Part shown: positions 1 through 64,000 of the stretch, piece by piece
How positions within the stretch are numbered: position 1 is the first letter of the stretch
Layout: every line of letters starts with the position of its first letter
The notes under the pieces: generated by a model
What the model was told of the DNA's origin: nothing
The model's input: the letters and a program-made list of their open reading frames with translations, nothing else
Database searches by the model: none
Origin: a candidate division BRC1 bacterium HGW-BRC1-1
GTDB lineage: Bacteria > Sumerlaeota > Sumerlaeia > Sumerlaeales > Sumerlaeaceae
Length of the DNA: 64,000 nucleotides
Direction of reading: 5' to 3'
NCBI GenBank assembly: GCA_002842095.1
Contig: PHCB01000006.1
Location: 3,814 to 67,813 of the forward strand
Position numbers and translations under genes: made by a program

Positions 1-762
1 CGCAGCCACGGTTTTCTGACGCGCCATCACCGTGAGCACCGCAAACATGAATCCGGCCACGGCCGACCCCGTTCCGCGCAACGGCAGCGGCGCGGGGAAA
101 AAATTGAACCGCAAACTACCCAGCGATGCAAACACCACCACCAGCGCGACGGAATTCAGCACCGGCTCTCCCGCCCCCAGCGTGCCGTACGCCACTGCAA
201 CACCGGCGACCAACAGCAACACGTTCACCGCTCCCTCCAAACCGTCCAGCAGTCGCGCCACCCCCGTGGCCGCCACCAGCCACAGCACCGTGAGCGGACC
301 CGACCACGCGCCCAGCGCGACATCGCCCTCGCCCCGCACACCCAACACACCAAACCGCGTGCCGGTTGCCATCACCAGAACCGCCGCCAGCGCCACAACG
401 ACCCACTCCACAATCCAACGCAACATTCGCGGTGGTTGACTACCCCCCGCAAACCGCCCCATCAACCCCACCCAGGCCGGCGTGGCCAGCAACAGCACCA
501 ACCCTCCGGTCACCCCCGCCAGAGCCAGCACCGCCCCGCCCGGCGTGTGAAACCGATCCGTCGCCGCCAACCATGGGCTGGCTGCCGCCACCAGCACCAA
601 CCCCGTCACCAATCCAGAAGCCAGCGGCAGAACCCCCTCCAGTCGCGAACCTCCCTCGCCCGCCGCCCGCGCGCCGCGAACACAGCGATATCCCACCGCC
701 ATGGCCACCACCCACACGACCAACGCCCCCGCCGTCAGACCCGCGATTCCCAATGCGTTCAT
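1..762 (-). CDS. Polyprenyl-phosphate sugar-1-phosphate transferase (MraY/WecA family) membrane protein, N-terminal 254 aa; continues beyond window start
   Basis: Minus-strand frame is open from ATG at 762 through position 1 with no stop, which is why it is absent from the ORF track. Multi-TM protein with LLDGLEGA (DGLDGL-like) followed by FNFFPA...GSAVAGFMFA (NFPPA..FMGD.GS-like) motifs in the order typical of WecA/MraY. Its ATG overlaps the GT2 stop in an ATGA configuration. Confidence 0.5.
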   Translation of the reverse strand, partial: MNALGIAGLTAGALVVWVVAMAVGYRCVRGARAAGEGGSRLEGVLPLASGLVTGLVLVAAASPWLAATDRFHTPGGAVLALAGVTGGLVLLLATPAWVGLMGRFAGGSQPPRMLRWIVEWVVVALAAVLVMATGTRFGVLGVRGEGDVALGAWSGPLTVLWLVAATGVARLLDGLEGAVNVLLLVAGVAVAYGTLGAGEPVLNSVALVVVFASLGSLRFNFFPAPLPLRGTGSAVAGFMFAVLTVMARQKTVAA

Positions 763-1691
763 GCGCGTTTCTCCGTTCCCAAAAGAGGCTTCAATGTGTT
801 CTGCGCCATCACCATCGCACACCGCGCCGCGATGCCCAGCAGCGTTGCGGTGTCCACCAGCACAATCCCACGGCTGTAGTGCTTGCGATAAAACCGCCAC
901 ATGCTGCGGTGGCGCTCATACGTCATGCGATAAGGAACCTTGCGCGTGCTGCGCCCGATGTGGTGGCGCACCTCCGCCTGCGGGAAATACACGATGCGCC
1001 AGCCCGCCTGCTTCATCCGGTAGCACCAGTCCACGTCCTCGCTGTACATAAAGAAACCTTCGTCGAGCAGCCCCACCTCATCCAGCGTTTTTCGCCGCGC
1101 CATGAGGCACGCGCCGCTCACCCAGTCCACATCCGCCGTCTCGTCGTGGTTCCAGTCGGTCATCAGGTACTCCGCCGAGTAACGATTGCGCGGAAACAGG
1201 CGCGTCATCAACGAGTACCGATGGAACAACGCCGTGCGGTAACTGGGAAACGACCGGCACGACAACTGCACGCTGCCGTCGGTGTTCAACAACCGCGCGC
1301 CCAGGGCCCCGATATCTGTGTGTGCATCCATCGTGTCGCGCATCTTTTCCAGCGCGTCGCCCACGATCTCCGTGTCGCTGTTCAGAATGAGCAGATAACG
1401 CCCCCGCGCCTCGCGGATGCCGCGGTTGTTCGCGTGCGCGAACCCCTCGTTGCGCGTTTGCTCGAGCAGCTTCACGGCTGGGAAATTCGCGCGGGTCATC
1501 GCCACGCTGTCGTCCGCCGATGCGTTGTCGACCAGAATGACCTCCAGCCACAACGCGCCAAGGCGTTCGCCCATCGACGCAAAACACGCGCGCAACAAAT
1601 CGCTCGTGTTGTAATTCGTCACGATGATGCTGATGTCGGGCGCGTCACCGGCCTTGCCGCCGGCAGATTCGCGCACCGCAGCGTCGCTCAT
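759..1691 (-). CDS. Family 2 glycosyltransferase
   Basis: 310-aa ORF. N-terminus IIVTNYNTSDLL...ILVDNASADDS...NEGFAHANNRGI and the DxD region LILNSDTE are typical of GT-A fold GT2. Stop overlaps the downstream start. Confidence 0.8.
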   Translation of the reverse strand: MSDAAVRESAGGKAGDAPDISIIVTNYNTSDLLRACFASMGERLGALWLEVILVDNASADDSVAMTRANFPAVKLLEQTRNEGFAHANNRGIREARGRYLLILNSDTEIVGDALEKMRDTMDAHTDIGALGARLLNTDGSVQLSCRSFPSYRTALFHRYSLMTRLFPRNRYSAEYLMTDWNHDETADVDWVSGACLMARRKTLDEVGLLDEGFFMYSEDVDWCYRMKQAGWRIVYFPQAEVRHHIGRSTRKVPYRMTYERHRSMWRFYRKHYSRGIVLVDTATLLGIAARCAMVMAQNTLKPLLGTEKRA

Positions 1692-2941
1692 CCTCGCCGC
1701 TCCACGGCACCCGCCTCGACGGTTTCGCGCACGGTCCGCTCGTAATCCGCGGCCACCTTTTCGAATGCGAAATGCTTTGTGGCATACTCACGCCCGCGCT
1801 CGCCCAGGGCGCGGCTCAGTTCCGGATCAGCCTTCAGTCGTGTGATAAACTCCGCCAGTTCCGCAGGGTTGCGGGTCTCGCTCACAAGCCCGGCCCTAGC
1901 ATCCTCGACGATCTCCTTGATCACGCCCTCGACGCCCGCCACCACCGGCCGCGCGCTCGACATGTACTCGTAAATTTTCGACGGCACCGTGATCCGTGTG
2001 ATGGTATCCTGCCGGTATGTGACGATGAGCGCATCGCTGGCGGCCAGCAGACCCGGCACATCCTCGCGCGGCTGGTACCCAATGATGCGCACGTTATCCA
2101 GTTTCCACTCGCGGATGCGATCCTCCATCATCGGCAGCGCAACACCCTTGCCCACAAACCAGAACAGCACGTTGGGGTCCGACTCCTTCACGATCCGCGC
2201 CGTTTCGAGGATGACCTCGAGGCCCATCAGCAGCCCGAAATTCCCGAGGAACGAAACCACGTATCGCCCCTCAAGACCGTGCTTCTGCCGGAGCGCGTCG
2301 CGGTCCACCCGCGACGAATCGTACAGCGCCGGCTCCACCCAGTCGGGCAGCAAAATCACCTTCTCACGCGGCACGCCCTTCGCCACCAGGTTTTCCGTGA
2401 AGCCCCGCGTAACCACGCCGATGCGTTTCGCGTGGTCGTAAATCTTTTTCTCGATCCAGAACGACGACTTCACCAACAGCGGATGATTCAACATCCCCAC
2501 GGCCACCGCGCAATCGGGCCAGATGTCGCACACGTCGAACATCATCGGCAGCCCTCGCACCTTCGACACCACCCACCCCGCGATGCCATCGGGCAGCGGG
2601 CTGATCGTGACCAGCGCATCAAACTTCCCGCGCACAAAAAGCGCCCGAAGCATGCCCGTAATCATGAACGATCCGTATGTGGCCATGCGCCGCAAGAAAT
2701 GGTCGGGCTTCGACGAACCATACGCCCAGGTGCGGATAATCCGCGCCCCGCCCATCATCTCCTCGCGCGGCTGCTTGCGCGACGACTCGCCATTGCGCAT
2801 CGTGGAGGGATGGCTCGGGATGCCCGTAACCACCGTCACCTCGTGGCCCTGCTTCACGAGGTATTCGACAATCTCCACCGCCCGCGTCGATGTGCCCACG
2901 GTCTCAGGATAATAATGCTGATGTAAAAAAAGAAGCCGCAT
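1688..2941 (-). CDS. Family 4 (GT-B) glycosyltransferase
   Basis: ORF-track frame extends to 3004; the likely start is internal, MRLLFLHQHYYPETVGTSTRAVEIVEYLVKQGHEVTVVT, a classic GT4 N-terminus. C-terminal E-x7-E-like region present. Overlaps the GT2 start by 4 nt (ATGA). Confidence 0.75.
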   Translation of the reverse strand: MRLLFLHQHYYPETVGTSTRAVEIVEYLVKQGHEVTVVTGIPSHPSTMRNGESSRKQPREEMMGGARIIRTWAYGSSKPDHFLRRMATYGSFMITGMLRALFVRGKFDALVTISPLPDGIAGWVVSKVRGLPMMFDVCDIWPDCAVAVGMLNHPLLVKSSFWIEKKIYDHAKRIGVVTRGFTENLVAKGVPREKVILLPDWVEPALYDSSRVDRDALRQKHGLEGRYVVSFLGNFGLLMGLEVILETARIVKESDPNVLFWFVGKGVALPMMEDRIREWKLDNVRIIGYQPREDVPGLLAASDALIVTYRQDTITRITVPSKIYEYMSSARPVVAGVEGVIKEIVEDARAGLVSETRNPAELAEFITRLKADPELSRALGERGREYATKHFAFEKVAADYERTVRETVEAGAVERRG

Positions 2942-3087
2942 GGCGCTCCCGACAGACAAAGGTTTGATACCCACCAGATGAATCGCCCCACATGACCGAG
3001 ACAACCCATTTCTTGCGGATTCCGCAGGAGAGCAGACATTCCTGTCGGCTGTTTTGTTTTTATCTCACCCCAGCGCAATTACGTGCG

Positions 3088-3229
3088 TTTCCTGGGAACG
3101 TCAATCTCCTGATTGGCGCTTTTTACGCTGTGGGGAGTATGCCGTTCCGGAGAGCAAAAAAACACTCTACCCAAAAAACCGGATATCCTGCGCAAGCGTA
3201 TTGCGTCTGCCAATCAGGAGATTGGCGTT
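3088..3229. repeat. Long imperfect inverted repeat (about 30–40-nt arms around a roughly 80-nt spacer) between the epimerase gene end and the GT operon start
   Basis: Left arm TTCCTGGGAACGTCAATCTCCTGATTGGCG (3088–3118); right arm reverse complement TTCCCCGGGAACGCCAATCTCCTGATTGGCA (3199–3229). Confidence 0.6.
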
Positions 3230-3272
3230 CCCGGGGAAGACCAGAACACCGATTGATGAAAGCAGAACGTCT

Positions 3273-3306
3273 GGCGGCGACCGGCGAGGGCGCCGGTCCC
3301 ACATTA
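3273..3306. repeat. REP-like hairpin element, family R1, copy 1 (GGCGGCGACCGGCG-AGGG-CGCCGGTCCCACATTA)
   Basis: 8-bp perfect stem GACCGGCG/CGCCGGTC with a 4-nt loop. Near-identical copies at 7111, 10219 and 42564. Confidence 0.7.
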
Positions 3307-3325
3307 ACAGCACGCTCTCCTGCAA

Positions 3326-4525
3326 TCAGCGCGGCAGGGCGAGCTCCTCGCTCAGCACATAGAACGCCCTCGGCACATGGAAGCAGCCCTTCCACTTGCC
3401 GCCCTTCAGCGATAGCAGCACCTCGCCTCGGCGGTTCAGATAACCGAACCATTCGCCGTGCTCCTTGTCTGCGAAATGCTCCCACGACCACGCGTGCAGC
3501 CGCTCGAACCACTCCCACGCCCGCGCGCGCACTTCCGGCCTCGCGCTCAGGCGCGACGTCTTCGCCAGCGCGATCAGCGCCTCCACGTGCACCCACCACA
3601 GTTTCTGGTCCCACTCCAGCTTCTCCGGCGGACGCCCCTTCGCATCCATGAAGTAATAGATCCCGCCGAACTCCTTGTCCCAGCTATAGTCGAGAATGTT
3701 GAACACCACATCCGCGCACTTCTCGATCAATGCCGCGTCGCCGTTGCGCTCCCCGATCGCCATCAGAAACCACATCCCCTCCAGCCCGTGGCCGGGGTTC
3801 AGCAGGCGCCCCTCGAAGGTATCCGGATGGCTGCCATCGGGCGCCACCGACTCATAAATCAGCCCGCTCTCCTTGTCGAGGAACCGCCCCATCACCTCGC
3901 CCACCGCCTCGTCCAGCCGCTGGCTCAGCACCTCCGGTCCGAGGATCCACTCCAGTTCCAGCGCCAGATTGCACAGGATCATCGGCAGCGTGTACCCCGC
4001 CATGGGGCGCGTCTCCGCAATGGCCTTCGTCCATGGCCCCTTGGGGTTGTCGCGCCGCCGCACAATCCCCTGCCACGCCGCCAGCGCCATCTCACGGGCA
4101 TCGTCCTCGCCCGTTGCCAGACCGTACTGGCTGAAAGCCATCGCCGCAAAGCAGTCCGAAAAAATGTTGTACGGATGCACCAGCGGCTTGCCCTCGCGCG
4201 TCAGCGAGAAATACCAGTCGCCGTTTTCCGCCCGACCGTGACGCCGCAAAAAGTCCGCCCCCTGCCGCGCCATCTCCAACCACTCGGGGCGCTTTTCCAG
4301 ACGGTTGTACAACATGGAAAACGTCCACACCTGCCGCGCCTGCAACCAGATGAACTTGTCCGTATCGTAAACCTCACCGTCGCGTTCGAGGCAGGTGAAG
4401 TACCCGCCGAACTCGCGATCCGGCGAATGCTGCATCCAGAACGGCACCACATTATCTAACAACGCCGCCCGATAATGTCCCGCCAGTTCCTTCGCACGCT
4501 CCGACACCTTGGACATATCCTGCAT
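3326..4525 (-). CDS. N-acylglucosamine 2-epimerase (AGE) family sugar epimerase
   Basis: 399-aa ORF, alpha/alpha-toroid-like, W-rich ([40 protein letters not shown]), as in AGE/cellobiose-2-epimerase family proteins. Confidence 0.65.
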
Positions 4526-4767
4526 GACGAAACCACCTCACAAAAATAATCAAACCGCAGCCCCAACACCACCCGCGCACTCCCCCACCCAAGCGCCAGA
4601 GCGTCAAGGGCGATGTGGCAAGCCACAGCGATAGAAAAAAAGTCCGTACCCTCACAACCATCAAATGTGCGACCGGCGCCCCCGCCGGTCGGCACCAGAC
4701 ACCACCATCACGCAACATTGTTTCTCCTCGATTATTACTAATCACCCATCCTATCTTCGCTCCCACT

Positions 4768-7062
4768 ATGGCCGACCCAACCGCGCCCCTCGATTTACCC
4801 GCCAGCCTCCTCGCCGCGGCCGACTGGACCGCGCTCGAAACCCTTTTGCTCGACCTCGACTTCCTTGAAGCAAAGGCCGTCGCCGGCCAGACTCGCGAGC
4901 TTCACGCGGACATGCTCGCTGCCGCCGAAGCACTCCCCGACGACCGTCCCGCGCAGCACATCCTGCGACTCCTCGCCGAGGCCGTCGCACGCCATATCGA
5001 TTTCATCCACGACAACCGCGAGCACTACCCACAGGCGCTATTCCAATGCCTGTGGAACCTCGCATGGTGGTACGACAACCCCGCCTCGGCGCCCTTCTAC
5101 GACGCGCCCCCCGACGGCTCACCGCCATGGCAGGCCCCTGATCATCCGCTCCAAACCTTACTGGAAAAATGGCACGCGCAACGCCAGCTTCGCGACCCCG
5201 GTTTCGTCTGGATCAAATCCCTCACACCTCCCGGCCTTCCCCTCGGCTCCTCGTTCGTCGATCGTCTTTCCGGTGCGGGCAAGGCACGTCTGGTTTGCTT
5301 CTCTCCCGATGGCGGGCTGCTCGCCTGCGCTTGCGGTTACAATACCGTGCAAGTGTGGGAACCCGCCACCCGTCGAAAAATCGTCGAGCACCAGTTCCAT
5401 CGCGAATCGCCAGTTTATCTGCGCTTCACCAACGACTCCCGCGCCCTGTGGGTCGTGCCCCATTCATTGCCTCCTCCAACCGAAAAAGTCACACCACCCG
5501 TGGTGAGCGTGAACCTCATGTTCGACTGGCAGACCGGCGAGCCACGCTACACGCTCGAAATTCCATTCAATCCGTATACCCACTTTCGGCCATCTCCGGA
5601 CGATACCCTCGTCGCCGTGTCAACGGGCGACGACCATTCCGTCGTCGAAATCGCCACAGGGCGCGAACTCTGGCGCAAGGCTTATAAGGGAGAGTATGCG
5701 AACCGAATCAGTTTTTCTCAGGATGGTTCCCTCCTCGCTGTCACACGAGGAAAAAAGATTAATATCCTTCAAGCCCGCACCCGCGAATTGCTCCGCACAC
5801 TCATCAACCCGGCAGGTCAAATAGCAGGGATTTTAGACACGCTGAGATTTTCACCCGACGGCCGATACGTCAGCAACGAGCTGATGCAATCCGTGGATTT
5901 CGATCCACTGCCCGGCATGCGCCACTCCGACTGGTCCTGGTCATGCCTCAGCAGCCCCGGCGCAATGCACTACGCGGTCGTTTGGTGGCGGACAGAGGAT
6001 GGGCAATTCCTTCACTCCGTTGATCAGGGAGAGTGGAATATGGCCGATGCGACATTTTCACCCGACGGACAATCCCTTGCCATCATTTCTCCATACGGGG
6101 CGGTCTCCATCCACGACACCGTAACCGGGGACCTCCGCAACACTTTCAACGACCAGTCTGGCCAGGCCCATGCCATCACATTTTCTCCCGATGGTTCATT
6201 GCTGGCCGTCGCTTCCAAAGTCGGAATCACACTTTGGAATACCGCGCTTCCACGGAAGGTTAGTTCGCGTATTGGCCACTCCATGCGCATCAAGGATTTT
6301 TCGATTTCCCGCGACGCCACCTGTGCCGCCACAGCCAGCGAAGACTGCTCCACGCTCCTTTGGGAAACATCCACTTGCCAGCCCCGCCTGAGCATCAGCA
6401 CCCCGGATTACCCACACAAAAAAGTGAGCCTCGCCCCCGACGCCGGCACGGTCGCCATCGCCTGCGACTTCGGCATAATCTCCATTTACGACACCGCGAC
6501 CAGCGAACGACTCGTCGCGTGGAGAGCCGTGGAAGACGATCCCGTCGTTCAATTGGTCCACTCACCCGACGGCGCGCTGCTGGCTACGAGCGGCATGTAT
6601 GATCACGACATATGCCTTTGGGACGCGCGCACGGGCGACTTGCGTATCCGTCTCACTAGCCACACCGATCACGTCGACTCGGTCCGCTTCACCGCCGACT
6701 CGTCGCATCTTGTCTCCACATCCTTCGACACCACCTGCGTGTTATGGAACGTGCGTACCGGCCGACAGGAGCGCGAGTTCCATCCTTTTGCAGATGCAGA
6801 TGCTTTCCTGCCGCCGCCGGGCGGGCCGGTGGCTACGCTCTTCTTCAACTACGACAGACCCGTGCGCTTCGCGCGTCGCGAAGACCAAGTCGTGATCGCC
6901 ACATATCCCGAACCCGTGATCGAGTTGAAACCCCACCCCGACGGGCGCCATTGGACCGGTGCCCAAGGCAATCACCTCATCCAACTGCGCCTCGAAGGCG
7001 ACGTATCCACCGCCCCCGGCTATAAGGTGGAAACGGAATCATGTTCGTGCTATTGCCAATAA
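4768..7062 (+). CDS. WD40-repeat protein with an approximately 180-aa N-terminal helical domain
   Basis: ORF-track frame starts at 4615; ATG at 4768 (MADPTAPLDL) is the plausible start. At least 10 WD-like repeats (FSPDG.LLA…, LWNT, LWDARTG, VLWNVRTG). The N-terminal region (LLDLDFLEAKAV…LWNLAWWYD) is not assigned to a known family. Confidence 0.7.
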   Translation: MADPTAPLDLPASLLAAADWTALETLLLDLDFLEAKAVAGQTRELHADMLAAAEALPDDRPAQHILRLLAEAVARHIDFIHDNREHYPQALFQCLWNLAWWYDNPASAPFYDAPPDGSPPWQAPDHPLQTLLEKWHAQRQLRDPGFVWIKSLTPPGLPLGSSFVDRLSGAGKARLVCFSPDGGLLACACGYNTVQVWEPATRRKIVEHQFHRESPVYLRFTNDSRALWVVPHSLPPPTEKVTPPVVSVNLMFDWQTGEPRYTLEIPFNPYTHFRPSPDDTLVAVSTGDDHSVVEIATGRELWRKAYKGEYANRISFSQDGSLLAVTRGKKINILQARTRELLRTLINPAGQIAGILDTLRFSPDGRYVSNELMQSVDFDPLPGMRHSDWSWSCLSSPGAMHYAVVWWRTEDGQFLHSVDQGEWNMADATFSPDGQSLAIISPYGAVSIHDTVTGDLRNTFNDQSGQAHAITFSPDGSLLAVASKVGITLWNTALPRKVSSRIGHSMRIKDFSISRDATCAATASEDCSTLLWETSTCQPRLSISTPDYPHKKVSLAPDAGTVAIACDFGIISIYDTATSERLVAWRAVEDDPVVQLVHSPDGALLATSGMYDHDICLWDARTGDLRIRLTSHTDHVDSVRFTADSSHLVSTSFDTTCVLWNVRTGRQEREFHPFADADAFLPPPGGPVATLFFNYDRPVRFARREDQVVIATYPEPVIELKPHPDGRHWTGAQGNHLIQLRLEGDVSTAPGYKVETESCSCYCQ

Positions 7063-7063
7063 G

Positions 7064-7144
7064 TTCATAGCCATCTGCGGATGAAACAGGTTTGCGTGAC
7101 CGCAGTATCTGGCGGCGACCGGCGGGGGCGCCGGTCCCACATTA
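7064..7144. repeat. R1 REP-like element, copy 2, with 5' extension (CTGCGGATGAAACAGGTTTGCGTGACCGCAG hairpin) and one ATCTGCG heptad
   Basis: Core GGCGGCGACCGGCGGGGGCGCCGGTCCCACATTA at 7111–7144. The extension is shared with the copy at 10186. Confidence 0.7.
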
Positions 7145-7227
7145 AAATCTATGGGACTCTATTGGGAGTTTCCCCTCTAAGCGGTGGCTGCCCACTCAGC
7201 AATCGCGGCGTTTTTTTGATAGCTCCA

Positions 7228-9800
7228 TCACTTGCGGTTTTCCATCACATCCCTTGCTGCCCGCGCGCGGCCGAGGGCGTGTCCAATCCCCGAATCGTCC
7301 GGCCAGCGCTTCTCGCCCTCCTGCGCCACCCGCTCCGCCACGTCGGCGCGACCCAGCGCCATGCACGCCGCCGATGCATCCGACACCGTTTCGGCATCCA
7401 CGTCCTCACGGGCGACCTCGGCCACGAGCGTCTCCAGGCCGCCTGCGCCAAGGGCCGCATCCACCATGCGCTGCCTTGCCGCCACGCGCGGTTCCAACAC
7501 GGTCACCCCCGACTGCGTCCCCGCTCGCGTCAGCGTCTCATACAAGTTCTTCGCACCCTTCAAATCGCCTGATCGCCATAGCCACAGGTCCATTTCATAC
7601 GCATCCACCCTTACAAACTGTTGAAAGAATAACCCTGCCTGTTCCCCCAGTTGCTGCGCGTGCCTCGCGAAGCTCTCCACTCGCACCGCCCTCGCACGGA
7701 GCGTCAGCGATTCCAGTTCTTCCGCCAGGTCATCCTTGCCCGCCCGTCGCCACAACACTGCCAGATACCCCTCGAAAAACGGTGACAGTGGATGCGCCCG
7801 CAAGCACGCACGCACGGCCCGGCGCTCTCTACGCGGCTGGCTCATCACCCGCGCCACGTCAATCTTCTCCATTCGTGTTTTAGACGCCGTCTCCCCGGGT
7901 CGCGCCGCAAGTGGTGCGGCTTCGTCCCACAGTTCCCTGCGAAGTGGCGTGTCGGGCATCCCCATCACCGCCTTTGCCCATAACTTGGCGCTGAAACCGC
8001 GAAGCGCGTCGAGCGCCGGCAACCGTTCCGTGTCCGTTGTCGCCGCGTCCAGCGCCCACAGCCACGGCACCGGATTAGCAGCCCACTCCCGCCCGGCCGC
8101 TTCAAGATCTTCTACCGATGGCCGCTTGCCCGAGTTCATCAGGGGCGAAATGTGCGAGAACGCTATACCCGCCGCATCATCTTGCACGGCATGCGCAAGC
8201 ATCCATCCATTTGCCCCTGCAATCCCAACCAGCAGCAGACCCGCTGCAATCCATACCCGACGCCCGCGCAGCCACCAAGCCCGCGTTCGCCACCCCCCCA
8301 GCGCCAGCACCACCACGACCGCGCCGCATGCCGCCAGCGCCGCTGCTGCACCCCCACGCCCTGCTGACAGCAACGCACCCACACTGTCGTATTGCATCGG
8401 CAACGTTGTCAAATACCCCGGAAATTCACGCCAGAAATCCCAGCCCAGCAGCGCCACTTCCGTGGCGAAAAACGGGCGCATGACCTGTCGTTCGAACCCC
8501 ACCGCCAGCACAACATTTGTTGCCACCACCAGTGCGCTCCACATGGGAAGCAACCCCAGCACACGCCGCGGCAGCCGCGCATAAACAGCAGCAAGACCCA
8601 CAGCGAAAAACGGCAGCAGGCTCGCAAAGCGCCGCATCCCGAACGACGAACCCGCCCACCAGTCGCCCGCGCACGCGTTCACGTAAACCGCCACGGCCAC
8701 CGCCGCAACCATCCCCGCGTGCGCCGACCACAACCGCCGCGGTATCACCAATCCAGCCAGCAGCCCCACCGCTCCTACCGCCAGAATCGGATGCCAATAG
8801 AACGCCCCATTCCACCCGGAGAATAACAGGTTCCACACCTCCGGCTGGCCCCAGCGCATGAAGCTGTCTCCCTGGGGAATCGTCAGCCAGTGCCCCAAAT
8901 ACGCCCGCCAATACGAAGCTTGCAGCGAAAACACGGCAGCAAACGCCACCCCCGCCGAAACCACTCCCGCCACCAGTCTCGTCGCGTTATAGCCTGCCTT
9001 GGGCTTGTTTTCTGATATCGATTCCCCCCCCCCCCGTGAATCCCAGACGCACGCCGCGCCATCTCTACCACCCAAAACCCCGCAGGCACCAACCCGAGCA
9101 CCACATCCTGCCAGCGCACAATCGTCACCAAGCCAAGCGCCGCACCCACCGCAACATAACTGCCCACCCCGTGAAATTTGCGCAATCGCATCGACAGCCA
9201 CAATAGCAGCGCCGTGGCAAACGCTGAGGAGGCATGGGACATCGTGGGATACCCGAACAGATACCCCAACAGCGTGCTGCCCAGACCCGCACCCAACGCG
9301 GCGTGCAGCGCCACTCGCTCGCCAAACCGCATTCGACACGCCTCGTACATGAGCAGCAACGCGAGCAGTCCATAAAACGCTGACCCCAGCGACACCGCCC
9401 ACCGGTACGGCGCCGAATAACGATCACCCGCCCAAGCCGGCGCACCCCACGGCAGATGCTCCGACACCAGGGCTGTCCCTCTCACCACGGCGAAAAAAGG
9501 CGACCACAATGCCGACGTACCCAACGCGAAATAATTACTCACCTGCCCCTGGTTGTTCGGCGTGCTCAGTCTGTCGCGCAGCGTCTCCACCGAATTGTTG
9601 CTCAGTGCCACATCGTTGGCCAACACCAGATCGCCGTCGAAGGCGGGTGACGAAAGATAAGAAAAATAAAACATATCATCGTAACCCACGCCCGACCACG
9701 GCGAAAACAACATCAAGAACAGCAATCCGAAAACCGCACCCAACACCCTGCGGTGCCGTCGCGCCCTCACGCTACGCCTCAAAATGCGCACCGCCCGCAT
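7228..9800 (-). pseudogene. Large multi-TM membrane protein, putative GT-C fold (PMT/ArnT-like) glycosyltransferase with a C-terminal soluble domain; frameshifted at a C12/G12 homopolymer
   Basis: Two overlapping minus-strand ORFs (8883..9800 and 7228..9402) in different frames. The membrane-protein-like sequence continues from the first frame (…ARRASGIHGGGG) into the second (GGGESISENKPKAGYNATRLVAGVV…) exactly at the homopolymer at 9024–9035. The N-terminal 120 aa of the 7228..9402 ORF looks non-coding. Confidence 0.55.
9024..9035. repeat. C12 (minus strand G12) homopolymeric tract at the frameshift site
   Basis: Counted directly in the sequence. 13 or 10 residues would restore a single roughly 855-aa reading frame. 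Confidence 0.8.
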
Positions 9801-10078
9801 GGCCTTGATGAGCTTTTAATCCTATTGAGTAGTCCACGTATCTCGATCCACTTCGGTGACGATTTTTTAGCGGCTCCCACATTGCTCGCAGAACCGAAGA
9901 ACACATGAAACAAAACGATCCGGTAACCGCGCCAGAATTGCATCATGGAGTTGGGACGACAGAGTTGAAATTAATACCCCAAGATTTTTCAAATCATTTA
10001 CAGCAGAAATATCGAGTATACGACGATATCCACTACAACCTCCCGAGCGCGAGGTGCCGGATAAACCTCTTTGTAGAA

Positions 10079-10107
10079 ATCTGCGTAAATCTGCGCCATC
10101 TGCGGAT
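10079..10107. promoter_or_regulatory. Three phased direct repeats ATCTGCG-N3-ATCTGCG-N2-ATCTGCG-GAT (family R2), about 300 nt upstream of the GT-C-like gene start on the minus strand
   Basis: Identical triple-heptad arrays occur at 28568–28596 and 33796–33824, with a single heptad at 7073. Confidence 0.45.
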
Positions 10108-10185
10108 GATTTCTGTGGTCCCTCCGGGGCTTGATATTTAGGTGAAGGGTTCCCTTGCCCGCTCTGCGGGAAAAAACAATCTGGG

Positions 10186-10251
10186 GATGAAACGGTATTG
10201 CGTGACCGCAGCGCCCTGCGGCGACCGGCGGGGGCGCCGGTCCCACATCAG
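10186..10251. repeat. R1 REP-like element, copy 3, with the same 5' extension as copy 2 (GATGAAACGGTATTGCGTGACCGCAG…GCGACCGGCGGGGGCGCCGGTCCCACAT)
   Basis: Sequence identity to 7081–7144. Lies just downstream of the map-NUDIX operon end. Confidence 0.7.
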
Positions 10252-10290
10252 AATTGAGGGGGCTTACAGGTTCTCCAGTTCCGCGTCATG

Positions 10291-10863
10291 CTATCTGGCA
10301 GTATAACCGATCACCAATCGTTGCGCCTTGGCCAGGGCGCGCCTTAACGGCGGGTCTAACGCGAGGTCAGCAGTTTCGTCCCAGGTGAACCAGCACATGC
10401 CCAGGTGCTCCTCGGGACGGTGGGCTATTACCGCGCCTGCGGGGGCGACCAGCAGGAATCGCAGATCCAGATGTCGATGCTCCGCCACTTCGCCGCGCGC
10501 GGGGATCACGTGCACGTCCACGTCCAGCGGGCGCGGTGCATCTGGATGCGCTTCCAGCCCGCTGATCCCCGTTTCCTCGTGGGCCTCGCGCATTGCCGCG
10601 GACAGCGCGTCCGCGTCGCCCGGTTCGCCGTGACCGCCCGGTTGAAGCCAGCGGTCCAGTTTGCGATGATGTCCCAGCGCCACACGCAACCCCGCGGCAT
10701 CCACCACGATGGCGCTGGCGGTCAGATGCCCCGCTGTTATTGCGCGATCAAAGGGCGCTGCGTGTGCGTCCACAAATGCGCGAATCTCAGCCAGGTCGGT
10801 CGCTTCCTGCGCGTCCTGGGGCTGATGTGCCGCCAACTGCGCTACCAGTTCCGACCCCATCAT
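10291..10863 (-). CDS. NUDIX hydrolase
   Basis: Nudix box GGHGEPGDADALSAAMREAHEETGI. ORF-track frame extends to 10953, but an ATGATG at 10863 overlaps the map stop (ATGA coupling). Confidence 0.7.
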   Translation of the reverse strand: MMGSELVAQLAAHQPQDAQEATDLAEIRAFVDAHAAPFDRAITAGHLTASAIVVDAAGLRVALGHHRKLDRWLQPGGHGEPGDADALSAAMREAHEETGISGLEAHPDAPRPLDVDVHVIPARGEVAEHRHLDLRFLLVAPAGAVIAHRPEEHLGMCWFTWDETADLALDPPLRRALAKAQRLVIGYTAR

Positions 10864-11618
10864 GCGGTCAGAATCACGGGGCCGTCCTCGGTGATGGCCA
10901 CGGTGTGCTCGAAATGCGCCGACACGCTCTTGTCGGCGGAGATCACCGTCCAACCGTCGGCCAGCGTTTTCGTCTTGCCGGTGCCAATGTTCACCATGGG
11001 TTCGATGGCGATGACGGTGCCCGCCTTCAGGCGCATTCCGGTGTCGGTCTTGCCGTAGTTTAACACTTGCGGCGCTTCGTGCATTTCGCGCCCGATACCG
11101 TGGCCGGTGTACTCGCGCACGATGCCGTATCCGTGGGGATCGATCGCCGCCTGAATGGCGGCCGACAGCGTGCCCAGACGCACATCCGGCTTCAGCACGG
11201 CGATGCCCGCATACAGCGATTCCTGTGTTACCTTGAGCAGTTGCGCAACCTCATCCGACACCTTGCCGATGGGGTAGGTCTTGGCGGAGTCGCTGCACCA
11301 ATCTTCGAGAAACAGTCCGCAGTCGATGCTCACCACGTCGCCCTCGGCCAGGTGACGCTTGCCGGGGAAACCGTGAACGATCTCCTCGTTCACCGAGGTG
11401 CAAAGCGTGGCGGGGAAACCATGGTAGCCGAGAAACGCGGGCTTGGCCCCTGCGTCGACAATCAGCTTGTGGGCGATACGGTCCAGTTCGCCGGTGGTCA
11501 CGCCGGGGGAAATGTGCTTTTCCAGTTCGTTGAAAACCGCCCGCAACAGCTTGCCCGATGCGCGCATCTTATCTATCTCGGCCGCGCTCTTTAACCAGAT
11601 GGTTCCGCTGGTTCCCAT
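10860..11618 (-). CDS. map: Methionine aminopeptidase type I
   Basis: …IWLKSAAEIDKMRASGKLL…, with metal-ligand regions GHGIGREMHE and EHT. ORF-track N-terminal extension (to 11771) looks non-coding. AGGAGA Shine-Dalgarno sequence 8 nt before ATG 11618. Confidence 0.8.
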   Translation of the reverse strand: MGTSGTIWLKSAAEIDKMRASGKLLRAVFNELEKHISPGVTTGELDRIAHKLIVDAGAKPAFLGYHGFPATLCTSVNEEIVHGFPGKRHLAEGDVVSIDCGLFLEDWCSDSAKTYPIGKVSDEVAQLLKVTQESLYAGIAVLKPDVRLGTLSAAIQAAIDPHGYGIVREYTGHGIGREMHEAPQVLNYGKTDTGMRLKAGTVIAIEPMVNIGTGKTKTLADGWTVISADKSVSAHFEHTVAITEDGPVILTA

Positions 11619-11789
11619 GGTTGCTGCTCTCCTGCTGTTACCTGAATGTCGGCGGCCGGCCCCACCCGGGGTCACGTCCGCCGATGATACCAGAAACGAA
11701 TCGGGCGACAGCACCCGGGGTTTTCGGCCCGGGGCGGTCGCCCGTCGGTTCACAACTTTGTTAGCCGGCAAAGCGGCCCGTGCTGTGCG

Positions 11790-13205
11790 TTAACGCCAGC
11801 GGGAGCCCGAGGAGCGCTTGAGCGCGAAGCCCTCGTAGTGGCGCATCAGCAACTGGCTTTCGATCTGTCGCAAGGTGTCGAGGAACACGCCCACCACAAT
11901 GATGAGGCCCGTTCCACCCACGAACGCCGCCGCCGCGTAAGGCATTCCATAACTCGTTTCCAGAATCAGCGGCAGCACCGCGATGGCGACGAGAAAGATG
12001 GCGCCCACGGTGGTGATACGCGTAAGGACGAAATCGATGTATTCGCTGGTGGGCTTGCCGGGGCGCTTGCCCGGGATGAAAGCCCCGCTCTTCTTCAGGT
12101 TGTTCGACACGTCATCGGGGTTAAACGATATTGCGGTGTAGAAGTAGCAGAAGAAGCCCGTGAAGAGTGCAAACATCACGTGGTGCATGTTGAAGCTCTT
12201 AAGGATGAGGAAGATGCCCTCGCTCTCCAGACCGGCCCAGCGTTGGAAAAACGCATACAGGTTGTAGGGAGAGTTGCCCGAGAAGAGATTGCCGATGAAA
12301 CCGCCCTGCGGATTACCCGCCGAGACATAACCGGCAATGAAGCTGGGGAAGCTGAGAATGGCCGAGGCAAAAATGACGGGGATAACACCTGCGGTGTTGA
12401 TCTTCAACGGCAGGTAATTCGTGCCGCCCGACATAACCCGTCGCCCCACAACGCGTTTGGCTTGTTGCATGGGGATGCGCCGGGTGCCCTCTTGAATGAG
12501 GATGATGGAGACCGTGGAGACGACGAACAGCACTGCCACGATGGGCAGCCAGATCCACTCGAGGCCGCCCTTGTTCATCTGATAAATCAGCGAGAAGACG
12601 TCTTGGGGATACTGCGCGAGAATACCGAAGGCGATGATCAGCGAGATACCGTTGCCGATCCCCTTCTCGGTGATCCGCTCGCCCAGCCACATGAGAAACG
12701 CCGTGCCCGTGGTCATGGCCATCATGGTTGTGAAGAGGAAAATGCCCGGATACTTACTGCCGTAAATGGACAACCCCTGCGAGAGTAGCACGGTGCCGAG
12801 GCCAAAGCCCTGAAACGCCGCCAGACCGATGGTGCCCATGCGGGTCCAACGGTTGATCTTGCGCTGCCCGAGGGCCCCCTCCTGCTGGATCTTCTGCAGG
12901 CGCGGGAACACGACGGTCATTAGCTGGAGGATAATGCTCATGCTGATGTAAGGCATGATTCCCAGAGCGAAAACGCTCATGTTGCGGAAGGCGAAACCAC
13001 TGAACAGGTCAACAACGGCGAACAAACCGCCGCCGGCACTGCGTTGGTTGTCGATGAACTCGGCCAGCTTGCCGGGATCGATAAACGGCGTGGGGACGTG
13101 AGCGCCCACACGGTACACACCCATTAACAGCAGGGTGTAAAGGACCTTCCGGCGCAGGTCGGGAATCTTCCAGATGTTCTTCAGCGCACTGACGCTCTTA
13201 ATCAC
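11790..13205 (-). CDS. secY: Preprotein translocase subunit SecY
   Basis: 471 aa, 10-TM, MIKSVSALKNIWKIPDLRRKVLYTLLLMGVYRVGAHVPTPFID. Confidence 0.95.
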   Translation of the reverse strand: MIKSVSALKNIWKIPDLRRKVLYTLLLMGVYRVGAHVPTPFIDPGKLAEFIDNQRSAGGGLFAVVDLFSGFAFRNMSVFALGIMPYISMSIILQLMTVVFPRLQKIQQEGALGQRKINRWTRMGTIGLAAFQGFGLGTVLLSQGLSIYGSKYPGIFLFTTMMAMTTGTAFLMWLGERITEKGIGNGISLIIAFGILAQYPQDVFSLIYQMNKGGLEWIWLPIVAVLFVVSTVSIILIQEGTRRIPMQQAKRVVGRRVMSGGTNYLPLKINTAGVIPVIFASAILSFPSFIAGYVSAGNPQGGFIGNLFSGNSPYNLYAFFQRWAGLESEGIFLILKSFNMHHVMFALFTGFFCYFYTAISFNPDDVSNNLKKSGAFIPGKRPGKPTSEYIDFVLTRITTVGAIFLVAIAVLPLILETSYGMPYAAAAFVGGTGLIIVVGVFLDTLRQIESQLLMRHYEGFALKRSSGSRWR

Positions 13206-13298
13206 GGTTCAGGATACCCTCGGAAAAGACTTGGTTCATTACGTAAAAACACGCCCGCTCACTCAGGAAGTGAAAGCGGGCGTGGTCAAGATGCTTTT

Positions 13299-13760
13299 CT
13301 ACTCTGCTTTGGCGCCAGGCGCCACAGCGGTGCCGCCCGCGTTCTCGATTTTTTCCTTGGCGGTACCCGAGAATGCATGGGCCTTTACCGTCAGCTTCTT
13401 GCTCAGGTCCCCGTTGCCGAGTACCTTCACACGCTTGGCGTTCATACGCACCAGACCGGCTTCCTTCAGTAACTCCATGGTTACGTCAGTGCCGTTGTCG
13501 AAAACTTCGAGAGAGGCAACGTTCACCACTTCGAATTCCTTGCGGAAAATGTTAACGAATCCGACCTTGGGCAAACGACGCTGCAAAGGCATCTGTCCGC
13601 CTTCGAAGCCGCCGCCGTAACCCTTGCCGCGTCCGCTGCGCGCTTGAGAACCTTTGTGGCCGTAGCCGGACGTCTTGCCATGTCCACTCGACTCGCCACG
13701 GCCCACACGCTTGCGCTTCTGCATGCGACCGGGATCTTTGCCCAACTCGTGAATCTTCAT
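13299..13760 (-). CDS. rplO: 50S ribosomal protein L15
   Basis: [11 protein letters not shown]…[22 protein letters not shown]; start chosen at MKIHEL (ORF-track extension overlaps rpmD). Confidence 0.9.
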
Positions 13761-13764
13761 CTCG

Positions 13765-14004
13765 TTAGTCCAACCCGTTAGTTTCGGTGTTCTTCGTCTG
13801 GTTCTTGGTAGCTTGCTGCTGATTCTCTTTTTCAACCTTGATCAGATAACCAACCTGCTTCAACATGCCGGCAAGCTGGGGCGTCATGACATGCACGCGG
13901 GTCTGATTGAGGCGTGTGAAACCCAACGCCTTCAGGGTCCGGCGATGTCCGCCAAGGCGGTTGATGCCGCTTTTGATCCAGGTAACTTTGACTGTCTCAG
14001 CCAT
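13765..14004 (-). CDS. rpmD: 50S ribosomal protein L30
   Basis: [39 protein letters not shown]. Confidence 0.9.
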
Positions 14005-14009
14005 CGTAG

Positions 14010-14735
14010 TTACTCCTTACCTTCAGCGTCAAACGCGGAAGTATCATAGTTCATCGGCTCTTCGGAGTCAGAAGCCTCGCTCGCGCCGCCGGATGAAACC
14101 GGGGAGCGACCCAGGACCTGCTCTACCGTCTTGCCGCGGAGGCGGGCGATGCGCTGGGGATCGAACAAGCCACCCAAGCCACTCACCGTTGCCTTTACCA
14201 CGTTAATTTTGTTATTCGTCCCGATGACCTTGGTCAGAATGTCCTGGACGCCGGCCATCTTGAGAACCGAACGCACCGCGGGACCCGCGATGAGACCGGT
14301 ACCTTCAGAAGCCGGACGAAGCATCACGCGCGCTGCACCGAACTCGCCGATGGTCGCGTGAGTGATCGTGCGCCCATGCATGGGCACCTTTACCAGATTC
14401 TTCTTGCCGTCTTCGGCTGCCTTGGAAATGGCCTCGGGAACCTCGTTGGCTTTACCAAAACCCACACCCACGTGGCCTTCGCCGTCGCCGACGACAACCA
14501 ACGCTGCAAAGCTGAAGCGACGTCCGCCCTTCACCACTTTCGCGGTGCGGTTCAGACTCACCAGCTCTTCCTTTAGGTTCAGGCTCTTGGGATCAATGCG
14601 CTCTTCAAGAGCGGCCCACGTCCGGTAGGACGAATCCTGCTGGACCTGCTGCTGCTCAACCGGCTGTTGCTCGGTTTCGTCAGCGATGGGCGCCTCGGCC
14701 GTCGTGTTCTCCGGTGTATCCTGATTGGTGCTCAA
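14010..14735 (-). CDS. rpsE: 30S ribosomal protein S5 (with N- and C-terminal low-complexity extensions)
   Basis: Core [41 protein letters not shown]. Confidence 0.9.
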
Positions 14736-14801
14736 TGTCTCGCCTCGTTTTTCTCAGTCAAATCGTTGTCACCCTTAGCTGGTGACGGGGCAGGGCTTAC
14801 C

Positions 14802-15176
14802 TCAGAACTTCAAGCCGCCCTCGCGGGCAGCCTCGGCAAGCGCCTTCACTACACCGTGATAAGGTAATCCGTTGCGGTCGAAAACAACCGTCTCGATGCC
14901 GGCTTCCTTGGCCTTTGCAGCCACCTCGGCTCCCAACACCTTCGCGTGAACAATGTTCGCAAAACTCTTCTTATCGTCGGTCTTAATCGCCTTGCGATTC
15001 GTCGTTACCGAGACAAGCGTATGGCCCGTGGCGTCATCCACCACCTGCGCATACAAATGCTTCAGGCTCTTGTAAACCGTCAAACGGGGACGAGCCTCCG
15101 TGCCGGTGACCCGCTTGCGGATCCGCATCCGGCGACGATTAAGCCGCACTGTCTTTTGACTTGATACCGTTTTCAT
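14802..15176 (-). CDS. rplR: 50S ribosomal protein L18
   Basis: RLNRRRMRIRKRVTGTEARPRLTVYKSLKHLYAQVVDD. Confidence 0.9.
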   Translation of the reverse strand: MKTVSSQKTVRLNRRRMRIRKRVTGTEARPRLTVYKSLKHLYAQVVDDATGHTLVSVTTNRKAIKTDDKKSFANIVHAKVLGAEVAAKAKEAGIETVVFDRNGLPYHGVVKALAEAAREGGLKF

Positions 15177-15294
15177 GTCATTCCTCTCTCATCTCCACCG
15201 CCTATAGGTGGAGAAACCTGTTGCCCTGTCAAAAACCTCGCGAAAGCCGACCCGGGCGCAAACCGCCCGAACCACGGCCATGAGGCTCTCAGCC

Positions 15295-15834
15295 TTACTT
15301 GCCAGCCTTCTTGCCCACTTTGCGGCGGACCGTCTCCGTGGTATACCGTACGCCCTTGCCCTTGTAAGGCTCCGGCGGACGCTTCTCACGAATCTCGGCT
15401 GCAACCTGGCCAACCTTCTGCTTGTCGTAGCCACTGATGATGACCGACGTCGGCTTGGGGACTGAAATCGTCACGCCCTCGGGCGCATCATAAAACACCG
15501 GGTGCGAATAGCCAAGCTGCATGGTGAGCTTGTTGCCTTCCATGGACGCGCGATAACCAACGCCCTGGATCTCCAACTCTTTGGAGAAGCCGTCCGTCAC
15601 ACCGATGACCATGTTGCGAACAAGCCGCTGCGCCAAACCGTGAAACGCGCGCGCCTGCTTGTCGTCGCCGTTGCGCTTTACGTGCACCGCGCCGTCCTCG
15701 ATTTCCATCGAGGTACGCTGCGGGATGACCATCGCCAGACGCCCCTTGGGCCCCTTGACGCTGATCTCATTCTTATCAATTTTTACGTCGACCCCCGCAG
15801 GGATGACTACCGGTACCTTACCAATGCGACTCAT
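15295..15834 (-). CDS. rplF: 50S ribosomal protein L6
   Basis: MSRIGKVPVVIPAGVDVKIDKNEISVKGPKG; ORF-track start is 6 codons upstream at 15852. Confidence 0.9.
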   Translation of the reverse strand: MSRIGKVPVVIPAGVDVKIDKNEISVKGPKGRLAMVIPQRTSMEIEDGAVHVKRNGDDKQARAFHGLAQRLVRNMVIGVTDGFSKELEIQGVGYRASMEGNKLTMQLGYSHPVFYDAPEGVTISVPKPTSVIISGYDKQKVGQVAAEIREKRPPEPYKGKGVRYTTETVRRKVGKKAGK

Positions 15835-15992
15835 GAGTTCCTGACTTTTCACTCCGGACTTTTGCTTTTATGAAACCTGCCTGACATCGGACACCCTAAA
15901 ACTTCGCTGGCGTCCGCCGGCGGACCCGGTCTGGCGGAGAACCCCTTTTCAGCAGGGGAACTCCCACACAAACCTGAATCTTACCAGCCGTC

Positions 15993-16394
15993 CTACCAAA
16001 CTGTGCAGAGCACCTCGCCACCCACATTACGTTGGCGACAATCGCGCGCCGTGAGAATACCGCGGCTCGTGCTCACAATTGTAATTCCCATGCCGGCCAG
16101 CGTCAGCGGAATCTCCGCTGCACCTGCGTAGCGACGGATGCCGGGCTTCGACACACGTTGCAGACCGTGGATGACACGCTCCTGGTTGGCACCGTACTTC
16201 AGAAAAATACGGATGGGCGGCTTCTTCTTGCCCTTGTTGCTCCAGTAGCAAGCCTTGATGTAACCTTCATCGCGCAGAATCTTGGCGATTTCCCACCGAA
16301 TCTTCGAGTAGGGAACTTCAACCTCTTCTTTGCGGGCGGTGTTTGCGTTGCGGATGCGCGTAAGCATATCGGCAATCGGATCAGTAACTAGCAT
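15993..16394 (-). CDS. rpsH: 30S ribosomal protein S8
   Basis: MLVTDPIADMLTRIRNANTARKEEVEVPYSKI. Confidence 0.92.
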   Translation of the reverse strand: MLVTDPIADMLTRIRNANTARKEEVEVPYSKIRWEIAKILRDEGYIKACYWSNKGKKKPPIRIFLKYGANQERVIHGLQRVSKPGIRRYAGAAEIPLTLAGMGITIVSTSRGILTARDCRQRNVGGEVLCTVW

Positions 16395-16412
16395 TTATCT
16401 TCCTCGCGCCTC

Positions 16413-16598
16413 CTACCATGAACTTTTCGTCACGCCAGGGATTTGTCCCTTGCTGGCCAGGTTACGGAAACAAATACGGCACATTCTGAAGTCGCGCAGA
16501 AACGCCCGCGAACGGCCGCACAGCGGACAACGATTCTGTTTGCGCGACGAGAACTTCGGCTTGATGCGCGCCTTGTATTCTTTTGCTGCCGTGGACAT
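16413..16598 (-). CDS. rpsZ: 30S ribosomal protein S14 type Z (zinc-binding)
   Basis: 61 aa with [22 protein letters not shown]. Confidence 0.9.
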
Positions 16599-16613
16599 TT
16601 AAGGTCTATCTCC

Positions 16614-17276
16614 CTATTTCTCACGGAAGGGGAAACCGAGAAGCTTCATCAGCTCCAGCGCTTCCTCGTCCGTCTTGGCCGTGGTTACAGTTGTTATGTT
16701 CATACCCAACGTGGTGCCGATCTTGTTAAAGTCCAGCTCCATGAAAATCACATGCTCGCGGATACCGATGCTGTGGTTGCCGCGTCCGTCAAAACTCTTC
16801 ATGGGGAAACCGCGAAAATCGCGGATACGCGGGATCGCGATGCGAATCAGACGCTCAAGGAACTCGTACATGCGCAGACCGCGCATGGTGACGAACGCTC
16901 CCACTTGCATGCCTTCGCGGAGCTTGAACGCGCTGATGCTTTTGCGGGCCTTCGTCACACGGGCCTTCTGCCCGGTAATGATGGCCAGATCGCGCGCCGC
17001 TCCTTCGAGAATCTTTATGTCGCGAGTCGCTTCACCCAAACCCATGTTCACCACCACCTTAACCAGGCGGGGCACTTCGTTTATGTTCTTATATCCAAAG
17101 CGCTTCATCATCGCGGGAACAACTTCCTCGCGGTACTTGCGCTTGAAACCCGGTTCGTAATCGCGCAATTCTGCGATCTCCTCGGGCGAAAGGGTTACAA
17201 CGGCTCCCGCCGACGCGTCGTCGACTTGTTTGTCGCCGCCCTTTCCCTTCTTCTTGTCTGCCTTGGCCTCTGCCAT
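16614..17276 (-). CDS. rplE: 50S ribosomal protein L5 (with an approximately 40-aa Lys-rich N-terminal extension)
   Basis: [44 protein letters not shown]. Confidence 0.88.
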
Positions 17277-17381
17277 CTTCTGTCTCGCTATCCTTCCTTT
17301 GTCGGACGACGGCCTTGTGCGTCGCCACTCTTAAACCCTACGACTCTCAGTGCCCGGCGGTTGCCGGCCAACGCTTTCGCG

Positions 17382-17696
17382 TCAGATCACCGTGCCGCAC
17401 TTCTTACAAACCCGCGTCTTGCGACCCTCGGCATCCGTGTTCGTGGAAAACCGAACACCGCGCTTGCACTTGTCGCAAACCAACATCAGGTTAGAGACGT
17501 GAATCGGTGCCTCTTTCTCGATGATGCCACCGGGCTGACCCTGTCCCTTGGCCCGCGTGTGGCGCTTGACCATGTTAACATGTTCAACCACCGCCCGGCT
17601 CTTGGACGGAATCACAAACAAAACCTTGGACGTGGTGCCGCGATTCTTGCCCGCGATCACAACCACTTTATCATTTTTCTTAATTCTCAGCGACAT
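17382..17696 (-). CDS. rplX: 50S ribosomal protein L24
   Basis: MSLRIKKNDKVVVIAGKNRGTTSKV (KOW motif). Confidence 0.9.
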   Translation of the reverse strand: MSLRIKKNDKVVVIAGKNRGTTSKVLFVIPSKSRAVVEHVNMVKRHTRAKGQGQPGGIIEKEAPIHVSNLMLVCDKCKRGVRFSTNTDAEGRKTRVCKKCGTVI

Positions 17697-17712
17697 GACT
17701 ATTAACGGCTCC

Positions 17713-18081
17713 TCAGATCACTTCTGGCGCAAGTGAGATGATCTTCATGAAATTCTTCTTGCGCAGCTCGCGACCCACGGCACCGAAGATGCGTGTGCCC
17801 ACCGGGTCGCCCTGGGGGTTGATGATCACGGCGGCGTTGTCGTCGAACTTCACATACGACCCATCGTCGCGACCGATTTCTTTCGCAGTGCGCACGATGA
17901 CAGCCTTCACCACGGTGCCCTTTTTCACGGTCGCCTCGGGCGAAGCCTCACGCACGCTGCCCACGATGATATCACCGATACGCGCATAGCGACGGCGAGA
18001 ACCACCCAGAACCTTGAAGCATCTGATCTTCTTCGCGCCGGTGTTGTCGGCGACTTCCAGCATCGTATATTCTTGAATCAT
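17713..18081 (-). CDS. rplN: 50S ribosomal protein L14
   Basis: [27 protein letters not shown]; ORF-track N-terminal extension discarded. Confidence 0.9.
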
Positions 18082-18186
18082 CTTATTTACCTGCCCGTCA
18101 CAAGTTACCGTGCGCTCTCTGGCCATTGATCCGGCAAAGCCCACTCGGCACCTACGCGCCCGGGTTATCTGTCCCTTTGGTTGGTC

Positions 18187-18480
18187 CTACTTGGCTCTGG
18201 TCAAAACTTCTTTCACGCGCCAGCACTTGGTCTTGCTCAGCGGACGCGTTTCAACGATGCGAACCGTATCGCCCTCGTGGGCGTCGTTCGTCTCGTCATG
18301 CGCAACCATCTTGGAGGTGCGCTTGATATACTTCTTGTAAAGCGGATGCTTGACCAGACGTTCCACGGCCACAACGACCGATTTGTCCATCTTGCCACTC
18401 ACCACCTTGCCCACGCGTTCCTTGCGGTCTCCGCGTTTGGCTGCGCCTTCGGCGCCTTCGATTTCAGAATTCTCTGCCAT
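18187..18480 (-). CDS. rpsQ: 30S ribosomal protein S17
   Basis: [38 protein letters not shown]. Confidence 0.9.
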
Positions 18481-18497
18481 GTGTGGTCGTCTCCGCC

Positions 18498-18722
18498 TTA
18501 GTTACCGCTGCCGGTGGCCGCTGCGCGCTCGCGCTCGCTGATGGCCTGCTTAAGCCGGGCAATACCGCGCTTCGTGCGCGGAATCTCCGACGTGTTCTCA
18601 AGTTCCTTGGTCGTGGTCTTAACGCGCAAGTGATAGAGAGCCTTTACGCTCTCATCCAGCTTCTCGCGAAGCTCTTCCACGGTCAAACCCTGCATGTCTT
18701 TGCTCTTAATCACGTGAATCAA
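18498..18722 (-). CDS. rpmC: 50S ribosomal protein L29
   Basis: [26 protein letters not shown]. Start overlaps the rplP stop (ATGA); an alternative start MQGL lies at 18695. Confidence 0.85.
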
Positions 18723-19132
18723 CCTTCCTGCCGCTGAATGTAACGGGTCTTCAGCGCCAACTTGTGCGCTGCGAGGGTCATCGCCTGACGAGCCACGTCG
18801 TCGGCCACGCCTTCCAACTCGAACATGACACGGCCGGGCTTAACCACGGCGACCCAATACTCCGGGTTACCCTTGCCCTTGCCCATGCGTGTTTCTGCGG
18901 GCTTCTGCGTAATGGGCTTGTCGGGGAAGATGTTAATCCACAACTTGCCGCCACGCTTCACGTGACGCTGAATGGCCACACGGGCTGCTTCAATCTGGCG
19001 GCTTGTGACCCAGCCGGCTTCAAGAGCCTGCAGGCCAAAGCTGCCAAACGAAAGGTCACTGCCCCGATATGCCAGGCCGCGCCTCTTGCCTTTTTGCACC
19101 TTCCGGTGCTTAACTCGCTTAGGAACTAACAT
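18719..19132 (-). CDS. rplP: 50S ribosomal protein L16
   Basis: [19 protein letters not shown]…[20 protein letters not shown]. Confidence 0.92.
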
Positions 19133-19260
19133 GGTTCAATCCAGTTATCCGTCTCAAAATAACCCGCGCAGGGCCTGCTCTCCGTTGCCGGGGAGCGTCA
19201 TGCGCGAGCTTTAAAAAATTTGTCCATCTCAAAAAACCAGAGCCTTGCGGCCCTTTTCAC

Positions 19261-19560
19261 TTACCTGTTGACTCCAAAAACCAGCGGCTTGCTGGCCGCC
19301 ACACTTTTGGGCATGCGCATCACCAGAACAGCGATCAAACCAAAATCCACCGTGCCGTTGCGTGCATGATACTCAATCTGCTCCACCTCGATATTGGCCA
19401 GAACTTCGTCCTGGTTGCCATCGAGATACTCGTTGATCTTCTCCTCGAGCGACATCTCGTCACCCGCCATGAGGATCCGAACCCTCGCCGTCTCGTCCGC
19501 TCCGATGAGCATTGCCATCCCATCTACCTCCGATCGGAATAAAACCGCGTTGTGTGCCAT
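19261..19560 (-). CDS. Hypothetical 99-aa acidic protein inserted between rpsC and rplP
   Basis: Intact same-strand ORF with coding-like composition (MAHNAVLFRSEVDGMAMLIGADETARVRILMAGDEMSLEEKINEYLDGNQDEV…) filling a 475-nt gap that is normally 10–20 nt. No recognised motif. Confidence 0.45.
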   Translation of the reverse strand: MAHNAVLFRSEVDGMAMLIGADETARVRILMAGDEMSLEEKINEYLDGNQDEVLANIEVEQIEYHARNGTVDFGLIAVLVMRMPKSVAASKPLVFGVNR

Positions 19561-19606
19561 CTGCCGCCTACCGCCGGCTTAACTTAAAAGTCTCTCGAAT
19601 CGTACC

Positions 19607-20293
19607 TTACGCCGTTGGCGTAGGCGTGGGCTCGGGAGCCTTTACCTTCGGAGCCGCCGTGGGTGCCTCGAAAACCTCACCCAGGAAGATCCAAACCTTG
19701 ATGCCGATGAGACCATACTTGGTCTTTGCTTCGGTCGTGCCGTAGTCGATGTTCGCACGAATCGTATGCAACGGCACGCGACCCTCACGATACCATTCCG
19801 AGCGAGCCATCTCGGCACCGGCCAGGCGGCCGCCGCATTTGATCTTGATGCCCAGAGCACCCGCCTTAACGGTGGCAAGCACGGTCTTCTTCATCGCACG
19901 ACGGAAACCGATGCGTCGCAGCAACTGGTTGGCCACGTTCTCGGCCACCAACTGAGCAGAAAGTTCCGCACGCTTGATCTCTTCTATATTGATGTTGATC
20001 TGGCGCTGGGTGCGAGCCTCAAGGACCTTCTTAAAGCCCTCGATCTCTGAACCCTTGCGTCCGATGATGATGCCCGGACGGGCCGTGTGGATGGTAATCT
20101 TTGCGCGGTTCGACGCGCGCTCAATGTCCACCCGGGCGATGCCCGCGTGCTTGAACCGATCTTTAACCATCTGGCGAATGACGAGGTCTTCGTGCAGCAG
20201 GTCACAATAAGCCTGACCCGTTGCAAACCAACGGCTTTCCCAAGTCTTCGTCGTCCCAAGGCGGAACGCTACTGGATGTATTTTTTGACCCAT
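19607..20293 (-). CDS. rpsC: 30S ribosomal protein S3
   Basis: [24 protein letters not shown]; KH domain; C-terminal Pro/Thr/Ala tail. Confidence 0.92.
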
Positions 20294-20308
20294 CGGGTTG
20301 TTCAGTCC

Positions 20309-20677
20309 TTATGCAAAGTTCAGGCGAATTGTTATGTGACACTTACGCTTGCGGATCTTGACGCCACGCCCCTGCGGGGCCGGACGCGTGCGATACTGAA
20401 TCGGTGCATTGTCGACGAAAATGTCTCGTATTACCAGATCATTCACGTCCGACACATTTTTACGCTCGGCGTTTGCTTTGGCGCTCTTCAGCACCGCGAG
20501 AACTTCCGGAGCGGCACTCGGCTTGTAAGTCATCTGCAAGAGCATCAGGGCTTCGCCCACGCGCTTGCCGCGGATCAAATCAACAACATAACGCGCCTTA
20601 CGCGCCGACATATGGCCGAAACGAAGCTTAGCCTCGCTCACCGCGTCGTACTTCTTCACTGTTTTCGGTTTGCTCAT
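20309..20677 (-). CDS. rplV: 50S ribosomal protein L22
   Basis: AKLRFGHMSARKARYVVDLIRGKRVGEALMLLQ. Confidence 0.9.
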   Translation of the reverse strand: MSKPKTVKKYDAVSEAKLRFGHMSARKARYVVDLIRGKRVGEALMLLQMTYKPSAAPEVLAVLKSAKANAERKNVSDVNDLVIRDIFVDNAPIQYRTRPAPQGRGVKIRKRKCHITIRLNFA

Positions 20678-20716
20678 GGTCTCAAGAAATTCCTGTCCAA
20701 GCCTTTCGCCTGTGCC

Positions 20717-21001
20717 TTATTTCACACCGGCGGATTTGGCGGTTTTGCCGCCGTGCGTACGGAAAAGCCGAGTCGGGGCAAATTCGCCCAGCTTGTGGCC
20801 AACCATATTTTCGTTGATGAAAACCGGCAGAAACTGCTTGCCGTTGTGAATGGCGATCGTAAGACCGACCATCTCCGGGGTCACAACCGAGGAACGACTC
20901 CACGTCTTGAGCACCCGTTTGTCACCACTGCTCTGCGCCTGGGCCACACGGGCCACCAGACGTTCTTCAAGGTATGGACCCTTGGTTACGCTACGTGGCA
21001 T
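20717..21001 (-). CDS. rpsS: 30S ribosomal protein S19
   Basis: [16 protein letters not shown]…[22 protein letters not shown]. Confidence 0.92.
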
Positions 21002-21004
21002 CTC

Positions 21005-21835
21005 TTACTTTTGCCCCCTGCGCTTGAGGATGTATTTACTGGTCGGATTCTTCTTCTTACGAGTTCTGTAACCCTTGGTCGGTTGACCCCATGGGCTCAC
21101 CGGGTGGCGTCCACCACTCGTGCGACCCTCACCACCACCGTGGGGGTGGTCGACGGGGTTCATGACAACGCCGCGCACTTCAGGACGCTTGCCCATCCAG
21201 CGCGAACGGCCCGCCTTACCAATGGAGATGTTCTCATGCTCGAGGTTGCCAACCTGGCCAATCGTAGCCCGGCACTCGCGGCTGACGATACGAACCTCAC
21301 CCGAAGGCAAACGAAGCGTGGCGAAGTCGCCCTCTTTGGCCAGCAACTGAACGGCAGAGCCGGCGCTGCGGGCCATCTGAGCACCCTTCATGGGCTTCAA
21401 CTCGATGGCGTGAACCATCGTGCCCACGGGGATGAAGCGAAGCGGCATACAATTGCCCGGTTTGATTTCCGAGCCTTCGCCGCTGCGAATGGGCGTGCCA
21501 ACCTGGACACCAACCGGTGCGAGGATGTAGCGCTTTTCGCCGTCCTGGTAATGCAACAGAGCGATGCGAGCGGACCGGTTCGGGTCATACTCGATGCTGG
21601 CAACCTTCGCCGGCACACCATCTTTATCACGCTTGAAGTCGATCAGACGATATTGACGCTTGTGACCGCCGCCAATCCAACGGCTTGTGATGCGACCGTT
21701 GTTATTGCGCCCGCCCTTTTTGTGCAAGGGACGCAGCAGTGATTCTTCCGGTGTCGACTTCGTGATTTCCGCGAAGCTCGCCACCGTCATGCCGCGACGG
21801 CCGGGGGTAGTCGGTTTAAATTTTTTAACTGGCAT
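21005..21835 (-). CDS. rplB: 50S ribosomal protein L2
   Basis: 276 aa; …[27 protein letters not shown]. Confidence 0.95.
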
Positions 21836-21871
21836 ATCTCTTTAACTTGTCAGCATCGAAAGGTGGTCTTC

Positions 21872-22159
21872 TCAGACCTCTTCGATCTTTTGCCCCTTCT
21901 CGAGGATGACAAACGCTTTCTTCCAGTCTGCCCGGTGACCCTGCGTACGACCCTGGCGCTTGAGCTTGCCCTTCACCACGATCGTATTCACCTGCTTGAC
22001 CTTCACATTGTAAATCTTCTCTACTGCCGAGGCGATCTCCACCTTGTTGGCGGTGCGCGCCACTTCAAACACATACTGGGGCGCATCGTTCAGGTCGGCG
22101 AGAATGGTTGCCCGCTCGGTGATAACCGGTCGGCGAAGGATTTCATAGGGGGACTTCAT
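21872..22159 (-). CDS. rplW: 50S ribosomal protein L23
   Basis: ILRRPVITERATILADLNDAPQYVFEVARTANKVEI. Confidence 0.9.
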   Translation of the reverse strand: MKSPYEILRRPVITERATILADLNDAPQYVFEVARTANKVEIASAVEKIYNVKVKQVNTIVVKGKLKRQGRTQGHRADWKKAFVILEKGQKIEEV

Positions 22160-22788
22160 GATGCGAGAGCCTCCTCGAGTTGCTTCACGGCCTCGGGCGA
22201 AGTGATGAGCACGTCGGCCGTAAGCAGGCTGTGAATGTTGATGTTCTGAACCGGCAACACCAGCACGTTGGGAAGGTTGCGAGCCGCCAGAAGGAGGTTC
22301 GTAGAGCCGCCAATCACGAGGAGCAGCACACGCTGATCGTCACCCACACCGATCGTGGACAACATTGCCTTAAACGCCTTCGTTTTCGGCTCCGTCACCG
22401 TCAGGTCCGACAGCACCTTCACGCGATTCTGTGCGCGGAGATCACTCAACGCACTGTTAAGCGCAAGACGCTTGACCTTCTTGTTCACCTTCTGGTCGTA
22501 GCCACGGGGCTGCGGCCCGAAGATGATGGCGCCACCACGATACTGTGGCGCACGACTTGAACCCTGACGCGCACGGCCTGTGCCCTTCTGACGGAAAGGC
22601 TTGCGCCCACCGCCGCGAACAAAGGCCCGCGTCTTGGTCGAGTGCGTGCCCTGGCGTTGATTGGCCTCGTAGGCCAGCAACGCCTGACGCACTGCGTTTT
22701 TGTTCGGGTCCACCGCGAAGACAGCGTCGGAAACATCCAACGTGCCGGCGTCGGCACCCTTCATATTTATGAGATTCAACTGAGCCAT
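22156..22788 (-). CDS. rplD: 50S ribosomal protein L4
   Basis: MAQLNLINMKGADAGTLDVSDAVFA…RGGGRKPFRQKGTGRARQGS. Confidence 0.9.
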   Translation of the reverse strand: MAQLNLINMKGADAGTLDVSDAVFAVDPNKNAVRQALLAYEANQRQGTHSTKTRAFVRGGGRKPFRQKGTGRARQGSSRAPQYRGGAIIFGPQPRGYDQKVNKKVKRLALNSALSDLRAQNRVKVLSDLTVTEPKTKAFKAMLSTIGVGDDQRVLLLVIGGSTNLLLAARNLPNVLVLPVQNINIHSLLTADVLITSPEAVKQLEEALAS

Positions 22789-22796
22789 GATGACGG

Positions 22797-23552
22797 TTAC
22801 TTACCTACCTTCTTCTTCGAAGCCTTCATCGGGTTCGCCTTGCCCATCGCTGCTGCGCGATCGGCACGCGTCGCCTCCAACATGGCCTGACGGGTCGCCT
22901 TGCGCAAACGCACAGTGGGACGAATCATCAAGAAACCGTTGTTGAAGCCGGGCACCGAGCCACGCACCATGATCAGGTTGCGTTCCTTGTCCGTGCCCAC
23001 CACCACCAGGTTCAAAGCGGTTGAGCGCGCGTCACCCATGTGACCGGCACCCTTCTTGTTCTTCCACGTGCGCGAAGGATAGCTTGATGCACCCTGCGAG
23101 CCGGCGCGACGGTGATACATCGAGCCGTGGGTTTCGGGACCGCGCGAAACATGCCAGCGCTTGATAGGCGACGCGAAACCGCGCCCCTTGCTCACGCCAA
23201 CCACGTCCACGTGGTCGCCTTCCTTGAACAAGTCCACATCCACCGTCTGCCCAACTTCGGGCACTTCGGCCGGGGCGGTACTACCGTTGGCTCCGTCGAA
23301 ACGGAACTCGCGGATCACCCGCAAAACGGGAGCGCCAGCCTTCTTTAAATGGCCAAGCAGGGGCTTGGTGACGTTCTTTTCCTTCTTGTCACCATAACCG
23401 AGCTGCACAGCCTCGTAACCGTCGCTGTCCTTCGTCTTGCGCTGCAAGACAAAGCACGGCCCGGCTTGAATGAATGTCACAGGGACGAGCTTGCCGTCCT
23501 TGTCGAAGATCTGTGACATCCCGAGTTTTTTTCCAATGAGTCCGAGAGACAT
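22797..23552 (-). CDS. rplC: 50S ribosomal protein L3 (with C-terminal extension)
   Basis: MSLGLIGKKLGMSQIFDKDGKLVPVTFIQAGPC. Confidence 0.9.
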   Translation of the reverse strand: MSLGLIGKKLGMSQIFDKDGKLVPVTFIQAGPCFVLQRKTKDSDGYEAVQLGYGDKKEKNVTKPLLGHLKKAGAPVLRVIREFRFDGANGSTAPAEVPEVGQTVDVDLFKEGDHVDVVGVSKGRGFASPIKRWHVSRGPETHGSMYHRRAGSQGASSYPSRTWKNKKGAGHMGDARSTALNLVVVGTDKERNLIMVRGSVPGFNNGFLMIRPTVRLRKATRQAMLEATRADRAAAMGKANPMKASKKKVGK

Positions 23553-23563
23553 CTGCGTTATTC

Positions 23564-23875
23564 CTAAGTCAGCTTGATTTCCACGTGCACGCCGGCGGGC
23601 AGATCCAACTCCGTCAGCGCGTCGAGTGTGCGTTGCGTCGGATCGATAATATCGATCAGTCGCTTATAACGGCGCATCTCGAACTGCTCGCGGGACTTCT
23701 TGTCCACGTGCGGGGAGCGCAATACCGTGTACTTCCTCAGCTTGGTCGGCAACGGAATCGGGCCCGCTATCTTGGCACCCGTACGTTTTGCCGTTTCCAC
23801 GATCTCCTGAACGCTCGAATCGAGCAGACGGTGATCAAAAGCATTGAGATTAATTCGAATTCTCTGTCCGGCCAT
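23564..23875 (-). CDS. rpsJ: 30S ribosomal protein S10
   Basis: [44 protein letters not shown]; ORF-track N-terminal extension (to 23932) discarded. Confidence 0.9.
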
Positions 23876-23970
23876 TGTTCCTGTTCGCGCCCTGCGCAGG
23901 GGGCGGGTGAGTCGCCTTACAGGCCGACCCACCCACCCCGCACACGTAACGGGCTCTCTCTGTAGAGTTA

Positions 23971-25164
<1,194 letters not shown>

Positions 25165-25892
25165 TGCCGAAGAAACCCTCCGTTGATTTTACACGTCTTA
25201 AATTTCAAATGATGAAGCCGCTGCTCTTCGAGCCCCAACCCGCACCGACACTTGCGCACCGACACGAAACAGGACTCAAAAACTTGTGTGAAACCGTTCA
25301 TGGGGGAAGAGAGAAGCGACGAAAGCAAACGGCTAAGACCTCGCCCCTTGCGGGCGAAGACCGTTCGCAAGAGAGGCGATGTAGTTCCACGCGAGTCCAG
25401 CCCGCGGTTGGCTTTCACCGATACCTTGTGAACACTTCGGGAGAAAGAAAAACCTGCCCTTGCCACCCGCACCCGCCCGGTTAGAGGCGCGCACATGCGG
25501 CGTCCGAAGTAGCCCTCGTCTTCTCCCCCTGTTATGAACGCCCAGGAGGCAAACCACCTTAAAGAAGCCCGCACACCCGCACGGTGAGGGAACCGTGAGG
25601 CGATTCCGCCGCCCCGAAGGACAACGAAAAGGAACCGGTGGCCAACGAAATCTTTCCGGGAAACCCGAAAAAACCCCGCCGATCAACACCTGCACACCCA
25701 CTAAATCAAGCCAATGGGCGCAACAAACCCGTGCAGGCACCGATATGGTTACTACACCCCCACAGGGCTATTCAACTATTTCAAATAAATCGTAAATAGT
25801 TGGAACTTAAAGCCGGATTTAATCCTCAGCCGAGATTTTTCGTCCAAGCCGAGGGGCATCCAACTCACCCCCGAGAAGCTGTAAAATTCCTG

Positions 25893-25950
25893 CATTTTAT
25901 TATTGACGTCATGGTTATCATGGTGATATCAGAATGATTCCAGAATCATC
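25893..25950 (+). promoter_or_regulatory. Putative promoter/operator region for the SPFH gene: TTGACG then an 18-nt spacer then GATATC-like −10, followed by an imperfect palindrome AGAATGATTCCAGAATCATCATTCT
   Basis: Pattern read directly in the sequence. The −10 match is weak. Confidence 0.25.
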
Positions 25951-25976
25951 ATTCTTTGCCAAGAGAGCAACACACC

Positions 25977-26867
25977 ATGAACACCGCACCTATTGCCAAT
26001 CATGAAATCTCTGTTAAACCAATCTCGGGTTGGCGAACGCTGCCCTGGGTACTTATCGCCTTCCTTGCCGCTGTGTCTGCCTTCATTTACGGCATCGGCA
26101 TCGAGTCGGTTCTTTTTATCGTCGTCGGCATATTAACCATTTTAGTGGCCGCCGTCGCTTGCGCGGGGTTTGTAATGCTTCCCCCCAATACTGCCGTGGC
26201 GCTGCTGCTTTTTGGGTCCTACCACGGAACCGCCCGCGAAAGCGGATTCTGGTGGGTGAACCCGTTCTACACGAAAAAGGTCGTGTCGCTGCGGCTGCGC
26301 AACCTTAACGGCCCCAAGCTGAAGGTGAACGACAAGGCCGGCAACCCCATCGAAATCGCCTGCGTGGTGGTGTGGAACGTGGAAGACACCTTCGAGGCGC
26401 TCTTCGAGGTGGACGACTACCTCGATTACGTCTCGGTGCAGAGCGAATCCGCCATCCGCCACCTCGCCTCGCAATATCCCTACGATTCGTGGGAGGACGA
26501 CGACATCATATCCCTGCGCGCCAACATCTCTGAGGTTTCAGAGGCTCTGGAAGTGGAACTTCGCGAACGGCTCAGCCGCGCCGGTGTGCGCGTGCACGAG
26601 GCGCGCCTTACGCACCTGGCCTACTCGCCCGAAATCGCTGAAGCAATGCTCCGCCGCCAGCAGGCCGGTGCCATCGTGGCCGCCCGCAAGAAACTGGTGG
26701 AGGGCGCCGTGGGCATGGTGCGCATGGCCCTCGAACAGATCCAGGATGAACACGTAGTGGAGATGGACAACGAACGCAAGGCCGCCATGGTCAGCAACCT
26801 CCTCGTGGTCCTCTGCGGAGAGACCAACGCCCAGCCGGTCATCAACGCCGGCACACTGTATCACTGA
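25977..26867 (+). CDS. SPFH/band-7 (stomatin/HflK/C-like) membrane protein
   Basis: N-terminal TM segment, then an SPFH-like core (…[48 protein letters not shown]…) and a C-terminal helical region. ORF-track start is at 25956; the second ATG (MNTAP) is preferred. Confidence 0.65.
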
Positions 26868-26891
26868 CAGCCGAGGAAAGTACCTGATATC

Positions 26892-27449
26892 ATGCCTTCA
26901 CCAGAAGGAACGCTCATATACGAAGAAACGCAGGGCTTTGGGCAGCGCAGCAACTTTGCGATGCTTCTGCTGGTTGCCCTCTTGATACTCACCGCTGTGC
27001 TTGCCCCCCTCATCGTCATCCTCTATGCCCCACCAGAGGTCCGCCACGAAGCGCAGATAAACGGCATTATTGCCAGCCTCATTACCCTCCTCGGCGGGGT
27101 CATCACCTTTGCCAGCTTGTTTTTCATGCGCATAGAAACACAGGTGCGCACACGCGGCCTGTTTGTGCGCCTGCGCCCACTGCCATGGCGTTTCATAGCC
27201 CCGGACGGCATGGTTGCGCATCAAGCCATTACTTATCGGCCCATGCGCGATTATGGAGTTGGCTACCACCGCAGCCTTCGCAAGAAATGGGTTTGCTTCA
27301 ACGCTTCTGGCAATAGAGGCGTGCGGATCGATCTCGCCGACGGTTCCCACGTTATCATCGGCTCACAATCCCCCGACCGCCTCGCGCGGGCCATCTCGCA
27401 ACTGCGCGGCAGCGATGCCGCCCTCCCCAGGGAGAGGAGCGAACCATGA
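26892..27449 (+). CDS. YdbS-like membrane protein (2 TM plus a C-terminal bacterial PH-like domain), paralog 1
   Basis: Two TM helices followed by a roughly 95-aa domain, RIETQVRTRGLFVRL…IIGSQSPDRLARAISQLRGSDAA. Architecture resembles bPH_2/DUF304 proteins. Confidence 0.45.
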   Translation: MPSPEGTLIYEETQGFGQRSNFAMLLLVALLILTAVLAPLIVILYAPPEVRHEAQINGIIASLITLLGGVITFASLFFMRIETQVRTRGLFVRLRPLPWRFIAPDGMVAHQAITYRPMRDYGVGYHRSLRKKWVCFNASGNRGVRIDLADGSHVIIGSQSPDRLARAISQLRGSDAALPRERSEP

Positions 27450-27979
27450 CACCCCCCGAGGGATCCGCGCTCTATGAGGAAAAACAGCATTTCGGCTGGT
27501 CGATAATGGCAATGGCTGTCGTAGGCGTGTTGGTGGTTACCGTAGTTGCCGCCGTGCTTACCATCAAGCGCGCAGGCCAGGGGTCCGGGCCCATGCCAAC
27601 TGGCGTGATTCTCATGTCATTGGCGCCTTTCGGACTCGTTATTGCCGCCACGCTCCTACCGCTTCTGCTTCGCGTCGAAACACAAGTCCGCACTCGGGGC
27701 CTTTACGTGCGCCTGATGCCCTTCCCGTGGCGTCATGTTCCCGCCAGCGAAATAACCACCCACGAAGCGACCTCGTTCCGCCCCCTTCGCGATTGCGGTG
27801 GTTATGGCATGCACAAGAATTTCCTCACCAAGACCACCAGCTATAACGCCCGGGGCAACCGGGGCGTTCGGATCGAGCTGACCGACGGCAAACGCCTGAT
27901 CATCGGCTCACAAACCCCCGACCGCCTCGCGCGGGCCATCTCGCAACTGCGCGGCAGCGATGCCGCCACCGGCCAATAG
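27446..27979 (+). CDS. YdbS-like membrane protein, paralog 2 (tandem duplicate; ATGA overlap with paralog 1)
   Basis: Same architecture as paralog 1. The last approximately 69 nt of the C-terminal coding region are 98% identical at the DNA level to paralog 1 (27353–27421 versus 27897–27965), while the rest has diverged. Confidence 0.45.
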   Translation: MTPPEGSALYEEKQHFGWSIMAMAVVGVLVVTVVAAVLTIKRAGQGSGPMPTGVILMSLAPFGLVIAATLLPLLLRVETQVRTRGLYVRLMPFPWRHVPASEITTHEATSFRPLRDCGGYGMHKNFLTKTTSYNARGNRGVRIELTDGKRLIIGSQTPDRLARAISQLRGSDAATGQ

Positions 27980-27994
27980 GAGACCCCACCCGTC

Positions 27995-28186
27995 GTGCAG
28001 AAAAAATTCCTCCTGCGAATAAGCCCCAAACTCTACGAACAGCTCGAACGCTGGGCGCAGGAGGAACTCCGCAGCGTCAACGGACAGATAGAATATCTCC
28101 TCCGCGAAGCCGTGCAACGCCACCACCCCACCCAAATCATCGAAGCCACGGAGCCAATCGAGGAAGACGAAGATGTGGATGCTTGA
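27995..28186 (+). CDS. Arc/MetJ-type ribbon-helix-helix DNA-binding protein (63 aa) with an acidic C-terminal tail
   Basis: [36 protein letters not shown] matches the Arc-family RHH pattern (beta strand, then R-S-x-N-x-EI helix). Confidence 0.55.
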
Positions 28187-28323
28187 AAAACTCTCGTGAA
28201 GTAACGACGGGAATTTTACGGCTTAATCCGGTTCGGTTCCATCGCTGGCTTCAGGCCCTGACGCCCTCCTTTTTCATCCCAACTCGGGCGCATGCCAATG
28301 ACTGCGCCTGCCCCCCGACCACC

Positions 28324-28706
28324 TGGGCGGACACACAGGTCCGCCCCTACGATCGGGTCTGGTTTTCCAACAAAGGAATTCGCGTTAATTAGCGTCCATT
28401 AGCGATTCGTTATTCGCCTTGGCGCGGGCTTACGGCACGCATCACGAGAGCGCGGGAATTGGCGCAGGAACGATCGGGGGCAGGAATGCCCCCGCCCCTG
28501 TCAGGAGGAGGACATTCCTTTCCCCCTACCATTCGGTTTGGCGGTGAACGGAACGGTCAAAGAATCCATCTGCGATCATCTGCGCCATCTGCGGATTCAC
28601 TCCGTGGGCACTTGGGCGGACACACAGGTCCGTCCCTAGGATTGGTTTCGGTTTTTCCAACAAAAGAATTCGCGTTTGCGTCCATTTGCGGTTCGTTTGT
28701 TTGCTT
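28324..28706. repeat. Composite intergenic repeat locus A: R4a (28324–28416), R3 hairpin GGGGGCAGGAATGCCCCCGCCCCTGTCA (28476–28503), R2 ATCTGCG heptad triplet (28568–28596) and R4b (28613–28706)
   Basis: R4 is TGGGCGGACACACAGGTCCGCCC (8-bp stem hairpin) …GGTTTTCCAACAAAGGAATTCGCGTT-A-TTAGCGTCCATTAGCG-TTCG. All subelements recur at 32.0–32.25 kb and 33.74–33.94 kb. Confidence 0.75.
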
Positions 28707-28985
28707 CGCGGGCAGAGGAATTACGCAGATTGTCAGCGGGAACCGATTGAATCCTCCATCGGTGGAGCGAAGAAACCCCACGGCGTGTGGTGGCTCCTCA
28801 TCTTTTCTACGCGTCAGGCTTTTAGATCACTTGACTCTACCAATTCTGCCTACGGCGATTTGGCTATTGGGGAAATATGTCGCCACCATTCTTGGTGGTT
28901 GTGCATTTCTTCCCGCAATGAGCGTGGGGGCCGCACCCGCGTTACCCCACCTTTGTGTTCAATCTCATTTTATGGGGAGTCGCGG

Positions 28986-31910
28986 ATGAACAGGATCGTC
29001 TTCTTTTTGGTTGGCGCAATCGCAGCGACGGCCGTTATGACCGCAGCCGCGGCGTCGGTGACGAATGTGCGCGCGAACCAGCGCACGGACGGATCGGCAT
29101 TGGTGGATATTGACTACGATCTGGCGGACGTGACGGCGGTTGCCAGTGTGAGTGTGGAGTTCTCACTCGATGGTGGCACGTCTTACACGGTGGTGCCGTC
29201 CACAACCGCGCTTTCGGGCGATTGCGGCGTAGTGACCTCCAGCGGTTCCAACAAGCGAATCGTCTGGAATGCGGGCGTCGACCAGCCGAGCGTGTACACG
29301 GATCAGTGCCGAGCGCGGGTGAGCGCGTTAAACGCAGGGCAGGTGACGACTATTACCCTCCCGGGCGGCGTGCCCCTGGAGATGGTAGCCATCCCGCCGG
29401 GCAGCTTCCAGATGGGCGCGAACGACGAAAGCATGTGGTCGGGGTGGCCTGAAAGCGAGAAGCCGGTGCATACGGTGACGATCGCCCACGCGTTCCAAAT
29501 GGGCCGGTTCGAGGTGACGCAGAGTCAGTGGCTGGCGGTGATGGGCAGTTGGCCGGATCCGAACTGGCCGCCCACTTCATTATCCGGCGTGGGGGACAAT
29601 TACCCGGTCTATTTTGTGTCGTGGGACCACATCAGTGCTGCCAACGGTTTCCTGAATACGCTGAACGCGCATATTTTCTCGACCGGTCAGGGCCCTGCGA
29701 CGTTCCGGTTGCCATCTGAGGCTGAGTGGGAGTATGCGTGCCGCGCGGGCAGCCAGTCGCGGTTCAGCTTCGGGAACTCGAACTGCACCGATAAAACTGA
29801 CTGCACGACAGGCCGCGATCTGGCGGATTATGCATGGTATTGTGGGTTGGGGACGCCAGCATACAGCACAAAGTCTGTCGGTGGGAAGTTATCCAATGCC
29901 TTCGGTCTGTTCGACATGCATGGCAATGTGTGGGAGTTGTGCGAGGACTGGTATCACTCGTCGTACACGGGAGCGCCGACGGATGGTAGCGCGTGGAACA
30001 GCCCTGCGGGGTCTTACCCGGTGCTACGCGGCGGCAATTGGCTATCAAGTCCGGGGGAGTGCCGCTCGGCCTATCGCAACGCAACCGGCCCGCGCGATCT
30101 CTCCAACGGCTTTGGGTTTCGGTTGTCGCGGACATTGCCTTCGACAGCTGAGGCCTCCTCTCCTGCAGAATCAAACATCTTTGTTTTAGACACGAGGGTT
30201 GTAGGCTCGTTGCAGGTGAGGCTCCTGCCAGCCGCTGCGGTGACGGCAGGCGCGCAATGGCGGCGCACGGCGACTACGACCTGGTTCAGCAGTGACGTCA
30301 CGGAATCCTCCATTCCCATCGGTAACTATCAGGTGGAGTTCAAGGATGTGTCGGATTGGATCACGCCCGCGAACCAGTCTGTCACAATCCAGAACGGAGA
30401 GACGGCGACGGCGACGGCGGAGTACAGCACGAATTACGCTCTGACCTCTGCTGATTTCAACCCCGGAGCCCCTGCTCCGGTACAGCCCGCGTCAATCCTC
30501 GATGTGACATGGTCTGTCAGCGGCACACCTCCGGGAACCATCTGGGCCGAACTATTCTTGTCCAAGACCGGCGGTTTTGATACCTGTCGAGTTGGCGCTA
30601 CGCTTACGAACTCGTCGCGATTCGCCTTCCCTGGTGTTCCAGTGAATCACACTCCGGGCAATCAGGTGGTCAACTATGTTCCCGATGGCGTTTATACCAT
30701 CGTGCCCATGATAAACCGCCCCGACACGGGGGGACCCATAGAGAATAATTACGTTAACAACTGGGCGCCCATCGCCGGAAAACGGGTGCTCATCCGGAAC
30801 AACCAATTTGCAACGTGCGATCTGGCCTGGTCGGGAACTCCCTCGTTCGTGGTTTCCGGCCAGAACGTCAGTGTGTCGGGTACCGTCATCAACCTCAGCG
30901 GCAACACTCCCGCTTACGGCTTCTGGGTTGAAACAATCTACGGCACCTTCTCCGACGAAGGATTGTTCCTTGCGGAAGGCTACATCTCCGGAGGCGAGAA
31001 GGTATCCACGTCGCTGGGCCCCAACGACACGGTGGCCTTCAGCCAATCTGGCATCGCTCCGGCTGGCAAGGACCTCGTGGTGGTGGTCGACTCGACCGAC
31101 ATCATTTCCGAGACCGAAGAACGCAACAACAGTGCTTCTCACCGCGTTTCGACTCCCGTTGGACGTGGCTCGTTGGACCTGACCGTGACGGATGCATCGT
31201 TCTCTGCGGCCCAGCTTGCTCCGACAGAGCTAAGCCCCTTCGGGTCGCTGCAATGGTCCGCCACCATTCGTAATAACAGCACCCAACCCACCGGAGATTT
31301 CTGGGTTGAGCTGTTCCACTCAAATAACGGTGGCATCGGTTCCATGAGATCCGGCATCACCCTCACGCAGTCGGAGAAAGTTTCTCTCGCTGCGTCGGAA
31401 ACCAAGCCGTTTAACTTCAATCAACCCTTCAACCAGATTACCGACGGAATCTATTCGGCGGTGGTGGTTGCCAACCGCAACTCCGTGGGTGTCAATCCCG
31501 GCGACACCAATCCGGCGGACAACAGCTTTGTGCTCCCCGGCCGCGTGGTATTGATCAACTCCACAGCCCCGGTCGCGAACCTTCGCTGGAACGCGGAACC
31601 CGTTGTCACACGAACCGGCAACCTCGTTTCCGTAACAGGTCGGGTGATCAACGATGGTCCCGATGCAACAATCGGTTCCTCATGGGTTGAAGCGTATTAC
31701 GGCACCATGGATGTGGCCGGGCGTTACTCCCCACTAAACGTGGTGGCGGGCGGCGTCCTGGTGCCTCCGCTGGCGGGCGGAGAAGGCTACGATATCGCCA
31801 TCAACGGTGGCGTCCTCAGCGGCAACTGGGTAGTGGGCGTCATTATAGATTCAACCGATCTCGTGCCTGAAACCGACGAAACCGATAACTACACGTATCA
31901 ACCGAATTAA
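28986..31910 (+). CDS. Large secreted protein (974 aa): signal peptide, Ig-like domain, FGE-sulfatase (SUMF1/DUF323) domain, then multiple CARDB-like beta-sandwich repeats
   Basis: ATG at 28986 with GGGGAG Shine-Dalgarno sequence (ORF-track start at 28686 lies in the repeat). FGE signature RLPSEAEWEYACRAG…DMHGNVWELCEDWY…LRGGNW…GFRLSR. C-terminal repeats end in the CARDB-like motifs ETEERNNS and ETDETDNYTYQPN. Confidence 0.7.
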   Translation: MNRIVFFLVGAIAATAVMTAAAASVTNVRANQRTDGSALVDIDYDLADVTAVASVSVEFSLDGGTSYTVVPSTTALSGDCGVVTSSGSNKRIVWNAGVDQPSVYTDQCRARVSALNAGQVTTITLPGGVPLEMVAIPPGSFQMGANDESMWSGWPESEKPVHTVTIAHAFQMGRFEVTQSQWLAVMGSWPDPNWPPTSLSGVGDNYPVYFVSWDHISAANGFLNTLNAHIFSTGQGPATFRLPSEAEWEYACRAGSQSRFSFGNSNCTDKTDCTTGRDLADYAWYCGLGTPAYSTKSVGGKLSNAFGLFDMHGNVWELCEDWYHSSYTGAPTDGSAWNSPAGSYPVLRGGNWLSSPGECRSAYRNATGPRDLSNGFGFRLSRTLPSTAEASSPAESNIFVLDTRVVGSLQVRLLPAAAVTAGAQWRRTATTTWFSSDVTESSIPIGNYQVEFKDVSDWITPANQSVTIQNGETATATAEYSTNYALTSADFNPGAPAPVQPASILDVTWSVSGTPPGTIWAELFLSKTGGFDTCRVGATLTNSSRFAFPGVPVNHTPGNQVVNYVPDGVYTIVPMINRPDTGGPIENNYVNNWAPIAGKRVLIRNNQFATCDLAWSGTPSFVVSGQNVSVSGTVINLSGNTPAYGFWVETIYGTFSDEGLFLAEGYISGGEKVSTSLGPNDTVAFSQSGIAPAGKDLVVVVDSTDIISETEERNNSASHRVSTPVGRGSLDLTVTDASFSAAQLAPTELSPFGSLQWSATIRNNSTQPTGDFWVELFHSNNGGIGSMRSGITLTQSEKVSLAASETKPFNFNQPFNQITDGIYSAVVVANRNSVGVNPGDTNPADNSFVLPGRVVLINSTAPVANLRWNAEPVVTRTGNLVSVTGRVINDGPDATIGSSWVEAYYGTMDVAGRYSPLNVVAGGVLVPPLAGGEGYDIAINGGVLSGNWVVGVIIDSTDLVPETDETDNYTYQPN

Positions 31911-32036
31911 GCTCTGTCCCCACCCTCGGGGGTGGGATTGTGGTTCATGAAAATGGAGTGTTCCGCGCTGGCATGGGCGGAACACTCTTTCTTTTTGCGG
32001 GAAGGATTAATCGCCGCCAATTCAACTGAGCTTACT

Positions 32037-32240
32037 CCGGGGGCGGGAATGCCCCCGCCCCTGTCACCCACATTCGGGTCCCCCAACGAAGTAAAGTCTG
32101 AGCTTGCACACCGGTTGCACACCGGTTGCACACCGGTTGCACACCGGGGACATTGGGCAAACCGCCCCTACGATCGGTTCTGGTTTTCCTATTTTACAGT
32201 TCGCGTTCATCCGCATCAATTAGCGGTTCGTCATTCGCCC
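32037..32240. repeat. Composite repeat locus B: R3 hairpin (32037–32069), four tandem 11-mers TTGCACACCGG (32104–32147) and a degenerate R4c (32152–32240)
   Basis: Direct sequence comparison with locus A. The element runs to within 10 nt of the stop of gene 32251..33657. Confidence 0.75.
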
Positions 32241-32250
32241 AGGCGCGTAC

Positions 32251-33657
32251 TCACCGCGCGCGCATCACGAGATCGCCGACGCTCATGGTGCCGTTGGTTG
32301 CGTCGTAGATGAGGGCGCCTTGGTCGTCGTGCTTGTCGGGGCCGAGGCTGTAGAAGCCCGCGGTGTCCGAGCGCGGGAACGACGCGCTTGTGAACGGGTC
32401 CATCGGCTCGGTGGCGATGTACTTCGGCACGAGATCGCCCGGAGCGGACGGGGCGGCGCCCCCTTCCAGTTTCGCTATACGCTCTGCCAGCGCCACCTCC
32501 GTGAGGTGGAAGTGCGCGGCGGAAACCCTCTCGCGGATGGACGTCTCGAGGAAGTTGGGCGAGGCGAAGGACAGCAGCGCGTCGCGCACCATATCGCCGT
32601 ATGGGCCGGCGTACTTGAACATTTTGATAAAGTTGAACTGCTGCTGTTGGTCGTTGCGTGCCTCAAGCATCTCGGCATACTTGGCGCGCAGCGGGTCGTC
32701 AGGCGCGAGTTGCTGCATCCTCCACTCGGGATAGAGTGTAATGGAGTTGATACTCTGGTCGAACAGGTAGGTCACGGGCTTGGAAAAATCCAAGTCCACC
32801 GGGAATCCCTCGCGCTTGAGCGCGCGCAAGTTGCCCAGCGTGTCGGCAAGGGCGATGTCTTCCAGCATGGGCTCATTAACTTGCGCATCGAGGCGTTCCA
32901 TTTCGGCAAGCGATGCCCGCAGTGCCGCCGTGTCATCGCACTGCGCGGCGATGTCGGAGATGGTGGCAGTGGCCATGCGATTCACGGCGATAGCGATGAG
33001 TTGGGATATCAGCGTGGAGGCGGGGTGCCTTCGCGCGAGCGCCAGAACGGAAGTGGCCGTCGCAAGCCCGCGCGAGGTCTCGCCGTCGAGAGCGTCGAGA
33101 CGCGCGCTGAGCAGGGCGACCTTTGCAGCGGTCTGGTAACCAAGAAACTCTACGGCGCTTATCCCGCCGATGGGCGTGTCGGCGGCACCCGTGTCGTAGT
33201 CGGGCCGGGCCGAAAGCGCAAGTGTTGCGGCAATAAGCTCGGAATCCTGCTTGACGAGAGTTGCAGCAGCAGCGCGATCCGCAGCGGACAGCGGCGGTCC
33301 GTACACCATTTGCGCCAAGATTGTCGTGATCGAAGCCGTATCGCGCCCGTCTGGCGATGCTGCCTCGGGAGTCACGGCAAGGGGTGTAACGTCGCCCGAA
33401 CGATTTCTAAAGGCGTCGCCAAAGGCAGTAAGTGCCACCTGCGTTTCCGGCGAGAGCGGTTCAACCTGCGCCCACGAGGCCGGAACCTGCGGAGGCTTGT
33501 GTGCCCGTTCGATCATCGCGAGCTGGTCTGGCGACATCCTGCTGCGCAGGTAGGACCGCAAGCCGTACGGCACCACGACAAACACCAGCACACCCAGCAC
33601 CACCAAAGTAATGAGACATCCCTTCAACTTGCGCTGCCGCGTCCATGTTCCGGTCAT
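32251..33657 (-). CDS. Hypothetical membrane-anchored protein (N-terminal signal-anchor, alpha-helical extracytoplasmic domain)
   Basis: 468-aa ORF; TM LITLVVLGVLVFVVVPYGL; no recognisable catalytic motif. Its last 7 codons (…DLVMRAR) are encoded by sequence that is also repeated at 28437–28457. Confidence 0.5.
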   Translation of the reverse strand: MTGTWTRQRKLKGCLITLVVLGVLVFVVVPYGLRSYLRSRMSPDQLAMIERAHKPPQVPASWAQVEPLSPETQVALTAFGDAFRNRSGDVTPLAVTPEAASPDGRDTASITTILAQMVYGPPLSAADRAAAATLVKQDSELIAATLALSARPDYDTGAADTPIGGISAVEFLGYQTAAKVALLSARLDALDGETSRGLATATSVLALARRHPASTLISQLIAIAVNRMATATISDIAAQCDDTAALRASLAEMERLDAQVNEPMLEDIALADTLGNLRALKREGFPVDLDFSKPVTYLFDQSINSITLYPEWRMQQLAPDDPLRAKYAEMLEARNDQQQQFNFIKMFKYAGPYGDMVRDALLSFASPNFLETSIRERVSAAHFHLTEVALAERIAKLEGGAAPSAPGDLVPKYIATEPMDPFTSASFPRSDTAGFYSLGPDKHDDQGALIYDATNGTMSVGDLVMRAR

Positions 33658-33741
33658 CTGTGGGTCTCCATTCTGATTTCATCCAAACAGGTGTTAGACG
33701 CAAGTGCGCGGGAAAACGATGACACGCGCTTGAACGATTTC

Positions 33742-33935
33742 GGGGGCAGGAATGCCCCCGCTCCTGTCAGAGTTGCTTGAATGGTCAAAGAATCCATCTG
33801 CGTTCATCTGCGCCATCTGCGGATCGATTTCGTGGCAATAGACGGGCACGCTGGTCCGTATCAAAAATTGATTTGTTGTTTTTCTAATAAATCAATTCGC
33901 GTTTATTCGCGTCCATTAGCGGTCAACAATTCGCG
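33742..33935. repeat. Composite repeat locus C: R3 hairpin (33742–33770), R2 heptad triplet (33796–33824) and R4d (33841–33935)
   Basis: R4d supplies the last 11 codons (VRELLTANGRE*) of gene 33903..35750. Confidence 0.75.
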
Positions 33936-35750
33936 GACCACACCGTTTTCGATGACGTGGGTTACTCCGGGTTTTATCTGCACCCCGCCCTCGGCCTCGA
34001 TGGGGTCGCGCCAGTAGAAGCGCCGGTTCAAATAAAACGGATACGTGGGCGAGACGAACTGCACAACGGCGTCGCGCGGGAGGGTGCGGTTCAGTTCATC
34101 GTATTGGCGGATGAGGTCCAGCCCGAAGGGTTTCGTCTCCAGATAGCTCAGGCGGTCCTCCGCCGTGAGAACCGGGCGATAGCCCCACGCGACGGTCTCG
34201 TAGCCGCCCCACTGGACCTGCTTGCTGCCGTAGGTCCAAGCGAGCGCGGCGGCCACCGCCGCCAGCCCGCCGTAGCGCAGCGTGGGCGACACCTCGCGCC
34301 GTGCACCCAGCCACGCCATGCCAGCGCCCACGGCCACGAACACCGCCGGATAGCACATGGCGAAATATTTGATGGTCTCGCTCTGGCCAGCCGTCCAAAT
34401 GTACACGACCCATTGCACCAAGGCCACCGCACCCAGAGCGCGCAGACGGGCGTCACGCACGGCGAACAGCGCCAGCACCACCGCCGCGTGCAGAACGAAA
34501 CCGGGACTGCGCTCGGCCACGGCGAAATTCAGTTTGTCGGGCACGGCGCGCAGTGCCTCCAGCGCCCCCGCCGGAGAGAACGCGTGGATATCCAATCGTC
34601 CGCCACCACCGCCCGCGCCCGCTGCGGCAACTGCAGCGCTGAAACTTTCATTCATGGGCATCCATTCGCGGAACATCGGAAAAAACGGATTGCCACTACC
34701 CAGCGTGGCGCTTCGCACGGCCCACAGGGCGAACGGTAGACACGCCAGCGCTACGGCCCCTGCGGCCATCTTCCAACCCACACGACGCCGCACCACCGCC
34801 ACCGCAAGCAGCACCAGCCACGGGGCTAATCCATAACCCAGCGCCGTAATTTTCGTGGCCACGGCAAACCCGGTTAGCACCCCCGACAGCATCCACAGGG
34901 CAGCGTTGCGTCGCGCCTCCCCCGCACCAAACCCCGCCTCCACGGCCACCAGCAAACCCGCCGTGGCGAACATGGCCACGGTCAGTTCAGCGCCCGTGTT
35001 GATGGGCACAAACCATACGTTGGCCCCATACGCCGTGGCGCACAGCAGCCACGTCCACGCGCCCGCCACCGCGCCAAACCACCGCCGCGCAAACAGCGCC
35101 GCCACGGAGAAGCACAGAAACCCCTCCAGCGCATACAGCAGCGAGCAATCGATTTCGTCGCCAAGCATCAGCGCGATGGAATACAGCACCGACCCATGCA
35201 GCGCGTAATTGCTGGGGAAAACCTCGGGCCACGCATCCAGCCGCCCCCACCAGATCCACGCCCGCGCGCACGAGAGGTGGTACCAGAGGGAATCCTGCTG
35301 GGCATCGGGCGCCAGCGCCCCCAGCAGCGTGTTTAACGCGGCCGCGGCGCAGAGGAGGCCGATCAGCCACAGAAGCCAGCGCGGCGCGTCAGACGCGGTT
35401 GTCGCGGCCTTCGGGAGCGATGTCTGTGCTTCTTGCCGCTGCGACCGCCACGATTTCCGATCGCCCCACATGCGCCATGCGCCGCCCGCCGCGCAAGCCA
35501 GCACCAGCGCACCAACCCACACCGGATGCCATATCCCGGCCAGCCCCGTAACCACCATCACCGCGCCGAGCAGCCCCAGCCCCAGGACCGCGCAAACCGC
35601 GAGGTCCAGCGCTGGCGACCAAACAAACGGTTTTTCCCCGCGCAGGCGCGCCAACACCTGTCCCCCGGCGCCCACCGCCGCCGCCAGCGCGACGGCGCTT
35701 TTCGCCAGATAAACCAGCACCAGCAGGAAGGTGAGGGCAGCGTTGGTCAT
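33903..35750 (-). CDS. Polytopic membrane protein, putative GT-C-type glycosyltransferase (DUF2029/PMT/ArnT-like)
   Basis: 615 aa; 10 or more TM helices in the N-terminal two-thirds with periplasmic loops rich in W/Y, and a C-terminal soluble domain. No catalytic motif confirmed. Confidence 0.4.
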   Translation of the reverse strand: MTNAALTFLLVLVYLAKSAVALAAAVGAGGQVLARLRGEKPFVWSPALDLAVCAVLGLGLLGAVMVVTGLAGIWHPVWVGALVLACAAGGAWRMWGDRKSWRSQRQEAQTSLPKAATTASDAPRWLLWLIGLLCAAAALNTLLGALAPDAQQDSLWYHLSCARAWIWWGRLDAWPEVFPSNYALHGSVLYSIALMLGDEIDCSLLYALEGFLCFSVAALFARRWFGAVAGAWTWLLCATAYGANVWFVPINTGAELTVAMFATAGLLVAVEAGFGAGEARRNAALWMLSGVLTGFAVATKITALGYGLAPWLVLLAVAVVRRRVGWKMAAGAVALACLPFALWAVRSATLGSGNPFFPMFREWMPMNESFSAAVAAAGAGGGGGRLDIHAFSPAGALEALRAVPDKLNFAVAERSPGFVLHAAVVLALFAVRDARLRALGAVALVQWVVYIWTAGQSETIKYFAMCYPAVFVAVGAGMAWLGARREVSPTLRYGGLAAVAAALAWTYGSKQVQWGGYETVAWGYRPVLTAEDRLSYLETKPFGLDLIRQYDELNRTLPRDAVVQFVSPTYPFYLNRRFYWRDPIEAEGGVQIKPGVTHVIENGVVRELLTANGRE

Positions 35751-35896
35751 GAGGTCAGCCGGCCACGGCCGAAATAATGGGAGTGATAAGAAGAATGGGA
35801 GTTATGAAAAACGGAAGCTGTCAGACCAACCATTTACATCACTCTCATAATTCCCAGAACTCCCATACTTCCCATTTCTTTGAACCCACCCGCCTC

Positions 35897-37741
35897 TCAG
35901 AACAGGTCCGGCATTGCCCCGGGGTCGGTTGCTTCTTCCTCGGCCACAGCTTCCACGTTCGCGCGCGGCTTGATCCAGTCGCCCGTCGTCATCTCGCGGT
36001 AGCTGCTGCCGGGCCCGACCATCGGGTACACGCCCGCGTCGGGGTCGATCATCACTTCCAGCAGCGCCGGTCCGTCGAACTCGATGAACTTCTCCAGCGT
36101 CTTGCGCACCGCGGCGTTTTCCGTCACGCGCTTCGCGAACCCGAAACCGTCGGCCTCCGCCGCCCTGACAAAATCCTTCTTGTGCAGGCTCTTGTCGGTG
36201 CCCGAGAAGCGGTTGCCGAAGTACATCTTCTGCCACTGGCGCACCATGCCGTCGCCCAGATTGTTCAGCAGCAGCACCTTCACCGGCACGTCGTAGGTGG
36301 TCAGCGTTTCAAGCTCGCCGAGGTTCATGCGGATGCTTCCGTCGCCGTCCACGTCGATAACCGTCTTGCCCGGGCAGGCCAGCTGCGCTCCGATGGCCGC
36401 CGGCAGGCCGAAGCCCATGGTGCCCATGCTGCCGCTGGTGATCCACGTGCGCTCTTTTTGGAAATCGCAATATTGCGCGGCCCACATCTGGTGCTGGCCC
36501 ACGCCCGTCGTCACGATGGCATCGCCCTTCGTGATGACGTTCAGTTCCTCCAACACGCGGTAAGGCTGTATGAGCGGGCTGTTGCGGTCGTAATTCATGG
36601 GGTGTTCGGCCTTCAACGCCTTGCAGTGTTTCTGCCAGGGCGTGAACGACTTCTTGAAGTTGCGACCATAAGCCGTCAGGTCCGCCAGACCAACCTTCGC
36701 CTGCCCGACCCAGCTCCAGTCGACCGCCTTCACCTTGCCGATCTCCGCCGCGTCGATATCGATGTGCGCGATGAACTTTGCGTTCTGCGCAAATTCCTTC
36801 ACCTTGCCCGCCACGCGGTCGTCGAAGCGCGACCCCACCGCCATCAGGAAATCGCAATCGTCCACGGCGTAATTGGCAAAGGCCGCGCCGTGCATACCCA
36901 GCATGCGCATACTCAGGGGGTCGGTGGTGCTCACCGATCCGATGCCCATGAGGGTAGTCACCACGGGGATTCCGAAGGCCTTCGCGAAAGCGCGCAATTC
37001 TTTCGCCGCATTGCCCGCGATCACGCCGCCTCCCGCGTAAATCAGCGGGCGCTCCGACTTCGCCAACTGCGCGAAAAATTCCTTGGCCTGCTCCTTCTCC
37101 ATGCGACGCGAGGCGAGGTCTTCCTGCCGTTCGCGGTAGCCGCGCAGGCTCAACGTCCCTGTGCCCTGATACTGCCCCATCCAATTCTGCACGTCCTTGG
37201 GCACGTCGATGACCACCGGACCGGGGCGACCCGTGGTAGCGATTTCAAACGCGGTGCGCATCGTGGCTTCCAGTTCCTCGGGTTCTTTCACGAGGAAAAC
37301 GTGTTTCGCGCAGGCCGTCATGATGTTGAAAACCGGCGCTTCCTGGAAGGCGTCGGTGCCGATGGCGGCGCGGGGCACCTGGCCCGAAATCATAACCAAC
37401 GGGATTGAGTCGGCCATGCAGTCACGGATGGGCGTCACGGTGTTGGTGGCTCCGGGGCCGCTGGTCACGATGAGCGCGCCGGGGCGACCGCTAGCGCGGG
37501 CGTAACCCGCCGCCATGAATCCGGCCCCCTGCTCGTTGGCCGGCACCACGAGGCGCAGCTTGCTGTTGCCGGCGGCCGTGTTGTGGCGTAGCACCGCGTC
37601 GTAGGTGGGCAGAATCGCCCCGCCGCTATAGCCGAATACGGTGTCGACACCCTGCTGGGCGAGGACCTCCACAATCATTTCGGCGCCCGACATGGTCTTG
37701 CCCGCTGCGCCTTTGGCGCCCTTCACTGCTGCTGCACTCAT
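35897..37741 (-). CDS. ilvB: Acetolactate synthase (acetohydroxyacid synthase) large subunit, TPP/FAD-dependent
   Basis: MSGAEMIVEVLAQQGVDTVFGYSGGAILPTYDAV…GPGATN…; TPP-binding GDGS…N motif (IDVDGDGSIRMNLGELET). Start set at ATG 37741 (MSAAAVKG); the ORF-track extension to 37906 looks non-coding. No ilvN or ilvC adjacent. Confidence 0.7.
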   Translation of the reverse strand: MSAAAVKGAKGAAGKTMSGAEMIVEVLAQQGVDTVFGYSGGAILPTYDAVLRHNTAAGNSKLRLVVPANEQGAGFMAAGYARASGRPGALIVTSGPGATNTVTPIRDCMADSIPLVMISGQVPRAAIGTDAFQEAPVFNIMTACAKHVFLVKEPEELEATMRTAFEIATTGRPGPVVIDVPKDVQNWMGQYQGTGTLSLRGYRERQEDLASRRMEKEQAKEFFAQLAKSERPLIYAGGGVIAGNAAKELRAFAKAFGIPVVTTLMGIGSVSTTDPLSMRMLGMHGAAFANYAVDDCDFLMAVGSRFDDRVAGKVKEFAQNAKFIAHIDIDAAEIGKVKAVDWSWVGQAKVGLADLTAYGRNFKKSFTPWQKHCKALKAEHPMNYDRNSPLIQPYRVLEELNVITKGDAIVTTGVGQHQMWAAQYCDFQKERTWITSGSMGTMGFGLPAAIGAQLACPGKTVIDVDGDGSIRMNLGELETLTTYDVPVKVLLLNNLGDGMVRQWQKMYFGNRFSGTDKSLHKKDFVRAAEADGFGFAKRVTENAAVRKTLEKFIEFDGPALLEVMIDPDAGVYPMVGPGSSYREMTTGDWIKPRANVEAVAEEEATDPGAMPDLF

Positions 37742-37837
37742 GGCTTTTGAACTCCGGTGGGGGGTGTTGGATAATGCGCAACAGGCATAAAGGATGCAGA
37801 GGATGCAACGCAAGGGGGATTTCAAAAACGGAAAATT

Positions 37838-38100
37838 TGACGCAAAGACGCGAAGGACGCAAAGAAAAGCAGAAGCAAATGCTTCGACACAAAGACACAA
37901 AGTCACAAAGGAAAACCAAAGATCAGAAATTCAGAACTCAAAGATCTCGATAACCATTCTCCACCAAACCCAGCTAACTACTAATTTAGTTTTGATTAGT
38001 TTTCACTTATAACATACCCTCGGAATGCCACACGGTGTAAGGGTCATCGGACAATCGTCTTCAGTTTTTTTCGCTTTTCTTTGCGTTCTTTGCGCCTTTG
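37838..38100. repeat. Pair of inverted approximately 32-nt arms (GACGCAAAGACGCGAAGGACGCAAAGAAAAGC at 37838–37869 and its near reverse complement at 38068–38099), each built from 9-nt-phased CAAAG-containing repeats
   Basis: Direct comparison. A related direct copy GGCACAAAGGCACGAAGGCACAAAGAAATGC is at 42128–42160. Confidence 0.6.
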
Positions 38101-38138
38101 CGTCGGGATTTTTCGCTATTTTTTGTGTCGCGGAAATT

Positions 38139-38183
38139 AAAAAAAGGGCAGAACCTCCGGATTCAACTCCGGTGGTTCTGCCC
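38139..38183 (-). terminator. Rho-independent terminator for gene 38216..39982
   Basis: On the minus strand: GGGCAGAACCACCGG-AGTTGAAT-CCGGAGGTTCTGCCC followed by TTTTTTT. Confidence 0.7.
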
Positions 38184-38215
38184 GACTTACTTTTAGTTGT
38201 TACGTGAAGACTGGC

Positions 38216-39982
38216 TTAGAAAAGCTGCCAATCGGTGACGCTGGCTCCGACCGGGGGAACCACGCTGGCCCAGGTGCCACCGGCGCGGACTGCGTCGATG
38301 TCGGCTTCCCAGGGGTTTCCGAAGTTTTGCTGACGAACCACAAAGCCCGACAGGTAGGAGCTGGAATCAGTTTCCGTGCCCTGCTTGGTAACCGTCTGGA
38401 ATGCGGTGGCCGGCTCGGTGGTCGGGAACGGATCGGTCGCTGCGAAGACAAACAGCTTGCTCTCGTCGTCTGCGGCACCGTTGAAGGAGTACTTCACAAC
38501 GATCAGGTAGGTCTGATCGACGTTCAGATCAACACCCACAGGGACCGCAGTGCTGAACAGGAAGAAGCTGTGGCCAAGGCGGTAGGTTGAAGCACTGGTA
38601 CCAGCCATCATGTAAAGCGCACTGCGGGTGAAAGTACCCGATCCCTCACGGAAGCCGGTCAGTTGCGGGTTGCTGGCGCTCACGTTCGCGCCGCCCGTGG
38701 GGACATTCAGCAGAAAGCTCTGGTACACCGAGCCATCGGCAAGGGGTGCGAAGGGTGCCACAACGCCCTGACCGTTTGCAACAGCACCCAACGCCTGGAT
38801 CTTGTTGCCCAGCGACGCTGCGCGACCCAAGCCCGTGAAAGTGAGCGAGGCGGGAAGAACCTGAGCGGCTGTGCCCGACTGGAATTGAACCCAGGGGCCG
38901 TTGCCAACCAGATCGCCAGCGGGATAATCAATTTCGTCATAAAGGAACAGGCCGGCAGGATTGTTCGCCGTGGCAAGAGCCTTGACGTTTTTGTCGGTCG
39001 TGCCGGCGGTGGAAACTACCACGTTGCCCTCGAGCACACCAGCAGCGGCGGCGGTAGCGCGCACGTCGATAGACGTGACGGCTACACTGCCACTGGCAGG
39101 AACCAGAGAGACGGAAGCGCTATAGGTGGGGTCGGCGGTCTTCTTCACTTCGAAGCCGGCGGGAGGTGTGACGACCACATTGCCCGTCAGGTTCGCGCCA
39201 GAAACATCAAAGCTCTTGGCGGCAGAGACGCCCGGAACCGGCCAGACGTTACCGAAGGAGCCGAGATCTGTGGTACTGACCGTCAGAGATGGGGAGGCAG
39301 CGGCACCGGAGGTGATGCTGATGTCGTCGATGCCGACAAACTCATCACTGCCACCAGCATTTGCCGTAATGATACGAATTTGAACCTCTGCCTGATTTTC
39401 CACTGCCACAGGCAATGTGACGCTAACTGGTGTTACCAGGGTTGCCAGGCTGGGCCCTTCGGTCGCATCGGCGACAAAGCCGCCAGCAACATTGGTGAAG
39501 TCGCCCGTACTGCCTATACGATACTGTAAGGCAACCGGCTGGATGGCATTGTCCACAGCGTCATCGATGTCGCGAAGATTATAAGAAATCTGCACGCCTG
39601 TTTTGGCGGTAGTGTTAATGTGGATAACAATAGCCGGAGCATCGGCGGTACCCGAACCCTGCATCGCCACCACGGGATTCGCGATCTCCGCCTCAATTAC
39701 GCCACCCGAAGTGTACGTGCCAGGAGAAGTGTTGTTAGCGATAACGTTCACTGTTCCCTCGAACGCCAGAATCGTTTGCGGGTCTGTGCCCGTGGAGCCC
39801 GTGAGTGCATCACCGCGATACCCCATGATCCCTGGTACGCCCGACCAGTCGTTGTCCACCGTGATCAAGCCCGTGTTCGTCCAGTCCTGCGAAAACGGCA
39901 GGGTCTGGTAGGTGGTGTCGGCCAGAGCCGGGGCGGCGAGGGCGAGGGTCAGCCCTATGGTTGCAATATATTTCTTAAACAT
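38216..39982 (-). CDS. Secreted beta-rich surface protein (signal peptide; Thr/Gly/Ser/Val-rich, likely repetitive beta-sandwich domains)
   Basis: 588 aa; MFKKYIATIGLTLALAAPALA signal peptide; composition typical of S-layer or adhesin-like proteins; no catalytic motif. Confidence 0.5.
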   Translation of the reverse strand: MFKKYIATIGLTLALAAPALADTTYQTLPFSQDWTNTGLITVDNDWSGVPGIMGYRGDALTGSTGTDPQTILAFEGTVNVIANNTSPGTYTSGGVIEAEIANPVVAMQGSGTADAPAIVIHINTTAKTGVQISYNLRDIDDAVDNAIQPVALQYRIGSTGDFTNVAGGFVADATEGPSLATLVTPVSVTLPVAVENQAEVQIRIITANAGGSDEFVGIDDISITSGAAASPSLTVSTTDLGSFGNVWPVPGVSAAKSFDVSGANLTGNVVVTPPAGFEVKKTADPTYSASVSLVPASGSVAVTSIDVRATAAAAGVLEGNVVVSTAGTTDKNVKALATANNPAGLFLYDEIDYPAGDLVGNGPWVQFQSGTAAQVLPASLTFTGLGRAASLGNKIQALGAVANGQGVVAPFAPLADGSVYQSFLLNVPTGGANVSASNPQLTGFREGSGTFTRSALYMMAGTSASTYRLGHSFFLFSTAVPVGVDLNVDQTYLIVVKYSFNGAADDESKLFVFAATDPFPTTEPATAFQTVTKQGTETDSSSYLSGFVVRQQNFGNPWEADIDAVRAGGTWASVVPPVGASVTDWQLF

Positions 39983-40222
39983 TTTCGATGAATCCTCCCG
40001 AAAATAAGATGGGTTTTTTGATGACGCTTTGACTTACATCCCGTGGAATTTTTCTGCGGCGGGTTAACGTAATAGGAATCACCGCCTGAGCGTCCTGAAT
40101 CAAGAAAAACCTTGCCCCGAAGGCAAAATTTTCCACCGCGACCGGCGCGAACACTCACACCGCTGAACTTGGGGTGCGCGACACCCTTGACTTTTCAAAG
40201 CGTCGCCACGGTATTTGGTCCC

Positions 40223-40888
40223 ATGAAAACCAAACCTTATTTTTCACTCATGGCCGCCGGTGCTGCGGCCCTTCTGATAACCGCCTGTGGCGGAGAAAAA
40301 ACCGAACCAACCGCCACCACCCCCGAAGCCGAGGGGAACGTACCGACGATCGTCCTGCCCGAAACCACTCCGGCCCTCAGCGTGGCCCCGCCCACACGCG
40401 AGAGCCCCGAACCAACCTCCCCCACCGCCACCTCCGCGCCCAGTGATGAGACCACCGCCCCGGCAGTCAACCCCGCGCCAGAAACCTCGGCCCCCATGGC
40501 CATGGCCCCACCCCTGGATGTGCGCGCCGCAGTGACACCCGCCCCCACGCCGGTGATTGAAGAGAACATCCCCCCTGCCGCAGCTTTGGCCACGGTGCGC
40601 TCCGTGCTCGTTACCATCGACCCGCTGACCCAGCCGCGTCTGACCGCAGATAAAGAAGCCGTTATGCGCACCAACATGATGCACGTAATGCGCAAAGTGG
40701 AAGAGCCGGGAGCGTACAGCAAGGACGACCGGGAAAACGCCTCGGAACTGGCGGGAAAAATTGCCTATCAGTTTGAGGAAGCTCGCAACGCAACCAACGC
40801 CGATGTCACCATCAAACATTTAAAGCGCGCCGAAGAACTGCTTGGGCCGCTGGAAGAGACCGTGTCGCACGGCGCGGAATCTCAATAA
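40223..40888 (+). CDS. Lipoprotein with Pro/Thr/Ala-rich linker and a small C-terminal domain
   Basis: MKTKPYFSLMAAGAAALLITAC (lipobox LITAC), then PTATTPEAEG…APTPV low-complexity region. ORF-track start at 40112 is upstream of the signal peptide. Confidence 0.55.
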   Translation: MKTKPYFSLMAAGAAALLITACGGEKTEPTATTPEAEGNVPTIVLPETTPALSVAPPTRESPEPTSPTATSAPSDETTAPAVNPAPETSAPMAMAPPLDVRAAVTPAPTPVIEENIPPAAALATVRSVLVTIDPLTQPRLTADKEAVMRTNMMHVMRKVEEPGAYSKDDRENASELAGKIAYQFEEARNATNADVTIKHLKRAEELLGPLEETVSHGAESQ

Positions 40889-40918
40889 ACGCCTTCGGGG
40901 CGAAAGGTTTCAGGGCAT

Positions 40919-42118
40919 ATGATTTCTTCGATAATTCTCGCCGCCTCGGTGGCGGTGGCAGCCGTGTTTTCGGGCGGGCAGGTGACGCAGGATGATCTGA
41001 AAGCAGATGCATTCTTGCAGCGTGCACAACGACTCGATGAAACTCTGGAGCAGGCCACTGAGATGGCTCCGGTGGGGAGTGACGCGTACACCTCGGCCGT
41101 TCGGGCTATTGCGACCACCAAAATTCTGGCGGCTGCGGCCGGGGAACGGGGATTCCGGGCCGACGAGGCGGAGCGTAACGCTCGCGACGCAACCCGTCTG
41201 ATAGTTCTGCGCAAGATTTTCTATCTCGAACAGATAGCACCTCGGGTGCGCGATGCGCGGGCAGTCTATCTTCATCAGTTACAAAAAGCCCATGCGGAAA
41301 ACCCCGAGCTTTGCGAGGTTCCCGGAGAGTATTTCTTCCGTTATATTTTCATCGGCGATCCGAAGAGCAGCACGACTCCGCGTTGGGATGATCTGGAAAC
41401 CAGTGCGCTGGCGGTGCGCAAGAGGCTCGAAGCTCCCGGAGCGGATTTTGAGAAGATCGCCCGGGAAACGAGCAACTCGCAACCGCCTGAAAATCGCGGC
41501 ATGCTGCTGGGTCCGGTTACATCCCGGGGGATGGAATCGACCCGTACCCAGGCACTGGAGAAGGCGCCATTGGACGGTGTGAGCGAACCCTTCAAAACCA
41601 ACCGTGGCTGGATGATGGTGAAGATGGAGAAGCGTACGCCCCAGCGGATGCTCTCACCCGAGGAATCGTCGGAGACATTGGTCATGGCGCGCAAGCTACG
41701 GCGGTTCATGCCCGAAGCGGTGGAAACCAGCGTGACGCTGGAAGCTGTTGGAAAATACCCCCTTAAAATCGATGAGGCTGCTCTGTCATCGGATCCCGGC
41801 GCTGCCGACAAGGTGGTGGTGGAATCGCCCCTCTTCACTTTAAAAAACGGCGATATTTACGATAAGGTCTGGAAGAGCGTAAATCCTGTTCCCGAACCGA
41901 AGGATTTGTTGAGCGGCGCGGGAACCGTGGCCACACGAATGACAGTGGCCCGCATAGCCGAGAGAGACTTCGTGAGCCGGCAGCAGGTTTATGGCGATGC
42001 ATTGAAAACGATCGACGAAGCCACCGCCGCTGCCGCAGCCCGCCGCCTCGCCCCCGAGGTGCGCGACGGTGATGCGCTGCTGAAGGACAAGGGGTTCGAA
42101 ATTAAGGCGGGACGATAA
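40919..42118 (+). CDS. Parvulin-type peptidyl-prolyl cis-trans isomerase (SurA/PrsA-like periplasmic chaperone)
   Basis: N-terminal signal-like segment and helical chaperone region; PpiC-like motif …ADFEKIARETSNS…NRGMLLGPVTSRGM…PFKTNRGWMMVKMEKR. Confidence 0.55.
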   Translation: MISSIILAASVAVAAVFSGGQVTQDDLKADAFLQRAQRLDETLEQATEMAPVGSDAYTSAVRAIATTKILAAAAGERGFRADEAERNARDATRLIVLRKIFYLEQIAPRVRDARAVYLHQLQKAHAENPELCEVPGEYFFRYIFIGDPKSSTTPRWDDLETSALAVRKRLEAPGADFEKIARETSNSQPPENRGMLLGPVTSRGMESTRTQALEKAPLDGVSEPFKTNRGWMMVKMEKRTPQRMLSPEESSETLVMARKLRRFMPEAVETSVTLEAVGKYPLKIDEAALSSDPGAADKVVVESPLFTLKNGDIYDKVWKSVNPVPEPKDLLSGAGTVATRMTVARIAERDFVSRQQVYGDALKTIDEATAAAAARRLAPEVRDGDALLKDKGFEIKAGR

Positions 42119-42563
42119 AAGCGAAGCCTTTGGCACAAAGGCACGAAGGCACAAAGAAATGCAGGATGGGGCAAGGGCGTTCCGAGGCTGTTTGTGTTGT
42201 GAGATGACCAGCGCTCTATAAGCGGTACCATCCAAATGTGGGCCCGACGCCCTCGCCGCTCGCCGCAAGGCATTGTCTGCACGCCAAACCGTTTTTCCGA
42301 CGGAAGGATCTCTCGCAGGGCCGCAGGAACAAAACGGTTAGTTTATCCTTCAATCGGATTTTCTGGTGGGGGGTTCATCGCCGTTTGCGTTGTCAGATTC
42401 CGCCGCTCCTCCGGAGCGGGCTTTTAGGTGGGACGGTTCCGGGGGTTCCGGTCGCTGCGCTCCCTCCACCGCCCGGCTACTTGCCGAGCCCCCTCCGGGG
42501 GCACAAACACCATGACAGTTCACACCTGTCTGTATACAAAAAGCATATTGAGGACACAGCTGT

Positions 42564-42596
42564 CAGGCGACCGGCGAGGGCGCCGGTCCCACATTA
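42564..42596. repeat. R1 REP-like hairpin element, copy 4 (CAGGCGACCGGCGAGGGCGCCGGTCCCACATTA)
   Basis: Identical hairpin core to the copies at 3273, 7111 and 10219. Confidence 0.7.
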
Positions 42597-42666
42597 GTTG
42601 GTTCTGACAACCAAAAGGCCTCAGGCAAGCAGACGGGCAAATCATAAGGAGACCGATTTTCCCGGG

Positions 42667-42716
42667 CAAAAGAAAGCCCCCCGGAGCGGTGGCTTTTGGC
42701 CTGCCGCCCCGGGGGG
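42667..42716 (-). terminator. Rho-independent terminator-like hairpin (CCCCCCGGGG…22-nt loop…CCGGGGGG, then CTTTCTTTTG) downstream of gene 42767..44245
   Basis: Read on the minus strand directly after the stop at 42767. Confidence 0.5.
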
Positions 42717-42766
42717 AGGATAATTGTTACTGCTTCATGCTGCCGCGACTTGCGGCTGCGTGATGC

Positions 42767-44245
42767 TTAGTAGTTAAGCCACTCGTTCACGCCGGCCGTG
42801 ACGGCCATGGTGACGGTCGCAGGGGCCGGAGTGGTGTAGCTGTTGGCACCGGCGGGGGAATAAACACGCAGGTACTCCGCCGAGGAGTTGGACCCGTAGA
42901 AGTTTCCGGCAGCGTCAAAGGCGGCGTCGCGGGACGTGGTGCCGGTATAAGTGGCGCCAGCTTCATAGGCCACTGTGACTGTCGGGAACGTGCCGATCTC
43001 CAGCACCTTCATTCCAGCGGACACAGAATACACCAGTTTGGTGCCGTCGGGGCTGATATCCATGCCGCCCTGGGTGGTGGCCGCAAGGCCAACTCCGCCG
43101 GGTAGATTCGTGAAGGAGTTGAAGTCCACCGTCTGAGCAGGGGAGGTTGTGACGTGGATAAGAGCCGGAACCGCAGCGCCATCAGTGCTTCGATTCTGGC
43201 TGATCCACCAGCCGTTGTTTCCCGGCGCGATGGTGCTGTTCATGTTCTGCTGCAGGTTTCCAGCGGCGAAATCGTCGTAGGTGACGGTGGGGGCGGTATT
43301 GTAACCACTCGTCGCCGTGCCGATGGCGTAGCTGTAAAGGCTGCCTTTGCCCTCACCCAGGGTTGCGGCGGTGAGATCAAGGTCTTCATCGAGGGTGGTC
43401 ATCACACGACCACTTCCCGTGCCGGCCACATAAAGTCCACCAATGCTGCCGTGGAGGCCTGTACGCAAGCCGCCTGCGCCACGCACGATCGTCGAATCGA
43501 ACAGTTCCGAGAAGGCATTCGCAGGATTAGCCGCATCCATGATCCAGACGCCCGAGTGGGAATCTGACCAATCGCAGATGAACGGCGCGCCGTCAGGCGC
43601 TACACGAACACGGAAGGGGCTGGAATTGCCCACCCATGCGACGCCACCATTATAGGCGGTGTCCACCTGTCCGGTGATGTCCTGGAAGTCGTTCGACAAA
43701 ATGTAAACGCCATCCGTCATTGCAAGGCGCCCGTCGGCCGTGTTCACCGGCGTGGCGGCAACGCTGCCGGCATTGTTGACCACGTAAATCCGTCCGAAGG
43801 TCGCGTTGGCAGGGTTCTTGTCCACGGCCACACCATAAGGCGTGTAGAAGTTGAGGAACTTGTTGCCAGCGGGCAAGGGCCCCTCATCGCTGATCTTGGT
43901 GACAGCGCCATAGCCACTGGCGGCGGCGGTCACTTCGAAGGAATAGCTGCCGGCGGCCACATTGGCGGAGGCGTCATTCTTGCCGTCCCAAGCGACGGTG
44001 TTCAGACCCTTCAACTGCGACCCTGCGGCGATGGTGCGCACCACGGTGGTGGCGGGCAGCGGGCCCTTCACCTTCACGCTCACGCCGGTATCGGCGTTCT
44101 CGTTCAGGCGATAGCTGATGTTGTAGTTGTTACCACCCGTATTGGTGGCGGAAAGGTGCGCGGCGTAAACGTTTGCGTGACTGCTGGCGGCACTGCAAAG
44201 CAGCCCTGCCACAGCACACGAAATTGCGAAATGTTTGATGCTCAT
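42767..44245 (-). CDS. Secreted protein with an N-terminal FlgD-Ig-like domain followed by beta-propeller-like repeats
   Basis: Signal peptide MSIKHFAISCAVAGLLCSAASSHA. Ig-like domain SYRLNENADTGVSVKVKGPLPATTVVRTIAAGSQLKGLNTVAWDGKNDASANVAAGSYSFEVTA matches the FlgD Ig-like pattern (…G.H.F.WDG.D..G…G.Y.F.V.A). Confidence 0.5.
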   Translation of the reverse strand: MSIKHFAISCAVAGLLCSAASSHANVYAAHLSATNTGGNNYNISYRLNENADTGVSVKVKGPLPATTVVRTIAAGSQLKGLNTVAWDGKNDASANVAAGSYSFEVTAAASGYGAVTKISDEGPLPAGNKFLNFYTPYGVAVDKNPANATFGRIYVVNNAGSVAATPVNTADGRLAMTDGVYILSNDFQDITGQVDTAYNGGVAWVGNSSPFRVRVAPDGAPFICDWSDSHSGVWIMDAANPANAFSELFDSTIVRGAGGLRTGLHGSIGGLYVAGTGSGRVMTTLDEDLDLTAATLGEGKGSLYSYAIGTATSGYNTAPTVTYDDFAAGNLQQNMNSTIAPGNNGWWISQNRSTDGAAVPALIHVTTSPAQTVDFNSFTNLPGGVGLAATTQGGMDISPDGTKLVYSVSAGMKVLEIGTFPTVTVAYEAGATYTGTTSRDAAFDAAGNFYGSNSSAEYLRVYSPAGANSYTTPAPATVTMAVTAGVNEWLNY

Positions 44246-44658
44246 AAAAGCCCTCCAAGCTATAAGATGCAGTTCGATTGGATGCAAATCCCTTTGTGGG
44301 GAATCCTGACGATACCCTAACGTATCCGTTTGAAGAGAATGAAAAAGCCACCCGTCAACTTACGTCACGGCATTGCCAGCGTTTATCCAATGGCAAATTA
44401 TTGAACCATCAAGCAGGGCTGAGTCAACCTGCTTTTGGTCGGGGATTGCATATTTTTCTATTTTCGCGACGGGACGCGTCATTCTGACGGCTTCCTCAAA
44501 CGTGAGTCTGGGGCTACGCGCGGCAATTAGATTGATGGGAACCATGCAAAACGTCCTATGGGGATGCTGTACGGGGCGATAATGCCAGAAGCGGCGGTGG
44601 AGACTTCAGCAGTCCCCTGTCCTCTACAAGTCGACGCCTCGCCCCACTTTTTCTTCAA

Positions 44659-44698
44659 GTTGCGACCGGTGTGCAACCGGTGTGCAACCGGTGTGCAA
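44659..44698. repeat. Tandem 11-mer CCGGTGTGCAA ×3.6, the reverse complement of the TTGCACACCGG array at 32104
   Basis: Direct comparison. Lies in the 650-nt divergent intergenic region between the two FlgD-Ig-like paralogs. Confidence 0.75.
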
Positions 44699-44816
44699 GC
44701 CCCCCAAAACGCCCGCACTGATATTGACTTCCTTTGTGCCCATGCGCCTCGGTGATGCCTTTATCTATATCTGCGCAGGGCGGAGCAGAAAGCCTCCGAG
44801 GACTGTCATCTTTTCT

Positions 44817-44843
44817 TGACTTCCCCTCTCGCCCGATAAAAAT
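44817..44843 (+). promoter_or_regulatory. Putative sigma70-like promoter (TTGACT, then 15–16 nt, then TAAAAAT) about 55 nt upstream of gene 44896; AAGGAG ribosome-binding site at 44881
   Basis: Pattern match only. Confidence 0.3.
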
Positions 44844-44895
44844 GGTCGGATGATCGATTAAGGTTACCATCACCAAACCTAAGGAGTGAAGACGC

Positions 44896-46344
44896 ATGAA
44901 AAGATTACTTTTTGCAGCCTTGCTTGCGGGCGGACTTGTATCCGCGGCGCAGGCAGTCCCGTACGCGGGACAGATTCGCGTGAGCAGCTTGAGCGTGGCC
45001 CAGGGTGTCGGGCTAACGATCAACTACCAACTTAATGAAACCGCCGACAGTGTAGGTATCGAAATTCGCAATCTGTCGAACGTCGTTGTGGCGACTTTCA
45101 CCGGAACGGCCGCCCAAGGCGCCAATAGTGTGGCATGGAACGGCACTGCGGATAACGCTGCCGGTGCTGCCGTAACGGCCGGCAACTACCGCGTCCGCAT
45201 CACGGCCAACAAGAACGTTCCGCTGGGCTGGACGGAATTCGCGTCCAACCGCTCGGTGGGTAATTATGGTACGGCAACCATCCTGAACACGATATTCGAT
45301 GGCTATTCGGGCCGCTCCTTCATCCTCTCGCGCAACACAGACAGCCCGGCGTTTGGCTACGTGCTCGGTATCACCTCGTATCTCACGACTACCAACCATG
45401 CCGCAGCAGTCGTGTTTGATTCAGACCTCAGCATCTCCGCCGGCGACGACGGCTTCGCCTCGCGCAAACTGAAGGGCTTCGGCGACGGCGTGGCCATCAC
45501 GAACAACACCGCTTTCTGGGATGCCGTGATTGATCCCGATGATCCCACGCGCGTGTGGGCCACCGGTCAGGGTGGAGTTGGCGCTGGAGCCAATCAGACA
45601 GGACTCATGACCGCCAGCCCGATTTTGTCGGACAACCTTGTGGACGCGGATCCATTCGACCGTGCGGCTGTAATCCTGCCCCGTGGGTTGGAAGTAAAGA
45701 CTATCAGTGGCACCAAATACGCCTTCCTCACGGGTGGCACTGGTATCATCAACCGCGTGGTGATTGATGGCACCAACAACGTGCCGGACGTGGCAGCGGT
45801 GGATATTCTCGGTGTATCGGCAGTGTACTCGCGCGACGTTCGCTTCGATGCAGCTGGCAACCTCTACTACACCACGCGCGACGTCGCCGGTGGTAACATT
45901 TACCGCTGGGATGCAGCACTCGTGGCTTCCGCCGTGGCCGACAGCCTGACGCCTGCCAACGCCTCGTGGACCATCACGGGCACCGCTACTGCTGCCAACA
46001 TGATGAACGCTGCCATCGCTCCCAACGGCGACGTTTATACGCTGGCGGTTACGGGCACCGAGCGCGGTATCTATCTCGTTGGCAATATCTCCGCGCCGAC
46101 GCTGACCAAAACTCTGGCCCTGGCTGACCGCGTGGTCGATTACGTGGCCATCCCCTGGCAGCCCAGCACCGCCGGTGGACGCATTGCCGTGGATATCGCG
46201 GGCAACGTGTATGCCACGGATAACTCCGTGGAGCAGGTGCGTGCCTTCAGCCCCGGTGGCAACACCTCCCAGATTGTGGTTGCTCCCTCCAGCGAAACCT
46301 TCGCCGTGACGGCCGCCAACGTATCGGGTTGGGGCCTGTACTGA
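44896..46344 (+). CDS. Secreted protein with an N-terminal FlgD-Ig-like domain plus beta-propeller-like repeats (divergent paralog of 42767..44245)
   Basis: Signal peptide MKRLLFAALLAGGLVSAAQA; INYQLNETADSVGIEIRNLSNVVVATFTGTAAQGANSVAWNGTADNAAGAAVTAGNYRVRITA; shares …RFDAAGNLYYT… style repeats with the paralog. Confidence 0.5.
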   Translation: MKRLLFAALLAGGLVSAAQAVPYAGQIRVSSLSVAQGVGLTINYQLNETADSVGIEIRNLSNVVVATFTGTAAQGANSVAWNGTADNAAGAAVTAGNYRVRITANKNVPLGWTEFASNRSVGNYGTATILNTIFDGYSGRSFILSRNTDSPAFGYVLGITSYLTTTNHAAAVVFDSDLSISAGDDGFASRKLKGFGDGVAITNNTAFWDAVIDPDDPTRVWATGQGGVGAGANQTGLMTASPILSDNLVDADPFDRAAVILPRGLEVKTISGTKYAFLTGGTGIINRVVIDGTNNVPDVAAVDILGVSAVYSRDVRFDAAGNLYYTTRDVAGGNIYRWDAALVASAVADSLTPANASWTITGTATAANMMNAAIAPNGDVYTLAVTGTERGIYLVGNISAPTLTKTLALADRVVDYVAIPWQPSTAGGRIAVDIAGNVYATDNSVEQVRAFSPGGNTSQIVVAPSSETFAVTAANVSGWGLY

Positions 46345-46431
46345 TCAACTGACTTGCAACGGTAGAGAGGCGGGAGTGGCGGAAGCTGCTGTCGCCTCAC
46401 ACCGTTCGCATGGAATGTTACAATTAAGAAT

Positions 46432-46472
46432 CCCCCGCTGCCGGAAACCTGGCGGCGGGGGAATTTTTATTT
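46432..46472 (+). terminator. Rho-independent terminator for gene 44896..46344
   Basis: CCCCCGCTGCC-GGAAACCT-GGCGGCGGGGG followed by AATTTTTATTT. Confidence 0.65.
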
Positions 46473-46637
46473 GGAGGGGGATGTTTTCGGACGTTTCCGT
46501 TTGGGGATTCCGGTCGTTGCGTTACGTTTACAATCGCGTAACCCCGGTGACGTGCGCAGGGAGAACACGCAGGTCGGCCGGCCCCTTCACACCGTATCGC
46601 ATAGCGAATGCCAAATTGATCCAACCGGGCCGGAGAA

Positions 46638-47307
46638 TTATTGCTTCGCGGCGTCTTCCACACCCGTAAGGGATATTTGCGCTTTACGCATGAGACCACT
46701 GTACTCCTGCGCCGTGCGCGCCTGAGTCGCCAGTTCCACGTAATGGGTGAACTCGTCGAGATTATCGAGAACCACGCTTTTGGGGGAGTCGTCCTGGGAG
46801 GTGTCGGCCTCGATGCGTCCACGCAGTTGACCGGCCTGGTCTAACATTACGGCGGCTTTGTCGGCGGGCAGTTTCACGTCGTTGATAAGATCGAGATCAC
46901 GCAGGGTGGTGCGGATTTGGTCGGCGCCCGTGCGGGTGATGACAGCCGCCGACTTTTCGGTTTCAGCGGGTGCTGTGCGGATCGATGCCACGGCCGATGT
47001 GGGGATATCGGTGATGACCAGGGGCGGGGGTGTGGGGATGTCACCGGGGGGGGCGGCGGGGGGGGGGGGGGGTGCCGACGGGGGTGTCGGAGGGTGGCGG
47101 GAGGGTTGGGACGACGGGGGTGGCTACGATGTCGAGGGTTTCGGTGCCGGTGGCTTGGAGTTGTCCGGTGGCGTCGCGGGCGGGTTGTTCAACCGCGGGC
47201 GGGTTGGCGGCATCTTTGGGGGCGGAAGAACCGCATCCGGACAGGAGCAGGGCGCTGGTGCCACAGGCAAGAAGCCCAAGGGCGGTGCGGCGGAGATAAA
47301 GATTCAT
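46638..47307 (-). pseudogene. Lipoprotein with a Pro-rich linker and C-terminal domain, split into two ORFs by a frameshift at a G15/C15 homopolymer
   Basis: ORF 47041..47307 is MNLYLRRTALGLLACGTSALLLSGC (lipobox) …PPPPRRPPR*. ORF 46638..46991 (other frame) remains open and Pro-rich back through the homopolymer at 47058–47072, then gives a folded-looking C-terminal domain. Confidence 0.5.
47058..47072. repeat. G15 homopolymer (preceded by G8 at 47046–47053) inside the lipoprotein coding region
   Basis: Counted directly in the sequence. Confidence 0.8.
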
Positions 47308-47430
47308 GGTGGGGAATGGTCCTTTGATGAGATTTTGACAGGAAACTTAAGTTACCCTGCTCAAATTGGCAAGGGAATGTGTGAGGTCGATTGAGCACTT
47401 GTCCGGCGAGCAGGTGAGCAACCACTTGCC

Positions 47431-47476
47431 GGAAAAATAAGAGGCGCAGGCCGCCTCGCGAAAGGTAGCCTGCGCC
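47431..47476 (-). terminator. Rho-independent terminator for the pilin-like operon
   Basis: On the minus strand: GGCGCAGGC-loop-GCCTGCGCC followed by TCTTATTTTT. Confidence 0.55.
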
Positions 47477-47493
47477 TGCGGGGTTAACAACTG

Positions 47494-49590
47494 TCAGGGT
47501 TGGTGGCTCTTGGCGTATTCGAGCGACACGCGCTCGACGGCGGCTTCGTTGATGACGAGGAACATGGGCATGCCGGGCGGCGGTGTGGCGGCCTGCAGGC
47601 TGTTGTCCCACAGGTAATTACGATTGGGGGGAGAGTAGTAGGTGTGCCCGCTGTCATTACGCCAGGGCTTGATGCCAACAAGGCTCTCGTAGAGGCAGAT
47701 GAGCGAGCCGTTAAAAGTGTGCTTCTTGCCGCTCCAGTTTTCGAGGTAGCGCATGACGTTGTGAGCACCACCGCTCTGGGTGATGCGTTTGCCGGCGGCG
47801 TTAAATTTCGAGCCGGTCTGGCCCATCACTATAATGAGATTGGTGATCAAACCATCGCTACCGGAGGGAGGCACGGCGGTGGGGTTTTGCGAAACAGTAA
47901 CCCTGCCTCCGGTGATCGGATCGTTCGCGGTTCCGCTTCCTTCGCGGGTGTAGCCGGTGGGAAGCGACGAAGTAAGAGGGAAAGATTTGCTGGTATTGAG
48001 AGAGGAGCGTATTTCGTATATATCGCCCACCTTAACGGACACGGGGTAATCGAGCTTCAGTTCCTGGGACGTGACAGTCACCGCATCGGCCGCGAAGACA
48101 GCCGCGACTTTGCTGGTGCTGTTAATATTGCCGACTGTATAAAGGGGCCGGTCGGTTGCGAAAGTGAAGCCCGACTGCAGGTTGCGGGGTACGCTTGTGG
48201 CGTTCTTCACGCGGATGGCGGGCATGAAATCGTCGCGGCCGTATCCGCCCCAGTTCTGGGGCGAAGTCCAGTTGTCACCGGAAGCCGGAGTGGTGCTGGC
48301 ATAAAGCACACCATTTTGAAAGGTGAGATTCCGGGCGACGATTTTAGACATGTCGATGTCGATGGTGCGCACAACTGTTTCCTGCTGGCCATCATAGAAC
48401 TCACCGATAGTCCAAATGGGGTTGTTCCCATTGGCGTCGGTGTTGGAGACGACGTTGCCATTGGAATCCACTATTTTAATGGTGTCGGGATTGCCCGGGT
48501 TACCGGTAATCTTGAGGTCGGCCATGCTTTCAAACTTGAGTTCTTGCACCGCCTGGCTGTCGCCGGGTTGCAGACGGGCGATCATGTCAGAAGCCTCGCT
48601 GCCCACGGGAAGGGGTGGGTTGATGGTGCGCGTGGCGTGGGCTTGATCGCGCACAATGCCGCCCCAGCGGGAAATGGCGTCATTCTGCCAGTTGAGATCG
48701 AGACCATCGAGATATTTGTTATTGTTGGTGTCGAGGCTACTGCCAGTCCCGACATACATGTTCAACCAGTTACCGGCGGCGTTCTTGAACTTCACGTCAC
48801 CCAGGTTTGTGTATGATTCAAGGGGATAAATATATCCAGAGTCCTTGCTGGTTGCATTGATTTTCGTATTTGTGAAGTCGTTATAGGCCCGAATGCGACC
48901 CACGGACGAGACTCGACCCCAGAAGTTCAAGCCGCTTGAGGCACCCAGCCACAGTGTGCCGTTGCAGTGAACCGGTCCACGAACGTCCATCAGAGGACCC
49001 GGGTGAAGCTCCATGTCGGGGTTGTAGAAAATAGCGAACTGATAAAGGGGAACGTAGTCGAGGGTCACGATCTTGCGGGCGGCGATACCTTGCACGCCCA
49101 GCTTGTCGGCATTGGCAGAGTTCTCGCGGACAGCGGCGACAAGCTCATATTCAAGGCGCCCCGTGGAGTAGCCGTCCCAGCGATCGGCGGGATCGTCGAT
49201 GACGCGGAACTGGAGATCGTTGGGCCCGAGACTACGCACATAAACCGCGTCTTTGTTCCCGTTCTTTACCGGTTCGTACCCATAGAACGAAGCCGGGCGC
49301 ATGGCATTAACGATGCCATTAATCTGGTCCATGCGTCCGCCGGTCTGGGGCGGACGGTTGTTCATGACAAACTGAATATCCGCCGCCATGCACGAAAGCA
49401 CGGCGTGGGCTCCCGCGAGTGAGTTTTCCACCACACGGGTGCGGTAGAGGTTGGTCATCTGAGTGGTGGTCTGGTGGATCATCAACGCCACACCGGCACT
49501 GAGAACCAGAACGAACACGCATGCCGAAAGCAGGGACGAACCCCTGCGACGACGGGAACCGGGTTTGGTGCGAAGCGATAATTTTTTCAT
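47494..49590 (-). CDS. Large (698-aa) pilus/T2SS-associated protein with an N-terminal pilin-like TM anchor (GspK/PilX/PilY-like minor pilin or tip protein)
   Basis: MKKLSLRTKPGSRRRRGSSLLSACVFVLVLSAGVALM N-terminus without Glu+5; large Asn/Gly/Thr-rich beta domain; last gene of an operon with two prepilins. Confidence 0.35.
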   Translation of the reverse strand: MKKLSLRTKPGSRRRRGSSLLSACVFVLVLSAGVALMIHQTTTQMTNLYRTRVVENSLAGAHAVLSCMAADIQFVMNNRPPQTGGRMDQINGIVNAMRPASFYGYEPVKNGNKDAVYVRSLGPNDLQFRVIDDPADRWDGYSTGRLEYELVAAVRENSANADKLGVQGIAARKIVTLDYVPLYQFAIFYNPDMELHPGPLMDVRGPVHCNGTLWLGASSGLNFWGRVSSVGRIRAYNDFTNTKINATSKDSGYIYPLESYTNLGDVKFKNAAGNWLNMYVGTGSSLDTNNNKYLDGLDLNWQNDAISRWGGIVRDQAHATRTINPPLPVGSEASDMIARLQPGDSQAVQELKFESMADLKITGNPGNPDTIKIVDSNGNVVSNTDANGNNPIWTIGEFYDGQQETVVRTIDIDMSKIVARNLTFQNGVLYASTTPASGDNWTSPQNWGGYGRDDFMPAIRVKNATSVPRNLQSGFTFATDRPLYTVGNINSTSKVAAVFAADAVTVTSQELKLDYPVSVKVGDIYEIRSSLNTSKSFPLTSSLPTGYTREGSGTANDPITGGRVTVSQNPTAVPPSGSDGLITNLIIVMGQTGSKFNAAGKRITQSGGAHNVMRYLENWSGKKHTFNGSLICLYESLVGIKPWRNDSGHTYYSPPNRNYLWDNSLQAATPPPGMPMFLVINEAAVERVSLEYAKSHQP

Positions 49591-49641
49591 GATGCGTGAT
49601 GCCCTTTCCGTGGCACGCGACAGGCGCGGACCACAAACAAA

Positions 49642-50244
49642 TCAAATAGCGCCGGGTACGAAACTAACATTGATGACAAAAGCCTGATAGCCGGGACCTG
49701 TCTCCAGATCGTCCGTTTTACGGACGGCCGCATTGCGCGAAGTATTGCGGTCGCCGACGCGAACAATCAAATTTGCGAAGGTTCGGTCGGCGGTGTCGTC
49801 CTGCTGAAACACGGGCAGGGTCGCTCCACCGGAGGTGACCTGGGAGCAAAGCGACAACCTGACGCGGGCCCCGGTGTTGGTATCAGCGGTGACACGTTCG
49901 AGAATCTGATTATCGCCGATGGTGTTAAGGTTTCCGTCTCCGTTGGCGAAAACGTATTGTCTAACGCTGTTATCGGGGCGAATGAACTGCAGCATGGTGC
50001 CGCTGTTGAGCACACCCACCGATTGCGCTTCGGCAGCTTCGAATTCGAGCGTTTGCACGAATCGGCGGGCGCTCTCCTCCATGCGGGTGCGCGTGGTGAG
50101 GCTCTTGGCGGCGCGGGCGTAAATGACCATGGTGCTGGCCATGGCAATACCCGCCATGGCGAAGATGGACAGCGCCACGATCATCTCTGTGAGGGTTACG
50201 CCGCGAGTGCGCAAGCGGGTGAATGGCTTAGAGGCGGTTATCAT
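49642..50244 (-). CDS. Prepilin-type (type IV pilin / T2SS pseudopilin-like) protein
   Basis: Class III signal: …TRG|VTLTEMIVALSIFAMAGIA with Glu at +5. Confidence 0.65.
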   Translation of the reverse strand: MITASKPFTRLRTRGVTLTEMIVALSIFAMAGIAMASTMVIYARAAKSLTTRTRMEESARRFVQTLEFEAAEAQSVGVLNSGTMLQFIRPDNSVRQYVFANGDGNLNTIGDNQILERVTADTNTGARVRLSLCSQVTSGGATLPVFQQDDTADRTFANLIVRVGDRNTSRNAAVRKTDDLETGPGYQAFVINVSFVPGAI

Positions 50245-50966
50245 TAATTAGCCCTCGCGACAAATACCGTGCGGTTGATGGTCTGGTGGCGCGACCCATC
50301 ACCCCAGGTGATGGTGATGCGTGCGGTTTTACCATCGTCGATATAGAATTTTGACGTAGAGTCGGGATTCAGCGACCAGTTGGTCGAGGTTGCCCCGGTC
50401 AGATCGGCGGTCAAACTGAGCGTGTTTGCGGTGTTGCTTTGAATGCGCATAATCTGTGTGCGCCCGAGACCCTCGGTGATGGTGACGTAATGCCCCGTCC
50501 ATTCGTTGGTATTCCAAGCCGACAAACCAGCCGGGAAAGATGCGGTGAGGCTATTGCCGGTGGCCGACGCCACGCTCCCCCATCCTGTGAAGGTAAAAGA
50601 AACGTTATAAATCGTAGACGCCGATGGCTCGGAGGGGTTGCTATACACCGTTTGGGGGGTGAGAAATAGGCGGGCAAAGGCTCCCGACGGAGCTGCCTGA
50701 TCACCCAGATAGGCCGGAGTTGACGCGCGGATCATGGATGCATATTTTACAGCCAGATTGACGCCGTAAAGATGCTGGGTGTTGACCTCAGCCTGACGCG
50801 CGGTGAAAACCATGGCGCTGATGAAGGCCAGCGTGGTGATGGCAATGATGGCCACCGCGAACACGGCTTCGACAAGAACCATGCCTTTCTGTCGGTGAAA
50901 GCGAATGATCACAACGCACAGTCCTTGTGGGGCAAGTAGTGGGTAGGACGGATTACGGTTTTTCAT
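50244..50966 (-). CDS. Prepilin-type protein (pseudopilin-like)
   Basis: …RFHRQKG|MVLVEAVFAVAIIAITTLAF with Glu at +5. Start chosen at MKNRNP (ATG 50966); the ORF-track start at 51074 is less likely. 1-nt overlap with the next gene. Confidence 0.55.
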   Translation of the reverse strand: MKNRNPSYPLLAPQGLCVVIIRFHRQKGMVLVEAVFAVAIIAITTLAFISAMVFTARQAEVNTQHLYGVNLAVKYASMIRASTPAYLGDQAAPSGAFARLFLTPQTVYSNPSEPSASTIYNVSFTFTGWGSVASATGNSLTASFPAGLSAWNTNEWTGHYVTITEGLGRTQIMRIQSNTANTLSLTADLTGATSTNWSLNPDSTSKFYIDDGKTARITITWGDGSRHQTINRTVFVARAN

Positions 50967-51131
50967 AAGCAAACGGAGTGCCACATAATAAGTGGATCGG
51001 TGTGATGACAGAACACTGATAACGAATAGTTTAGATTTTAGGCACGGGCACCTGGCAGGGGAAAAGAGTTGCACAAAAAGAGTGCGTCGCTCATTATTTG
51101 TGCAGGCGACATGGGGGAGACCGGAGCGAGG

Positions 51132-51203
51132 GAATGGACGTTAATGGACGATATGGACACTATGGACGAAATGGACGGGGGTGGATTGGACGGATGGGAC
51201 AGG
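51132..51203. repeat. Tandem 9-mer array (A/T)ATGGACNN: AATGGACGTT-AATGGACGA-TATGGACAC-TATGGACGA-AATGGACGG…GGATTGGACGGATGGGACAGG, in the divergent promoter region between the pilin operon and the LysM-CE4 gene
   Basis: Related arrays at 60715–60760 and 62535–62585, each adjacent to a G7–G8 run. Confidence 0.7.
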
Positions 51204-51253
51204 CAATTTGGGTGCAGGTTGATGACCTTCGGGCTTTTCGAGTAGTTTGAGTT

Positions 51254-52351
51254 ATGATTAATCAAACATCAATCATCGCCCGCGGGTTGCTGGTGGCTGC
51301 CCTGTTGCCTTGGTTATGGGCCGATGCCAGCGGGGCGTGGTGGAATTCGCGTCGGTCGGCGCGGGAAACTCCCCCGCCGCCGGTGCCTGCCCGCTCCCAT
51401 CAAGCGCCGACCAGCCAGCCGGATCGTAAACAGCGTCGTGCGCTGCCGGAAGAAAATTTGTCGCCGGCTCCGGCTGCCGCGCCGGAAACGCCGGCACCTT
51501 TTGTTGCAATGGAACCAGGCACGGCGAGCGACTCGGGGTTCACGACGGTCACCTTTGATTTTTCCGTACCGATCAGAGAAGTTGCACGTTGGGGTGATTT
51601 GTCGACTTCCGAGATTCTGGCGGGAAACGGACTGACCTACAAACGCCTGCGGGCGGGGCAGGTGCTGAAAATTCCAGCTGTCGAAAACGGAATACCCGGG
51701 GAGGTCATGGCCGGGGAGATGTCGCGGGAAATCTGGCGCGGGGTGCGGGGAGCCCGGCGCATCGCGCTGACATTCGACGCCGGAGGCGAGAACGACGCCG
51801 CCGAGGAGTTGGTCGCGGTTTTGAAGGAGACGGAGACGTCGGCAAGTTTCTTCGCGACCGGGCGTTTTGCGCGGCGCTATCCCCGCGAGATGGCACTGCT
51901 GGCCTCTGCGGGTCCGGTCTATAATCATTCCGATACGCATCCGGATTTCACCACGATTTCGGCTGAAATGATCCGGGATGAATTACAACACGCGGAAGAT
52001 TCGGTGAGTTCCCAAACGGGGCAATCCACGAGACCATTTTTCCGTCCGCCTTTCGGCGAACGCAATCGCGCAGTTCTCGAAACCGCCGCAGACGCCGGGT
52101 GGAAAAGTGTCTATTGGACGCTGGACAGTCTGGACGGTTACGACGAAACGCTGAAAGGTGAAGAGCTGGCTCGCAATGTGTTGGAGCCGCGACGCACCAA
52201 CGGGGCCTCGGCGGACGAGTTTCTCGACGGGGCCATCGTGTTGATGCACGTGGGCAATCACGAAACGGTGAAGGCGCTGCCGGAAATTATCGGTGGGTTG
52301 CGCGAGCGCGGTTTCGAACTGGTTCCGCTGGACACACTTCTTCAGCCGTGA
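51254..52351 (+). CDS. LysM domain plus polysaccharide deacetylase (CE4/NodB) protein
   Basis: Signal/TM N-terminus; LysM (DLSTSEILAGNGLTYKRLRAGQVLKIP); NodB motifs TFDAGGEN…, HSDTHPDF, LMHVGN. Confidence 0.7.
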   Translation: MINQTSIIARGLLVAALLPWLWADASGAWWNSRRSARETPPPPVPARSHQAPTSQPDRKQRRALPEENLSPAPAAAPETPAPFVAMEPGTASDSGFTTVTFDFSVPIREVARWGDLSTSEILAGNGLTYKRLRAGQVLKIPAVENGIPGEVMAGEMSREIWRGVRGARRIALTFDAGGENDAAEELVAVLKETETSASFFATGRFARRYPREMALLASAGPVYNHSDTHPDFTTISAEMIRDELQHAEDSVSSQTGQSTRPFFRPPFGERNRAVLETAADAGWKSVYWTLDSLDGYDETLKGEELARNVLEPRRTNGASADEFLDGAIVLMHVGNHETVKALPEIIGGLRERGFELVPLDTLLQP

Positions 52352-52448
52352 TCAGCACGGTGCGGTGAAACGCGTTGCATTTTTACCCCGACAGGTTTCA
52401 AGGTCTGGGAAAATCGGAGCCTCGCGCCAGACCGGAGATCAATTCATC

Positions 52449-54260
52449 ATGATTGCAAAAGAGCTTGCTAACGCCGTACGGGATTTTGCCCGGGGAGCCG
52501 ACGCGCAAACCTTGCGCGAAACGGTGGACTTCCTGGCAGAGGCGATGGAACAACCCGACACCGCCACGCGGGTGGAGGACGCCTTTTCGCGCGATCTGGA
52601 TTTTGGCACGGGGGGTTTGAGGGGCATCATGGGGCCGGGTCCGAACCGCATGAATCGGATGACGCTGGCGCGGGCCACGCAGGGATTTGCCAACTACATT
52701 CGCGGGGCGGCGGTGGACAATCCCGCCGTTTGCATCGCATACGATTCGCGCCGGCGCTCGCGCGAATTCGCCGAGGTGGCCGCGGGTGTTCTGGCTGGCA
52801 ACGGCGTGCGCGCGCTGGTGTTCGAGGATGTGCGGGCGACGCCCATCCTTTCGTTTGCGGTGCGGCACGAGGGCGCCACGGGCGGCATCGTGGTGACGGC
52901 GAGTCACAACCCGAAAGAGTATAACGGCTACAAAGTATATTGGCGCGATGGGGCGCAGGTCATTCCGCCGCAGGACCGGGGCATTATTGCCGAAGTGCGT
53001 CAGGTGGCGGGGGGCGATGCGATACGCCAGGTGGATTTCAGCGAAGGGCTGAAGTCGGGCATGATCCGATTGCTGGGCCGCGAAATTGACGAGGCTTATC
53101 TGGCGGCGATCGACGTGCAACGATGCCTGCGCGAGACGGCCACGAAACACGGTGGGGATTTGTCCATCGTGTACACACCCCTGCATGGCACGGGTGTACG
53201 GTCGGTGCCGCCGGCGCTGGCGGCATGGGGATTCACGAACGTGAATCTGGTGCGCGAACAGGCGGAGCCCGACGGCGAATTTCCCACGGCACCCAGCCCG
53301 AACCCCGAGGAGCGAGACGCGCTGAAGCTGGCGCTGGAACTGGCCCGCGAGGAGAATGCGGATATCGTGATGGCGACCGACCCCGACGCCGACCGCATCG
53401 GCGTGGCGGTGCGCCACGAGGGCGAGATGCGTTTGCTTACCGGGAACGAAATGGGGGCGCTGCTGGTGTGGTGGTTGTGCAACGGAAGCATGCGCGGTGG
53501 AACCGACCCGGAGAATGGGTTGGTGGTGAAATCGATCGTCACCACGGAACTGATTCGCGCCGTGGCCGAGGCGAAGAATGTGGCCGTGGAGGATGTGCTG
53601 ACCGGCTTCAAATGGATTGCCCGTGTGATGCGCCTGAACGAGGAGGCGCAGGCCGAGGGTAAACCCGGGAAAAATTTCCTCATGGGTTGCGAGGAAAGTT
53701 ATGGCTATCTGGTGGGCGACCATGCGCGCGATAAGGATGCCGTGGTGACAGCCTGCGTGACCGCTGAAATGGCACTGTGGGCGAAACACAATGGCAAGAC
53801 GCTGGTGGATTTGCTGCATGAACTTTTCACCCGCCACGGCGTTCACGTGGAGAGCCAGCTGAGCAAGACCATGAAGGGCGTGACGGGGATGCAGGCCATG
53901 GCGGAAATGATGGACGCCCTGCGGGCCGATCCTCCGAAAGAGGTTGCAGGCATTGCGGTGAAGGAAGTGCTGGATGTGGAAAAAAACATTGTGAGAGAGA
54001 TGACCTCGGGCACCACAAAAGAAGGTCCCGACCTTCCCGCCAGCAATGTTTTGATCTTCCGGCTCATGGATGGCAGCGTGGTGGTGGCTCGTCCGTCGGG
54101 GACGGAACCGAAGATTAAATTTTATTTCATGGTGGTTGACCGCGAGGGCATTCCCTTCGCGGATGCGGGGGTTCTGGGTGAGCGTCTGGACGCCTGCCGC
54201 GCAAAAGAAGAAGCTTTGAAGGCCGATTTTAATGGAAAGCTTGAAGCACTGAGCCGTTAG
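52449..54260 (+). CDS. Alpha-D-phosphohexomutase (phosphoglucomutase/phosphomannomutase family, PgcA-like)
   Basis: Active-site TASHNPKEYNGYKVYW; metal-binding DPDADR; sugar-binding GCEESYGYL. ORF-track start at 52293 is upstream; ATG 52449 (MIAKELANAV) is preferred. Confidence 0.8.
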   Translation: MIAKELANAVRDFARGADAQTLRETVDFLAEAMEQPDTATRVEDAFSRDLDFGTGGLRGIMGPGPNRMNRMTLARATQGFANYIRGAAVDNPAVCIAYDSRRRSREFAEVAAGVLAGNGVRALVFEDVRATPILSFAVRHEGATGGIVVTASHNPKEYNGYKVYWRDGAQVIPPQDRGIIAEVRQVAGGDAIRQVDFSEGLKSGMIRLLGREIDEAYLAAIDVQRCLRETATKHGGDLSIVYTPLHGTGVRSVPPALAAWGFTNVNLVREQAEPDGEFPTAPSPNPEERDALKLALELAREENADIVMATDPDADRIGVAVRHEGEMRLLTGNEMGALLVWWLCNGSMRGGTDPENGLVVKSIVTTELIRAVAEAKNVAVEDVLTGFKWIARVMRLNEEAQAEGKPGKNFLMGCEESYGYLVGDHARDKDAVVTACVTAEMALWAKHNGKTLVDLLHELFTRHGVHVESQLSKTMKGVTGMQAMAEMMDALRADPPKEVAGIAVKEVLDVEKNIVREMTSGTTKEGPDLPASNVLIFRLMDGSVVVARPSGTEPKIKFYFMVVDREGIPFADAGVLGERLDACRAKEEALKADFNGKLEALSR

Positions 54261-54405
54261 CTCTGCCCGTGAGAGGTGAGGAACGTCTCCTGATGAAGTC
54301 GTTTTCTGTTGCGGACAAAAGCATTGACTTGCATCGTTGATCAACCATGGTTTGAAGCACATCAGTTCACCGTCTGGGTGAACGGAGAAAGGTCGTTATC
54401 ACGCA

Positions 54406-55509
54406 ATGCGTGTGAAATATGTAGTGTTGGCAACCCTTCTGAGCGCTGCCGCAGGGCTGGCGCCGGCGCAAATGCTGGCTGAACTTGACGCGGCTCAGGC
54501 TGGGCAGAATCAACTGAACCAAGGCAGCGTCACGGGCGGCCTCGACGCGGGCGGTCTTCAGAACCGTGCAAACACCGCGGCTCAACAAGCAAATGGCTTG
54601 CCGGCCTTGCCGGGCACAAGCACCAACCTGCCAAACCCCACGGGCGGTTTTGCTCCACCAGCGGCCGGGCCTCTGCCGGGCTTGGGCGATCCCTCGTTGG
54701 GTGCACCGATGCAGGCCGGGCCCGAGGGCGCCATGGGCGATCCGGGCCTGGGTCAACCAGGAATGTACTCCCCTCAGCAGGGACAGCAGGGCGCGGTCCC
54801 CACACCAACGCCTCTTCCCACCATCGAAGTGCTCACGGGCAAGCGCGTCTTCTGTGCCGTGTGCGGCACGATGCTGGAAGATGCTTACAAAGTGCGTGTG
54901 TATGAAACCGACATGAATTCCTACGCCGACGACGGCGTTGTGGACAATGGCGTGGCCGGCGACGGTCTGCGTGGCAACGTGGAGACCATCAAAAACAATT
55001 ACGTCGGTGCCGCATGTCACGAAATTCGCACGCGGCTTATTAACGCCGTGCGCGGGGCCGAAGACATGCGCCCCCCCAGCATGATTGGCAAGTACGAGGA
55101 AAGCCCTTATTATCTGGAAGACCCTGAAAGCCGCCAGAAACGCATGGAGGCCCAGTTGCGTCAGCGTGCGCAGGAGGAAAGCACCATGCATTTCTTCCGC
55201 TATCACGTGGCTACCATCGACCCCACCGACAAGTCGGGTATGCCTTATCTCGTTAAACAAGAAGAGCAGCGGGACAATTATCTGGCCGAGTGGAACAACC
55301 GTTTCCTGGCCAAATTCCGCATGAAGTCAGAAGACCCTCAAAGCGAGTATTATCCGCTGTATATCCCCCAGCCACCCCTTCCGCCCACGCGTACACTTCC
55401 CGCTGGTTACGTCTCCCCGCAGCAGATGCGTACTGGCGCACAACCCGGTCAGATTGGAGCAGGAGCCGCCGCTGGTCCGAACATTTTCAACGGCGACCCC
55501 GTCATTTAA
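54406..55509 (+). CDS. Secreted hypothetical protein with a Gly/Pro/Gln-rich N-terminal half and a conserved-looking C-terminal domain
   Basis: Signal peptide MRVKYVVLATLLSAAAGLAPAQ; CxxC (CAVCG) motif; no family assigned. Confidence 0.45.
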   Translation: MRVKYVVLATLLSAAAGLAPAQMLAELDAAQAGQNQLNQGSVTGGLDAGGLQNRANTAAQQANGLPALPGTSTNLPNPTGGFAPPAAGPLPGLGDPSLGAPMQAGPEGAMGDPGLGQPGMYSPQQGQQGAVPTPTPLPTIEVLTGKRVFCAVCGTMLEDAYKVRVYETDMNSYADDGVVDNGVAGDGLRGNVETIKNNYVGAACHEIRTRLINAVRGAEDMRPPSMIGKYEESPYYLEDPESRQKRMEAQLRQRAQEESTMHFFRYHVATIDPTDKSGMPYLVKQEEQRDNYLAEWNNRFLAKFRMKSEDPQSEYYPLYIPQPPLPPTRTLPAGYVSPQQMRTGAQPGQIGAGAAAGPNIFNGDPVI

Positions 55510-55716
55510 CCCGTGTCGCCCTTTGGCACAGAGAATTCACTTGCTTGCCCCCCGGACTCACTTCGGGGTTGATTGTGGTCTGTTTGCAGTTTTTCAATTT
55601 GCCCGTTTCCATATCGACACGTCTGCGTGGCGCGGCAATAGCGGTGCCTTTGTTGGACATGGTCCGACATGGGTTTTAAGAGATGATATTTCAAGGATGA
55701 ATCGACACTAACAAGC

Positions 55717-56280
55717 ATGGCTGCCAGTGGTCCAAAACCCCCATCGCCCCAAGAGTTGGCGCTTGCTGATGCCGAGCACCTTATGGAATTGTGGATGCTC
55801 ACGCGTCAATATTTTCAGAAGGCGAACACGGAAGACCCCATCACGCGAGAAGATGAACAGCAATTCCTCGAGATGAAGAGCGACATCACCAAGTATCAAC
55901 GCACGGTGACGCCCAAGATGCCCGAAGGTGTGAGCTATGGGGCCGAGCGCATGACGGACTTGTTGCGTCAAAGCATCTCCATTTCGCATCTGCGCGGGTT
56001 GCCAAAGCCAGACCGAGTGGCACTGATCATCACCTGGCATAGTGTTTTTATACAGTTAACGCGGGCCGTTGGCTCGTTAAAGTTTATCTCGGAAGGTTGG
56101 ATCCCGCGGGCGCAGCAGAAGACCGGTGGATCGAACATTTCGGATTTGAAGAAGGCCGCTGGCAAGAAAACGGGCGAGAAAGCCGCTTGGACGAAGCCTA
56201 AGTTCTGGGTCATTGTGGTGTTCGTGATTGTCGGCGGCTGGTTTGCTTATCAGCGTCTTCAATCATCCGGCATATTGTAA
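55717..56280 (+). CDS. Small protein (187 aa) with a C-terminal TM helix; paralog of 60214..60624
   Basis: ELWMLTRQYFQK…ITREDEQQFLEMKSDI…ALIITWHSVFIQLTRAVGSLK aligns with RLWQEYFKFF…ITEQQEKQFFQLMNIL…LLIDWHTLFISMNKTIGKLK in the downstream paralog. Confidence 0.5.
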   Translation: MAASGPKPPSPQELALADAEHLMELWMLTRQYFQKANTEDPITREDEQQFLEMKSDITKYQRTVTPKMPEGVSYGAERMTDLLRQSISISHLRGLPKPDRVALIITWHSVFIQLTRAVGSLKFISEGWIPRAQQKTGGSNISDLKKAAGKKTGEKAAWTKPKFWVIVVFVIVGGWFAYQRLQSSGIL

Positions 56281-56380
56281 TAAAGTTTTTACCCCCGGGC
56301 TCCGGCGGCTTTGGCCGGCGGAAAGCACGGGTTTGCAAGGTAGGATTGTTTAACAGGGTTCCACGAGAGAAGACAGGTTA

Positions 56381-59300
56381 GTGAGGGTGAGCATCGTGAG
56401 AAACGTTCGCAGGCTCAAGATTGAGAAGATTGCAGCCGTGGCCATCATGGCGGCATTTTGTTTTGCGCCGTTGGGTTGCAGCAAGCAGCGCGCAGACCTC
56501 AGCTTGAAAAAAGCCAATAACAATATAAATACGGCCCGCAGTTGGGACGCCGATAAGTACGACGAGAGCAAGGCCGACTTTAACGCAGCGGCTGAGGCTG
56601 CGAAGGCGGCGCAATCGTCGATGGATGGGCAGCAATATCCCCAAGCCCTGACATCTGCGCAAGACGCCGTGAAAAAGAGCGAGGCTGCCATCAATGCGGC
56701 CAAGGTGCGGTTCGCAGAACAAAACCGTACCGCTGCCAAAACGGCCCTCGACGTGGCGAACAAGAACAACGGTCGCGACGAAGACCAAAAACTCTTCGAT
56801 GAGGCTCAGGAACAACTGACCGTTGCCGAGGAAAAACTCGCCAAGCAGAAGTATGAGGACTCCATCGAAGCGAGCGCCAAGGCCGTCAGCGCCGTGGATC
56901 AGCTTCTGGCCCGCTTGAAAAACGAGAGCGAGAAGATGCTCGAGGATCTGCAAACCAAGCGCAAGAACCTCGAAGACGCCCAGGCGAACAACTTCCTGCC
57001 CAACTCCCTCATCAATATTAACAACGCCATCAATCAGGTGGAAAAGAAAGTCAAAGAAGAGCGCGACTACAAGCAGGCGCTCATTATTGCCAAGGCCGCA
57101 GCCACTGAGGCAGACGAAAACCTGAATGAAACCAAGAAGCGCCATGGCAAGCAATTGCTGGAAACTCTGGAGAGCAAAATCGCCGAGGCGATCAGTGAAG
57201 AGGCGCCCATCTACGCCGCCGAACAATTGAAGACCACGCAAGAATCCTTCGAAAGCATCCTGAAGGATTTTTACGACAACCAGTTCGACTCCGTGCTCGA
57301 CGGCGCCCAGCGGCTCGTCCCCAAGACCGATCAGCTCATCACGATCACCCGGATTGAGGCGACGAAGGACAAGATCGCCAACGTGAACAGCAGCATCACG
57401 GCGCTGAAAGAGCAGGATGTGGAACGCTACCTGCCGGGCCGTTTGCAGCCGATTCAGGTAATTGCAACGGAAGCTGAACTGCTGTTCAATAACAACGACT
57501 ACAACGGCGCGAAGCAGAAGGCGCTGGATGGTCTGGCCGAGCGCGACCGTGTGGTTGCGGCCTTCGATTCACTGGCCGAGCAGACGATCACGGTGGCCGA
57601 TCAGGCTTTGAACGCAGCAACGCAGACCTATGAGAAGATGCTCAGTTTCTTTGCGGCTCCCGCCACGCGGGTTGCTGCGGTGGATTCCCGCATCGAAGCA
57701 CGCCGCCAGAGCGAGGCTACCGACCTGGCCGCCCGCCGTAAGGCCGCCGCCGAAAACCTTGATGCCGCAAAAAACAACCGCACCCAAAGCCAGTTCAAGA
57801 AGGCTATCGAGCAGGGCAAGGAAGTCGCCGTATCTGCCGAGAGCGTGATGAACGGCACATTCAAAATCGTGGCCGAGCATGCGTTGCTGAGCGTGCAGGA
57901 CGAGATTTCGGTACTGGAGCGCGAAGGCGCCCGCGTCGAGGCTCCCCGGCAGCTTAACGAAGTGCAGGCGTTGGTGGAAGCCACGCAGAACCTGATCCGC
58001 GACAACAAAAACCGCGAGGCGGCCGAGTACACGGCAAAAGCCCGCGCTTATCTGGAGAACGTGAAGCAGGAGCTCTCGCGCCGCGCTCTCGAAGAGCGTG
58101 ACCGCGCCGACCAGATGATCCGTCGTCTGGAAGGCTCCGCTGCCACCCGCGAATTCCCGGGTGGCAGCGACCTGAACAACAAGGAAGCAATGTTCGCTGA
58201 AGTGGAACAACTGGCTTCCGAGCAGACCGCTCCCGTTCAGCTTGCGCAGACCTATGCTTCGCCCAACACGGTGGTTCCCGGACCGGGTGGGGCGTCGAAC
58301 CTGAACTCCAACAAGCAATACCCAAGTGGAACATACGCCACCGACGGCCCGGCGGGTTCTTTGAATTACGCCGCCCGCAACACGAATGAGCCCAACGGTG
58401 CCATCATCGGCACGCGCCCCGAGCCGATCGTCCGCACGCACGAGAATGCGGGCATCTCCTTCGGAAACGCGCCGTATGAGGGAGCCAATGCTCCTGGTCC
58501 GTTCGTTGCCGTCAGTGCTGCTCCGGCAGGCTCTGCCATGAGCTACTCAGCGGGAACCGGCGAAGTATCCGACATCAGCGCGGTCGTCTACGAAATCCTC
58601 AGCGACGACACCCGTGTTCGCGACATCCAGAAGTACGAGCCTGCTGCCGTGAACGAAGCGCGTGCAAAGCTGAAGGAATCGACCGATGCCCTTGTGGCGC
58701 AGAACTACGCAGCGGCGCTGACCGCCTCGAAGGAAGCGCAACGGATCATCGTGGAAGCGGAAATGCGCGCGGCAGCCGCGGCAGCTCGCGAGAACCTGCA
58801 AGCCGCAGCCGATCGCATTAACCTGGCCGAAGTTTCCTCAGCCGCCATGTTCGCCCCGGCGCAACTGATGGAAGCCATCAAACTCTTCCGCCAGTCGGAA
58901 GACTTCCTCACCAAGGGAATGAACATCGAAGCGCGCGACGCCTCGCAGCGTGCAGTCATTGCTGCCGACGACGCCCGCCTTTACAACGTGAACAAGGCCC
59001 GCGACATGGCATCGCTCTCCACCCGCTACGGCGGTTGGAAAGCCGCCCATCCCCCGCTGCTGGCAGCCGAGCAAAAAGCTTCCATCGCCGAGGACATGCT
59101 GGCCGATCCGAACACCGCCGCCCAGGGTCAGGCTCTGGCTCAGGAGGCCGTGGTTTGCGCCCAGATCGCTCTGGACGCCGCCCGCGACTTCACCTTCCAG
59201 GAGCGCCTCGACAACATCCACAAGGCGTTGAACACCGCTCTGCGCGCTGGTGCAAATTACTTCAACGTGTCTGAAGTGAAACGCCTCATCGCCGAACTGG

Positions 59301-60088
59301 CCATTGCCCGCGACGAGTATAACTCACGCAACTTCGACGCCGTGGAACTGAAGTTGAAAGACATCGAAGCCCGGCTCGCCCGCGTCATCGAAAGCACCCC
59401 GCTGGTGCTTCAGGAGAACCTGACGGACCTGACCGAGAAGCTGAACGCTCTGGTCGAGGCTGGTGCGGAAAACTTCTTCATGGCGCAGGAAGTCGACGAC
59501 GTGAAGTCGCTGATGAACCGCTCCGCCATCGACTTCCGCAAGCATGACTATCAGTCGTCCTACACGAATCTGAAGAACGCCATGAAGCTGACCGATTCCA
59601 TCGAACTGCGTCTGCAGGAGCAGGTTTACTTTGACTCGGTGACCGAGCTTTTCGCGCAACTTGACAAGGCTTTCCGCAACTTCAGCACCGTGCTGAATGC
59701 GGACCGGGCCATGCTGAAGAAGCTCGTCACGCTGCCCAACGGCATGCAGGCGTCCATCAACATCACCGGTCAGGCCAGCCCCAATCTGTTCAAAGACACC
59801 GTGAACGACATCTATCTGCGCGCCATTCATCTCAAGCCGCCGACATCGCAAGAAGGCACGCACCGCGAGTTGCTGGTAGCCATCAAGTACGCCCGCACTG
59901 CGGCCGAGAACTTCCAGAAGCTTTACATTCTGGATCAGGTCTCGCGGCCCGACGCGTACGACATCATTGAGACGGCCTTTGCCCAGATCGACAAGTCGAA
60001 GATCATGCGCAGTGAGATTCAGATCAAGCTGATCGACCCGCAAGCCCGCACCACGGTCATCCACGCCGAGAAAATCGTTAACTACTGA
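56381..60088 (+). CDS. Giant (1235-aa) secreted/lipoprotein-like alpha-helical repeat protein
   Basis: Signal peptide with Cys (…AAFCFAPLGCSKQ), then at least 8 tandem approximately 100–150-aa helical modules sharing an aromatic-A-x-x-(Q/E)-(L/V) start (IYAAEQL, MFAPAQL, YFNVSEV, FFMAQEV), reminiscent of DUF4398-type helical repeats. Highly charged, coiled-coil-like. Confidence 0.6.
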   Translation: MRVSIVRNVRRLKIEKIAAVAIMAAFCFAPLGCSKQRADLSLKKANNNINTARSWDADKYDESKADFNAAAEAAKAAQSSMDGQQYPQALTSAQDAVKKSEAAINAAKVRFAEQNRTAAKTALDVANKNNGRDEDQKLFDEAQEQLTVAEEKLAKQKYEDSIEASAKAVSAVDQLLARLKNESEKMLEDLQTKRKNLEDAQANNFLPNSLININNAINQVEKKVKEERDYKQALIIAKAAATEADENLNETKKRHGKQLLETLESKIAEAISEEAPIYAAEQLKTTQESFESILKDFYDNQFDSVLDGAQRLVPKTDQLITITRIEATKDKIANVNSSITALKEQDVERYLPGRLQPIQVIATEAELLFNNNDYNGAKQKALDGLAERDRVVAAFDSLAEQTITVADQALNAATQTYEKMLSFFAAPATRVAAVDSRIEARRQSEATDLAARRKAAAENLDAAKNNRTQSQFKKAIEQGKEVAVSAESVMNGTFKIVAEHALLSVQDEISVLEREGARVEAPRQLNEVQALVEATQNLIRDNKNREAAEYTAKARAYLENVKQELSRRALEERDRADQMIRRLEGSAATREFPGGSDLNNKEAMFAEVEQLASEQTAPVQLAQTYASPNTVVPGPGGASNLNSNKQYPSGTYATDGPAGSLNYAARNTNEPNGAIIGTRPEPIVRTHENAGISFGNAPYEGANAPGPFVAVSAAPAGSAMSYSAGTGEVSDISAVVYEILSDDTRVRDIQKYEPAAVNEARAKLKESTDALVAQNYAAALTASKEAQRIIVEAEMRAAAAAARENLQAAADRINLAEVSSAAMFAPAQLMEAIKLFRQSEDFLTKGMNIEARDASQRAVIAADDARLYNVNKARDMASLSTRYGGWKAAHPPLLAAEQKASIAEDMLADPNTAAQGQALAQEAVVCAQIALDAARDFTFQERLDNIHKALNTALRAGANYFNVSEVKRLIAELAIARDEYNSRNFDAVELKLKDIEARLARVIESTPLVLQENLTDLTEKLNALVEAGAENFFMAQEVDDVKSLMNRSAIDFRKHDYQSSYTNLKNAMKLTDSIELRLQEQVYFDSVTELFAQLDKAFRNFSTVLNADRAMLKKLVTLPNGMQASINITGQASPNLFKDTVNDIYLRAIHLKPPTSQEGTHRELLVAIKYARTAAENFQKLYILDQVSRPDAYDIIETAFAQIDKSKIMRSEIQIKLIDPQARTTVIHAEKIVNY

Positions 60089-60099
60089 GGTAACCGCCT

Positions 60100-60207
60100 G
60101 TGGACCTGAACTACGTAACTCAAGTCGAGATCATCTTCATCGTGGCCGTGCTGGCTTTTGCCGGCTATGTGTTCTATGCCCTCGACCTTTACAAGAAGGG
60201 CCGGTAA
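60100..60207 (+). CDS. 35-aa single-TM mini-protein (GTG start) 12 nt after the giant gene stop
   Basis: VDLNYVTQVEIIFIVAVLAFAGYVFYALDLYKKGR; GAGG Shine-Dalgarno sequence 8 nt upstream. Below the ORF-track size cut-off. Resembles the C-terminal TM helix of paralog 55717..56280. Confidence 0.4.
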   Translation: MDLNYVTQVEIIFIVAVLAFAGYVFYALDLYKKGR

Positions 60208-60213
60208 TCAACG

Positions 60214-60624
60214 TTGGTCTCTTCCGCGCAAAAGAAGCTTCTCAAGCAAATGACTTCCATTGAAAACCGTCTGGCTGTAGTCAGCGAGTACACCCGCCTT
60301 TGGCAGGAGTATTTCAAATTCTTCTCCGACGGCATCGATGAAAAAGACCATATCACCGAGCAGCAGGAGAAACAGTTTTTCCAACTCATGAACATCCTTG
60401 GCGTGAACCACTTCCGGTTTTCGGAAATGGCCGGAGAGTACTTCAAGGATGGCGAGATGATCCTCGACGTGATCGGAAGAACTCCAAGCCTGGACGCCAT
60501 CAAGCACATGAGCGACGCCCAGTTCTCTCCCCTGCTTATCGACTGGCACACACTGTTCATTTCCATGAACAAGACCATCGGCAAATTGAAACCCCAACTG
60601 CCGCCACCTCCTCCACAGAAGTAA
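60214..60624 (+). CDS. Small soluble protein (136 aa, TTG start, C-terminal PPPPPQK); paralog of 55717..56280 lacking the TM helix
   Basis: See the alignment under 55717..56280. Confidence 0.45.
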   Translation: MVSSAQKKLLKQMTSIENRLAVVSEYTRLWQEYFKFFSDGIDEKDHITEQQEKQFFQLMNILGVNHFRFSEMAGEYFKDGEMILDVIGRTPSLDAIKHMSDAQFSPLLIDWHTLFISMNKTIGKLKPQLPPPPPQK

Positions 60625-60652
60625 CCCCCAAGCCAGTTGGTGCGAAAAAGTA

Positions 60653-60707
60653 ATCGCCCGGCTGAGAGCGCTGTTAAAAACAGCCTCTCTGCCGGGCGTT
60701 TTTCTTT
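60653..60707 (+). terminator. Strong rho-independent terminator (approximately 20-bp imperfect stem CGCCCGGCTGAGAGCGCTGTT / AACAGCCTCTCTGCCGGGCG, then TTTTTCTTT)
   Basis: Read directly; immediately precedes a G8 run and the 9-mer array. Confidence 0.7.
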
Positions 60708-60714
60708 GGGGGGG

Positions 60715-60760
60715 GATGGACGGAATGGACGGAATGGACGATATGGACACTATGGACAGT
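60715..60760. repeat. Tandem 9-mer array GATGGACGG-AATGGACGG-AATGGACGA-TATGGACAC-TATGGACAG
   Basis: Same family as 51132 and 62535. Confidence 0.7.
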
Positions 60761-60784
60761 GTTCTAGATTGAGAAGCGCGACCC

Positions 60785-61036
60785 TCAGTGGTCCACTACA
60801 CCGTCCATGGAGCGGGAGCGGGGGTTTGTCCTGGAGCCCTGAACAATCGGTCCCAGCGCGTAATAGGCGTAGAGTCCCGCAGCCACAATAAAGATCCACC
60901 CAAACTTGCTGCCTCGCAGCAGCAGCAGCGCCAGCCCTACGGCAGCCAGCACCGCCACGATGGCCAGAGGCCCCATCAGATCGCCGGGACGTGCCGCCAG
61001 CAGCCCCATGCCATGCACCAGTGTTGTTCCCATCAT
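60785..61036 (-). CDS. Small two-TM membrane protein (83 aa) immediately downstream of the ABC substrate-binding gene
   Basis: Hydrophobic segments LLAARPGDLMGPLAIVAVLAAVGLALLLL and FGWIFIVAAGLYAYYALGPIV. Confidence 0.4.
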   Translation of the reverse strand: MMGTTLVHGMGLLAARPGDLMGPLAIVAVLAAVGLALLLLRGSKFGWIFIVAAGLYAYYALGPIVQGSRTNPRSRSMDGVVDH

Positions 61037-61044
61037 TGCACCTT

Positions 61045-62439
61045 TCAGTTGCCTGCAGGGGCGCTTGTGGGCGCTGTATCGCCCTGTGTCGCCGCCTTCG
61101 GTTCTACTTTGTTTGCTCCCGCGCCGCGCTCGGGCACCACTTCAAGGCGCTTGTCCACACGGGCTTCCAGCTCTTTCAGTTCCTGATCCGGGTCCGCATT
61201 GCGGTTCAGCACGCGGTCGACCATTACGCCGATCTCCTGCCGGATGCCATCCCAGGCCCGAATCTTCGGCTCCTGCCTGCCCAGGTCGTTTGCCACCCAA
61301 CTGGCCGCTTCGGCGTAATTGGCATTCTCAGCCATGTACTTCACCATTTCGGGGTCTCTCAGCACCGAGTAGCGGATGGGCATGTAGCCTGTCGATGTTT
61401 CCCATTTCACGCTGCTTTTGATGTTGGTGAGAAACTTAAGGAATTTCCAGGCAGCGGCGCGCTCGCCCTCGCTCTTGTTGTTGAAGATGCCCACGTTCGT
61501 GCCCTGCATTACATAGCGCGGCGAGCGGCCGGCGATGCCGGGGATGGGCGCCACCCCCCACTGGAACTTGCCCGCAACCTTCTTGGAAACGTACGGGAAA
61601 CTGGCGCTGCTGTAAATGAACATGGCGATCTGCTCGTTGGCCAGGGGGGCATCCATGTACTCGGCGTTCACGTACAGGTGCTTCTTGGGCGTCTGCAGAT
61701 TGCGCCAGAAGTTCAACACGGTGCGGGCGTCCTCGGTGTCAAAAACCGGTTTGCCCTCGGCATTCAAAAAGTCGCCCCCGCTGGCGAAATACAGCGTCGT
61801 AAAGCTTTCGCTGGCCGGCTGCACGCCGATGCCGTAGGTCTTCTGGCCGGGGCCGTCCACGTTGGTCAGTTTCACGATCACATCGCGGAACTCATCGAGG
61901 TTCTTGGGTGCCGTGGTTATGCCCGCAGCGGCCAGTCGGTCGAGGTTCATGTAGAGCGCATAGACGCTCTTGTTGAAAGGCATCGTCACCAGCTTGCCGT
62001 CGTAGCTGTTCGCCTCACGGTACACCTTCACGATGTCGTCGATCTCGCCGGGCGCCCAGCCATCGGGGCCGTTGATGTGGTCTTCCACATGATCCATCAG
62101 GTTCGCCGCGTAAAAGTCCGAGGTCCAGCTTTCGTAAACTGTGGCCAGCGCCGGGTTCTTGGCGGGGGATGTGGCGAAGGAGTTTTGAAGTTTCTGCAAC
62201 AGTTCCTGGGGGCGGCCCTGATAGAGGGGCTTGACGATGATAGTCGGATTTTCTTTCTCGAAGTCCGCCACGATAGCTTTCAATGTCCGCTCGTGGTCAC
62301 CGGCGAAATAGTGCCAGAATTCAACGACGGTTTTTCCGTCGGCGTTAACCCCTTTGTCGTCGGTTTTGGGCTTGCCACCGCATCCGGCAAGGACCAGTGC
62401 GATGAGGATGCTGAGGGCGAGAAAGGACAGACGTTTCAT
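61045..62439 (-). CDS. ABC transporter substrate-binding lipoprotein (family 1, carbohydrate type)
   Basis: MKRLSFLALSILIALVLAGCGG lipobox; EFWHYFAGDHERTLKAIVADFEKENPTIIVKP typical of sugar-binding proteins. Confidence 0.7.
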   Translation of the reverse strand: MKRLSFLALSILIALVLAGCGGKPKTDDKGVNADGKTVVEFWHYFAGDHERTLKAIVADFEKENPTIIVKPLYQGRPQELLQKLQNSFATSPAKNPALATVYESWTSDFYAANLMDHVEDHINGPDGWAPGEIDDIVKVYREANSYDGKLVTMPFNKSVYALYMNLDRLAAAGITTAPKNLDEFRDVIVKLTNVDGPGQKTYGIGVQPASESFTTLYFASGGDFLNAEGKPVFDTEDARTVLNFWRNLQTPKKHLYVNAEYMDAPLANEQIAMFIYSSASFPYVSKKVAGKFQWGVAPIPGIAGRSPRYVMQGTNVGIFNNKSEGERAAAWKFLKFLTNIKSSVKWETSTGYMPIRYSVLRDPEMVKYMAENANYAEAASWVANDLGRQEPKIRAWDGIRQEIGVMVDRVLNRNADPDQELKELEARVDKRLEVVPERGAGANKVEPKAATQGDTAPTSAPAGN

Positions 62440-62534
62440 GGGGGTTCTCCAAGTGGGATCGTGACGGTTGTGTCTTTAGTGTTTCGGAGAGCGTGTTAGC
62501 GCGCTGAAGGGGCGTTGTAAAGTCGCAAGAGCAC

Positions 62535-62585
62535 GGGGGGGATGGACGGTATGGACACTATGGACTTTATGGACAGAATGGAGCG
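62535..62585. repeat. G7 run plus tandem 9-mer array GATGGACGG-TATGGACAC-TATGGACTT-TATGGACAG-AATGGAGCG, in the divergent region between the binding-protein gene and the creatininase-family gene
   Basis: Same family as 51132 and 60715. Confidence 0.7.
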
Positions 62586-62751
62586 GAAATGCGATGAAGC
62601 ATTCTGACCTGTCCCGCGCAAAATTCTCTTGCTAAGAAATCCTGTCGGCAACCTTTGAGGATGCAGTTTGCTTCGAGGTTCGTTTAACGTGCAGGCTACA
62701 TTCGCACCGGACCACCTCGGGGCCACTGAGCCTTCAAAGGAGCGTGTCACC

Positions 62752-63555
62752 ATGCAATGGGAGAATCTGACAAGCGACGATTTCGCTGAGGCGGTTAAAT
62801 CCACCGGGGGCGTTTGTGTGGTTGGGGCGGGAGTGCTGGAACGCCACGCCACGCATCTGCCGTTGGGCACCGACATGATCATTTCCCACGCCGCCTGCGT
62901 TCGCGCCGCCGAACGCGAATCCGCCGTGGTATATCCGGCGGTGTGGTTTGGTCAGATATTCGAAGCGCGCTGTTTCCCCGGCACCGTTACGCTCGAACCC
63001 AAACTTCTTTTCCACCTGTACGAGGCCGTGTTCGACGAGATTGCCCGCAATGGTTTCCGCAAGATTATCGTCCACAACGGCCACGGCGGCAACTGGCATC
63101 TGCTCAAGTATCTTGCCCAGAGCACCTTGTGGGCGCGCAAACCGTATACGCTCTACATTCAGTCCACCTGGCTGAACCCCGAAGAAGACAAGGCGTGGAA
63201 AGCACTGCGGGAAACCGAGTACCACGGCCACGCGTGTGAGTGCGAAACGAGCTGCATGCTCGACGTCGCGCCGCATCTGGTGTACATGGACCGCGTGCCC
63301 CCCGAACCCGCGCTGAACCTGAAACGCGACGCGCATCTGCCCGACAACTTCTCGGGAAGCTCGTGGTACGCAGCCCACCCCGAGCATTACGCAGGCGACG
63401 CCCGTACCGCCACGGCGGAGAAGGGCGCGAAGCTCATGGAGCTGATGGTCGCCTCGCTGACGCGCTTCATCACCAACGTGAAAAATGACACTGTTCTCCC
63501 CGCGCTGGAGCAGGAATTTTACGATCGCTGCGATCGCGTCGGAGGTCAGGAGTAA
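62752..63555 (+). CDS. Creatininase-family amidohydrolase (creatinine amidohydrolase/MftE-like fold)
   Basis: VVGAGVLERHATHLPLGTDMI…HNGHGGN…EYHGHACECETS metal-ligand pattern. Start at ATG 62752 (MQWENL); the ORF-track TTG at 62668 is less likely. Confidence 0.6.
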   Translation: MQWENLTSDDFAEAVKSTGGVCVVGAGVLERHATHLPLGTDMIISHAACVRAAERESAVVYPAVWFGQIFEARCFPGTVTLEPKLLFHLYEAVFDEIARNGFRKIIVHNGHGGNWHLLKYLAQSTLWARKPYTLYIQSTWLNPEEDKAWKALRETEYHGHACECETSCMLDVAPHLVYMDRVPPEPALNLKRDAHLPDNFSGSSWYAAHPEHYAGDARTATAEKGAKLMELMVASLTRFITNVKNDTVLPALEQEFYDRCDRVGGQE

Positions 63556-63567
63556 CATCCTCCAACG

Positions 63568-64000
63568 ATGAACTCGATCGCCTCCCCCTCACTCAAACGC
63601 GCCGGTTGGTGGTTTCTTGCCTTCGCGGCTCTTATCCTGTTCGCCGTCATGCTGCAGCGCGGCATGCGCGGCGGACGCGTTGCCACCCACACTCCCGACG
63701 GTCGCGTGATTGTGGAATACTGGGAAAAGTGGGCGGGCATCGAAGCCGAAAACATGCGCGTGATTGTGAACGATTTCAACGCGTCGCAGAACCGCATCTT
63801 CGTCAATTATCTCAGTGTGGGCAACATCGAACAGAAATTTTTGCTGGCAGCCAGCGGTGGTAATCCGCCCGACGTCATCGGGCTTTACGACCAGAACACG
63901 CTCAACTTCACCGAGAAGGGCGCGCTGTTGCCACTGGATAAATTGATGGCGCGCGACGGTCTAACACCCGCCGATTATCTGCCGCGCATCCTGAACCTCG
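63568..64000 (+). CDS. ABC transporter substrate-binding protein, N-terminal part (continues beyond window end)
   Basis: Signal/TM, then EYWEKWAGIEAENMRVIVNDFNASQNRIFVNYLSVGNIEQKFLLAASGGNPPDVIGLY, typical of family 1 binding proteins. 12 nt after the creatininase-family stop. Confidence 0.6.
   Translation, partial: MNSIASPSLKRAGWWFLAFAALILFAVMLQRGMRGGRVATHTPDGRVIVEYWEKWAGIEAENMRVIVNDFNASQNRIFVNYLSVGNIEQKFLLAASGGNPPDVIGLYDQNTLNFTEKGALLPLDKLMARDGLTPADYLPRILNL

Follow-up and report, generated by a model that had tools for sequence, protein, structure and literature searches.

The three hairpin-rich loci of the 64-kb window (the whole stretch of DNA analysed), from the candidate division BRC1 (Sumerlaeota) bacterium HGW-BRC1-1, are best read as junctions where lineage-specific REP/BIME-like modules bound a gene cassette. 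We put the probability of this reading at roughly 0.55. The original prediction had described three composite elements bracketing three consecutive genes. The clusters of R3, R2 and R4 were indeed found at the positions and in the order it gave, far beyond chance, and the 6-kb region was 100% identical across four independent assemblies. The bracketing, however, was not confirmed: loci C and B mark the two ends of a single gene cassette and are not separate insertions, and locus A is a gutted copy. Between loci C and B lies a segment of about 1.9-2 kb with the promoter-bearing 468-aa gene. On the minus strand the unit runs from R4 tail through hairpin and short-period array to R3, continues with leader/promoter and 468-aa gene, and ends with the same four modules again. 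Table 1 lists the features.

Table 1. Repeat modules, cargo gene and neighbouring features (window coordinates)
Feature	Position	Strand	Basis or remark
Independent R2 copy with flanks, outside the three loci	10062..10118	+	triplet 10077-10108; family D4
Locus A R4 hairpin copy 1, 8-bp stem, CTAC tag (GTAG on minus strand)	28325..28350	+	hairpin 28325-28346
Locus A R4 tail copy 1, 3' flank of deleted paralogue	28360..28417	+	
Relic of deleted paralogue	28430..28475	-	boundaries read directly from sequence
Locus A R3 hairpin (28476-28503) and decayed inverted partner (28504-28526)	28476..28526	+	pair I2
Locus A R2 heptad triplet	28566..28593	+	
Locus A R4 hairpin copy 2, one G-T pair, CTAG tag	28614..28639	+	hairpin 28614-28635
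Locus A R4 tail copy 2	28648..28700	+	repeat search and alignments
Hairpin and T-run terminator between convergent genes	31956..31997	not assigned	conserved in L164
Locus B R3 hairpin, GGGG tag on minus strand	32039..32066	+	right-hand end of inserted segment
Locus B array, four 11-mers TTGCACACCGG	32104..32147	+	occupies R2 position of loci A and C
Locus B decayed R4 hairpin, CTAC tag kept (GTAG on minus strand)	32147..32171	+	family D8
Locus B R4 tail	32181..32240	+	10 nt past stop codon of 468-aa gene
Cassette cargo, 468-aa protein	32251..33657	-	
Conserved leader of 468-aa family	33658..33741	-	six-sequence alignment
Locus C R3 hairpin, 7+4+7 palindrome, GGAG tag on minus strand	33742..33769	+	
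Locus C R2, three ATCTGCG heptads at 9-10-nt spacing	33794..33821	+	family D4
Locus C decayed R4 hairpin position	33841..33861	+	aligned to locus A R4 hairpins; fold z -0.73
Locus C R4 tail	33877..33934	+	repeat family D5, alignments; C-terminus diverges from L164 orthologue here

Alignment showed the order R3, array, hairpin, tail to be common to A, B and C. R3 (GGGGGCAGGAATGCCCCCGCCCCTGTCA) was present once in each locus, always on the plus strand and with 0-1 mismatch, where shuffles gave an expectation of 0; within the window it was confined to these three loci, a 5-kb stretch. The R4 tail, TTTTCC...ATTCGCGTT...ATTAGCG, occurred in four copies of 72-90% identity and consisted in locus C of ~10-nt-phased heptads ATTCGCG/ATTAGCG. 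R2, predicted for all three loci, was found in A and C, its place in B being taken by the 11-mers, of which further copies lie at 44661-44698 (inverted) and on L120, a contig of the same genome. For R4, the tail was present at all three loci as predicted, but the 8-bp hairpin was intact in A only.

The site without the cassette could be observed in a related species, L164. There, the gene for a TPP enzyme, the orthologue of the 615-aa gene and the convergent FGE-CARDB gene follow one another with only 146 nt between the latter two, and neither R3, R2 and R4 nor the 468-aa gene was present at the orthologous site. Similarity between the window and L164 ends near 33912-33935 and picks up again at 32003. 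The outgroup L166 is also without the inserted segment. Comparison with related genomes therefore yielded the presence/absence difference that had been suggested as a check, and gain of the cassette here is more parsimonious than its loss in the L164 lineage. Within the population no polymorphism was seen, all available assemblies of the organism being identical. A homologue search for the FGE-CARDB gene, intended as comparator for locus A, was dominated by multi-domain FGE proteins and returned no orthologue; the empty-site comparison thus covers loci C and B, not locus A. With only about 62-78% likeness between the direct repeats at B and C, the event is an old one, whose precise breakpoints can no longer be read. 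Target-site duplications, also proposed as a check, were found at none of loci A, B and C. The terminator between the convergent genes is ancestral and no part of the repeat element.

The cassette entered the 3' end of the 615-aa gene (33903-35750, minus strand) and replaced its last codons and stop. The overlap between this ORF and the R4 tail amounts to 33 nt, that is 10 codons and the stop rather than the 11 codons originally counted. The minus strand of the tail codes for (R)ELLTANGRE and the stop: in the window the sequence VR is followed by ELLTANGRE and in L164 by TLAR, each up to the stop codon. Divergence from L164 starts exactly at the R4 tail, so this gene owes its last 9-10 codons and its stop to the element. 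The 468-aa gene, the second one thought to receive codons, ends in the family-conserved GD(I/L)VMRA(P/R) and stop, and obtains none from the element. As predicted, the R4 tail of locus B lies 10 nt from its stop codon. In this gene family the tail flanks the 3' end natively: on L120, paralogue P0005 is likewise followed by it once a 385-nt insertion is taken out.

A single gene between co-oriented imperfect repeats, in a variable accessory region flanked by core genes, recalls integron cassettes, and the junctions might be attC sites of a cassette array lacking its integrase (CALIN). Our data make this scarcely credible. The core-site pattern RYYYAAC...GTTRRRY bounding a 57-141-nt imperfect palindrome, searched for against shuffles, gave no pair in 28-34.1 kb, and the 6 pairs in the window compare with 7.1 ± 2.6 expected by chance. 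No integrase or other tyrosine recombinase was found in the window or in about 130 kb of Sumerlaeota loci. Moreover, a conserved leader and promoter region belongs to the cassette itself, whereas typical integron cassettes are promoterless.

According to structure prediction (pLDDT 78), the cargo protein has a membrane helix at its N-terminus, a body of all-alpha repeats and, at the C-terminal end, a small beta region. Searches of Pfam, NCBIfam and PDB sequences returned no match, a fold search with the model found no nuclease or recombinase at E below 0.001, and no function was assigned. Its C-terminal motif was also seen in a prepilin-type (N_methyl) protein. HGW-BRC1-1 carries two intact copies of the family (CVU37_04560 and its paralogue CVU37_07170) and two relics, and GCA_966193525.1 two copies; copies within one genome are 63-74% identical. 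In a further related genome, L168, the family gene is flanked by a different 73-nt direct repeat (92% identity). The outer 5' edge of the paralogous unit is the R3 of locus C, and similarity to all paralogue loci begins at 33770. Since the gene is multi-copy, its copies having a constant 5' edge in otherwise unrelated surroundings, and since it is missing from the site in related genomes, one could suspect an autonomous insertion sequence with the 468-aa protein as its transposase or recombinase. We regard this as very improbable given the predicted fold, the empty sequence and fold searches, the motif common to a prepilin-type protein and the low identity of the same-genome copies.

The leader contains two invariant motifs, GTCATCG and CGTC[T/C]AA, at a spacing of ~16 nt, with a ribosome-binding site after them. 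A sigma-70 promoter scan gave no excess over shuffles. The sigma-54 reading of the leader was ruled out by spacing when the sequence was inspected by hand. R3 and the ~85-nt leader are found before all close paralogues, their distance to the start codon hardly varying, and both in the window and on L120 the stop codon is followed by the R4 tail. Some of the ~10-nt-phased arrays are conserved between species at orthologous intergenic sites in L164, which suggests selection. Together with the restriction of R3 to one 5-kb stretch of the window, these observations would fit modules that serve the 468-aa family as ordinary regulatory DNA in cis, namely as operator palindrome, promoter and 3' UTR, and were copied by gene duplication with nothing mobile involved. 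This explanation deserves consideration, yet we think it unlikely. R3 also stands between convergent genes, with no promoter to serve (locus B; L124 6546-6596), and beside unrelated genes (L120 2384 and 15317; upstream of a DUF4855 gene in L123). It forms inverted doublets, and its palindrome is multi-copy in other phyla and flanks a RAYT-like gene in one of them. R2 and the 11-mer array are also found apart from the gene family, and L168 has the leader but not R3.

Locus A is a second copy of the cassette, diverged (~78% identity) and with its ORF deleted (~1.4 kb). What remains is about 26 nt of the leader (GATCGTTCC..TTCCCGCGC) fused to the 3'-terminal ~25 nt of the ORF with its TAA stop. 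The fragment 28437-28457, predicted to repeat the final 7 codons of the 468-aa gene, does match the 3' end of that gene and is collinear with the R4 tail, but it belongs to the relic of the deleted paralogue and not to the element. R3 and its decayed partner at this locus are a former doublet. On L120, a second relic (2075-2183) is followed by a GTAG-tagged R4 hairpin and an R3 doublet.

Had the elements been limited to these three loci, this would have been consistent with local duplication of one terminator. Copies of the modules were, however, found elsewhere in the window, on L120 and in the sister genome (L123, L124, L170), which argues for a dispersed family as predicted and not for a local triplication. 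R3, the R4 hairpin, R2, the 11-mer array and D6, a third hairpin family, all occur on their own away from the cassette in this and the sister genome. Three contigs terminate within R3 or the 11-mer array, as expected for multi-copy sequence, and the breaks inside R3 suggest that it is multi-copy. An intrinsic terminator scan found no R3 or R4 with a T-run; its sole match was the ancestral FGE terminator region. Rfam gave no family at gathering score in the whole window and a tRNA/tmRNA search no hit. The one Rfam match below threshold between 28.1 and 34 kb, to a lncRNA, was spurious.

Loci A, B and C might instead be independent MITE insertions made by a DDE transposase (IS630/Tc1-like, TA target). 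Such an element does exist in the same genome: the 385-nt segment at L120 11441-11825 has terminal inverted repeats (GAGCGATTTTGAT / ATCGAAAACGCTC) and flanking TA/TA, an inverted second copy lies 8.4 kb off (87% identity), and the first copy interrupts an R4 tail and contains the 11-mer array. Correia/NEMIS elements are TA-targeting MITEs. The likeness to them, which extends to insertion in intergenic repeat DNA, holds for this 385-nt element only. Loci A, B and C are without terminal inverted repeats, locus A having weak 13-16-nt pairs and B none, and no transposase was found in the sequence examined. In addition, their kinship includes fragments of gene and leader, so that the copied unit is the cassette and not a small element. 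MITE insertion at the three loci is thus improbable. Of the classes originally proposed (MITE/REP/BIME-like or cassette-boundary-like), REP-like hairpins and cassette-boundary behaviour are borne out, while MITE and attC features are missing.

Folding energies were -11 to -13 kcal/mol for R3 (z -1.9 to -3.6), as expected for the short stem-loop of a REP, and -9.9 and -8.0 kcal/mol for the two R4 hairpins of locus A (z -3.8 and -2.6). The corresponding positions in B and C fold no better than shuffles (z -0.15 and -0.73). REPs have been described as tagged palindromes of 20-40 bp that pair up as dimers, run into the ends of ORFs, provide stop codons and are known from PVC phyla, with GTAG-tagged families including SMAG of Stenotrophomonas and the REPs of Opitutus terrae and Rhodopirellula baltica (Di Nocera et al. 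2013, PMC3733652). The hairpins found here are likewise short GC-rich stem-loops with 7-8-bp stems, several families per genome, head-to-head or tail-to-tail dimers and, on the R4 hairpin and D6, an unpaired terminal tetranucleotide of the REP type. This tag is GTAG in 4/6 copies of the R4 hairpin (CTAG and TTAG in the other two) and, in D6, the GTGG variant known from O. terrae (PMC3733652). The R3 tag, GGAG/GGGG, lies outside the published GTAG degeneracy; in two public collections, most palindromes of the R3 type have a G-N-R-G tag. All module copies are intergenic or overlap an ORF end, the extragenic position typical of REPs. R3 adjoins ORF ends, and its tail donates a TGA stop in two cases (L120, L170). 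Unusually for REPs, which lie mostly downstream of ORFs, some copies are upstream of genes, with 3/10 R3 sites in divergent intergenic regions. REPs are dispersed genome-wide, often in more than 100 copies; 85 kb of this genome held 6-7 copies of R3, 3 R4 hairpins and 5-6 copies of D6.

As in enterobacterial BIMEs, hairpins and short conserved motifs are arranged in fixed order as intergenic mosaics whose modules are reshuffled among loci. REPs of BIMEs alternate in orientation, whereas R3 and the R4 hairpin are co-oriented, head-to-tail. Also unlike BIMEs, the modules other than hairpins are tandem arrays of heptads, 9-mers and 11-mers, and IHF, gyrase or Pol I are not known to bind the modules. 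Inverted doublets of R3, as in the REPINs of Pseudomonas and Enterobacteria (Bertels and Rainey 2011, PMC3116915), are intact at L123 3622-3672 and 5233-5277, L124 6546-6596 and near L120 2350-2400, and fold into one long hairpin (-29.4 kcal/mol, z -6.8). The families are lineage-specific and common to sister genomes, as for REPIN-RAYT systems, in which a single-copy RAYT (a Y1 HUH transposase) of the same genome is flanked by its REPs. In contrast to these, the doublets are short (about 52 nt), the partners in the window have decayed to leave single hairpins, and no RAYT was found for this genome in the sequence examined.

Indeed, as the original prediction had stated for the window, no RAYT, transposase or integrase/recombinase was present among its about 40 ORFs. 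None was found in about 130 kb of Sumerlaeota loci either, where Y1_Tnp was also absent, and the mobilising enzyme is therefore hypothetical. The R3-type 20-nt palindrome is common to several phyla, where it is a multi-copy element. In one other lineage (L127), GTGG-CGGGGGCATTCCTGCCCCCG palindrome units lie on both sides of a Y1_Tnp/RAYT-like ORF (Pfam Y1_Tnp, 1.3e-5), the only Y1_Tnp instance among the loci examined. Short-period arrays showed no association with R3-like hairpins in other phyla (4/107 sites vs 10/495 controls).

From the sequence comparisons we propose the following scheme for the cassette and its hairpins, which we take to be REP-type elements. A RAYT/HUH-type enzyme encoded elsewhere in the genome would probably spread the hairpins as single-stranded structures. 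Once dispersed, they may serve as recombination substrates, by which intervening DNA including genes would be duplicated, inserted or deleted. The ~10-nt-phased heptad arrays are probably protein-binding sites, and the hairpins, by analogy with other REPs, probably double as mRNA 3'-end or insulator structures. More speculatively, this Sumerlaeota clade could have a gene-capture system independent of attC and IntI, with the R4-array-R3 junction as its dedicated site of recombination. A trans-acting enzyme, HUH/RAYT-like or other, would then excise promoter-bearing genes and insert them at ORF 3' ends, with the arrays as its binding sites and the G-N-R-G-CGGGGGCATTCCTGCCCCCG hairpin marking a cross-phylum version. 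We consider such a system unlikely.

REP/BIME repeats are well studied in Proteobacteria; our full-text literature search with the R3 sequence and for Sumerlaeota repeats retrieved nothing relevant and no description for this uncultured phylum. Filled sites, empty sites and a gutted copy make the locus a clean case for comparison. In two respects it exceeds the textbook picture: the hairpins are tightly joined to ~10-nt-phased heptad arrays, an interleaving that sets them apart from described REP families, and a 20-nt palindrome extends across phyla and lies beside a RAYT-like gene in one of them. For annotation, the locus is a warning that repeat DNA can make up ORF ends and spurious ORFs in such genomes. 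All in all, it shows repeats at the edges of a duplicated gene unit, the arrival of which rewrote the C-terminus of a neighbouring protein.

The three repeat clusters in the window, loci A (28.3–28.7 kb), B (32.04–32.24 kb) and C (33.74–33.94 kb), are read here as boundaries, made of REP/BIME-like mosaic repeats, of a gene cassette that was duplicated, inserted and partly deleted; we give this reading a probability slightly above even (about 0.55). The repeat set common to the three loci, on which the original prediction was built, proved real, and the interpretation put on it was partly supported. R3 (GGGGGCAGGAATGCCCCCGCCCCTGTCA), the ATCTGCG triplet R2 and R4 were all found at their predicted coordinates, and the three R3 copies, with at most one mismatch, lay on the plus strand where none was expected by chance. 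The order R3, array, hairpin, tail was common to A, B and C. In locus B, an 11-mer (TTGCACACCGG) repeated four times occupied the position held by R2 in A and C. The intact 8-bp R4 hairpin was present in locus A only, in two copies, and the stretches of B and C that align with it folded no better than shuffled sequences. Loci A, B and C showed no terminal inverted repeats and no target duplications. The 6-kb region was identical across four independent assemblies, and three contigs broke off within R3 or within the array of 11-mers, which is what multi-copy DNA would be expected to cause. The 615-aa product was 100% identical to CVU37_04560 of the BRC1 (Sumerlaeota) bacterium HGW-BRC1-1. No transposase, RAYT or integrase was found among the ~40 window ORFs tested, in line with what had been noted before.

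Coordinates of genes, repeat modules and arrays
Feature	Location	Positions	Strand	Remark
FGE-CARDB gene	window	28986–31910	+	
468-aa gene	window	32251–33657	−	no family
615-aa gene	window	33903–35750	−	distantly PMT/GT-C-like
EF-Tu, Band_7, two DUF6141 genes, ribbon-helix-helix gene, TPP enzyme	window, around the loci			
R3	window	28476; 32039; 33742	+	
R2	window	28566–28593; 33794–33821; 10077–10108		last copy at a fourth locus
R4 tail	window	28360; 28648; 32181; 33877		four copies; start positions
D6, GGCGACCGGCG[A/G]GGGCGCCGGTCCCACAT	window	3276–3306; 4664–4700 (inverted); 7114–7144; 10220–10250; 42235–42274 (inverted, decayed); 42566–42596		
Tandem arrays, 8–11-nt units, 3–5 copies	window, intergenic	35846–35875; 37839–37910; 38077–38103; 42132–42156; 44661–44698; 51134–51177; 60716–60758; 62542–62582		units AATGGGAGN, GACGCAAAG/GGCACAAAG, TTGCACACCGG, ATGGACGNN
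385-nt MITE-like element	L120	11441–11825; 20236–20611		87% identity

Locus A, read on the minus strand, consisted of R4 tail, R4 hairpin, R2, R3, a piece of leader (GATCGTTCC...TTCCCGCGC), the end of an ORF and again R4 tail and R4 hairpin. The ORF relic comprised the final ~25 nt of a paralogue of the 468-aa gene, TAA stop included. The left part of the locus matched locus C with 78% identity across 147 nt and 89% across 45 nt at R3, and the right part matched the end of the 468-aa gene together with locus B (77% over 115 nt). The three loci therefore correspond to two copies of one unit, of which one is intact and the other, locus A, has had ~1.4 kb deleted. A second relic of this kind was found at 2075–2183 of L120, a locus of paralogue P0005 in the same genome; after it come the R4 hairpin, here with a GTAG tag, and a doublet of R3.

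In L164, from a related species, the orthologue of the 615-aa protein (74% identity) is located between the TPP enzyme and a convergent FGE-CARDB gene. The spacer between the orthologue and the latter, 146 nt long, contained the hairpin-plus-T-run terminator of the window and no R3, R2, R4 or 468-aa gene. Similarity between L164 and the window ended at ~33912–33935 and restarted at 32003, so that ~1.9 kb, from locus C through the 468-aa gene to locus B, constitute an insertion relative to L164. The more distant L166 showed the order TPP enzyme, 615-aa orthologue, DUF6141, EF-Tu. L166 is missing the cassette and, of the genes nearby, FGE-CARDB, ribbon-helix-helix and Band_7, so that the stretch from the 615-aa gene to the EF-Tu/S10 operon is an insertion hot spot. 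Given the filled and empty sites, parsimony favours a gain of the cassette in the window lineage, with loss from L164 retaining a residual probability. Along window positions 25956–35750 we also observed that Band_7, two DUF6141 genes, the ribbon-helix-helix gene, locus A, the FGE-CARDB gene and the cassette occupy an interval which in the outgroup L166 holds one DUF6141 gene only. The 3' parts of the window's two DUF6141 genes were 84% identical over 128 nt.

The elements had been predicted to provide the last codons of two genes, which held for one of them. For the 615-aa gene it stood: the window protein ends in ...HVIENGVVR-ELLTANGRE* and the L164 orthologue in ...HVIEQGRVR-TLAR*, and the point of divergence is the exact start of the R4 tail, which therefore supplies ~9–10 codons and the stop. 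For the 468-aa gene it did not, since locus B gives no codons and the C-terminus, GD(I/L)VMRA(P/R)*, is conserved in the family. More distant homologues of the 615-aa protein carry ~25 further conserved C-terminal residues (...P.W..L..V....RLY.V; window 33903–33990, proteins P0009–P0019), absent from the window protein and from the L164 orthologue. Their loss in both means that this 3' end was remodelled (truncated) once before the cassette arrived.

Homologues of the 468-aa gene were few: paralogue P0005 (CVU37_07170, loci L120–L122; 63% identity) in the same genome, two paralogues in the sister assembly GCA_966193525.1 (L123, L124) and further members at L168 and L170. None of these loci shared synteny with the window. 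The reverse complement of R3 and a leader of ~85 nt preceded each close paralogue in gene orientation, with the exception of L168, and the leader motifs GTCATCG and CGTC(T/C)AA, ~16 nt apart, were invariant in the family. Nucleotide similarity of the window started at the outer edge of R3 (33770) in the comparisons with L120 and L123 and at 33767 in that with L124, and in all three cases extended as far as the stop codon. In L120 and L170, the upstream gene terminates at the TGA within the R3 tail CCTGACAGG. The 468-aa protein was predicted (pLDDT 78) to consist of a membrane helix and an all-alpha repeat, with a small beta region at the C-terminus; a fold search with this model gave zero matches at E below 0.001, and its C-terminal motif was also present in a prepilin-type protein. 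With a cargo not recognisable as a mobility enzyme on these two counts, it is unlikely that the unit is an autonomous insertion sequence. On L168, another Sumerlaeota contig, the family gene lies between 73-nt direct repeats (2993–3065 and 4682–4754, 92% identity) that contain a TTTGCG 9-mer array and no R3, an architecture like that of the window cassette built from different repeats.

The modules were also dispersed on their own. L120 had three R3 sites, of which two bear no relation to the paralogue. L123 had five and L124 had three, for the most part inverted doublets with the common centre CCTGWCAGG. One doublet folded with −29.4 kcal/mol (z −6.8), and R3 of locus A retained a decayed doublet partner. 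L120 and L123 both contained the R4 hairpin in unchanged form. D6 (GACCGGCG-AGG-GCGCCGGTC, then CCAC), a third family of hairpins, was found five to six times in the window and twice in L123 (991, 9864), mostly immediately downstream of ORFs. All three hairpins were absent from 57 kb of two more distant Sumerlaeota genomes. In L120 an R4 tail was likewise present 3' of P0005, interrupted by a 385-nt element that carries the 11-mer array and has a second, inverted copy 8.4 kb away. With terminal inverted repeats (GAGCGATTTTGAT / ATCGAAAACGCTC) at its ends and TA/TA on either side, this element shows that the HGW-BRC1-1 genome contains MITE-like elements as well.

Tagged REPs are stem-loops of 20–40 bp, one end of which carries an unpaired tetranucleotide of the GTAG type; they frequently form dimers, often adjoin ORFs, donate stop codons and are present in PVC phyla, with a GTGG tag variant in Opitutus terrae (PMC3733652). 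Of the window hairpins, that of R4 reads, in minus-strand orientation, GTAG followed by GGGCGGAC-CTGTGT-GTCCGCCC, D6 on its opposite strand is a REP-like palindrome tagged GTGG, and R3 on the minus strand carries GGAG or GGGG, tags outside the published variants, before CGGGGGCATTCCTGCCCCCG. Among the matches listed from two public collections, several lineages unrelated to one another had the R3 palindrome in multiple copies (Planctomycetota, Hydrogenedentes, contigs resembling Verrucomicrobia and, within a long repeat, Desulfobacterales), with tags mostly of the form G-N-R-G (GGAG 22, GTGG 12, GCAG 6, GGGG 4). L127, a metagenome contig from another lineage, contains a RAYT-like ORF (2003–2494, minus strand; Pfam Y1_Tnp, 1.3e-5) with tandem units of ~79 nt on both sides (1740–2800), each containing GTGG-CGGGGGCATTCCTGCCCCCG (the R3 palindrome with its tag) and a second hairpin, GTCCGGCAGAGCCGGAC. 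Because the same palindrome flanks this ORF, the contig supports, by analogy, a REP/RAYT-type nature of R3. Being co-oriented, the window hairpins do not qualify as classical BIMEs, and the junctions, for want of core sites, do not qualify as integron attC sites.

Two further observations concern R3-like sequence elsewhere. In Desulfobacterales and Deltaproteobacteria MAGs (L007–L119), a conserved repeat, 150 nt or longer, is present in dozens of copies per MAG, many of them at contig ends, and happens to include the same 20-mer GGGGGCAGGAATGCCCCCGC. In L143 (9740–9860), a 393-aa ORF contains, in frame, an R3-like hairpin together with a GGGGGACTGGAAAGTCCCCC hairpin, which encode ...RRGDFPVPLGGQDGGRNAPAP...; the arrangement, also present in L128, L132, L137, L144 and L156, looks like an intragenic REP-like insertion recurring in several metagenomes.

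All 13 window arrays with a period of 8–11 nt and at least 2.8 copies were intergenic, for an estimated intergenic share of ~10–16%. Two array regions (35.8 kb; 37.8–38.1 kb) were conserved at orthologous L164 sites. R2 and the R4 tail, on either side of the R4 hairpin, are both arrays of AT(Y)NGCG heptads with a spacing of about one helical turn from heptad to heptad, for which protein binding on one DNA face is the simplest inference. A general link of short-period arrays to R3-like hairpins in other phyla was not found. At 37839–38104, upstream of the TPP-enzyme gene, inverted GACGCAAAG-type 9-mer arrays (43-nt arms, 81% complementary) enclose an AT-rich core of ~180 nt, a layout similar to that of transposon ends or iterons, and L164 has a comparable arrangement. 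A G-rich tract at 47026–47122, including a run of ~27 G, lies in or beside a doubtful ORF.

As to the mechanism, the hairpins would have been spread by a RAYT-type enzyme, and recombination may have taken place between the dispersed repeat copies. All in all, the kind of element is already known; the variant described here is new.

Follow-up and report, generated by a model that had tools for sequence, protein, structure and literature searches.

A predicted secreted Sumerlaeaceae protein joining an FGE-sulfatase-like domain to a lineage-specific C-terminal tail of four CARDB-like domains

The 974-aa protein described here is probably exported through Sec by a Sumerlaeaceae bacterium, to reside outside the cell or on its surface. 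It would be built from a passenger, a spacer and a conserved tail, with heads exchanged at the head/tail boundary, and would be neither a sulfatase maturase nor an apparent target of a diversity-generating retroelement (DGR). We give this reading a probability of roughly 0.6. What is new is the tail, while the idea of an FGE domain diversified by a DGR brings nothing new in itself. Coordinates refer to the window, the whole 64-kb stretch of DNA that was analysed, and all features lie on its + strand.

Results

The gene and its surroundings

The open reading frame runs from an ATG at 28986 to a stop at 31910. The start codon is preceded 6 nt upstream by GGAG, GC3 exceeds GC2 across the frame in a coding-type pattern, and public pipelines call the same gene. 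The ERZ27239240 and JGI 3300038334 assemblies are 100% identical to the locus across 12 kb, and ERZ27239242 matches it at 100% across two contigs, with the break between them at 28473/28474. One contig carrying the locus is 0.2-1 Mb long. The gene is real and stable, and the 974-aa frame of the preliminary description is confirmed by these coding features and by its identity in independent assemblies. Two hairpins lie 3' of the stop (31913..31995), the second of which (31954-31990) is likely an intrinsic terminator because a U-run comes after it. The post-stop stretch is conserved with the loci L001 and L003 as far as 31995/31996.

The locus consists of a single gene beside a ribosomal operon, in a setting of EF-Tu / Band_7 / DUF6141 / RHH / X / membrane protein. 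In line with the assigned taxon, SecY is 73% identical to that of Ca. Sumerlaea chitinivorans. Neighboring proteins of 468, 615, 588, 724 and 1235 aa have no NCBIfam or Pfam match, and an Rfam scan of the whole window matched zero families. An equation of the downstream 615-aa membrane protein with a TMEM260/PMT-like glycosyltransferase of another contig (L004) was rejected, as the two show no similarity.

Export and domain architecture

Residues 1-26 are the sole hydrophobic stretch in the sequence, consistent with the signal peptide that had been proposed, which we place at residues 1-24 (MNRIVFFLVGAIAATAVMTAAAAS, 28986..29057); the head homologue P0010 aligns from residue 1 onward. The 974 residues contain no lipobox Cys, no further transmembrane segment at the C-terminus or elsewhere, and no C-terminal sorting motif of a known type.

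Next comes an Ig-like beta-sandwich without a Pfam match (approximately residues 25-118, 29058..29339), which is common to P0010, P0016, P0051 and P0089 (43-53% identity), proteins that likewise combine a signal peptide, an Ig-like and an FGE domain. The FGE-sulfatase (C-type-lectin-like) domain occupies residues 132-384 (29379..30137; Pfam PF03781, E 2.8e-47, with the Pfam match covering 132-380). The FGE fold was recognized correctly in the preliminary description, but it is not N-terminal as had been stated, since the Ig-like sandwich precedes it. FGE-like domains are very common on secreted multi-domain proteins.

Residues 393-483 (30162..30434) form a spacer beta-sandwich with a 'GAQW...GW..P' motif, a repeat that immediately precedes the tail in 16 of the approximately 33 close family members, in one to six copies. 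The conserved tail makes up residues 484-974 (30435..31907) and consists of four CARDB-like sandwiches, namely A (30435-30800), B (30801-31154), A' (31155-31562) and B' (31563-31907), with the acidic motif DSTDxxxETxExxN at the end of both B and B'. An earlier mention of many CARDB modules holds for their type and not for their number, which is four, arranged as a duplicated pair, plus the one unrelated spacer sandwich. A full-length single-sequence AF2 model was useless (pLDDT 31).

The C-terminal tail defines a family in the Sumerlaeota

The CARDB-type beta-sandwich fold of the tail is confirmed. Pfam CARDB (PF07705) matches two stretches at 32.8 bits against a gathering threshold of 22.7 and is found in 35 of 35 family members. 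When compared by hhalign, the A-B and A'-B' halves align with a probability of 100% (E 1.8e-45), which shows an internal duplication. A structure model of the tail reached a pTM of 0.70, and Foldseek of this model against the PDB returned generic tandem-Ig and macroglobulin matches only (TM <0.2). The tail is acidic in composition and rich in Ser/Thr and Asn, and no Pfam or NCBIfam model spans the whole unit.

A word-index search with the tail gave only 8 good matches; when profiles were searched exhaustively, 72 cluster representatives passed E<1e-30, about 30 of them with the full module (E<1e-130). The family is almost confined to Candidatus Sumerlaeota. In all close members just 0-8 residues follow the tail, and one Sumerlaeota MAG holds at least 10 tail paralogues, with the module likewise 0-8 residues from the C-terminus in 10. 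In the protein studied here, residues 484-974 align over their full length with P0121 and P0123-P0128, and the complete A-B-A'-B' module is present, its closing ...DSTDxxxETDExxNY lying no more than about 10 residues short of the C-terminus.

The heads carried by the 35 members are diverse. Glug (7 members), Peptidase_S8 (4) and fn3 (3) are joined by LVIVD, Golvesin_C, BNR, Peptidase_C10, beta-helix and Kelch, and the FGE-sulfatase head occurs once, in the 974-aa protein. No conserved partner gene, such as a sortase-like protein or a secretion component, was found beside family members, where only prepilin-type proteins are common, and the T9SS CTD models TIGR04183 and TIGR04131 (NCBIfam) gave no match at E<=1.

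Overall, the tail is an undescribed lineage-specific module on an ordinary kind of protein. By analogy, its most likely role is in the display, anchoring or sorting of varied passengers at the cell envelope, as suggested by its terminal position, the number of its paralogues and the diversity of its heads. Its DSTD..ET.E..N motifs may perhaps bind divalent cations, again by analogy.

A different head at the syntenic locus

The locus L001 is 76-89% identical to the window at the nucleotide level on both sides of the gene, and its tail is 84% (nucleotide) and 85% (amino acid) identical to the tail here. In contrast, the head and the upstream region of L001 are unrelated to those of the window. 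By blastn, the segment 28175..30434, comprising the upstream region, signal peptide and head, has no counterpart there, and the head/tail junction is sharp at residue 484 (~30435). The head of P0121 matches Ice_binding (E 3.2e-51). The comparison shows, for one syntenic relative, a close one, that the tail at the orthologous locus is joined to a head that resembles ice-binding proteins. Heads would be swapped by recombination at the head/tail boundary, and the recombining partners would be paralogous tails or flanking repeats.

The FGE-like domain lacks an intact copper site

At the FGE copper-site position (30045..30062), Ser354 (TCA, 30045-30047) stands in place of the first Cys, while Cys359 (TGC, 30060-30062) is kept. 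The 'GGSFLCHESYC' of T. curvata FGE (6s07) aligns with 'GGNWLSSPGEC' here, such that Cys269/Cys274, the CxxxxC Cu(I) pair, correspond to Ser354/Cys359, and Ser266 and Tyr273 correspond to Asn and Glu. The bis-cysteine copper site is broken by this change to Ser354. Among the 120 listed FGE-domain homologues, no HSP spanning both sites has Cys/Cys; the pairs seen at 354/359 are (S,C) in 38, (N,C) in 32, (D,C) in 24 and others, and the position of the first FGE Cys is a highly variable residue.

A sequence search of the PDB placed PvdO first (2.7e-26) and TvpA second (6.7e-17), with true FGEs at ~1e-11. Scores against enzyme models of NCBIfam lie far below the equivalog cutoffs, with 131.7 bits against 500 for PvdO (NF051459), 81.3 against 350 for GldK/PorK (TIGR03525) and 52.2 against 360 for EgtB (TIGR03440); those for OvoA and SenA are tiny. 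Close homologues bear the NCBI name 'SUMF1/EgtB/PvdO family nonheme iron enzyme'. The sulfatase signature CxPxR is absent from all six frames of the 64-kb window, and no Sulfatase Pfam match was found among the scanned neighbors (30 larger gene-like ORFs).

Judged from its sequence, the FGE-like domain is most likely non-catalytic, or at least not an FGE. The preliminary description had favored a surface protein of the binding type over a sulfatase maturase, and the signal peptide, Ser354, the kinship with PvdO and TvpA and the missing sulfatase signature support that view. It had also named retention of the catalytic and Cu-binding residues, together with the lack of an RT or TR elsewhere, as evidence to the contrary; here Cys359 is kept, the first Cu-binding Cys is Ser354, and Asn and Glu align with Ser266 and Tyr273.

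No sign of a diversity-generating retroelement

The stretch equivalent to a DGR VR would be approximately residues 346-381 of 974 (30021-30128), towards the end of the FGE/CLec domain. None of the 30 larger gene-like ORFs matched an RVT family or other reverse transcriptase in Pfam, and all open frames of the 64-kb window lacked YxDD together with SQ in a six-frame motif scan. No segment of the gene has a second copy in the 64 kb (blastn, word size 7), and an adenine-tolerant pattern (VR base or A) matched only the gene itself in the window. When the same template search was extended to the whole collection, the pattern was satisfied by poly-A runs: each of 2802 matches in the retrieved loci had an A content of 90% or higher, and they speak neither for nor against a template repeat. 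The VR-equivalent is internal, with 590 residues between it and the C-terminus, and neither a GC-rich IMH nor a tight hairpin lies just downstream. At the level of assemblies, the gene and its VR-equivalent are invariant (100% nucleotide identity in ERZ27239240, ERZ27239242 and JGI 3300038334). The earlier statement that no reverse transcriptase or template repeat is visible in the window is upheld by the Pfam, six-frame motif, blastn and pattern scans; the lead that the gene might be a DGR target finds no support.

Intergenic repeats around the gene

The flanking repeats are short hairpins and 9-11-nt arrays, dispersed and intergenic. They are generic elements and not a template repeat. The region upstream of the gene had been described as consisting almost entirely of repeats, including a heptad array. 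Blocks repeated in the window (28320-28440, 28474-28504, 28555-28596 and 28609-28710) account for ~290 of its 811 nt (~36%), however, 28711-28985 is unique sequence, and the array at 28566-28593 has a period of 9-10 nt (CCATCTGCG). The upstream cluster (28320..28710) holds two copies (28320-28440 and 28609-28710) of a hairpin, GGGCGGAC-ACACAG-GTCCGCCC, plus a tail, a GNRA-loop hairpin GGGGGCA-GGAA-TGCCCCC (28476-28503) and the 9-10-nt array of CCATCTGCG (28555-28596). The same elements recur downstream at 32038..32261, with the hairpin at 32039-32066, four copies of TTGCACACCGG at 32104-32147 and a 100-nt element at 32162-32261, and a third time at 33740..33921, with the hairpin at 33742-33769, a CCATCTGCG array at 33783-33824 and an element fragment at 33894-33921.

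The hairpin element had 0 matches in the metagenome collection, which evidently lacks the source sample; L004, a JGI contig, has the element. Conservation of these elements across divergent genomes was considered and rejected, since L004 is probably the same genome as the window. It shares its JGI sample of origin with a contig that matches the window at 100% identity, and its tetranucleotide signature correlates with that of the window at r 0.974, compared to 0.977 for the window halves with each other. If L004 is indeed the same genome, the elements are simply dispersed repeats.

Discussion

The best solved relatives of the FGE-like domain are exported proteins of the FGE fold that are not FGEs. 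PvdO (PDB 5hha), the best solved sequence relative over residues 132-384, is likewise exported and without the FGE Cys pair; however, it is a single-domain periplasmic protein of pyoverdine clusters. The Treponema denticola variable protein TvpA (PDB 2y3c), one of the non-catalytic FGE-type surface proteins with a C-type-lectin fold, shares the FGE-sulfatase fold and a 'GGSW......C' pattern in which the first FGE cysteine is absent and the second kept, and both TvpA and the 974-aa protein are exported, putative binding proteins. TvpA, in contrast, is a small lipoprotein with a C-terminal VR that a DGR diversifies, whereas the domain here is internal, invariant across assemblies and followed by 590 residues, with no RT or TR in the window. 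The aerobic FGEs (human SUMF1 and T. curvata FGE) have the fold and Pfam family in common with our protein, but differ from it in their complete Cu(I) bis-cysteine site; here that site is incomplete, the protein is secreted and multi-domain, and no sulfatase lies nearby.

These comparisons bear on three alternatives to a ligand-binding head. That the protein is a genuine formylglycine-generating enzyme maturing sulfatases is scarcely credible, despite the strong match to the Pfam FGE-sulfatase family, given the Ser, Asn and Glu substitutions at the active site, the distance of true FGEs in the PDB search, the secreted multi-domain architecture and a 64-kb neighborhood without CxPxR. Only slightly less improbable is a remote DGR target, in which a template repeat encoded at a distance of more than 30 kb would serve to rewrite residues ~346-381. 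Among DGR targets, 19% have FGE-sulfatase as their scaffold, and remote ones at distances above 100 kb are documented (PMC5758913); the rank of TvpA and the variability of the residue aligned with the first FGE Cys also fit this idea, but it must contend with a gene that is unrepeated in the 64 kb and identical in three assemblies, an internal VR-equivalent without IMH or hairpin, and the negative RT scans of the window. An extracellular enzyme whose FGE-like domain acts on an external substrate by a different redox or modification chemistry (PvdO-like or EgtB-like), with the tail serving only to tether or stabilize it, is unlikely, though far more plausible than either. PvdO, the nearest relative both among solved structures and in NCBIfam, carries a dehydrogenase annotation, the nonheme iron enzyme label is attached to close homologues, and other heads on the same tail include enzymes (S8 and C10 peptidases, BNR). 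The PvdO score falls well short of its cutoff, however, and those for EgtB, OvoA and SenA are tiny; a DinB or iron-binding partner domain is absent, the scanned neighbors include no pyoverdine or ergothioneine genes, and the sole conserved Cys pattern is that of the non-catalytic TvpA. We regard the passenger (residues 25-384), with its Ig-like and FGE-sulfatase domains, as most likely a ligand-binding head on a protein that would be exported by Sec to the cell surface or beyond.

As for the tail, proteins of the CARDB family (PF07705) such as Pyrococcus PF1109 (PDB 3idu/2kl6) and Methanosarcina MA_4588 (2l0d) offer a comparison, but they lack the fixed A-B-A'-B' tetrad of ~490 aa that behaves here as a single conserved block at the very C-terminus. 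C. difficile Cwp proteins with three CWB2 repeats, SLH-domain proteins and T9SS CTD cargo are families in which a conserved anchor carries variable passengers. As in the Sumerlaeota, they have many paralogues per genome, in which proteases, adhesin repeats and further heads are joined to one conserved terminal module; they have no sequence relation to the tail, which is far bigger than a sorting signal, and anchoring is putative in our case. A tentative reading, which we hold with less than even confidence, is that the A-B-A'-B' tail is a Sumerlaeota-specific display or sorting module analogous to CWB2, SLH or the T9SS CTD, and that recombination between paralogous tails and dispersed repeats shuffles its heads, giving strain-level display variation at a fixed locus by the ribosomal protein operon. 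It is possible, if rather doubtful, that the tail is instead a scaffold, either self-assembling (S-layer-like) or carbohydrate-binding, with the family being a set of adhesins or enzymes on a common stalk. The pTM of 0.70 suggests a fixed arrangement of the four domains and the acidic, Ser/Thr- and Asn-rich composition would suit such a role, but a strictly terminal position in every close member is typical rather of sorting or anchoring modules, stalks being usually internal and variable in copy number.

Exchange of one end of secreted CARDB/Ig-like proteins has a parallel in the VARTIG loci of Thermococcales, where it occurs by inter-strain recombination with no integrase nearby (PMC8416519). 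Those loci are archaeal, have a variable C-terminal Ig domain and show a polymorphic-toxin-like organization, whereas here the N-terminal head of a single gene varies. The head swap at a syntenic locus offers a clean natural case of domain-cassette exchange.

For the uncultured Sumerlaeota, a conserved terminal module found in each genome on at least ten secreted proteins, among them proteases, adhesin-like repeat proteins and lectin-like proteins, would provide a concrete handle on cell envelope and secretion biology and on how proteins are displayed, and the tail could serve as a marker with which to find the Sumerlaeota exoproteome in metagenomes.

Architecture of the target protein

The target gene runs from an ATG at 28986 to a stop at 31910 on the forward strand, with GGAG six bases 5' of the start and GC3 above GC2, the pattern expected of coding sequence, and it is a real gene. 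Seven public contigs carry a gene call for an identical 974-aa protein. The surrounding 12 kb is 100% identical in ENA ERZ27239240 and JGI 3300038334, and ERZ27239242 matches the region at 100% over two contigs. Residues 1–26, the sole hydrophobic stretch, form a signal peptide without a lipobox, and the protein is exported. An Ig-like domain (residues 25–118), an FGE-like domain (132–384), a spacer sandwich (393–483) and an A-B-A'-B' tail (484–974) follow. The preliminary description of an FGE and CARDB protein with a signal peptide was essentially right, although the Ig-like domain comes before the supposedly N-terminal FGE domain, and the "many" CARDB modules are of CARDB type but number four. 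The signal peptide-Ig-FGE head is a common cassette in other phyla (43–53% identity), and the protein, though new as a combination, is of a well-known kind.

The FGE-like domain lacks the copper site

The best solved relatives of the FGE-like domain are PvdO (2.7e-26) and TvpA (6.7e-17), a non-catalytic target protein of a Treponema diversity-generating retroelement (DGR), and true FGEs match at ~1e-11. When aligned to the T. curvata FGE (6s07), the copper motif GGSFLCHESYC corresponds to GGNWLSSPGEC, so that Ser354 replaces the first copper-binding cysteine and the second alone, Cys359, is retained. When the FGE domain is aligned with the 120 listed homologues, these two positions show S/C, N/C, D/C, N/A and other pairs, and never C/C. 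NCBIfam scores for PvdO, GldK and EgtB fall far under their cutoffs, and the sulfatase CxPxR signature is absent from all frames of the 64-kb window. We rejected a role as a formylglycine-generating enzyme; the protein has the FGE fold without the copper site. With no cysteine pair in the domain and no CxPxR in the window, the result that would have refuted the earlier preference for a binding protein over a sulfatase maturase was not obtained. The head may bind a ligand, as is thought for CLec domains of the TvpA type.

A conserved tail joined to unrelated heads

What is really distinctive about the target protein is its tail. Residues 385–974 as query returned only eight good matches among 5.8 billion clusters, and an exhaustive tail profile search of 1.84 billion representatives recovered 72 at E<1e-30, about 30 of them with the complete module at E<1e-130. 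In all close members the module ends 0–8 residues from the C-terminus, and in about half the 'GAQW' spacer sandwich of the target protein, in one to six copies, lies immediately N-terminal to it. Among GTDB species representatives, 13 of 14 tail loci are in Candidatus Sumerlaeota MAGs, and the remaining one, in a Thermoanaerobaculia MAG, is a weak and partial match. The window belongs to Sumerlaeaceae; its SecY is 73% identical to that of Ca. Sumerlaea chitinivorans. One Sumerlaeota MAG carries ten of these 14 loci, paralogues of 783–3325 aa, all ending in ...DSTDxVxETDETDNYxYSxLxx. The heads of 35 family members include Glug repeats (seven), subtilases (four), fn3, LVIVD, Golvesin_C, BNR, C10 peptidase, beta-helix and Kelch propellers; the FGE-sulfatase head occurs in the present protein only. 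The tail is a conserved, terminal, duplicated CARDB tetrad common to many paralogues with unrelated heads. Neither Pfam nor NCBIfam holds a model for the whole unit, the words CARDB, S-layer and adhesin are absent from one Sumerlaeota genomics paper (PMC8092238), and the family is an undescribed lineage-specific module.

The public contig L004 has the tetranucleotide signature of the window and comes from a JGI sample in which another contig matches the window exactly; it is therefore probably from the same genome. It carries a probable paralogue (8091–11566) in which a beta-propeller-like head and a GAQW spacer precede the same tail (49% identity). This gene is divided between two ORFs that overlap (8091–10088 and 10001–11566), suggesting a frameshift or pseudogene. 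A similar split is seen on contig L003, where a Golvesin_C ORF (1–2856) overlaps the tail ORF.

Head replacement at the syntenic locus

Contig L001, from a related population, keeps the gene order of the window on either side of the target gene, with 89% nucleotide identity over the ribosomal operon, EF-Tu and Band_7. At the target position it has a gene, P0121, that shares the tail (84% nucleotide and 85% amino acid identity) and the terminator of the target but has another head, made of a different signal peptide and an Ice_binding beta-solenoid (PF11999, E 3.2e-51). The switch to identity at ~30435 takes only a few bases and coincides with residue 484, where domain A starts. Judged from this alignment, the locus records one clear head replacement. 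Heads would move via recombination at the head/tail boundary, and dispersed repeats might conceivably supply the upstream homology.

Two further differences from L001 are a second DUF6141 copy and a 1.95-kb insert (31996–33947) in the window. The DUF6141-like membrane-protein paralogues lie in tandem at 26892–27449 and 27446–27979, where L001 has one only; in assembly ERZ27239239 recombination in a 114-nt segment of 87% identity has left a single copy, so the population varies in copy number. The insert, bracketed by direct copies of hairpin and array elements (32038–32261 and 33740–33921), holds a 468-aa gene (32251–33657, reverse strand) whose product carries a transmembrane segment at its N-terminal end and matches nothing in Pfam or NCBIfam. 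A ~30-nt relic upstream of the target gene (28420–28453) resembles the 3' end of this gene ('LVMRA').

Intergenic repeats and the DGR question

The DNA upstream of the target gene had been described as almost entirely repeats with a heptad array. That goes too far: of the 811 nt that separate the start from the preceding gene, only about 290 recur within the window, 28711–28985 is unique in it, and the array has a period of 9–10 nt (CCATCTGCG), not seven. The repeats are mosaics assembled from short blocks of three types: a hairpin with a GNRA loop (GGGGGCA-GGAA-TGCCCCC), a further hairpin, GGGCGGAC-N6-GTCCGCCC, followed by a tail of about 70 nt, and tandem arrays of 9–11 nt (CCATCTGCG, TTGCACACCGG). 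The hairpin copies in the window, three in all, lie at the target locus, identical copies occur on L004, and in one assembly a contig break falls right at the hairpin at 28473/28474. The repeats are dispersed REP-like intergenic elements, not specific to the target gene.

The 11-nt TTGCACACCGG array, with a unit of about one helical turn, occurs at 32104–32147 (forward) and 44661–44698 (reversed), with four units in one copy and 3.5 in the other. On L004 (15321–15366) it is 100% identical and adjoins the same GGGGGCAGGAATGCCCCC hairpin. Intergenic arrays of related 8–10-nt units lie at 10077, 28377, 33794, 35846, 37839, 37886, 38077, 42132, 51134, 60716 and 62542; the window arrays match no Rfam family. 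A 176-aa ORF (28459–28989, forward), truncated in public calls (167 aa on contig L141, 171 aa on L142), consists mostly of the intergenic repeats ('GAGMPPPL', 'ICDHLRHLRI'); it is unlikely to be a real gene.

Could the protein be a DGR target? Nothing supports this reading. Neither a reverse transcriptase (RT) nor a recombinase was found when the window's 30 larger gene-like ORFs were scanned against Pfam, and a six-frame search of the window for YxDD with a DGR-type SQ motif ahead of it was empty. No part of the target gene has a second copy in the 64 kb (blastn, word size 7), and an 'itself or A' pattern over 30030–30125 matches the target gene alone, in agreement with the earlier impression that no RT or template repeat is visible in the window. 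The repeats were rejected as a template, their copies being dispersed and also present on L004. Between the VR-equivalent region and the C-terminus are 590 residues, no IMH-like GC block or tight hairpin follows the region, and independent assemblies show no variation in the gene. We leave the reading a very small chance because targets more than 100 kb from their RT are documented (PMC5758913).

Other genes in the window

A small lipoprotein-like ORF (47041–47307, reverse strand; MNLYLRRTALGLLACGTSALLLSGCGSS...) enters a run of roughly 20 C on the coding strand (about 47046–47072) and continues in other frames (46874–47044 and 46638–46991); either phase variation by slipped-strand mispairing or an assembly error could account for this. 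Two divergent genes (42767–44287, reverse; 44896–46344, forward) encode secreted proteins of ~500 aa, each with an N-terminal FlgD_ig and no further recognised domain, and flank the intergenic region with the reversed 11-nt array. Four large ORFs of coding-type composition have no Pfam or NCBIfam match: 1235 aa (56381–60088, forward), 724 aa (7228–9402, reverse), 588 aa (38216–39982, reverse) and 615 aa (33903–35750, reverse). The last encodes a polytopic membrane protein and is conserved beside the target gene in L001.

Possible role of the tail

No conserved partner gene was found beside tail-family members, nor any known sorting motif in the target protein (NCBIfam). By analogy with the CWB2, SLH and T9SS-CTD families, the tail may display, anchor or sort passengers at the envelope. 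The boldest reading, to which we give a probability of roughly 35%, is that it would be a new surface-display module with cassette exchange of heads.

What the first reader, a model, noticed from the sequence alone, without database searches (positions are those of the whole stretch)
47046..47072. G15 (plus G8) homopolymer frameshift in a Pro-rich lipoprotein gene
A 15-nt G run, exceptional for any genome, lies in the coding region of a lipoprotein whose N-terminal ORF (47041..47307, lipobox LSGC) and C-terminal ORF (46638..46991) are in different frames. Both frames read poly-Pro across the tract, so tract-length changes would switch production of the C-terminal domain on or off. This is a second candidate contingency locus in a surface protein, alongside the C12 tract at 9024.
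Basis: partly seen in the sequence, partly recalled or inferred. Interest (0 to 1): 0.6.

Follow-up and report, generated by a model that had tools for sequence, protein, structure and literature searches.

The report
Unconfirmed poly-G frameshift in lipoprotein gene
A run of 15 G's splits one small surface-lipoprotein gene in a deep-groundwater bacterium and could act as an on/off switch, but no other assembly of the same population reproduces the run and one shows an intact gene instead, so it is at best an ordinary kind of switch and may be an assembly error.

Summary
G15 lies at 47058-47072 and G8 at 47046-47053, which read as C15 and C8 on the gene strand. They sit inside one lipoprotein gene (46638-47307, minus strand) and split it into an 88-aa stub and a 117-aa ORF. 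Four full-length homologues show this is a single gene: lipobox, a roughly 90-aa disordered Pro-rich tether, then a C-terminal four-helix bundle. Lengths C14, C11, C17, or C15+C7 restore a 222-aa protein.

The window comes from the Sumerlaeota (BRC1) MAG HGW-BRC1-1, assembled from HiSeq2000 reads with IDBA-UD and ra2 curation. Twenty-four independent contigs from the same population match the window 100% over about 22 kb, except at 47030-47070. All 16 informative contig ends stop at 47014-47099. None shows the long run. The only read-through (L007) carries an in-frame, ortholog-like sequence, GTGPEPTPAVPPGD, with no run longer than 7. Every window-specific change lengthens a C run.

By contrast, the sister C12 tract at 9024 is reproduced independently and varies in length (11 or 12).

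Verdict: a real slippage-prone allele co-existing with the ancestral intact allele, about 0.5. A gap-closure artefact, about 0.33. Either way it is a known kind of feature and of low to moderate interest.

The parts
47058..47072 (-). C15 homopolymer on the coding strand (G15 on +), in the linker-coding part of the gene
   Evidence: It is present only in the window's assembly. The orthologous position in relatives and in allele A has no run longer than 7.
47046..47053 (-). C8 homopolymer four bases downstream of the C15 (G8 on +), a second possible slippage site
   Evidence: Allele A has C7 here because of a T instead of C at 47053. C15+C7 also restores the frame.
46638..47307 (-). The whole lipoprotein gene, interrupted by a +1 frameshift as written. 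It gives 222 aa with C14 and 224 aa in allele A.
   Evidence: Homologues P0001, P0002, P0021 and P0022 (212-229 aa) cover both halves.
47041..47307 (-). N-terminal ORF, 88 aa: signal peptide, lipobox and part of the tether, ending at a TGA directly after the C8
   Evidence: This exact product is not on record in public gene calls.
47233..47307 (-). Signal peptide with lipobox LSGC (Cys25)
   Evidence: Regex [LVI][ASTVI][GAS]C matches at residues 22-25. L[SA]GC, LAAC or LTAC is conserved at the same place in all homologues.
46638..46991 (-). C-terminal ORF, 117 aa from a GTG, annotated in the MAG as PKO18670.1 / CVU37_04600. It has no signal peptide of its own.
46641..46958 (-). Predicted four-helix bundle, the only folded domain (residues 117-221 of the repaired protein)
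   Evidence: AlphaFold2 pLDDT is 74-97 over this part and below 50 for most of residues 1-117. Fold matches are generic up-down four-helix bundles.
47014..47099 (.). Segment that no independent assembly resolves. All 16 informative contig ends or N-gap edges fall here.
   Evidence: Left ends are at 47022, 47065, 47089 x3, 47095 and 47099 x3. Right ends are at 47014, 47029 x2, 47030, 47039, 47048 and 47052. All differences from the window lie at 47030-47070.
47075..47090 (.). Inverted repeat CCGAC-N6-GTCGG directly 5' of the C15 on the gene strand. Most left-hand contigs stop at or just before it.
   Evidence: Read from the sequence. It is the only stable stem in the DNA fold.
47441..47457 (-). 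Terminator-like hairpin after the upstream 698-aa gene, so the lipoprotein gene probably has its own promoter
46431..46462 (.). Strong G+C hairpin with T runs on both strands between the convergent lipoprotein and 482-aa genes, a likely bidirectional terminator
47494..51074 (-). Context: upstream cluster of pseudopilin-like genes (698 aa, 200 aa with an N-methylation motif, 222-276 aa). The gene order is conserved next to the orthologous lipoprotein gene.

Best explanation
One gene encodes a small lipoprotein made of a lipid anchor, a roughly 90-residue disordered Pro/Thr/Ala-rich tether, and a C-terminal four-helix bundle. It lies next to a pseudopilin-like cluster in the Sumerlaeota bacterium HGW-BRC1-1. 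In the allele captured by this MAG, the tether-coding DNA has lost the six non-C bases (GG, GAA, A) that interrupt a C-rich Pro-codon stretch in the ancestral allele. It also carries two nearby changes to C. The result is a C14/C15 run followed by C8. A run this long should gain and lose bases by slipped-strand mispairing. C14, C11 or C17 (or C15+C7) give the full 222-aa protein. C15, as written, gives an 88-aa anchored stub without the folded domain. C16 gives a 144-aa out-of-frame product. The tract would therefore work as a stochastic on/off switch for the folded domain. It co-exists in the aquifer population with the ancestral, non-slippery, always-on allele A. Shown: the gene architecture, that it is a single gene, the in-silico frame logic, that allele A exists, and that the locus is the only variable spot in about 22 kb compared. 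Inferred: that the C15 allele exists in cells, that its length varies, and that switching is useful to the organism.
For: 1.
2. A single gene with a conserved lipobox, a variable linker and a conserved helical domain is shown.
3. The tract lies in a disordered linker that tolerates change. Linker length and sequence differ in all homologues, and the only two differences between P0021 and P0024 are in the linker.
4. The source data are HiSeq2000 four-colour reads, so two-colour dark-cycle poly-G is excluded. Assembly was IDBA-UD plus ra2, which demands read support.
5. The MAG fills five other gaps left as N's in JGI scaffolds, and independent MEGAHIT contigs confirm all five at 100% identity.
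6. The window allele is a clean sequence. It keeps the isolated G's of GCCG and 22 correct bases before the 47030 change, which does not fit a degraded read tail. One independent MEGAHIT contig (L016) also has the window's base at 47030.
7. The same genome holds a second long G/C tract 38 kb away. It is also a lineage-specific insertion that disrupts a surface-related gene, a GT-C/PMT_2-like membrane protein. Independent contigs reproduce it with lengths 11 and 12.
8. Removing exactly the six interrupting bases from allele A gives C14, the in-frame length.
Against: 1. No independent contig contains the tract or even its start. Nine left-hand contig ends and seven right-hand ends stop at 47014-47099.
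2. The two contigs that pass GGCACC continue GGCCCCG (allele A). Four of five contigs covering 47030 carry the allele-A base.
3. All eight differences between the window and allele A lengthen a C run on the gene strand (a G run on +). They cluster in 41 nt, against none in the rest of the roughly 22 kb compared. That pattern looks more like a systematic error than ordinary divergence.
4. Deriving the tract from allele A needs about six events in a population that is otherwise clonal.
5. No tract-length polymorphism has been seen at this locus.
6. The G-rich strand has 14 G-tracts in 132 nt in allele A, a strong G-quadruplex candidate, beside an inverted repeat. It is therefore a plausible coverage desert where gap closure is error-prone.
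7. HGW-BRC1-1 meets the paper's stated criteria for manual contig editing.
Confidence: 0.5

Rival explanations
1. Assembly or gap-closure artefact. The real sequence in cells is allele A (…GGCACCGGCCCCGAACCCACCCCCGCCGTCCCCCCCGGT…), and the gene is intact at 224 aa. The linker-coding segment is about 75% G+C, has 14 G-tracts on one strand, and sits next to an inverted repeat with GGC motifs. Few clean Illumina fragments cross it, so every assembler stops there. The MAG's closure, by IDBA-UD local assembly, ra2/Velvet re-assembly or manual extension in Geneious, merged error-prone read ends on a homopolymer-like overlap. That produced an arbitrary G15 and the frameshift.
For: 1. The tract is not reproduced in any of nine other assemblies made with at least three other assemblers.
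2. The only read-through is in frame and resembles the orthologues (GTGPEPTPAVPPGDIPTTPP against GTGPDPKPAVPPSDIPTTPP).
3. The JGI scaffold has a 10-N gap exactly at 47040-47088.
4. Every difference lengthens a run of the same base.
5. The differences become denser along the + strand reading direction: 47030, then 47053, then 47062-47070.
6. The genuine C12 tract does appear in independent contigs, so a genuine C15 should have left some trace.
7. The orthologous linker has no canonical G4 motif and assembles even at about 1x k-mer coverage, so the difficulty is specific to this sequence.
8. The curation procedure allowed contigs to be modified by hand.
9. From my own knowledge, not checked here: sequence-specific Illumina errors after GGC motifs and inverted repeats were described by Nakamura et al. 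2011 (Nucleic Acids Res).
Against: 1. Base-call errors do not shorten a sequence, yet the window is 5 nt shorter than allele A.
2. Isolated G's flanked by C's (GCCG) are kept while GG and GAA are lost. This is the opposite of what dephasing predicts.
3. Reads were quality-trimmed, and ra2 requires stringently mapped read support.
4. The MAG's other five gap closures are exact.
5. L016 independently shows the window's base at 47030.
6. The genome demonstrably carries another real long G/C tract in a surface-related gene.
Confidence: 0.33
2. The tract is real, but the locus is a decaying allele rather than a selected switch. A subpopulation has inactivated a dispensable lipoprotein, and the run drifts in length with no useful on state.
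For: The reference state is off. The sister C12 locus is off at both observed lengths, G11 and G12, since G10 or G13 is needed. The family is very small and its function is unknown. An intact allele is present in the same population.
Against: The C-terminal frame has no other lesions. The 117-aa part is identical in all contigs and conserved in homologues. The off state is one step from on. A run of 15 cannot be stable, so switching happens whether or not it is selected.
Confidence: 0.1
3. The tract is real and is decoded through. RNA polymerase slippage on the 15-nt run, or ribosomal frameshifting on CCC codons, yields a share of full-length protein from the C15 template. Expression would then be graded rather than switched at the DNA level.
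For: The run is longer than an RNA:DNA hybrid, so realignment would cost little (general knowledge of transcriptional slippage on long homopolymers, not tested here). Both frames read Pro across the tract, so slipped products are near-native.
Against: There are no transcript or protein data. Documented productive slippage mostly involves A/T runs. This mechanism would add to DNA-level slippage rather than replace it.
Confidence: 0.05
4. The two ORFs are independent genes that happen to abut at the tract.
For: The MAG's annotation lists the 117-aa ORF as a separate hypothetical protein.
Against: All four full-length homologues are single polypeptides covering both parts. The second ORF lacks a signal peptide. 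Its frame is open back into the tract.
Confidence: 0.01

Closest known systems
Intragenic poly-G/C contingency genes of Campylobacter jejuni (reviewed in PMC8355987; standing variation shown in PMC3025981)
   Same: A G/C homopolymer sits inside an ORF for a surface-related product. Changes of one base switch between a full-length and a truncated protein. Several such tracts occur per genome, and glycosyltransferases are among the targets, like the C12 locus here.
   Different: Campylobacter tracts are usually G8-G13, and their variability has been measured in reads and colonies. Here the run is 15+8, the organism is an uncultured Sumerlaeota bacterium from deep groundwater, no length census exists, and the tract is not reproduced in other assemblies.
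Neisseria meningitidis SSR phase-variable genes, such as poly-G in the hmbR/hpuAB ORFs (PMC3786947; genome-wide prediction and deep-sequencing validation in PMC5084427)
   Same: A coding-region poly-G tract gives on/off expression of an envelope protein. The prediction was made from sequence first and then validated by deep sequencing, which is the step missing here.
   Different: Those are host-adapted pathogens with experimentally confirmed switching. Here a non-slippery ancestral allele appears to co-exist in the same population.
Homopolymer-tract frameshift phase variants in the Mycobacterium tuberculosis complex (bioRxiv 10.1101/2022.06.10.495637, also PMC10334774)
   Same: A high-G+C organism in which indels in short G/C runs reversibly silence genes. 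This shows the mechanism is not limited to classic contingency-locus pathogens.
   Different: Those tracts are short (about 7-10) and were inferred from recurrent indels across thousands of isolates. No such population sampling exists here.
Borrelia Fbp-type surface lipoproteins (FbpC 8ec3, FbpA 7rpr, FbpB 7rps) and CyanoQ (3zsu)
   Different: Sequence identity is 8-12%, and de novo designed bundles score as well or better. This is a generic fold match, not homology, and no function can be transferred.
Coverage gaps and sequence-specific Illumina errors in G-rich, GGC or inverted-repeat contexts (Nakamura et al. 2011, from my own knowledge, not retrieved here)
   Same: All assemblers break at the locus. 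The differences from the validated allele run towards one base. An inverted repeat plus GGC motifs lie immediately upstream.
   Different: Such errors are substitutions. They do not explain the 5-nt shortening or the retained isolated G's.

Membership tests
Homopolymeric-tract (SSR) phase-variable contingency gene | A long G/C homopolymer (about 8 or more) inside the ORF or promoter | tested here: met
   C15 plus C8 on the coding strand in the window. The chance expectation for runs of 12 or more is 0.01 per window.
Homopolymeric-tract (SSR) phase-variable contingency gene | The tract is reproducible in independent sequence data from the same organism | tested here: not met
   None of 16 informative contig ends from nine other assemblies shows the run. 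L007 and L008 show a non-homopolymeric sequence, and the JGI scaffold has N's there.
Homopolymeric-tract (SSR) phase-variable contingency gene | Changes of one base in tract length switch between a full-length and a truncated product | tested here: met
   In silico, C11, C14 and C17 give 221-223 aa. C12, C15 and C18 give 87-89 aa. C13 and C16 give 143-144 aa. C15+C7 gives 222 aa.
Homopolymeric-tract (SSR) phase-variable contingency gene | Tract-length polymorphism within or between populations | tested here: inconclusive
   No second observation of the tract exists, so there is no census. The locus is the only variable spot in about 22 kb compared. The variation seen is allele A against allele B, not run length. 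At the sister C12 locus, lengths 11 and 12 are seen.
Homopolymeric-tract (SSR) phase-variable contingency gene | Reversible, high-frequency switching with a phenotype | not testable with these tools
   This needs reads, a culture or single-cell data.
Homopolymeric-tract (SSR) phase-variable contingency gene | The product is exposed at, or modifies, the cell surface | tested here: inconclusive
   The lipobox and signal peptide are present and conserved, and the gene neighbours a pseudopilin-like cluster. Localisation to the outer surface is an inference.
Bacterial lipoprotein (Lgt/LspA substrate) | An N-terminal signal peptide ending in the lipobox [LVI][ASTVI][GAS]C | tested here: met
   LSGC at residues 22-25 follows a basic n-region (RR) and a hydrophobic core. 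Equivalent boxes occur in all four homologues.
Bacterial lipoprotein (Lgt/LspA substrate) | Actual lipidation and processing | not testable with these tools
   No experimental data are available.
Assembly or gap-closure artefact | Not reproduced by independent assemblies of the same population, while an alternative in-frame sequence exists | tested here: met
Assembly or gap-closure artefact | Spanning high-quality reads contradict the deposited sequence | not testable with these tools
   Raw reads (PRJNA321556) cannot be reached from here.
Assembly or gap-closure artefact | The differences fit a known error process | tested here: inconclusive
   All changes lengthen C/G runs, which fits. The 5-nt shortening and the retained isolated G's do not fit.
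Diversity-generating retroelement variable region | Adenine-specific substitutions without indels, plus a template repeat copy nearby | tested here: not met
   The differences include G and T positions and indels. There is no second copy of the linker in the 64-kb window. The rest of the genome was not searched.

The most novel reading that the evidence does not exclude
The birth of a contingency locus has been caught in a natural, near-clonal deep-subsurface population. The ancestral Pro-linker allele and a derived allele co-exist in the same aquifer samples. In the derived allele, exactly the six interrupting bases (GG, GAA, A) were purged to give an in-frame C14, now slipped to C15. The rest of the genome shows no differences over tens of kilobases. 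This would imply strong local mutational bias, possibly linked to G-quadruplex formation, or selection for switchability. With the polymorphic G11/G12 tract in a glycosyltransferase-like gene, it would mean that Sumerlaeota in 140-250 m deep groundwater use pathogen-style contingency loci on envelope genes.
Probability: 0.2. Interest if true: 0.65.

Novelty: new member of a known kind. Interest (0 to 1): 0.3.

Why it matters
If the tract is real, it extends classic homopolymer phase variation of envelope proteins to an uncultured candidate phylum in a slow, deep-subsurface habitat. Phage or predator pressure would be the likely driver there. It would also offer a rare view of ancestral and slippery alleles side by side.

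If the tract is an artefact, the case is a practical warning. A curated, high-quality MAG can carry a fabricated homopolymer and a false pseudogene at a G-rich linker. Comparing independent assemblies of the same population is a cheap way to flag such sites.

Either way, the gene should be annotated as one lipoprotein gene, not as a stand-alone 117-aa ORF.

Tried and rejected
1. Searches for relatives of the lipoprotein in GTDB representative genomes and in JGI metagenome contigs found nothing.
2. A 20-mer from the tract's left flank, searched in JGI contigs, gave 25 chance matches and none from this locus. This confirms only that no JGI contig reaches 47073-47092.
3. This wasted the last GTDB scan. 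The organism was identified later through a protein name.
4. Exact-product look-ups of the 88-aa ORF, the 117-aa ORF read with V as first residue, and the 815-aa ORF were not on record. The V-start version of the 117-aa ORF did work through P0023.
5. Pfam and NCBIfam give no family for the lipoprotein.
7. Two-colour 'dark G' chemistry is rejected as the cause because the data are HiSeq2000.
8. A DGR is rejected.
9. Stable Watson-Crick structure as the cause of assembly failure is not supported. Fold z-scores are 0.1-0.8 and only a 5-6-bp hairpin forms. G-quadruplexes are not modelled by that tool.
10. Literature searches for the sample accessions found nothing. The later Horonobe time-series paper does not mention BRC1 or homopolymers.

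Full report
**What is in the sequence**

On the + strand the window reads …CACC G8 CGGC G15 TGCC…. The G8 is at 47046-47053 and the G15 at 47058-47072. G/C run counts fall about 4-fold per added base up to length 8. They then jump to one C12 (9024-9035) and this G15. Runs of 12 or more are expected 0.01 times per dinucleotide-preserving shuffle.

On the minus strand, an ATG at 47307 opens an 88-aa ORF. Its product starts MNLYLRRTALGLLACGTSALLLSGC…, with the lipobox LSGC at residues 22-25. It ends at a TGA directly after the C8. A second frame is open from the first C of the tract down to the stop at 46638. The listed 117-aa ORF 46991..46638 is only the part of that frame after the first GTG. 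All frames read Pro across the tract.

**One gene, not two**

A profile search of 1.84 billion representatives added P0021 (229 aa) and P0022 (223 aa). It also returned P0020, which is the window's own 117-aa ORF.

All four full-length homologues share one plan:
- a signal peptide with a lipobox;
- a Pro/Thr/Ala-rich linker that varies in length and sequence;
- a conserved C-terminal domain.

The P0001 locus keeps the window's gene order of 212, 200 and 699-aa genes followed by the lipoprotein.

The upstream neighbours look like pseudopilins. One has a prokaryotic N-methylation motif. A terminator-like hairpin separates them from the lipoprotein gene.

**Frame logic**

| Tract state | Product |
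|---|---|
| C11, C14 or C17 with C8 | 221-223 aa, full length |
| C15+C7 or C15+C10 | 222-223 aa, full length |
| C15+C8 (as written) | 88-aa stub |
| C13 or C16 with C8 | 143-144 aa, out of frame |

The tract lies in the disordered tether, where extra or missing prolines should do no harm.

**Source of the window**

A 100% match of the neighbouring C12 gene's product, and the exact 117-aa ORF (PKO18670.1, CVU37_04600), place the window on a 405,153-nt contig of 'candidate division BRC1 bacterium HGW-BRC1-1'. This is a 3.77-Mb, 34-contig Sumerlaeota MAG from 140-250 m deep groundwater at the Horonobe Underground Research Laboratory (PMC8092238; PMC5520028).

The data were HiSeq2000 PE150 reads from TruSeq Nano libraries. 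They were trimmed with Sickle and assembled with IDBA-UD (k 40-100). The ra2 suite then curated the assemblies automatically. The best bins were also curated by hand in Geneious. Four-colour chemistry rules out the two-colour 'dark cycle' poly-G artefact.

**Independent assemblies of the same population**

Exact-product look-ups of flanking genes retrieved 24 contigs. They come from MEGAHIT assemblies (ERZ27239239-44), JGI records (3300029821, 3300038334-6) and Logan assemblies (SRR3546450-55). Over 6859-15670 and 40875-53590 they match the window 100.000%, apart from N gaps, one 81-nt deletion in L050, the G11/G12 difference at the C12 tract, and positions 47030-47070.

The contigs behave as follows at the locus:
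- Eight contigs approaching from the left, plus the left edge of a JGI N-gap, stop at 47099 (x3), 47095, 47089 (x3), 47065 and 47022. A ninth left-hand contig (L015) stops upstream of the gene, at 47384, and is uninformative.
- Six contigs approaching from the right, plus the right edge of the N-gap, stop at 47014, 47029 (x2), 47030, 47039, 47048 and 47052.
- The 180,801-nt JGI scaffold spans the locus with ten N's exactly over 47040-47088.
- By arithmetic, one 38,033-nt MEGAHIT contig runs from about 9020 to 47052, that is from the C12 tract to the G8 tract. I did not read its left end.

No contig shows even the start of a long C run after GGCACC.

**Allele A**

The two contigs that pass the start of the tract position (GGCACC) read GGCACC-GGCCCCG… (L008) and GGCACC-GGCCCCGAACCCACCCCCGCCGTCCCCCCCGGTGACATCCCCACAACCCCGCCC (L007). 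L007's sequence is in frame. It encodes GTGPEPTPAVPPGDIPTTPP, which parallels GTGPDPKPAVPPSDIPTTPP and GMGPAPTPVVPPSDIPTTPP in the orthologues. With the shared downstream sequence it gives an intact 224-aa protein.

Allele A is therefore real and ancestral. It sits in the same genomic background on both sides.

At 47030, the allele-A base is seen in L007, L019, L020 and L056. The window's base is seen only in L016.

**How the window's allele differs**

Relative to allele A, the window lacks GG and GAA. It also has A>C in the main tract, T>C at 47053 (turning C7 into C8) and A>C at 47030. Put another way, deleting exactly the six non-C bases from allele A gives C14, the in-frame length, and the window has one more C. 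Every change lengthens a C run. Eight differences fall in 41 nt, against none elsewhere.

**Weighing the two main readings**

In favour of a real, slippage-prone allele:
- The data are four-colour, quality-trimmed and checked for read support.
- The MAG's closure of five other gaps left as N's in the JGI scaffolds is confirmed 100% by MEGAHIT contigs.
- The window allele is a clean sequence. It keeps the isolated G's of GCCG, which dephasing errors should remove first.
- Base-call errors cannot shorten a sequence by 5 nt.
- L016 shares the 47030 base with the window.
- The same genome carries a second long tract that is demonstrably real (described in the next section).

In favour of an artefact:
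- The tract is not reproduced at all, whereas the C12 tract is.
- The only read-through shows an intact, ortholog-like gene.
- The differences run in one direction and become denser along the + strand.
- An N-gap lies at exactly this place in a related scaffold.
- The G-rich strand has 14 G-tracts in 132 nt and 10 overlapping canonical G4 starts in allele A. The orthologue that assembles easily has none.
- An inverted repeat, CCGAC-N6-GTCGG, followed by GGC motifs lies where most left-hand contigs stop.
- The curation procedure allowed manual contig editing.

Both readings need the locus to be a technical coverage desert, because even allele A was never assembled end to end. I put the real-allele reading at about 0.5 and the artefact at about 0.33. 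Most of the remainder goes to a real but functionless decaying allele, with a little for read-through decoding. Only the reads can settle it.

**The sister locus**

The C12 tract at 9024-9035 (G12 on the gene strand) splits a GT-C/PMT_2-like membrane protein encoded at 9800..7228. Homologues of 790-848 aa, including a paralogue in the same MAG, are contiguous. The tract lies in a 17-aa loop insertion that they lack.

Independent contigs show G12 (L048) and G11 (L051, and L049 at its contig end). The in-frame lengths are G10 and G13. This tract is therefore real and differs in length between samples, although it is off in both observed states. It is the better-supported contingency candidate in the window. 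It raises the prior that the G15 is real, but does not prove it.

**Comparison with known systems and novelty**

Intragenic G/C homopolymers that switch envelope proteins or glycosyltransferases on and off are well established. Examples are Campylobacter (PMC8355987, PMC3025981), Neisseria (PMC5084427, PMC3786947) and the M. tuberculosis complex (10.1101/2022.06.10.495637).

If real, this locus is a new member of that kind, in an uncultured phylum and an unusual habitat. Its notable features would be the very long run and the apparent co-existence of the ancestral allele. If it is an artefact, there is no feature, only a mis-closed gap and a falsely split gene. Interest is low to moderate in either case.

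Noticed in passing
window 9024-9035 (gene 7228-9800, minus strand): The C12 tract (G12 on the gene strand) splits a GT-C/PMT_2-like membrane protein. Homologues of 790-848 aa are contiguous, and the tract sits in a 17-aa loop insertion they lack. Independent contigs show G12 (L048) and G11 (L051, L049), so the tract is real and differs in length between samples. The in-frame lengths would be G10 or G13, so both observed states are off.
   Followed up: yes
window 60708-60760: An intergenic G8 follows a terminator-like hairpin and T run. After it come about five imperfect 9-10-nt tandem units (GGATGGACG, GAATGGACG, GAATGGACGA, TATGGACAC, TATGGACAG).
   Followed up: no
window 47494-51074 (minus strand); L001 391-3782: A cluster of pseudopilin-like genes (698 aa; 200 aa with an N-methylation motif; 222-276 aa) lies upstream of the lipoprotein gene. 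The same order occurs in the orthologous locus, which suggests a link to a type IV pilus-like or type II secretion-like apparatus.
   Followed up: partly
window ~10353-10395, ~41707, ~46133, ~49205, 50071-50140: JGI scaffolds of the same population carry N gaps at these five places. The window's sequence across all five is matched 100% by independent MEGAHIT contigs, so the MAG's gap closure is accurate wherever it can be checked.
   Followed up: yes
L050 (JGI 3300029821) against window 11758-11838: This contig lacks 81 nt at the 3' end of secY and the following spacer, giving a SecY of 457 aa instead of 471. It could be a real deletion variant or an assembly error.
   Followed up: no
window 47046, 47099, 52610, 54718 (+) and 53306, 25478, 9044, 4590 (-): The 64-kb window holds only eight canonical G-quadruplex motifs. 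Both homopolymer loci coincide with such motifs, and the lipoprotein linker is by far the densest.
   Followed up: partly
window 52398-54362 (-) against 52293-54260 (+): A 654-aa ORF runs antisense to the real phosphoglucomutase gene. Long spurious antisense ORFs are common in this 59% G+C sequence and misled one of my searches.
   Followed up: yes
window 42767-44287 (-) and 44896-46344 (+): Two secreted proteins with FlgD-Ig-like domains flank a 61-aa ORF next to the lipoprotein gene. One also shows weak beta-propeller matches. Their function is unknown.
   Followed up: no
P0021 against P0024 (Logan contigs of a distant relative): The only two amino-acid differences between these 229-aa variants (A76T, T86I) fall in the linker. 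This fits the tether being the fast-evolving part of the family.
   Followed up: partly

Follow-up and report, generated by a model that had tools for sequence, protein, structure and literature searches.

The 64-kb window analysed here, i.e. the whole stretch of DNA from the Sumerlaeota (BRC1) bacterium HGW-BRC1-1, carries three short tandem arrays of the hexamer ATGGAC. The initial annotation regarded them as candidate regulator-binding iterons or variable-number repeats that could modulate the expression of flanking surface genes. The question that they raise is whether they are operators dedicated to their neighbours or copies of a dispersed repeat.

Direct reading and Tandem Repeats Finder place the arrays, all on the + strand, at 51134-51177, 60716-60757 and 62542-62583. 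Each has five units and is built in the same way, an exact ATGGAC hexamer being repeated with a 9-bp period and separated from the next by a nearly free 3-bp spacer. In array 1 (51134..51176, +), five exact cores start at 51134, 51144, 51153, 51162 and 51171, with spacers GTTA, GAT, ACT and GAA, the first core-to-core spacing being 10 bp. It is followed on its 3' side by G5 and decayed units (GTGGAT, TGGAC and ATGGGAC; 51177..51200, +), a tail which is probably a second, eroded array. Array 2 (60716..60757, +) is led by a G8 run (60708..60715, +) and contains five exact cores with spacers GGA, GGA, GAT and ACT. Array 3 (62542..62583, +), led by a G7 run (62535..62541, +), contains four exact cores and one ATGGAG, with spacers GGT, ACT, TTT and AGA. 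The copy number, announced as 5 to 8, is thus correct in its lower value, about eight being reached only when the decayed units of site 1 are counted. Similarly, the G7–G8 run said to accompany each array is present at sites 2 and 3, whereas that of site 1 is a G5 run located after the array.

The existence of the three arrays is beyond doubt, as the two-unit pattern ATGGACNNNATGGAC, with at most one mismatch, is found 11 times in the window versus 0.27 times expected from shuffles. All 11 matches fall within the arrays and none elsewhere in the window. Lone copies of ATGGAC show no excess: 26 lie outside the arrays, and the total of 40 compares with 29 expected. When the three arrays are compared to their consensus, departures affect only 1 of the 90 core positions versus 21 of the 45 spacer positions (p=3e-11), and the spacer positions carry 0.17-0.66 bits of information. 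The constraint bears on the hexamer and its phase, not on the spacer. The flanks of the three arrays are mutually unrelated, except for the G-run; nevertheless, sites 1 and 2 have GATATGGACACTATGGAC in common and site 3, despite its unrelated flanks, shares the stretch TATGGACACTATGGAC.

All three arrays are intergenic, and their gene contexts are those initially described, i.e. two divergent regions and one convergent terminator region. Site 1 separates a pseudopilin-like operon (-) from a CE4 deacetylase gene (+), site 2 is located between convergent genes, and site 3 between genes for an ABC substrate-binding protein (-) and a creatininase-family protein (+). The product annotated as LysM-CE4 does have the CE4 deacetylase domain, but no LysM domain is detected in it at E<=0.01. 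Array 2 begins about 30 nt past the stop of the minus-strand genes, and just past the intrinsic terminator of the 60214-60624 gene (60655..60707, +), which consists of a hairpin (60655-60698) and a T-tract, abuts the G-run of array 2 and is also kept in the sister species. The window arrays have free spacers, and their hexamers are invariant and strictly phased by 9 bp; like iteron, operator and centromere arrays, they consist of short direct repeats in phase, each with a conserved core. To this extent the proposal of candidate iterons holds, but the adjacent cognate gene is missing: beside the window arrays there is no replication, partition or regulator gene, the neighbours coding for pseudopilins, the CE4 deacetylase, the binding protein, the creatininase-family protein and unknowns.

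All three array sites are present in the sister species L450 (91% nucleotide identity), but unit number, spacers and G-run length vary. Array 1 is identical in both species, spacers included, while its surroundings and the decayed tail at 51177..51200 are not conserved. In L450, site 2 has other spacers, an additional insert of 85 bp and mutations in two cores, and its G-run is G7 instead of G8. At site 3, L450 has 2 units instead of 5, followed by unrelated sequence, and G5 instead of G7 before the array, while the flanks are about 97% conserved. The intergenic region is conserved except for its centre, which varies and holds the array, and at site 3 the conserved promoter-proximal blocks sit outside the array. 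As the array of site 3 shrinks from 5 to 2 units while these promoter-proximal flanks stay conserved, it does not behave as expected of a dedicated operator. Array 1, which is kept with its spacers amid diverged surroundings, could equally well have a local function. A relative of 75% identity has no ATGGAC arrays. The suggestion of a variable number of repeats is therefore borne out between related genomes, for unit number and for G-run length, but not among six assemblies of the same strain, which are identical in copy number and which, being consensus sequences, do not report on variation within a population.

Several known classes of elements do not account for the arrays. They are not DnaA boxes, as was already proposed from the sequence. 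The unit does have 9 bp and GTGTCCATA, its reverse complement, agrees with the actinobacterial box TTGTCCACA at 7/9 positions. However, a DnaA box is a 9-mer near TTATCCACA with conserved T1, T2, C6, A7, C8 and A9, which the units do not have: on the box strand the cores read GTCCAT, position 8 is a T instead of the C in 14/15 units, box positions 1, 2 and 9 fall within the free spacer, and the AAT spacer of abutting boxes is not enriched. The ORFs scanned with Pfam, those between 27 and 64 kb of the window, include neither dnaA nor dnaN. A hairpin, a terminator or a structured RNA is not indicated either, as the fold z-scores of both strands (-1.4 to +0.9) are no better than those of shuffles, and Rfam gives no match at E<=1 in 47000-64000 and only a tRNA in 18 array-bearing loci. 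The only sigma-70 promoter match is a single weak one (9 of 12), inside array 3. A coding tripeptide repeat is incompatible with the intergenic position of the window arrays and with stop-codon spacers (TGA, TAA) being among the commoner ones. There is no polarity relative to the replication strand, array orientation agreeing with the local GC skew in 36/71 loci, and a skewed oligomer of the uptake, Chi or KOPS type would be at odds with the lack of excess of lone ATGGAC and of strand polarity. As a separate observation, the GC skew of the window changes sign near 36-44 kb.

The arrays are not particular to this genome, in which there are three copies in the 72 kb read. In a scan of a genome collection with the ATGGAC hexamer only, at least 120 genome stretches bear arrays. 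73 of these belong to Verrucomicrobia/Lentisphaerae/Chlamydiae/Planctomycetes, Hydrogenedentota, Cloacimonadota, Sumerlaeota, Armatimonadota, Chlorobi and Poribacteria, an enrichment judged against the presumed make-up of the collection, and the GC content of array-bearing genomes ranges from 37 to 71%. Cultured organisms, namely Akkermansia, Victivallis vadensis, Oligosphaera ethanolica and Chlorobaculum, also bear arrays. The 9-bp phase is the rule: when the arrays used for ascertainment are left out, neighbouring hexamers are spaced by 9 bp in 24 cases, 18 bp in 5, 27 bp in 4 and 36 bp in 1, all other spacings amounting to 8. Spacers are nearly all distinct in 102 of 154 arrays. At the other extreme, some arrays are near-perfect expansions, such as that of 34 units in L008. 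One 24-mer, ATGGACGATATGGACACTATGGAC, is shared without mismatch by five unrelated contigs (GC 0.51-0.70), with AAG next in three of them. Array-rich genomes also carry many other 7-11-bp tandem arrays, and other hexamer families (GCAGAT, TATAGG, GATCGG and others) have an identical 6+3 layout. In viral contigs, arbitrary hexamers at a 9-bp period give as many matches as ATGGAC does, mainly within coding repeats, and raw match counts therefore carry little meaning. When only non-coding arrays with variable spacers are considered, viral contigs contain 7 for ATGGAC versus 2 and 9 for control hexamers, and plasmids give no relevant match, which does not point to a phage or plasmid centromere.

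The genes beside the arrays do not point to any common function. Every kind of gene context is used, in both orientations, convergent regions being apparently in excess, and in co-directional contexts the two orientations are balanced (14 vs 15, with crude ORF calls). The correlation with gene function that had been proposed as a check was negative: among 144 Pfam families over 91 flanking ORFs, none occurs more than 3 times. No binding-protein, transposase or RAYT-like gene is found near the checked arrays, and the genes located between arrays are ordinary. A surface-gene regulon or an adjacent transposase can thus be set aside. The suggested link to the flanking surface genes is not supported, since the same arrays lie beside unrelated genes in many phyla, in all contexts and orientations. 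We conclude that the three arrays are true copies of a fast-changing intergenic repeat and not a switch specific to the adjoining surface genes.

Elsewhere, many arrays pair up in inverted, converging orientation and resemble terminal inverted repeats. Inverted pairs almost always converge, their arms are separated by 0 to about 65 bp, and they often share spacers when these are counted from the outer ends, while in several pairs from other genomes the spacers are non-complementary. Clear pairs of this type are found at L455, where the palindromic element is bracketed by G- and C-runs, L079, L103, L114, L035 and L036. In one Lentisphaerae genome, the pair is within a 170-bp dispersed element whose unit number differs among copies. 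No target-site duplication is recognised in the flanks examined, and no empty site or autonomous partner is defined. Most copies are single arms, including those of the window, which are half elements with one orientation each. Only site 2 has a possible decayed partner, GTCCAC-N5-GTCCAT as read on the + strand, 35 bp past array 2 (60792..60808, -). This candidate arm overlaps the final codons of an 83-aa ORF (60785-61036, -), its pairing energy is no better than that of shuffles, and its status as inverted partner is uncertain.

These results show a repeat that is dispersed, shares its spacer order between loci, turns over rapidly between sister species, is present in many phyla and has no gene association. 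The explanation that we favour, although tentatively, is that the arrays are a fast-evolving, mosaic intergenic repeat, similar to REP, MITE or STRR elements, rather than operators dedicated to their neighbours, and that their phased hexamers are read by a putative protein. The unit of this repeat would be a run of ATGGAC phased by 9 bp, with nearly free 3-bp spacers and often a leading G-run, two such runs facing each other elsewhere like terminal inverted repeats. A trans-acting DNA-binding protein could recognise several phased hexamers cooperatively, and the hexamers would be retained because this putative protein binds the phased sites. The protein could be either the spreading factor of the element, in the way of RAYT and REPs, or one of the host's own proteins, which would have adopted the repeat. 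Arrays would grow or shrink by gain or loss of units and by insertion of other small repeats. Any influence on the flanking genes would be a side effect, exerted through altered promoter spacing, a mutable poly-G tract or, in minus-strand transcripts, a C-rich stretch without structure.

Another possibility, which appears unlikely to us, is that the arrays are beneficial to the host, a chromosomal protein polymerising on the phased hexamers and each array being selected in place for an architectural or regulatory role. Such a protein could be ribbon-helix-helix-like (omega, ParR, MetJ), or a nucleoid-associated, insulating or topology factor. The invariant cores, the strict 9-bp phase and the occurrence of both direct and converging layouts indeed give the look of cooperative operator or centromere arrays. 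The conservation of array 1 with its spacers, the frequent presence of arrays in successive intergenic regions (L051, L053, L080 and L088) and the tendency of neighbouring arrays to have the same orientation (8 vs 2, p=0.11) are also in agreement with it. However, selection in place is difficult to reconcile with the change of units and content at sites 2 and 3 between sister species, with the relative devoid of arrays, with neighbours that include no cognate gene and have no common function, or with the variable distance between inverted arms. Furthermore, as several hexamer families share the layout, several such proteins would be needed. The arrays could conversely be read by no protein, and be plain long-unit simple-sequence repeats, a neutral by-product of replication slippage. 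We consider this improbable, as the copying of whole units should let cores and spacers decay alike, contrary to what is observed, and as a common hexamer and phase across phyla of very different GC content, and the fixed polarity of inverted pairs, also argue against it. This is so even though other 7-11-bp tandem arrays abound in array-rich genomes, near-perfect expansions such as that of 34 units exist, adjacent identical units occur (GGA GGA at site 2) and the genomic behaviour is like that of GGGNATC repeats (PMC4692102).

Changes between sister species in G-run length (G8 vs G7, G7 vs G5) and in unit number (5 vs 2), as well as the location of two arrays between divergent genes, would suit a contingency locus, in which unit number or the G7-8 tract switches or tunes the pseudopilin operon and CE4 gene, and the binding protein and creatininase genes. 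This role is quite improbable: the units are non-identical and slow slippage is expected, so that only the G7-8 runs qualify as slipping repeats, the six assemblies of the strain are identical, as consensus sequences, and the conserved promoter-proximal blocks of site 3 are outside the array. Moreover, the same element follows a terminator between convergent genes at site 2, and has unrelated neighbours in other phyla. An action at the RNA level seems the least probable of all. Minus-strand GUCCAU-N3 transcripts with C7-8 could be Rho-loading sites: they are C-rich, G-poor and unstructured, as rut sites are, folding with only -2.6 to -4.4 kcal/mol, and the array of site 2 follows the stop of the minus-strand genes closely. 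Yet the C-rich strand is the sense strand 3' of a gene at site 2 only. Alternatively, plus-strand AUGGAC repeats could titrate a CsrA-like protein, as their A-N-GGA motifs are spaced by 9 nt and AUGGA fits A(N)GGA, the core of CsrA sites. Neither version agrees with the lack of an orientation rule relative to the flanking genes or with inverted pairs, in which sense units would pair with antisense ones; no promoter or terminator delimits a small RNA, and Rfam has no match. Support is poor for gene-specific regulation, as it is for DnaA boxes, RNA structure and plain slippage. Transposon-excision footprints, with a 6-bp target duplication and a 3-bp scar, and two-tetrad G-quadruplexes, with GG every 9 nt, are further conceivable readings.

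The dispersed, mosaic repeat that we favour has a sharply defined signature (invariant hexamer, exact 9-bp phase, free spacers, converging inverted pairs and optional G-run), which recurs in phyla known mainly from metagenomes with a GC content of 37-71%, and which makes possible a concrete search for the putative protein reading the hexamers. A bolder possibility, which we regard as rather doubtful, is that the ATGGAC-N3 arrays form, together with the sister-hexamer arrays of 6+3 layout (GCAGAT, TATAGG, GATCGG and others), the DNA side of a protein-DNA system not yet described, common to Verrucomicrobia, Lentisphaerae, Chlamydiae, Planctomycetes, Sumerlaeota, Hydrogenedentota, Cloacimonadota and neighbouring phyla. 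This system could be either a REP/RAYT-like intragenomic replicator, in which phased hexamers take the place of hairpins, or a protein that organises the chromosome by polymerising on 9-bp-phased sites. In practice, the arrays concentrate differences between sister species, they break short-read assemblies (two Logan contigs terminate within array 2, at 60728), and they should not be labelled gene-specific operators in annotations.

REP, BIME and STRR elements have long been known, their function being mostly unexplained, and nearly all work on them concerns Proteobacteria and cyanobacteria. A search of the literature for the ATGGAC/GTCCAT motif, for hexanucleotide repeats with a 3-bp spacer and for Cloacimonas repeats gave nothing relevant. 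REP, BIME and REPIN elements and their RAYT transposases are described in Enterobacteria and Pseudomonas, with GTAG- and CGTC-tagged REPs (PMC3733652). Like the ATGGAC arrays, they are short, dispersed, strictly intergenic, often arranged as inverted doublets and mosaic with other small motifs; they are also highly variable among close relatives, favour 3' or convergent regions and have no link with gene function. However, a REP unit measures 20-40 bp and is an imperfect palindrome ending in a GTAG or CGTC tag, whereas the ATGGAC arrays are made of 6-bp cores phased by 9 bp with free spacers. The window arrays neither fold nor carry such a tag, and no RAYT gene is seen in the 72 kb of genome read. 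The STRR heptamers of cyanobacteria and the GGGNATC heptamers of Xanthomonas and Nostoc (PMC4692102) resemble the ATGGAC arrays in another way, as intergenic tandem units of 7-9 nt, found on both strands without leading or lagging preference, whose length and sequence differ among close relatives. Their units are nevertheless near-perfect, with at most one free position, whereas one third of the ATGGAC unit is free, with a 9-bp phase; and, unlike them, the ATGGAC arrays form converging inverted pairs and have the same core across many phyla.

The inverted pairs are reminiscent of MITEs and of transposon ends with subterminal transposase-binding hexamers, such as AAACGG of Ac/Ds, as their inverted arms are made of a repeated motif with a polarity towards the centre. 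The matching of arms from their outer ends, the variable unit number and the 170-bp dispersed Lentisphaerae family are also MITE-like, although, unlike MITEs, the arrays are mostly single arms and have no recognised target-site duplication, autonomous partner or transposase. Finally, operator and centromere arrays bound by ribbon-helix-helix proteins include the omega heptads of pSM19035, the ParR-parC iterons and the MetJ met-boxes. These are, apparently like the ATGGAC arrays, contiguous phased repeats of 7-11 bp, 2-10 in a row, direct and inverted, in which a short core is decisive; but each set is confined to the promoter or few promoters next to the gene of its binding protein, whereas the ATGGAC arrays are dispersed and lie beside unrelated genes.

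All three arrays of the window lie on the + strand and have a 9-bp period (direct reading; Tandem Repeats Finder), so that the tandem 9-mers reported at three sites by the initial annotation are a real feature, correctly observed. Array 1 (51134-51176) consists of five ATGGAC cores, all exact, with a first spacing of 10 bp, and is followed by a G5 run and decayed units, to about 51200. Array 2 (60716-60757) also has five exact cores, with G8 ahead (60708-60715), and array 3 (62542-62583) has four plus ATGGAG, with G7 ahead (62535-62541). When a two-unit pattern is searched in the window with at most one mismatch, all 11 matches fall at these sites, for an expectation of 0.27. Over the 15 units, departures from the consensus affect 1/90 hexamer positions versus 21/45 positions of the 3-nt spacer (p=3e-11), so the arrays are not a tandem duplication undergoing decay; the constraint falls on the core and its phase, not on the spacer. 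The flanks have nothing in common except the G-run. Internally, GATATGGACACTATGGAC is common to sites 1 and 2, and site 3 has TATGGACACTATGGAC in common with them, which makes the arrays related copies. No further array is found in the 8.4 kb past the window (72 kb of the source genome read in all).

The gene map previously drawn around the three sites is borne out by Pfam scans. Site 1 is flanked by a pseudopilin-like operon on the minus strand and by a CE4 polysaccharide deacetylase; site 3 has as neighbours an ABC substrate-binding protein, identical to PKO18682.1 of the BRC1 (Sumerlaeota) bacterium HGW-BRC1-1, and a creatininase-family gene, while site 2 lies between convergent genes, directly 3' of a canonical hairpin-plus-T terminator. 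The last seven codons (…MDGVVDH, then stop) of an 83-aa membrane-like ORF (60785-61036, - strand) are encoded by ATGGACGGTGTAGTGGACCAC (60785-60808), a sequence that resembles an eroded inverted arm of array 2; the repeat may therefore have remodelled the end of this ORF.

Across 51045-64000, arrays included, the window is matched at 100% identity by six assemblies from different samples. The arrays are points where assembly breaks: two of the six, independent Logan short-read assemblies of the strain (L447, L449), both end exactly at 60728, inside array 2. The sister species GCA_966193525.1, at 91% nucleotide identity, has arrays at all three sites. Its site 1 is the same as array 1, spacers too, with a different tail; its site 2 has G7, five units with different spacers and two mutated cores, and an additional 85-bp insert bearing another repeat of this genome; its site 3 has just two units, with G5, then unrelated sequence, with both promoter-proximal flanks about 97% conserved. 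In this species a module, AGGGCGAMGACGYTAA, follows the arrays of both sites 2 and 3. A relative at 75% protein identity is without arrays. These comparisons thus place the arrays at the variable middle of intergenic regions that are conserved otherwise, with turnover at species-to-genus depth.

Beyond these relatives, a three-unit query run against one genome per species found at least 120 stretches, of which 73 are listed, by record title, under Verrucomicrobia (including Lentisphaeria, Kiritimatiellales and Akkermansia), Chlamydiae, Planctomycetes, Hydrogenedentota, Cloacimonadota, Sumerlaeota, Armatimonadota, Chlorobi and Poribacteria. The share of these phyla in the scanned collection is well below one tenth. 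The raw match count is no evidence, since two arbitrary control hexamers at 9-bp period match about as often in viral contigs (at least 120 and 83, versus at least 120 for ATGGAC); non-coding variable-spacer arrays are equally rare there (7 for ATGGAC, 2 and 9 for the controls). What argues for a special family is the phylum skew, non-coding location, variable spacers and strict phase in the genome scan, the control hexamers having been run in viral contigs only. Nearly all spacers are distinct in 102 of the 154 arrays; 37, mainly from Actinobacteria and Proteobacteria, are perfect and resemble coding or ordinary repeats. No base is strongly preferred at the spacer positions, and the GC content of the hosts spans 37-71%. 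When the ascertained arrays are set aside, adjacent ATGGAC hexamers are 9 (24 cases), 18 (5), 27 (4) or 36 bp (1) apart, with 8 in total at any other spacing. Crude ORF calls place the arrays mostly between genes, with 18 in convergent and 11 in divergent contexts, and with 14 and 15 in co-directional ones, one count per orientation. Among 91 flanking ORFs, no neighbour family recurs (144 Pfam families, each at most three times) and transposases are not enriched; genes located between arrays are ordinary. Array orientation does not correspond to local GC skew (36/71), and neighbouring arrays have the same or opposite orientation in 8 versus 2 cases, which is not significant. In two Chlorobiaceae stretches, L008 (1635-1937) and L085 (1533-1898), the unit is near-perfectly repeated 34 times and more (ATGGACGGA / ATGGACAGA), with short variable-spacer arrays beside it; this family is thus able to behave as a true minisatellite as well.

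Inverted pairs represent 18 of 95 array clusters and nearly always converge, ATGGAC runs preceding GTCCAT runs. In many of them, arm spacers match when counted from the outer ends, as in terminal inverted repeats, and the unit number varies on the inner side. In one Lentisphaerae genome, a pair lies inside a 170-bp dispersed element whose copies differ in unit number. Spacers are non-complementary in the pairs of two other stretches (L035, L119), so conservation does not lie in a hairpin. Five metagenome contigs (L453-L457) from unrelated organisms (GC 0.51-0.70), otherwise without similarity to the window, contain the exact 24-mer ATGGACGATATGGACACTATGGAC of window sites 1 and 2, and 3 of the 5 share the next spacer, AAG, before ATGGAC, which points to horizontal spread or some spacer constraint. 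L455 and L457 carry long palindromic versions, that of L455 being bracketed by a G-run and a C-run.

Other repeats are present in the window. The 11-bp perfect units of TTGCACACCGG form four and three to four copies at 32104-32147 (+) and, 12.5 kb away in opposite orientation, at 44661-44700 (reverse complement, 98% complementary). The latter adjoins a C6 run, G6 on the array strand, and is again a G-run plus short tandem array. A third family, (A/C)CATCTGCG (reverse complement GCAGATG), has three units of 9-10-bp period at 10062-10118, 28551-28607 and 33779-33835, within a longer dispersed repeat. A Cloacimonadota contig (L051, 5072-5098) also has a GCAGAT-N3 array beside an ATGGAC one, and at least two hexamer families are therefore common to distant phyla; Cloacimonadota intergenic mosaics combine GCAGAT 9-mers, ATGGAC 9-mers and GTCGTGA 7-mers. 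Mosaic intergenic repeats of the window (28320-28440, 28609-28690, 32141-32261, 33875-33934), upstream of several function-unknown genes, are ordered as hairpin GGGGGCAGGAATGCCCCC (28474-28504, 32037-32067, 33740-33770), followed by CCCTGTCA, by one or another type of short tandem array and by a block of about 100 bp containing …TGGTTTTCCAACAAAGGAATTCGCGTT…GCGTCCATTAGCG…. A REP-like GC-rich hairpin, GGCGACCGGCG(A/G)GGGCGCCGGTCCCACATTA, has at least six copies (3276-3306, 7114-7144, 10220-10250, 42566-42596; inverted, 4664-4700 and 42235-42274), and one is inserted directly after array 2 in the sister species. Two inverted GACGCAAAG arrays (37839-37881, 38062-38104; 81% complementary) enclose 180 bp of AT-rich non-coding DNA, and this region, with 8-bp arrays GACACAAA and GGCACAAA nearby (37886-37910, 42132-42156), resembles a small element whose arms are tandem repeats. 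An extremely G-rich stretch (47026-47122, with a run of about 15 G), bearing no relation to the ATGGAC arrays, overlaps long ORFs on both strands (46858-47394, +; 47189-47611, -). Measured in 4-kb windows, GC skew rises from about -0.2 at 1-8 kb to zero at 28-44 kb and +0.1 at 44-56 kb, a trend that may be mere gene orientation; neither dnaA nor dnaN is among the ORFs scanned at 27-64 kb.

Several known identities each fail in at least one defining feature: DnaA boxes, a Rho or CsrA target, a phage or plasmid centromere, plain slippage as the origin, an uptake- or Chi-like oligomer (lone ATGGAC hexamers outside the window arrays show no excess over chance) and an RNA structure (neither strand of these arrays folds beyond shuffled sequence, z -1.4 to +0.9, and Rfam gives no match). 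The iteron-like or variable-number repeats of the initial annotation are right as to form; its proposed control of the flanking surface genes is not supported. The constraint on hexamer and phase, the fixed polarity of inverted pairs and the lack of single-strand structure imply a putative protein that would recognise double-stranded DNA, binding several phased ATGGAC sites. The element could be selfish, kept by a mobilising enzyme, or host-adopted, with an architectural or regulatory protein.

The best fit is a fast-evolving intergenic repeat that is dispersed and mosaic, and its interest comes from a sharp signature and cross-phylum reach. Its genomic behaviour is like that of REP/BIME/REPIN elements (PMC3733652) and MITEs, and its properties are strikingly similar to those of intergenic heptamer repeats, likewise of unknown function, in cyanobacteria and Xanthomonas (PMC4692102). 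Short intergenic repeats are already known as a kind; what is new in the ATGGAC arrays is their anatomy, phased hexamers with free spacers.
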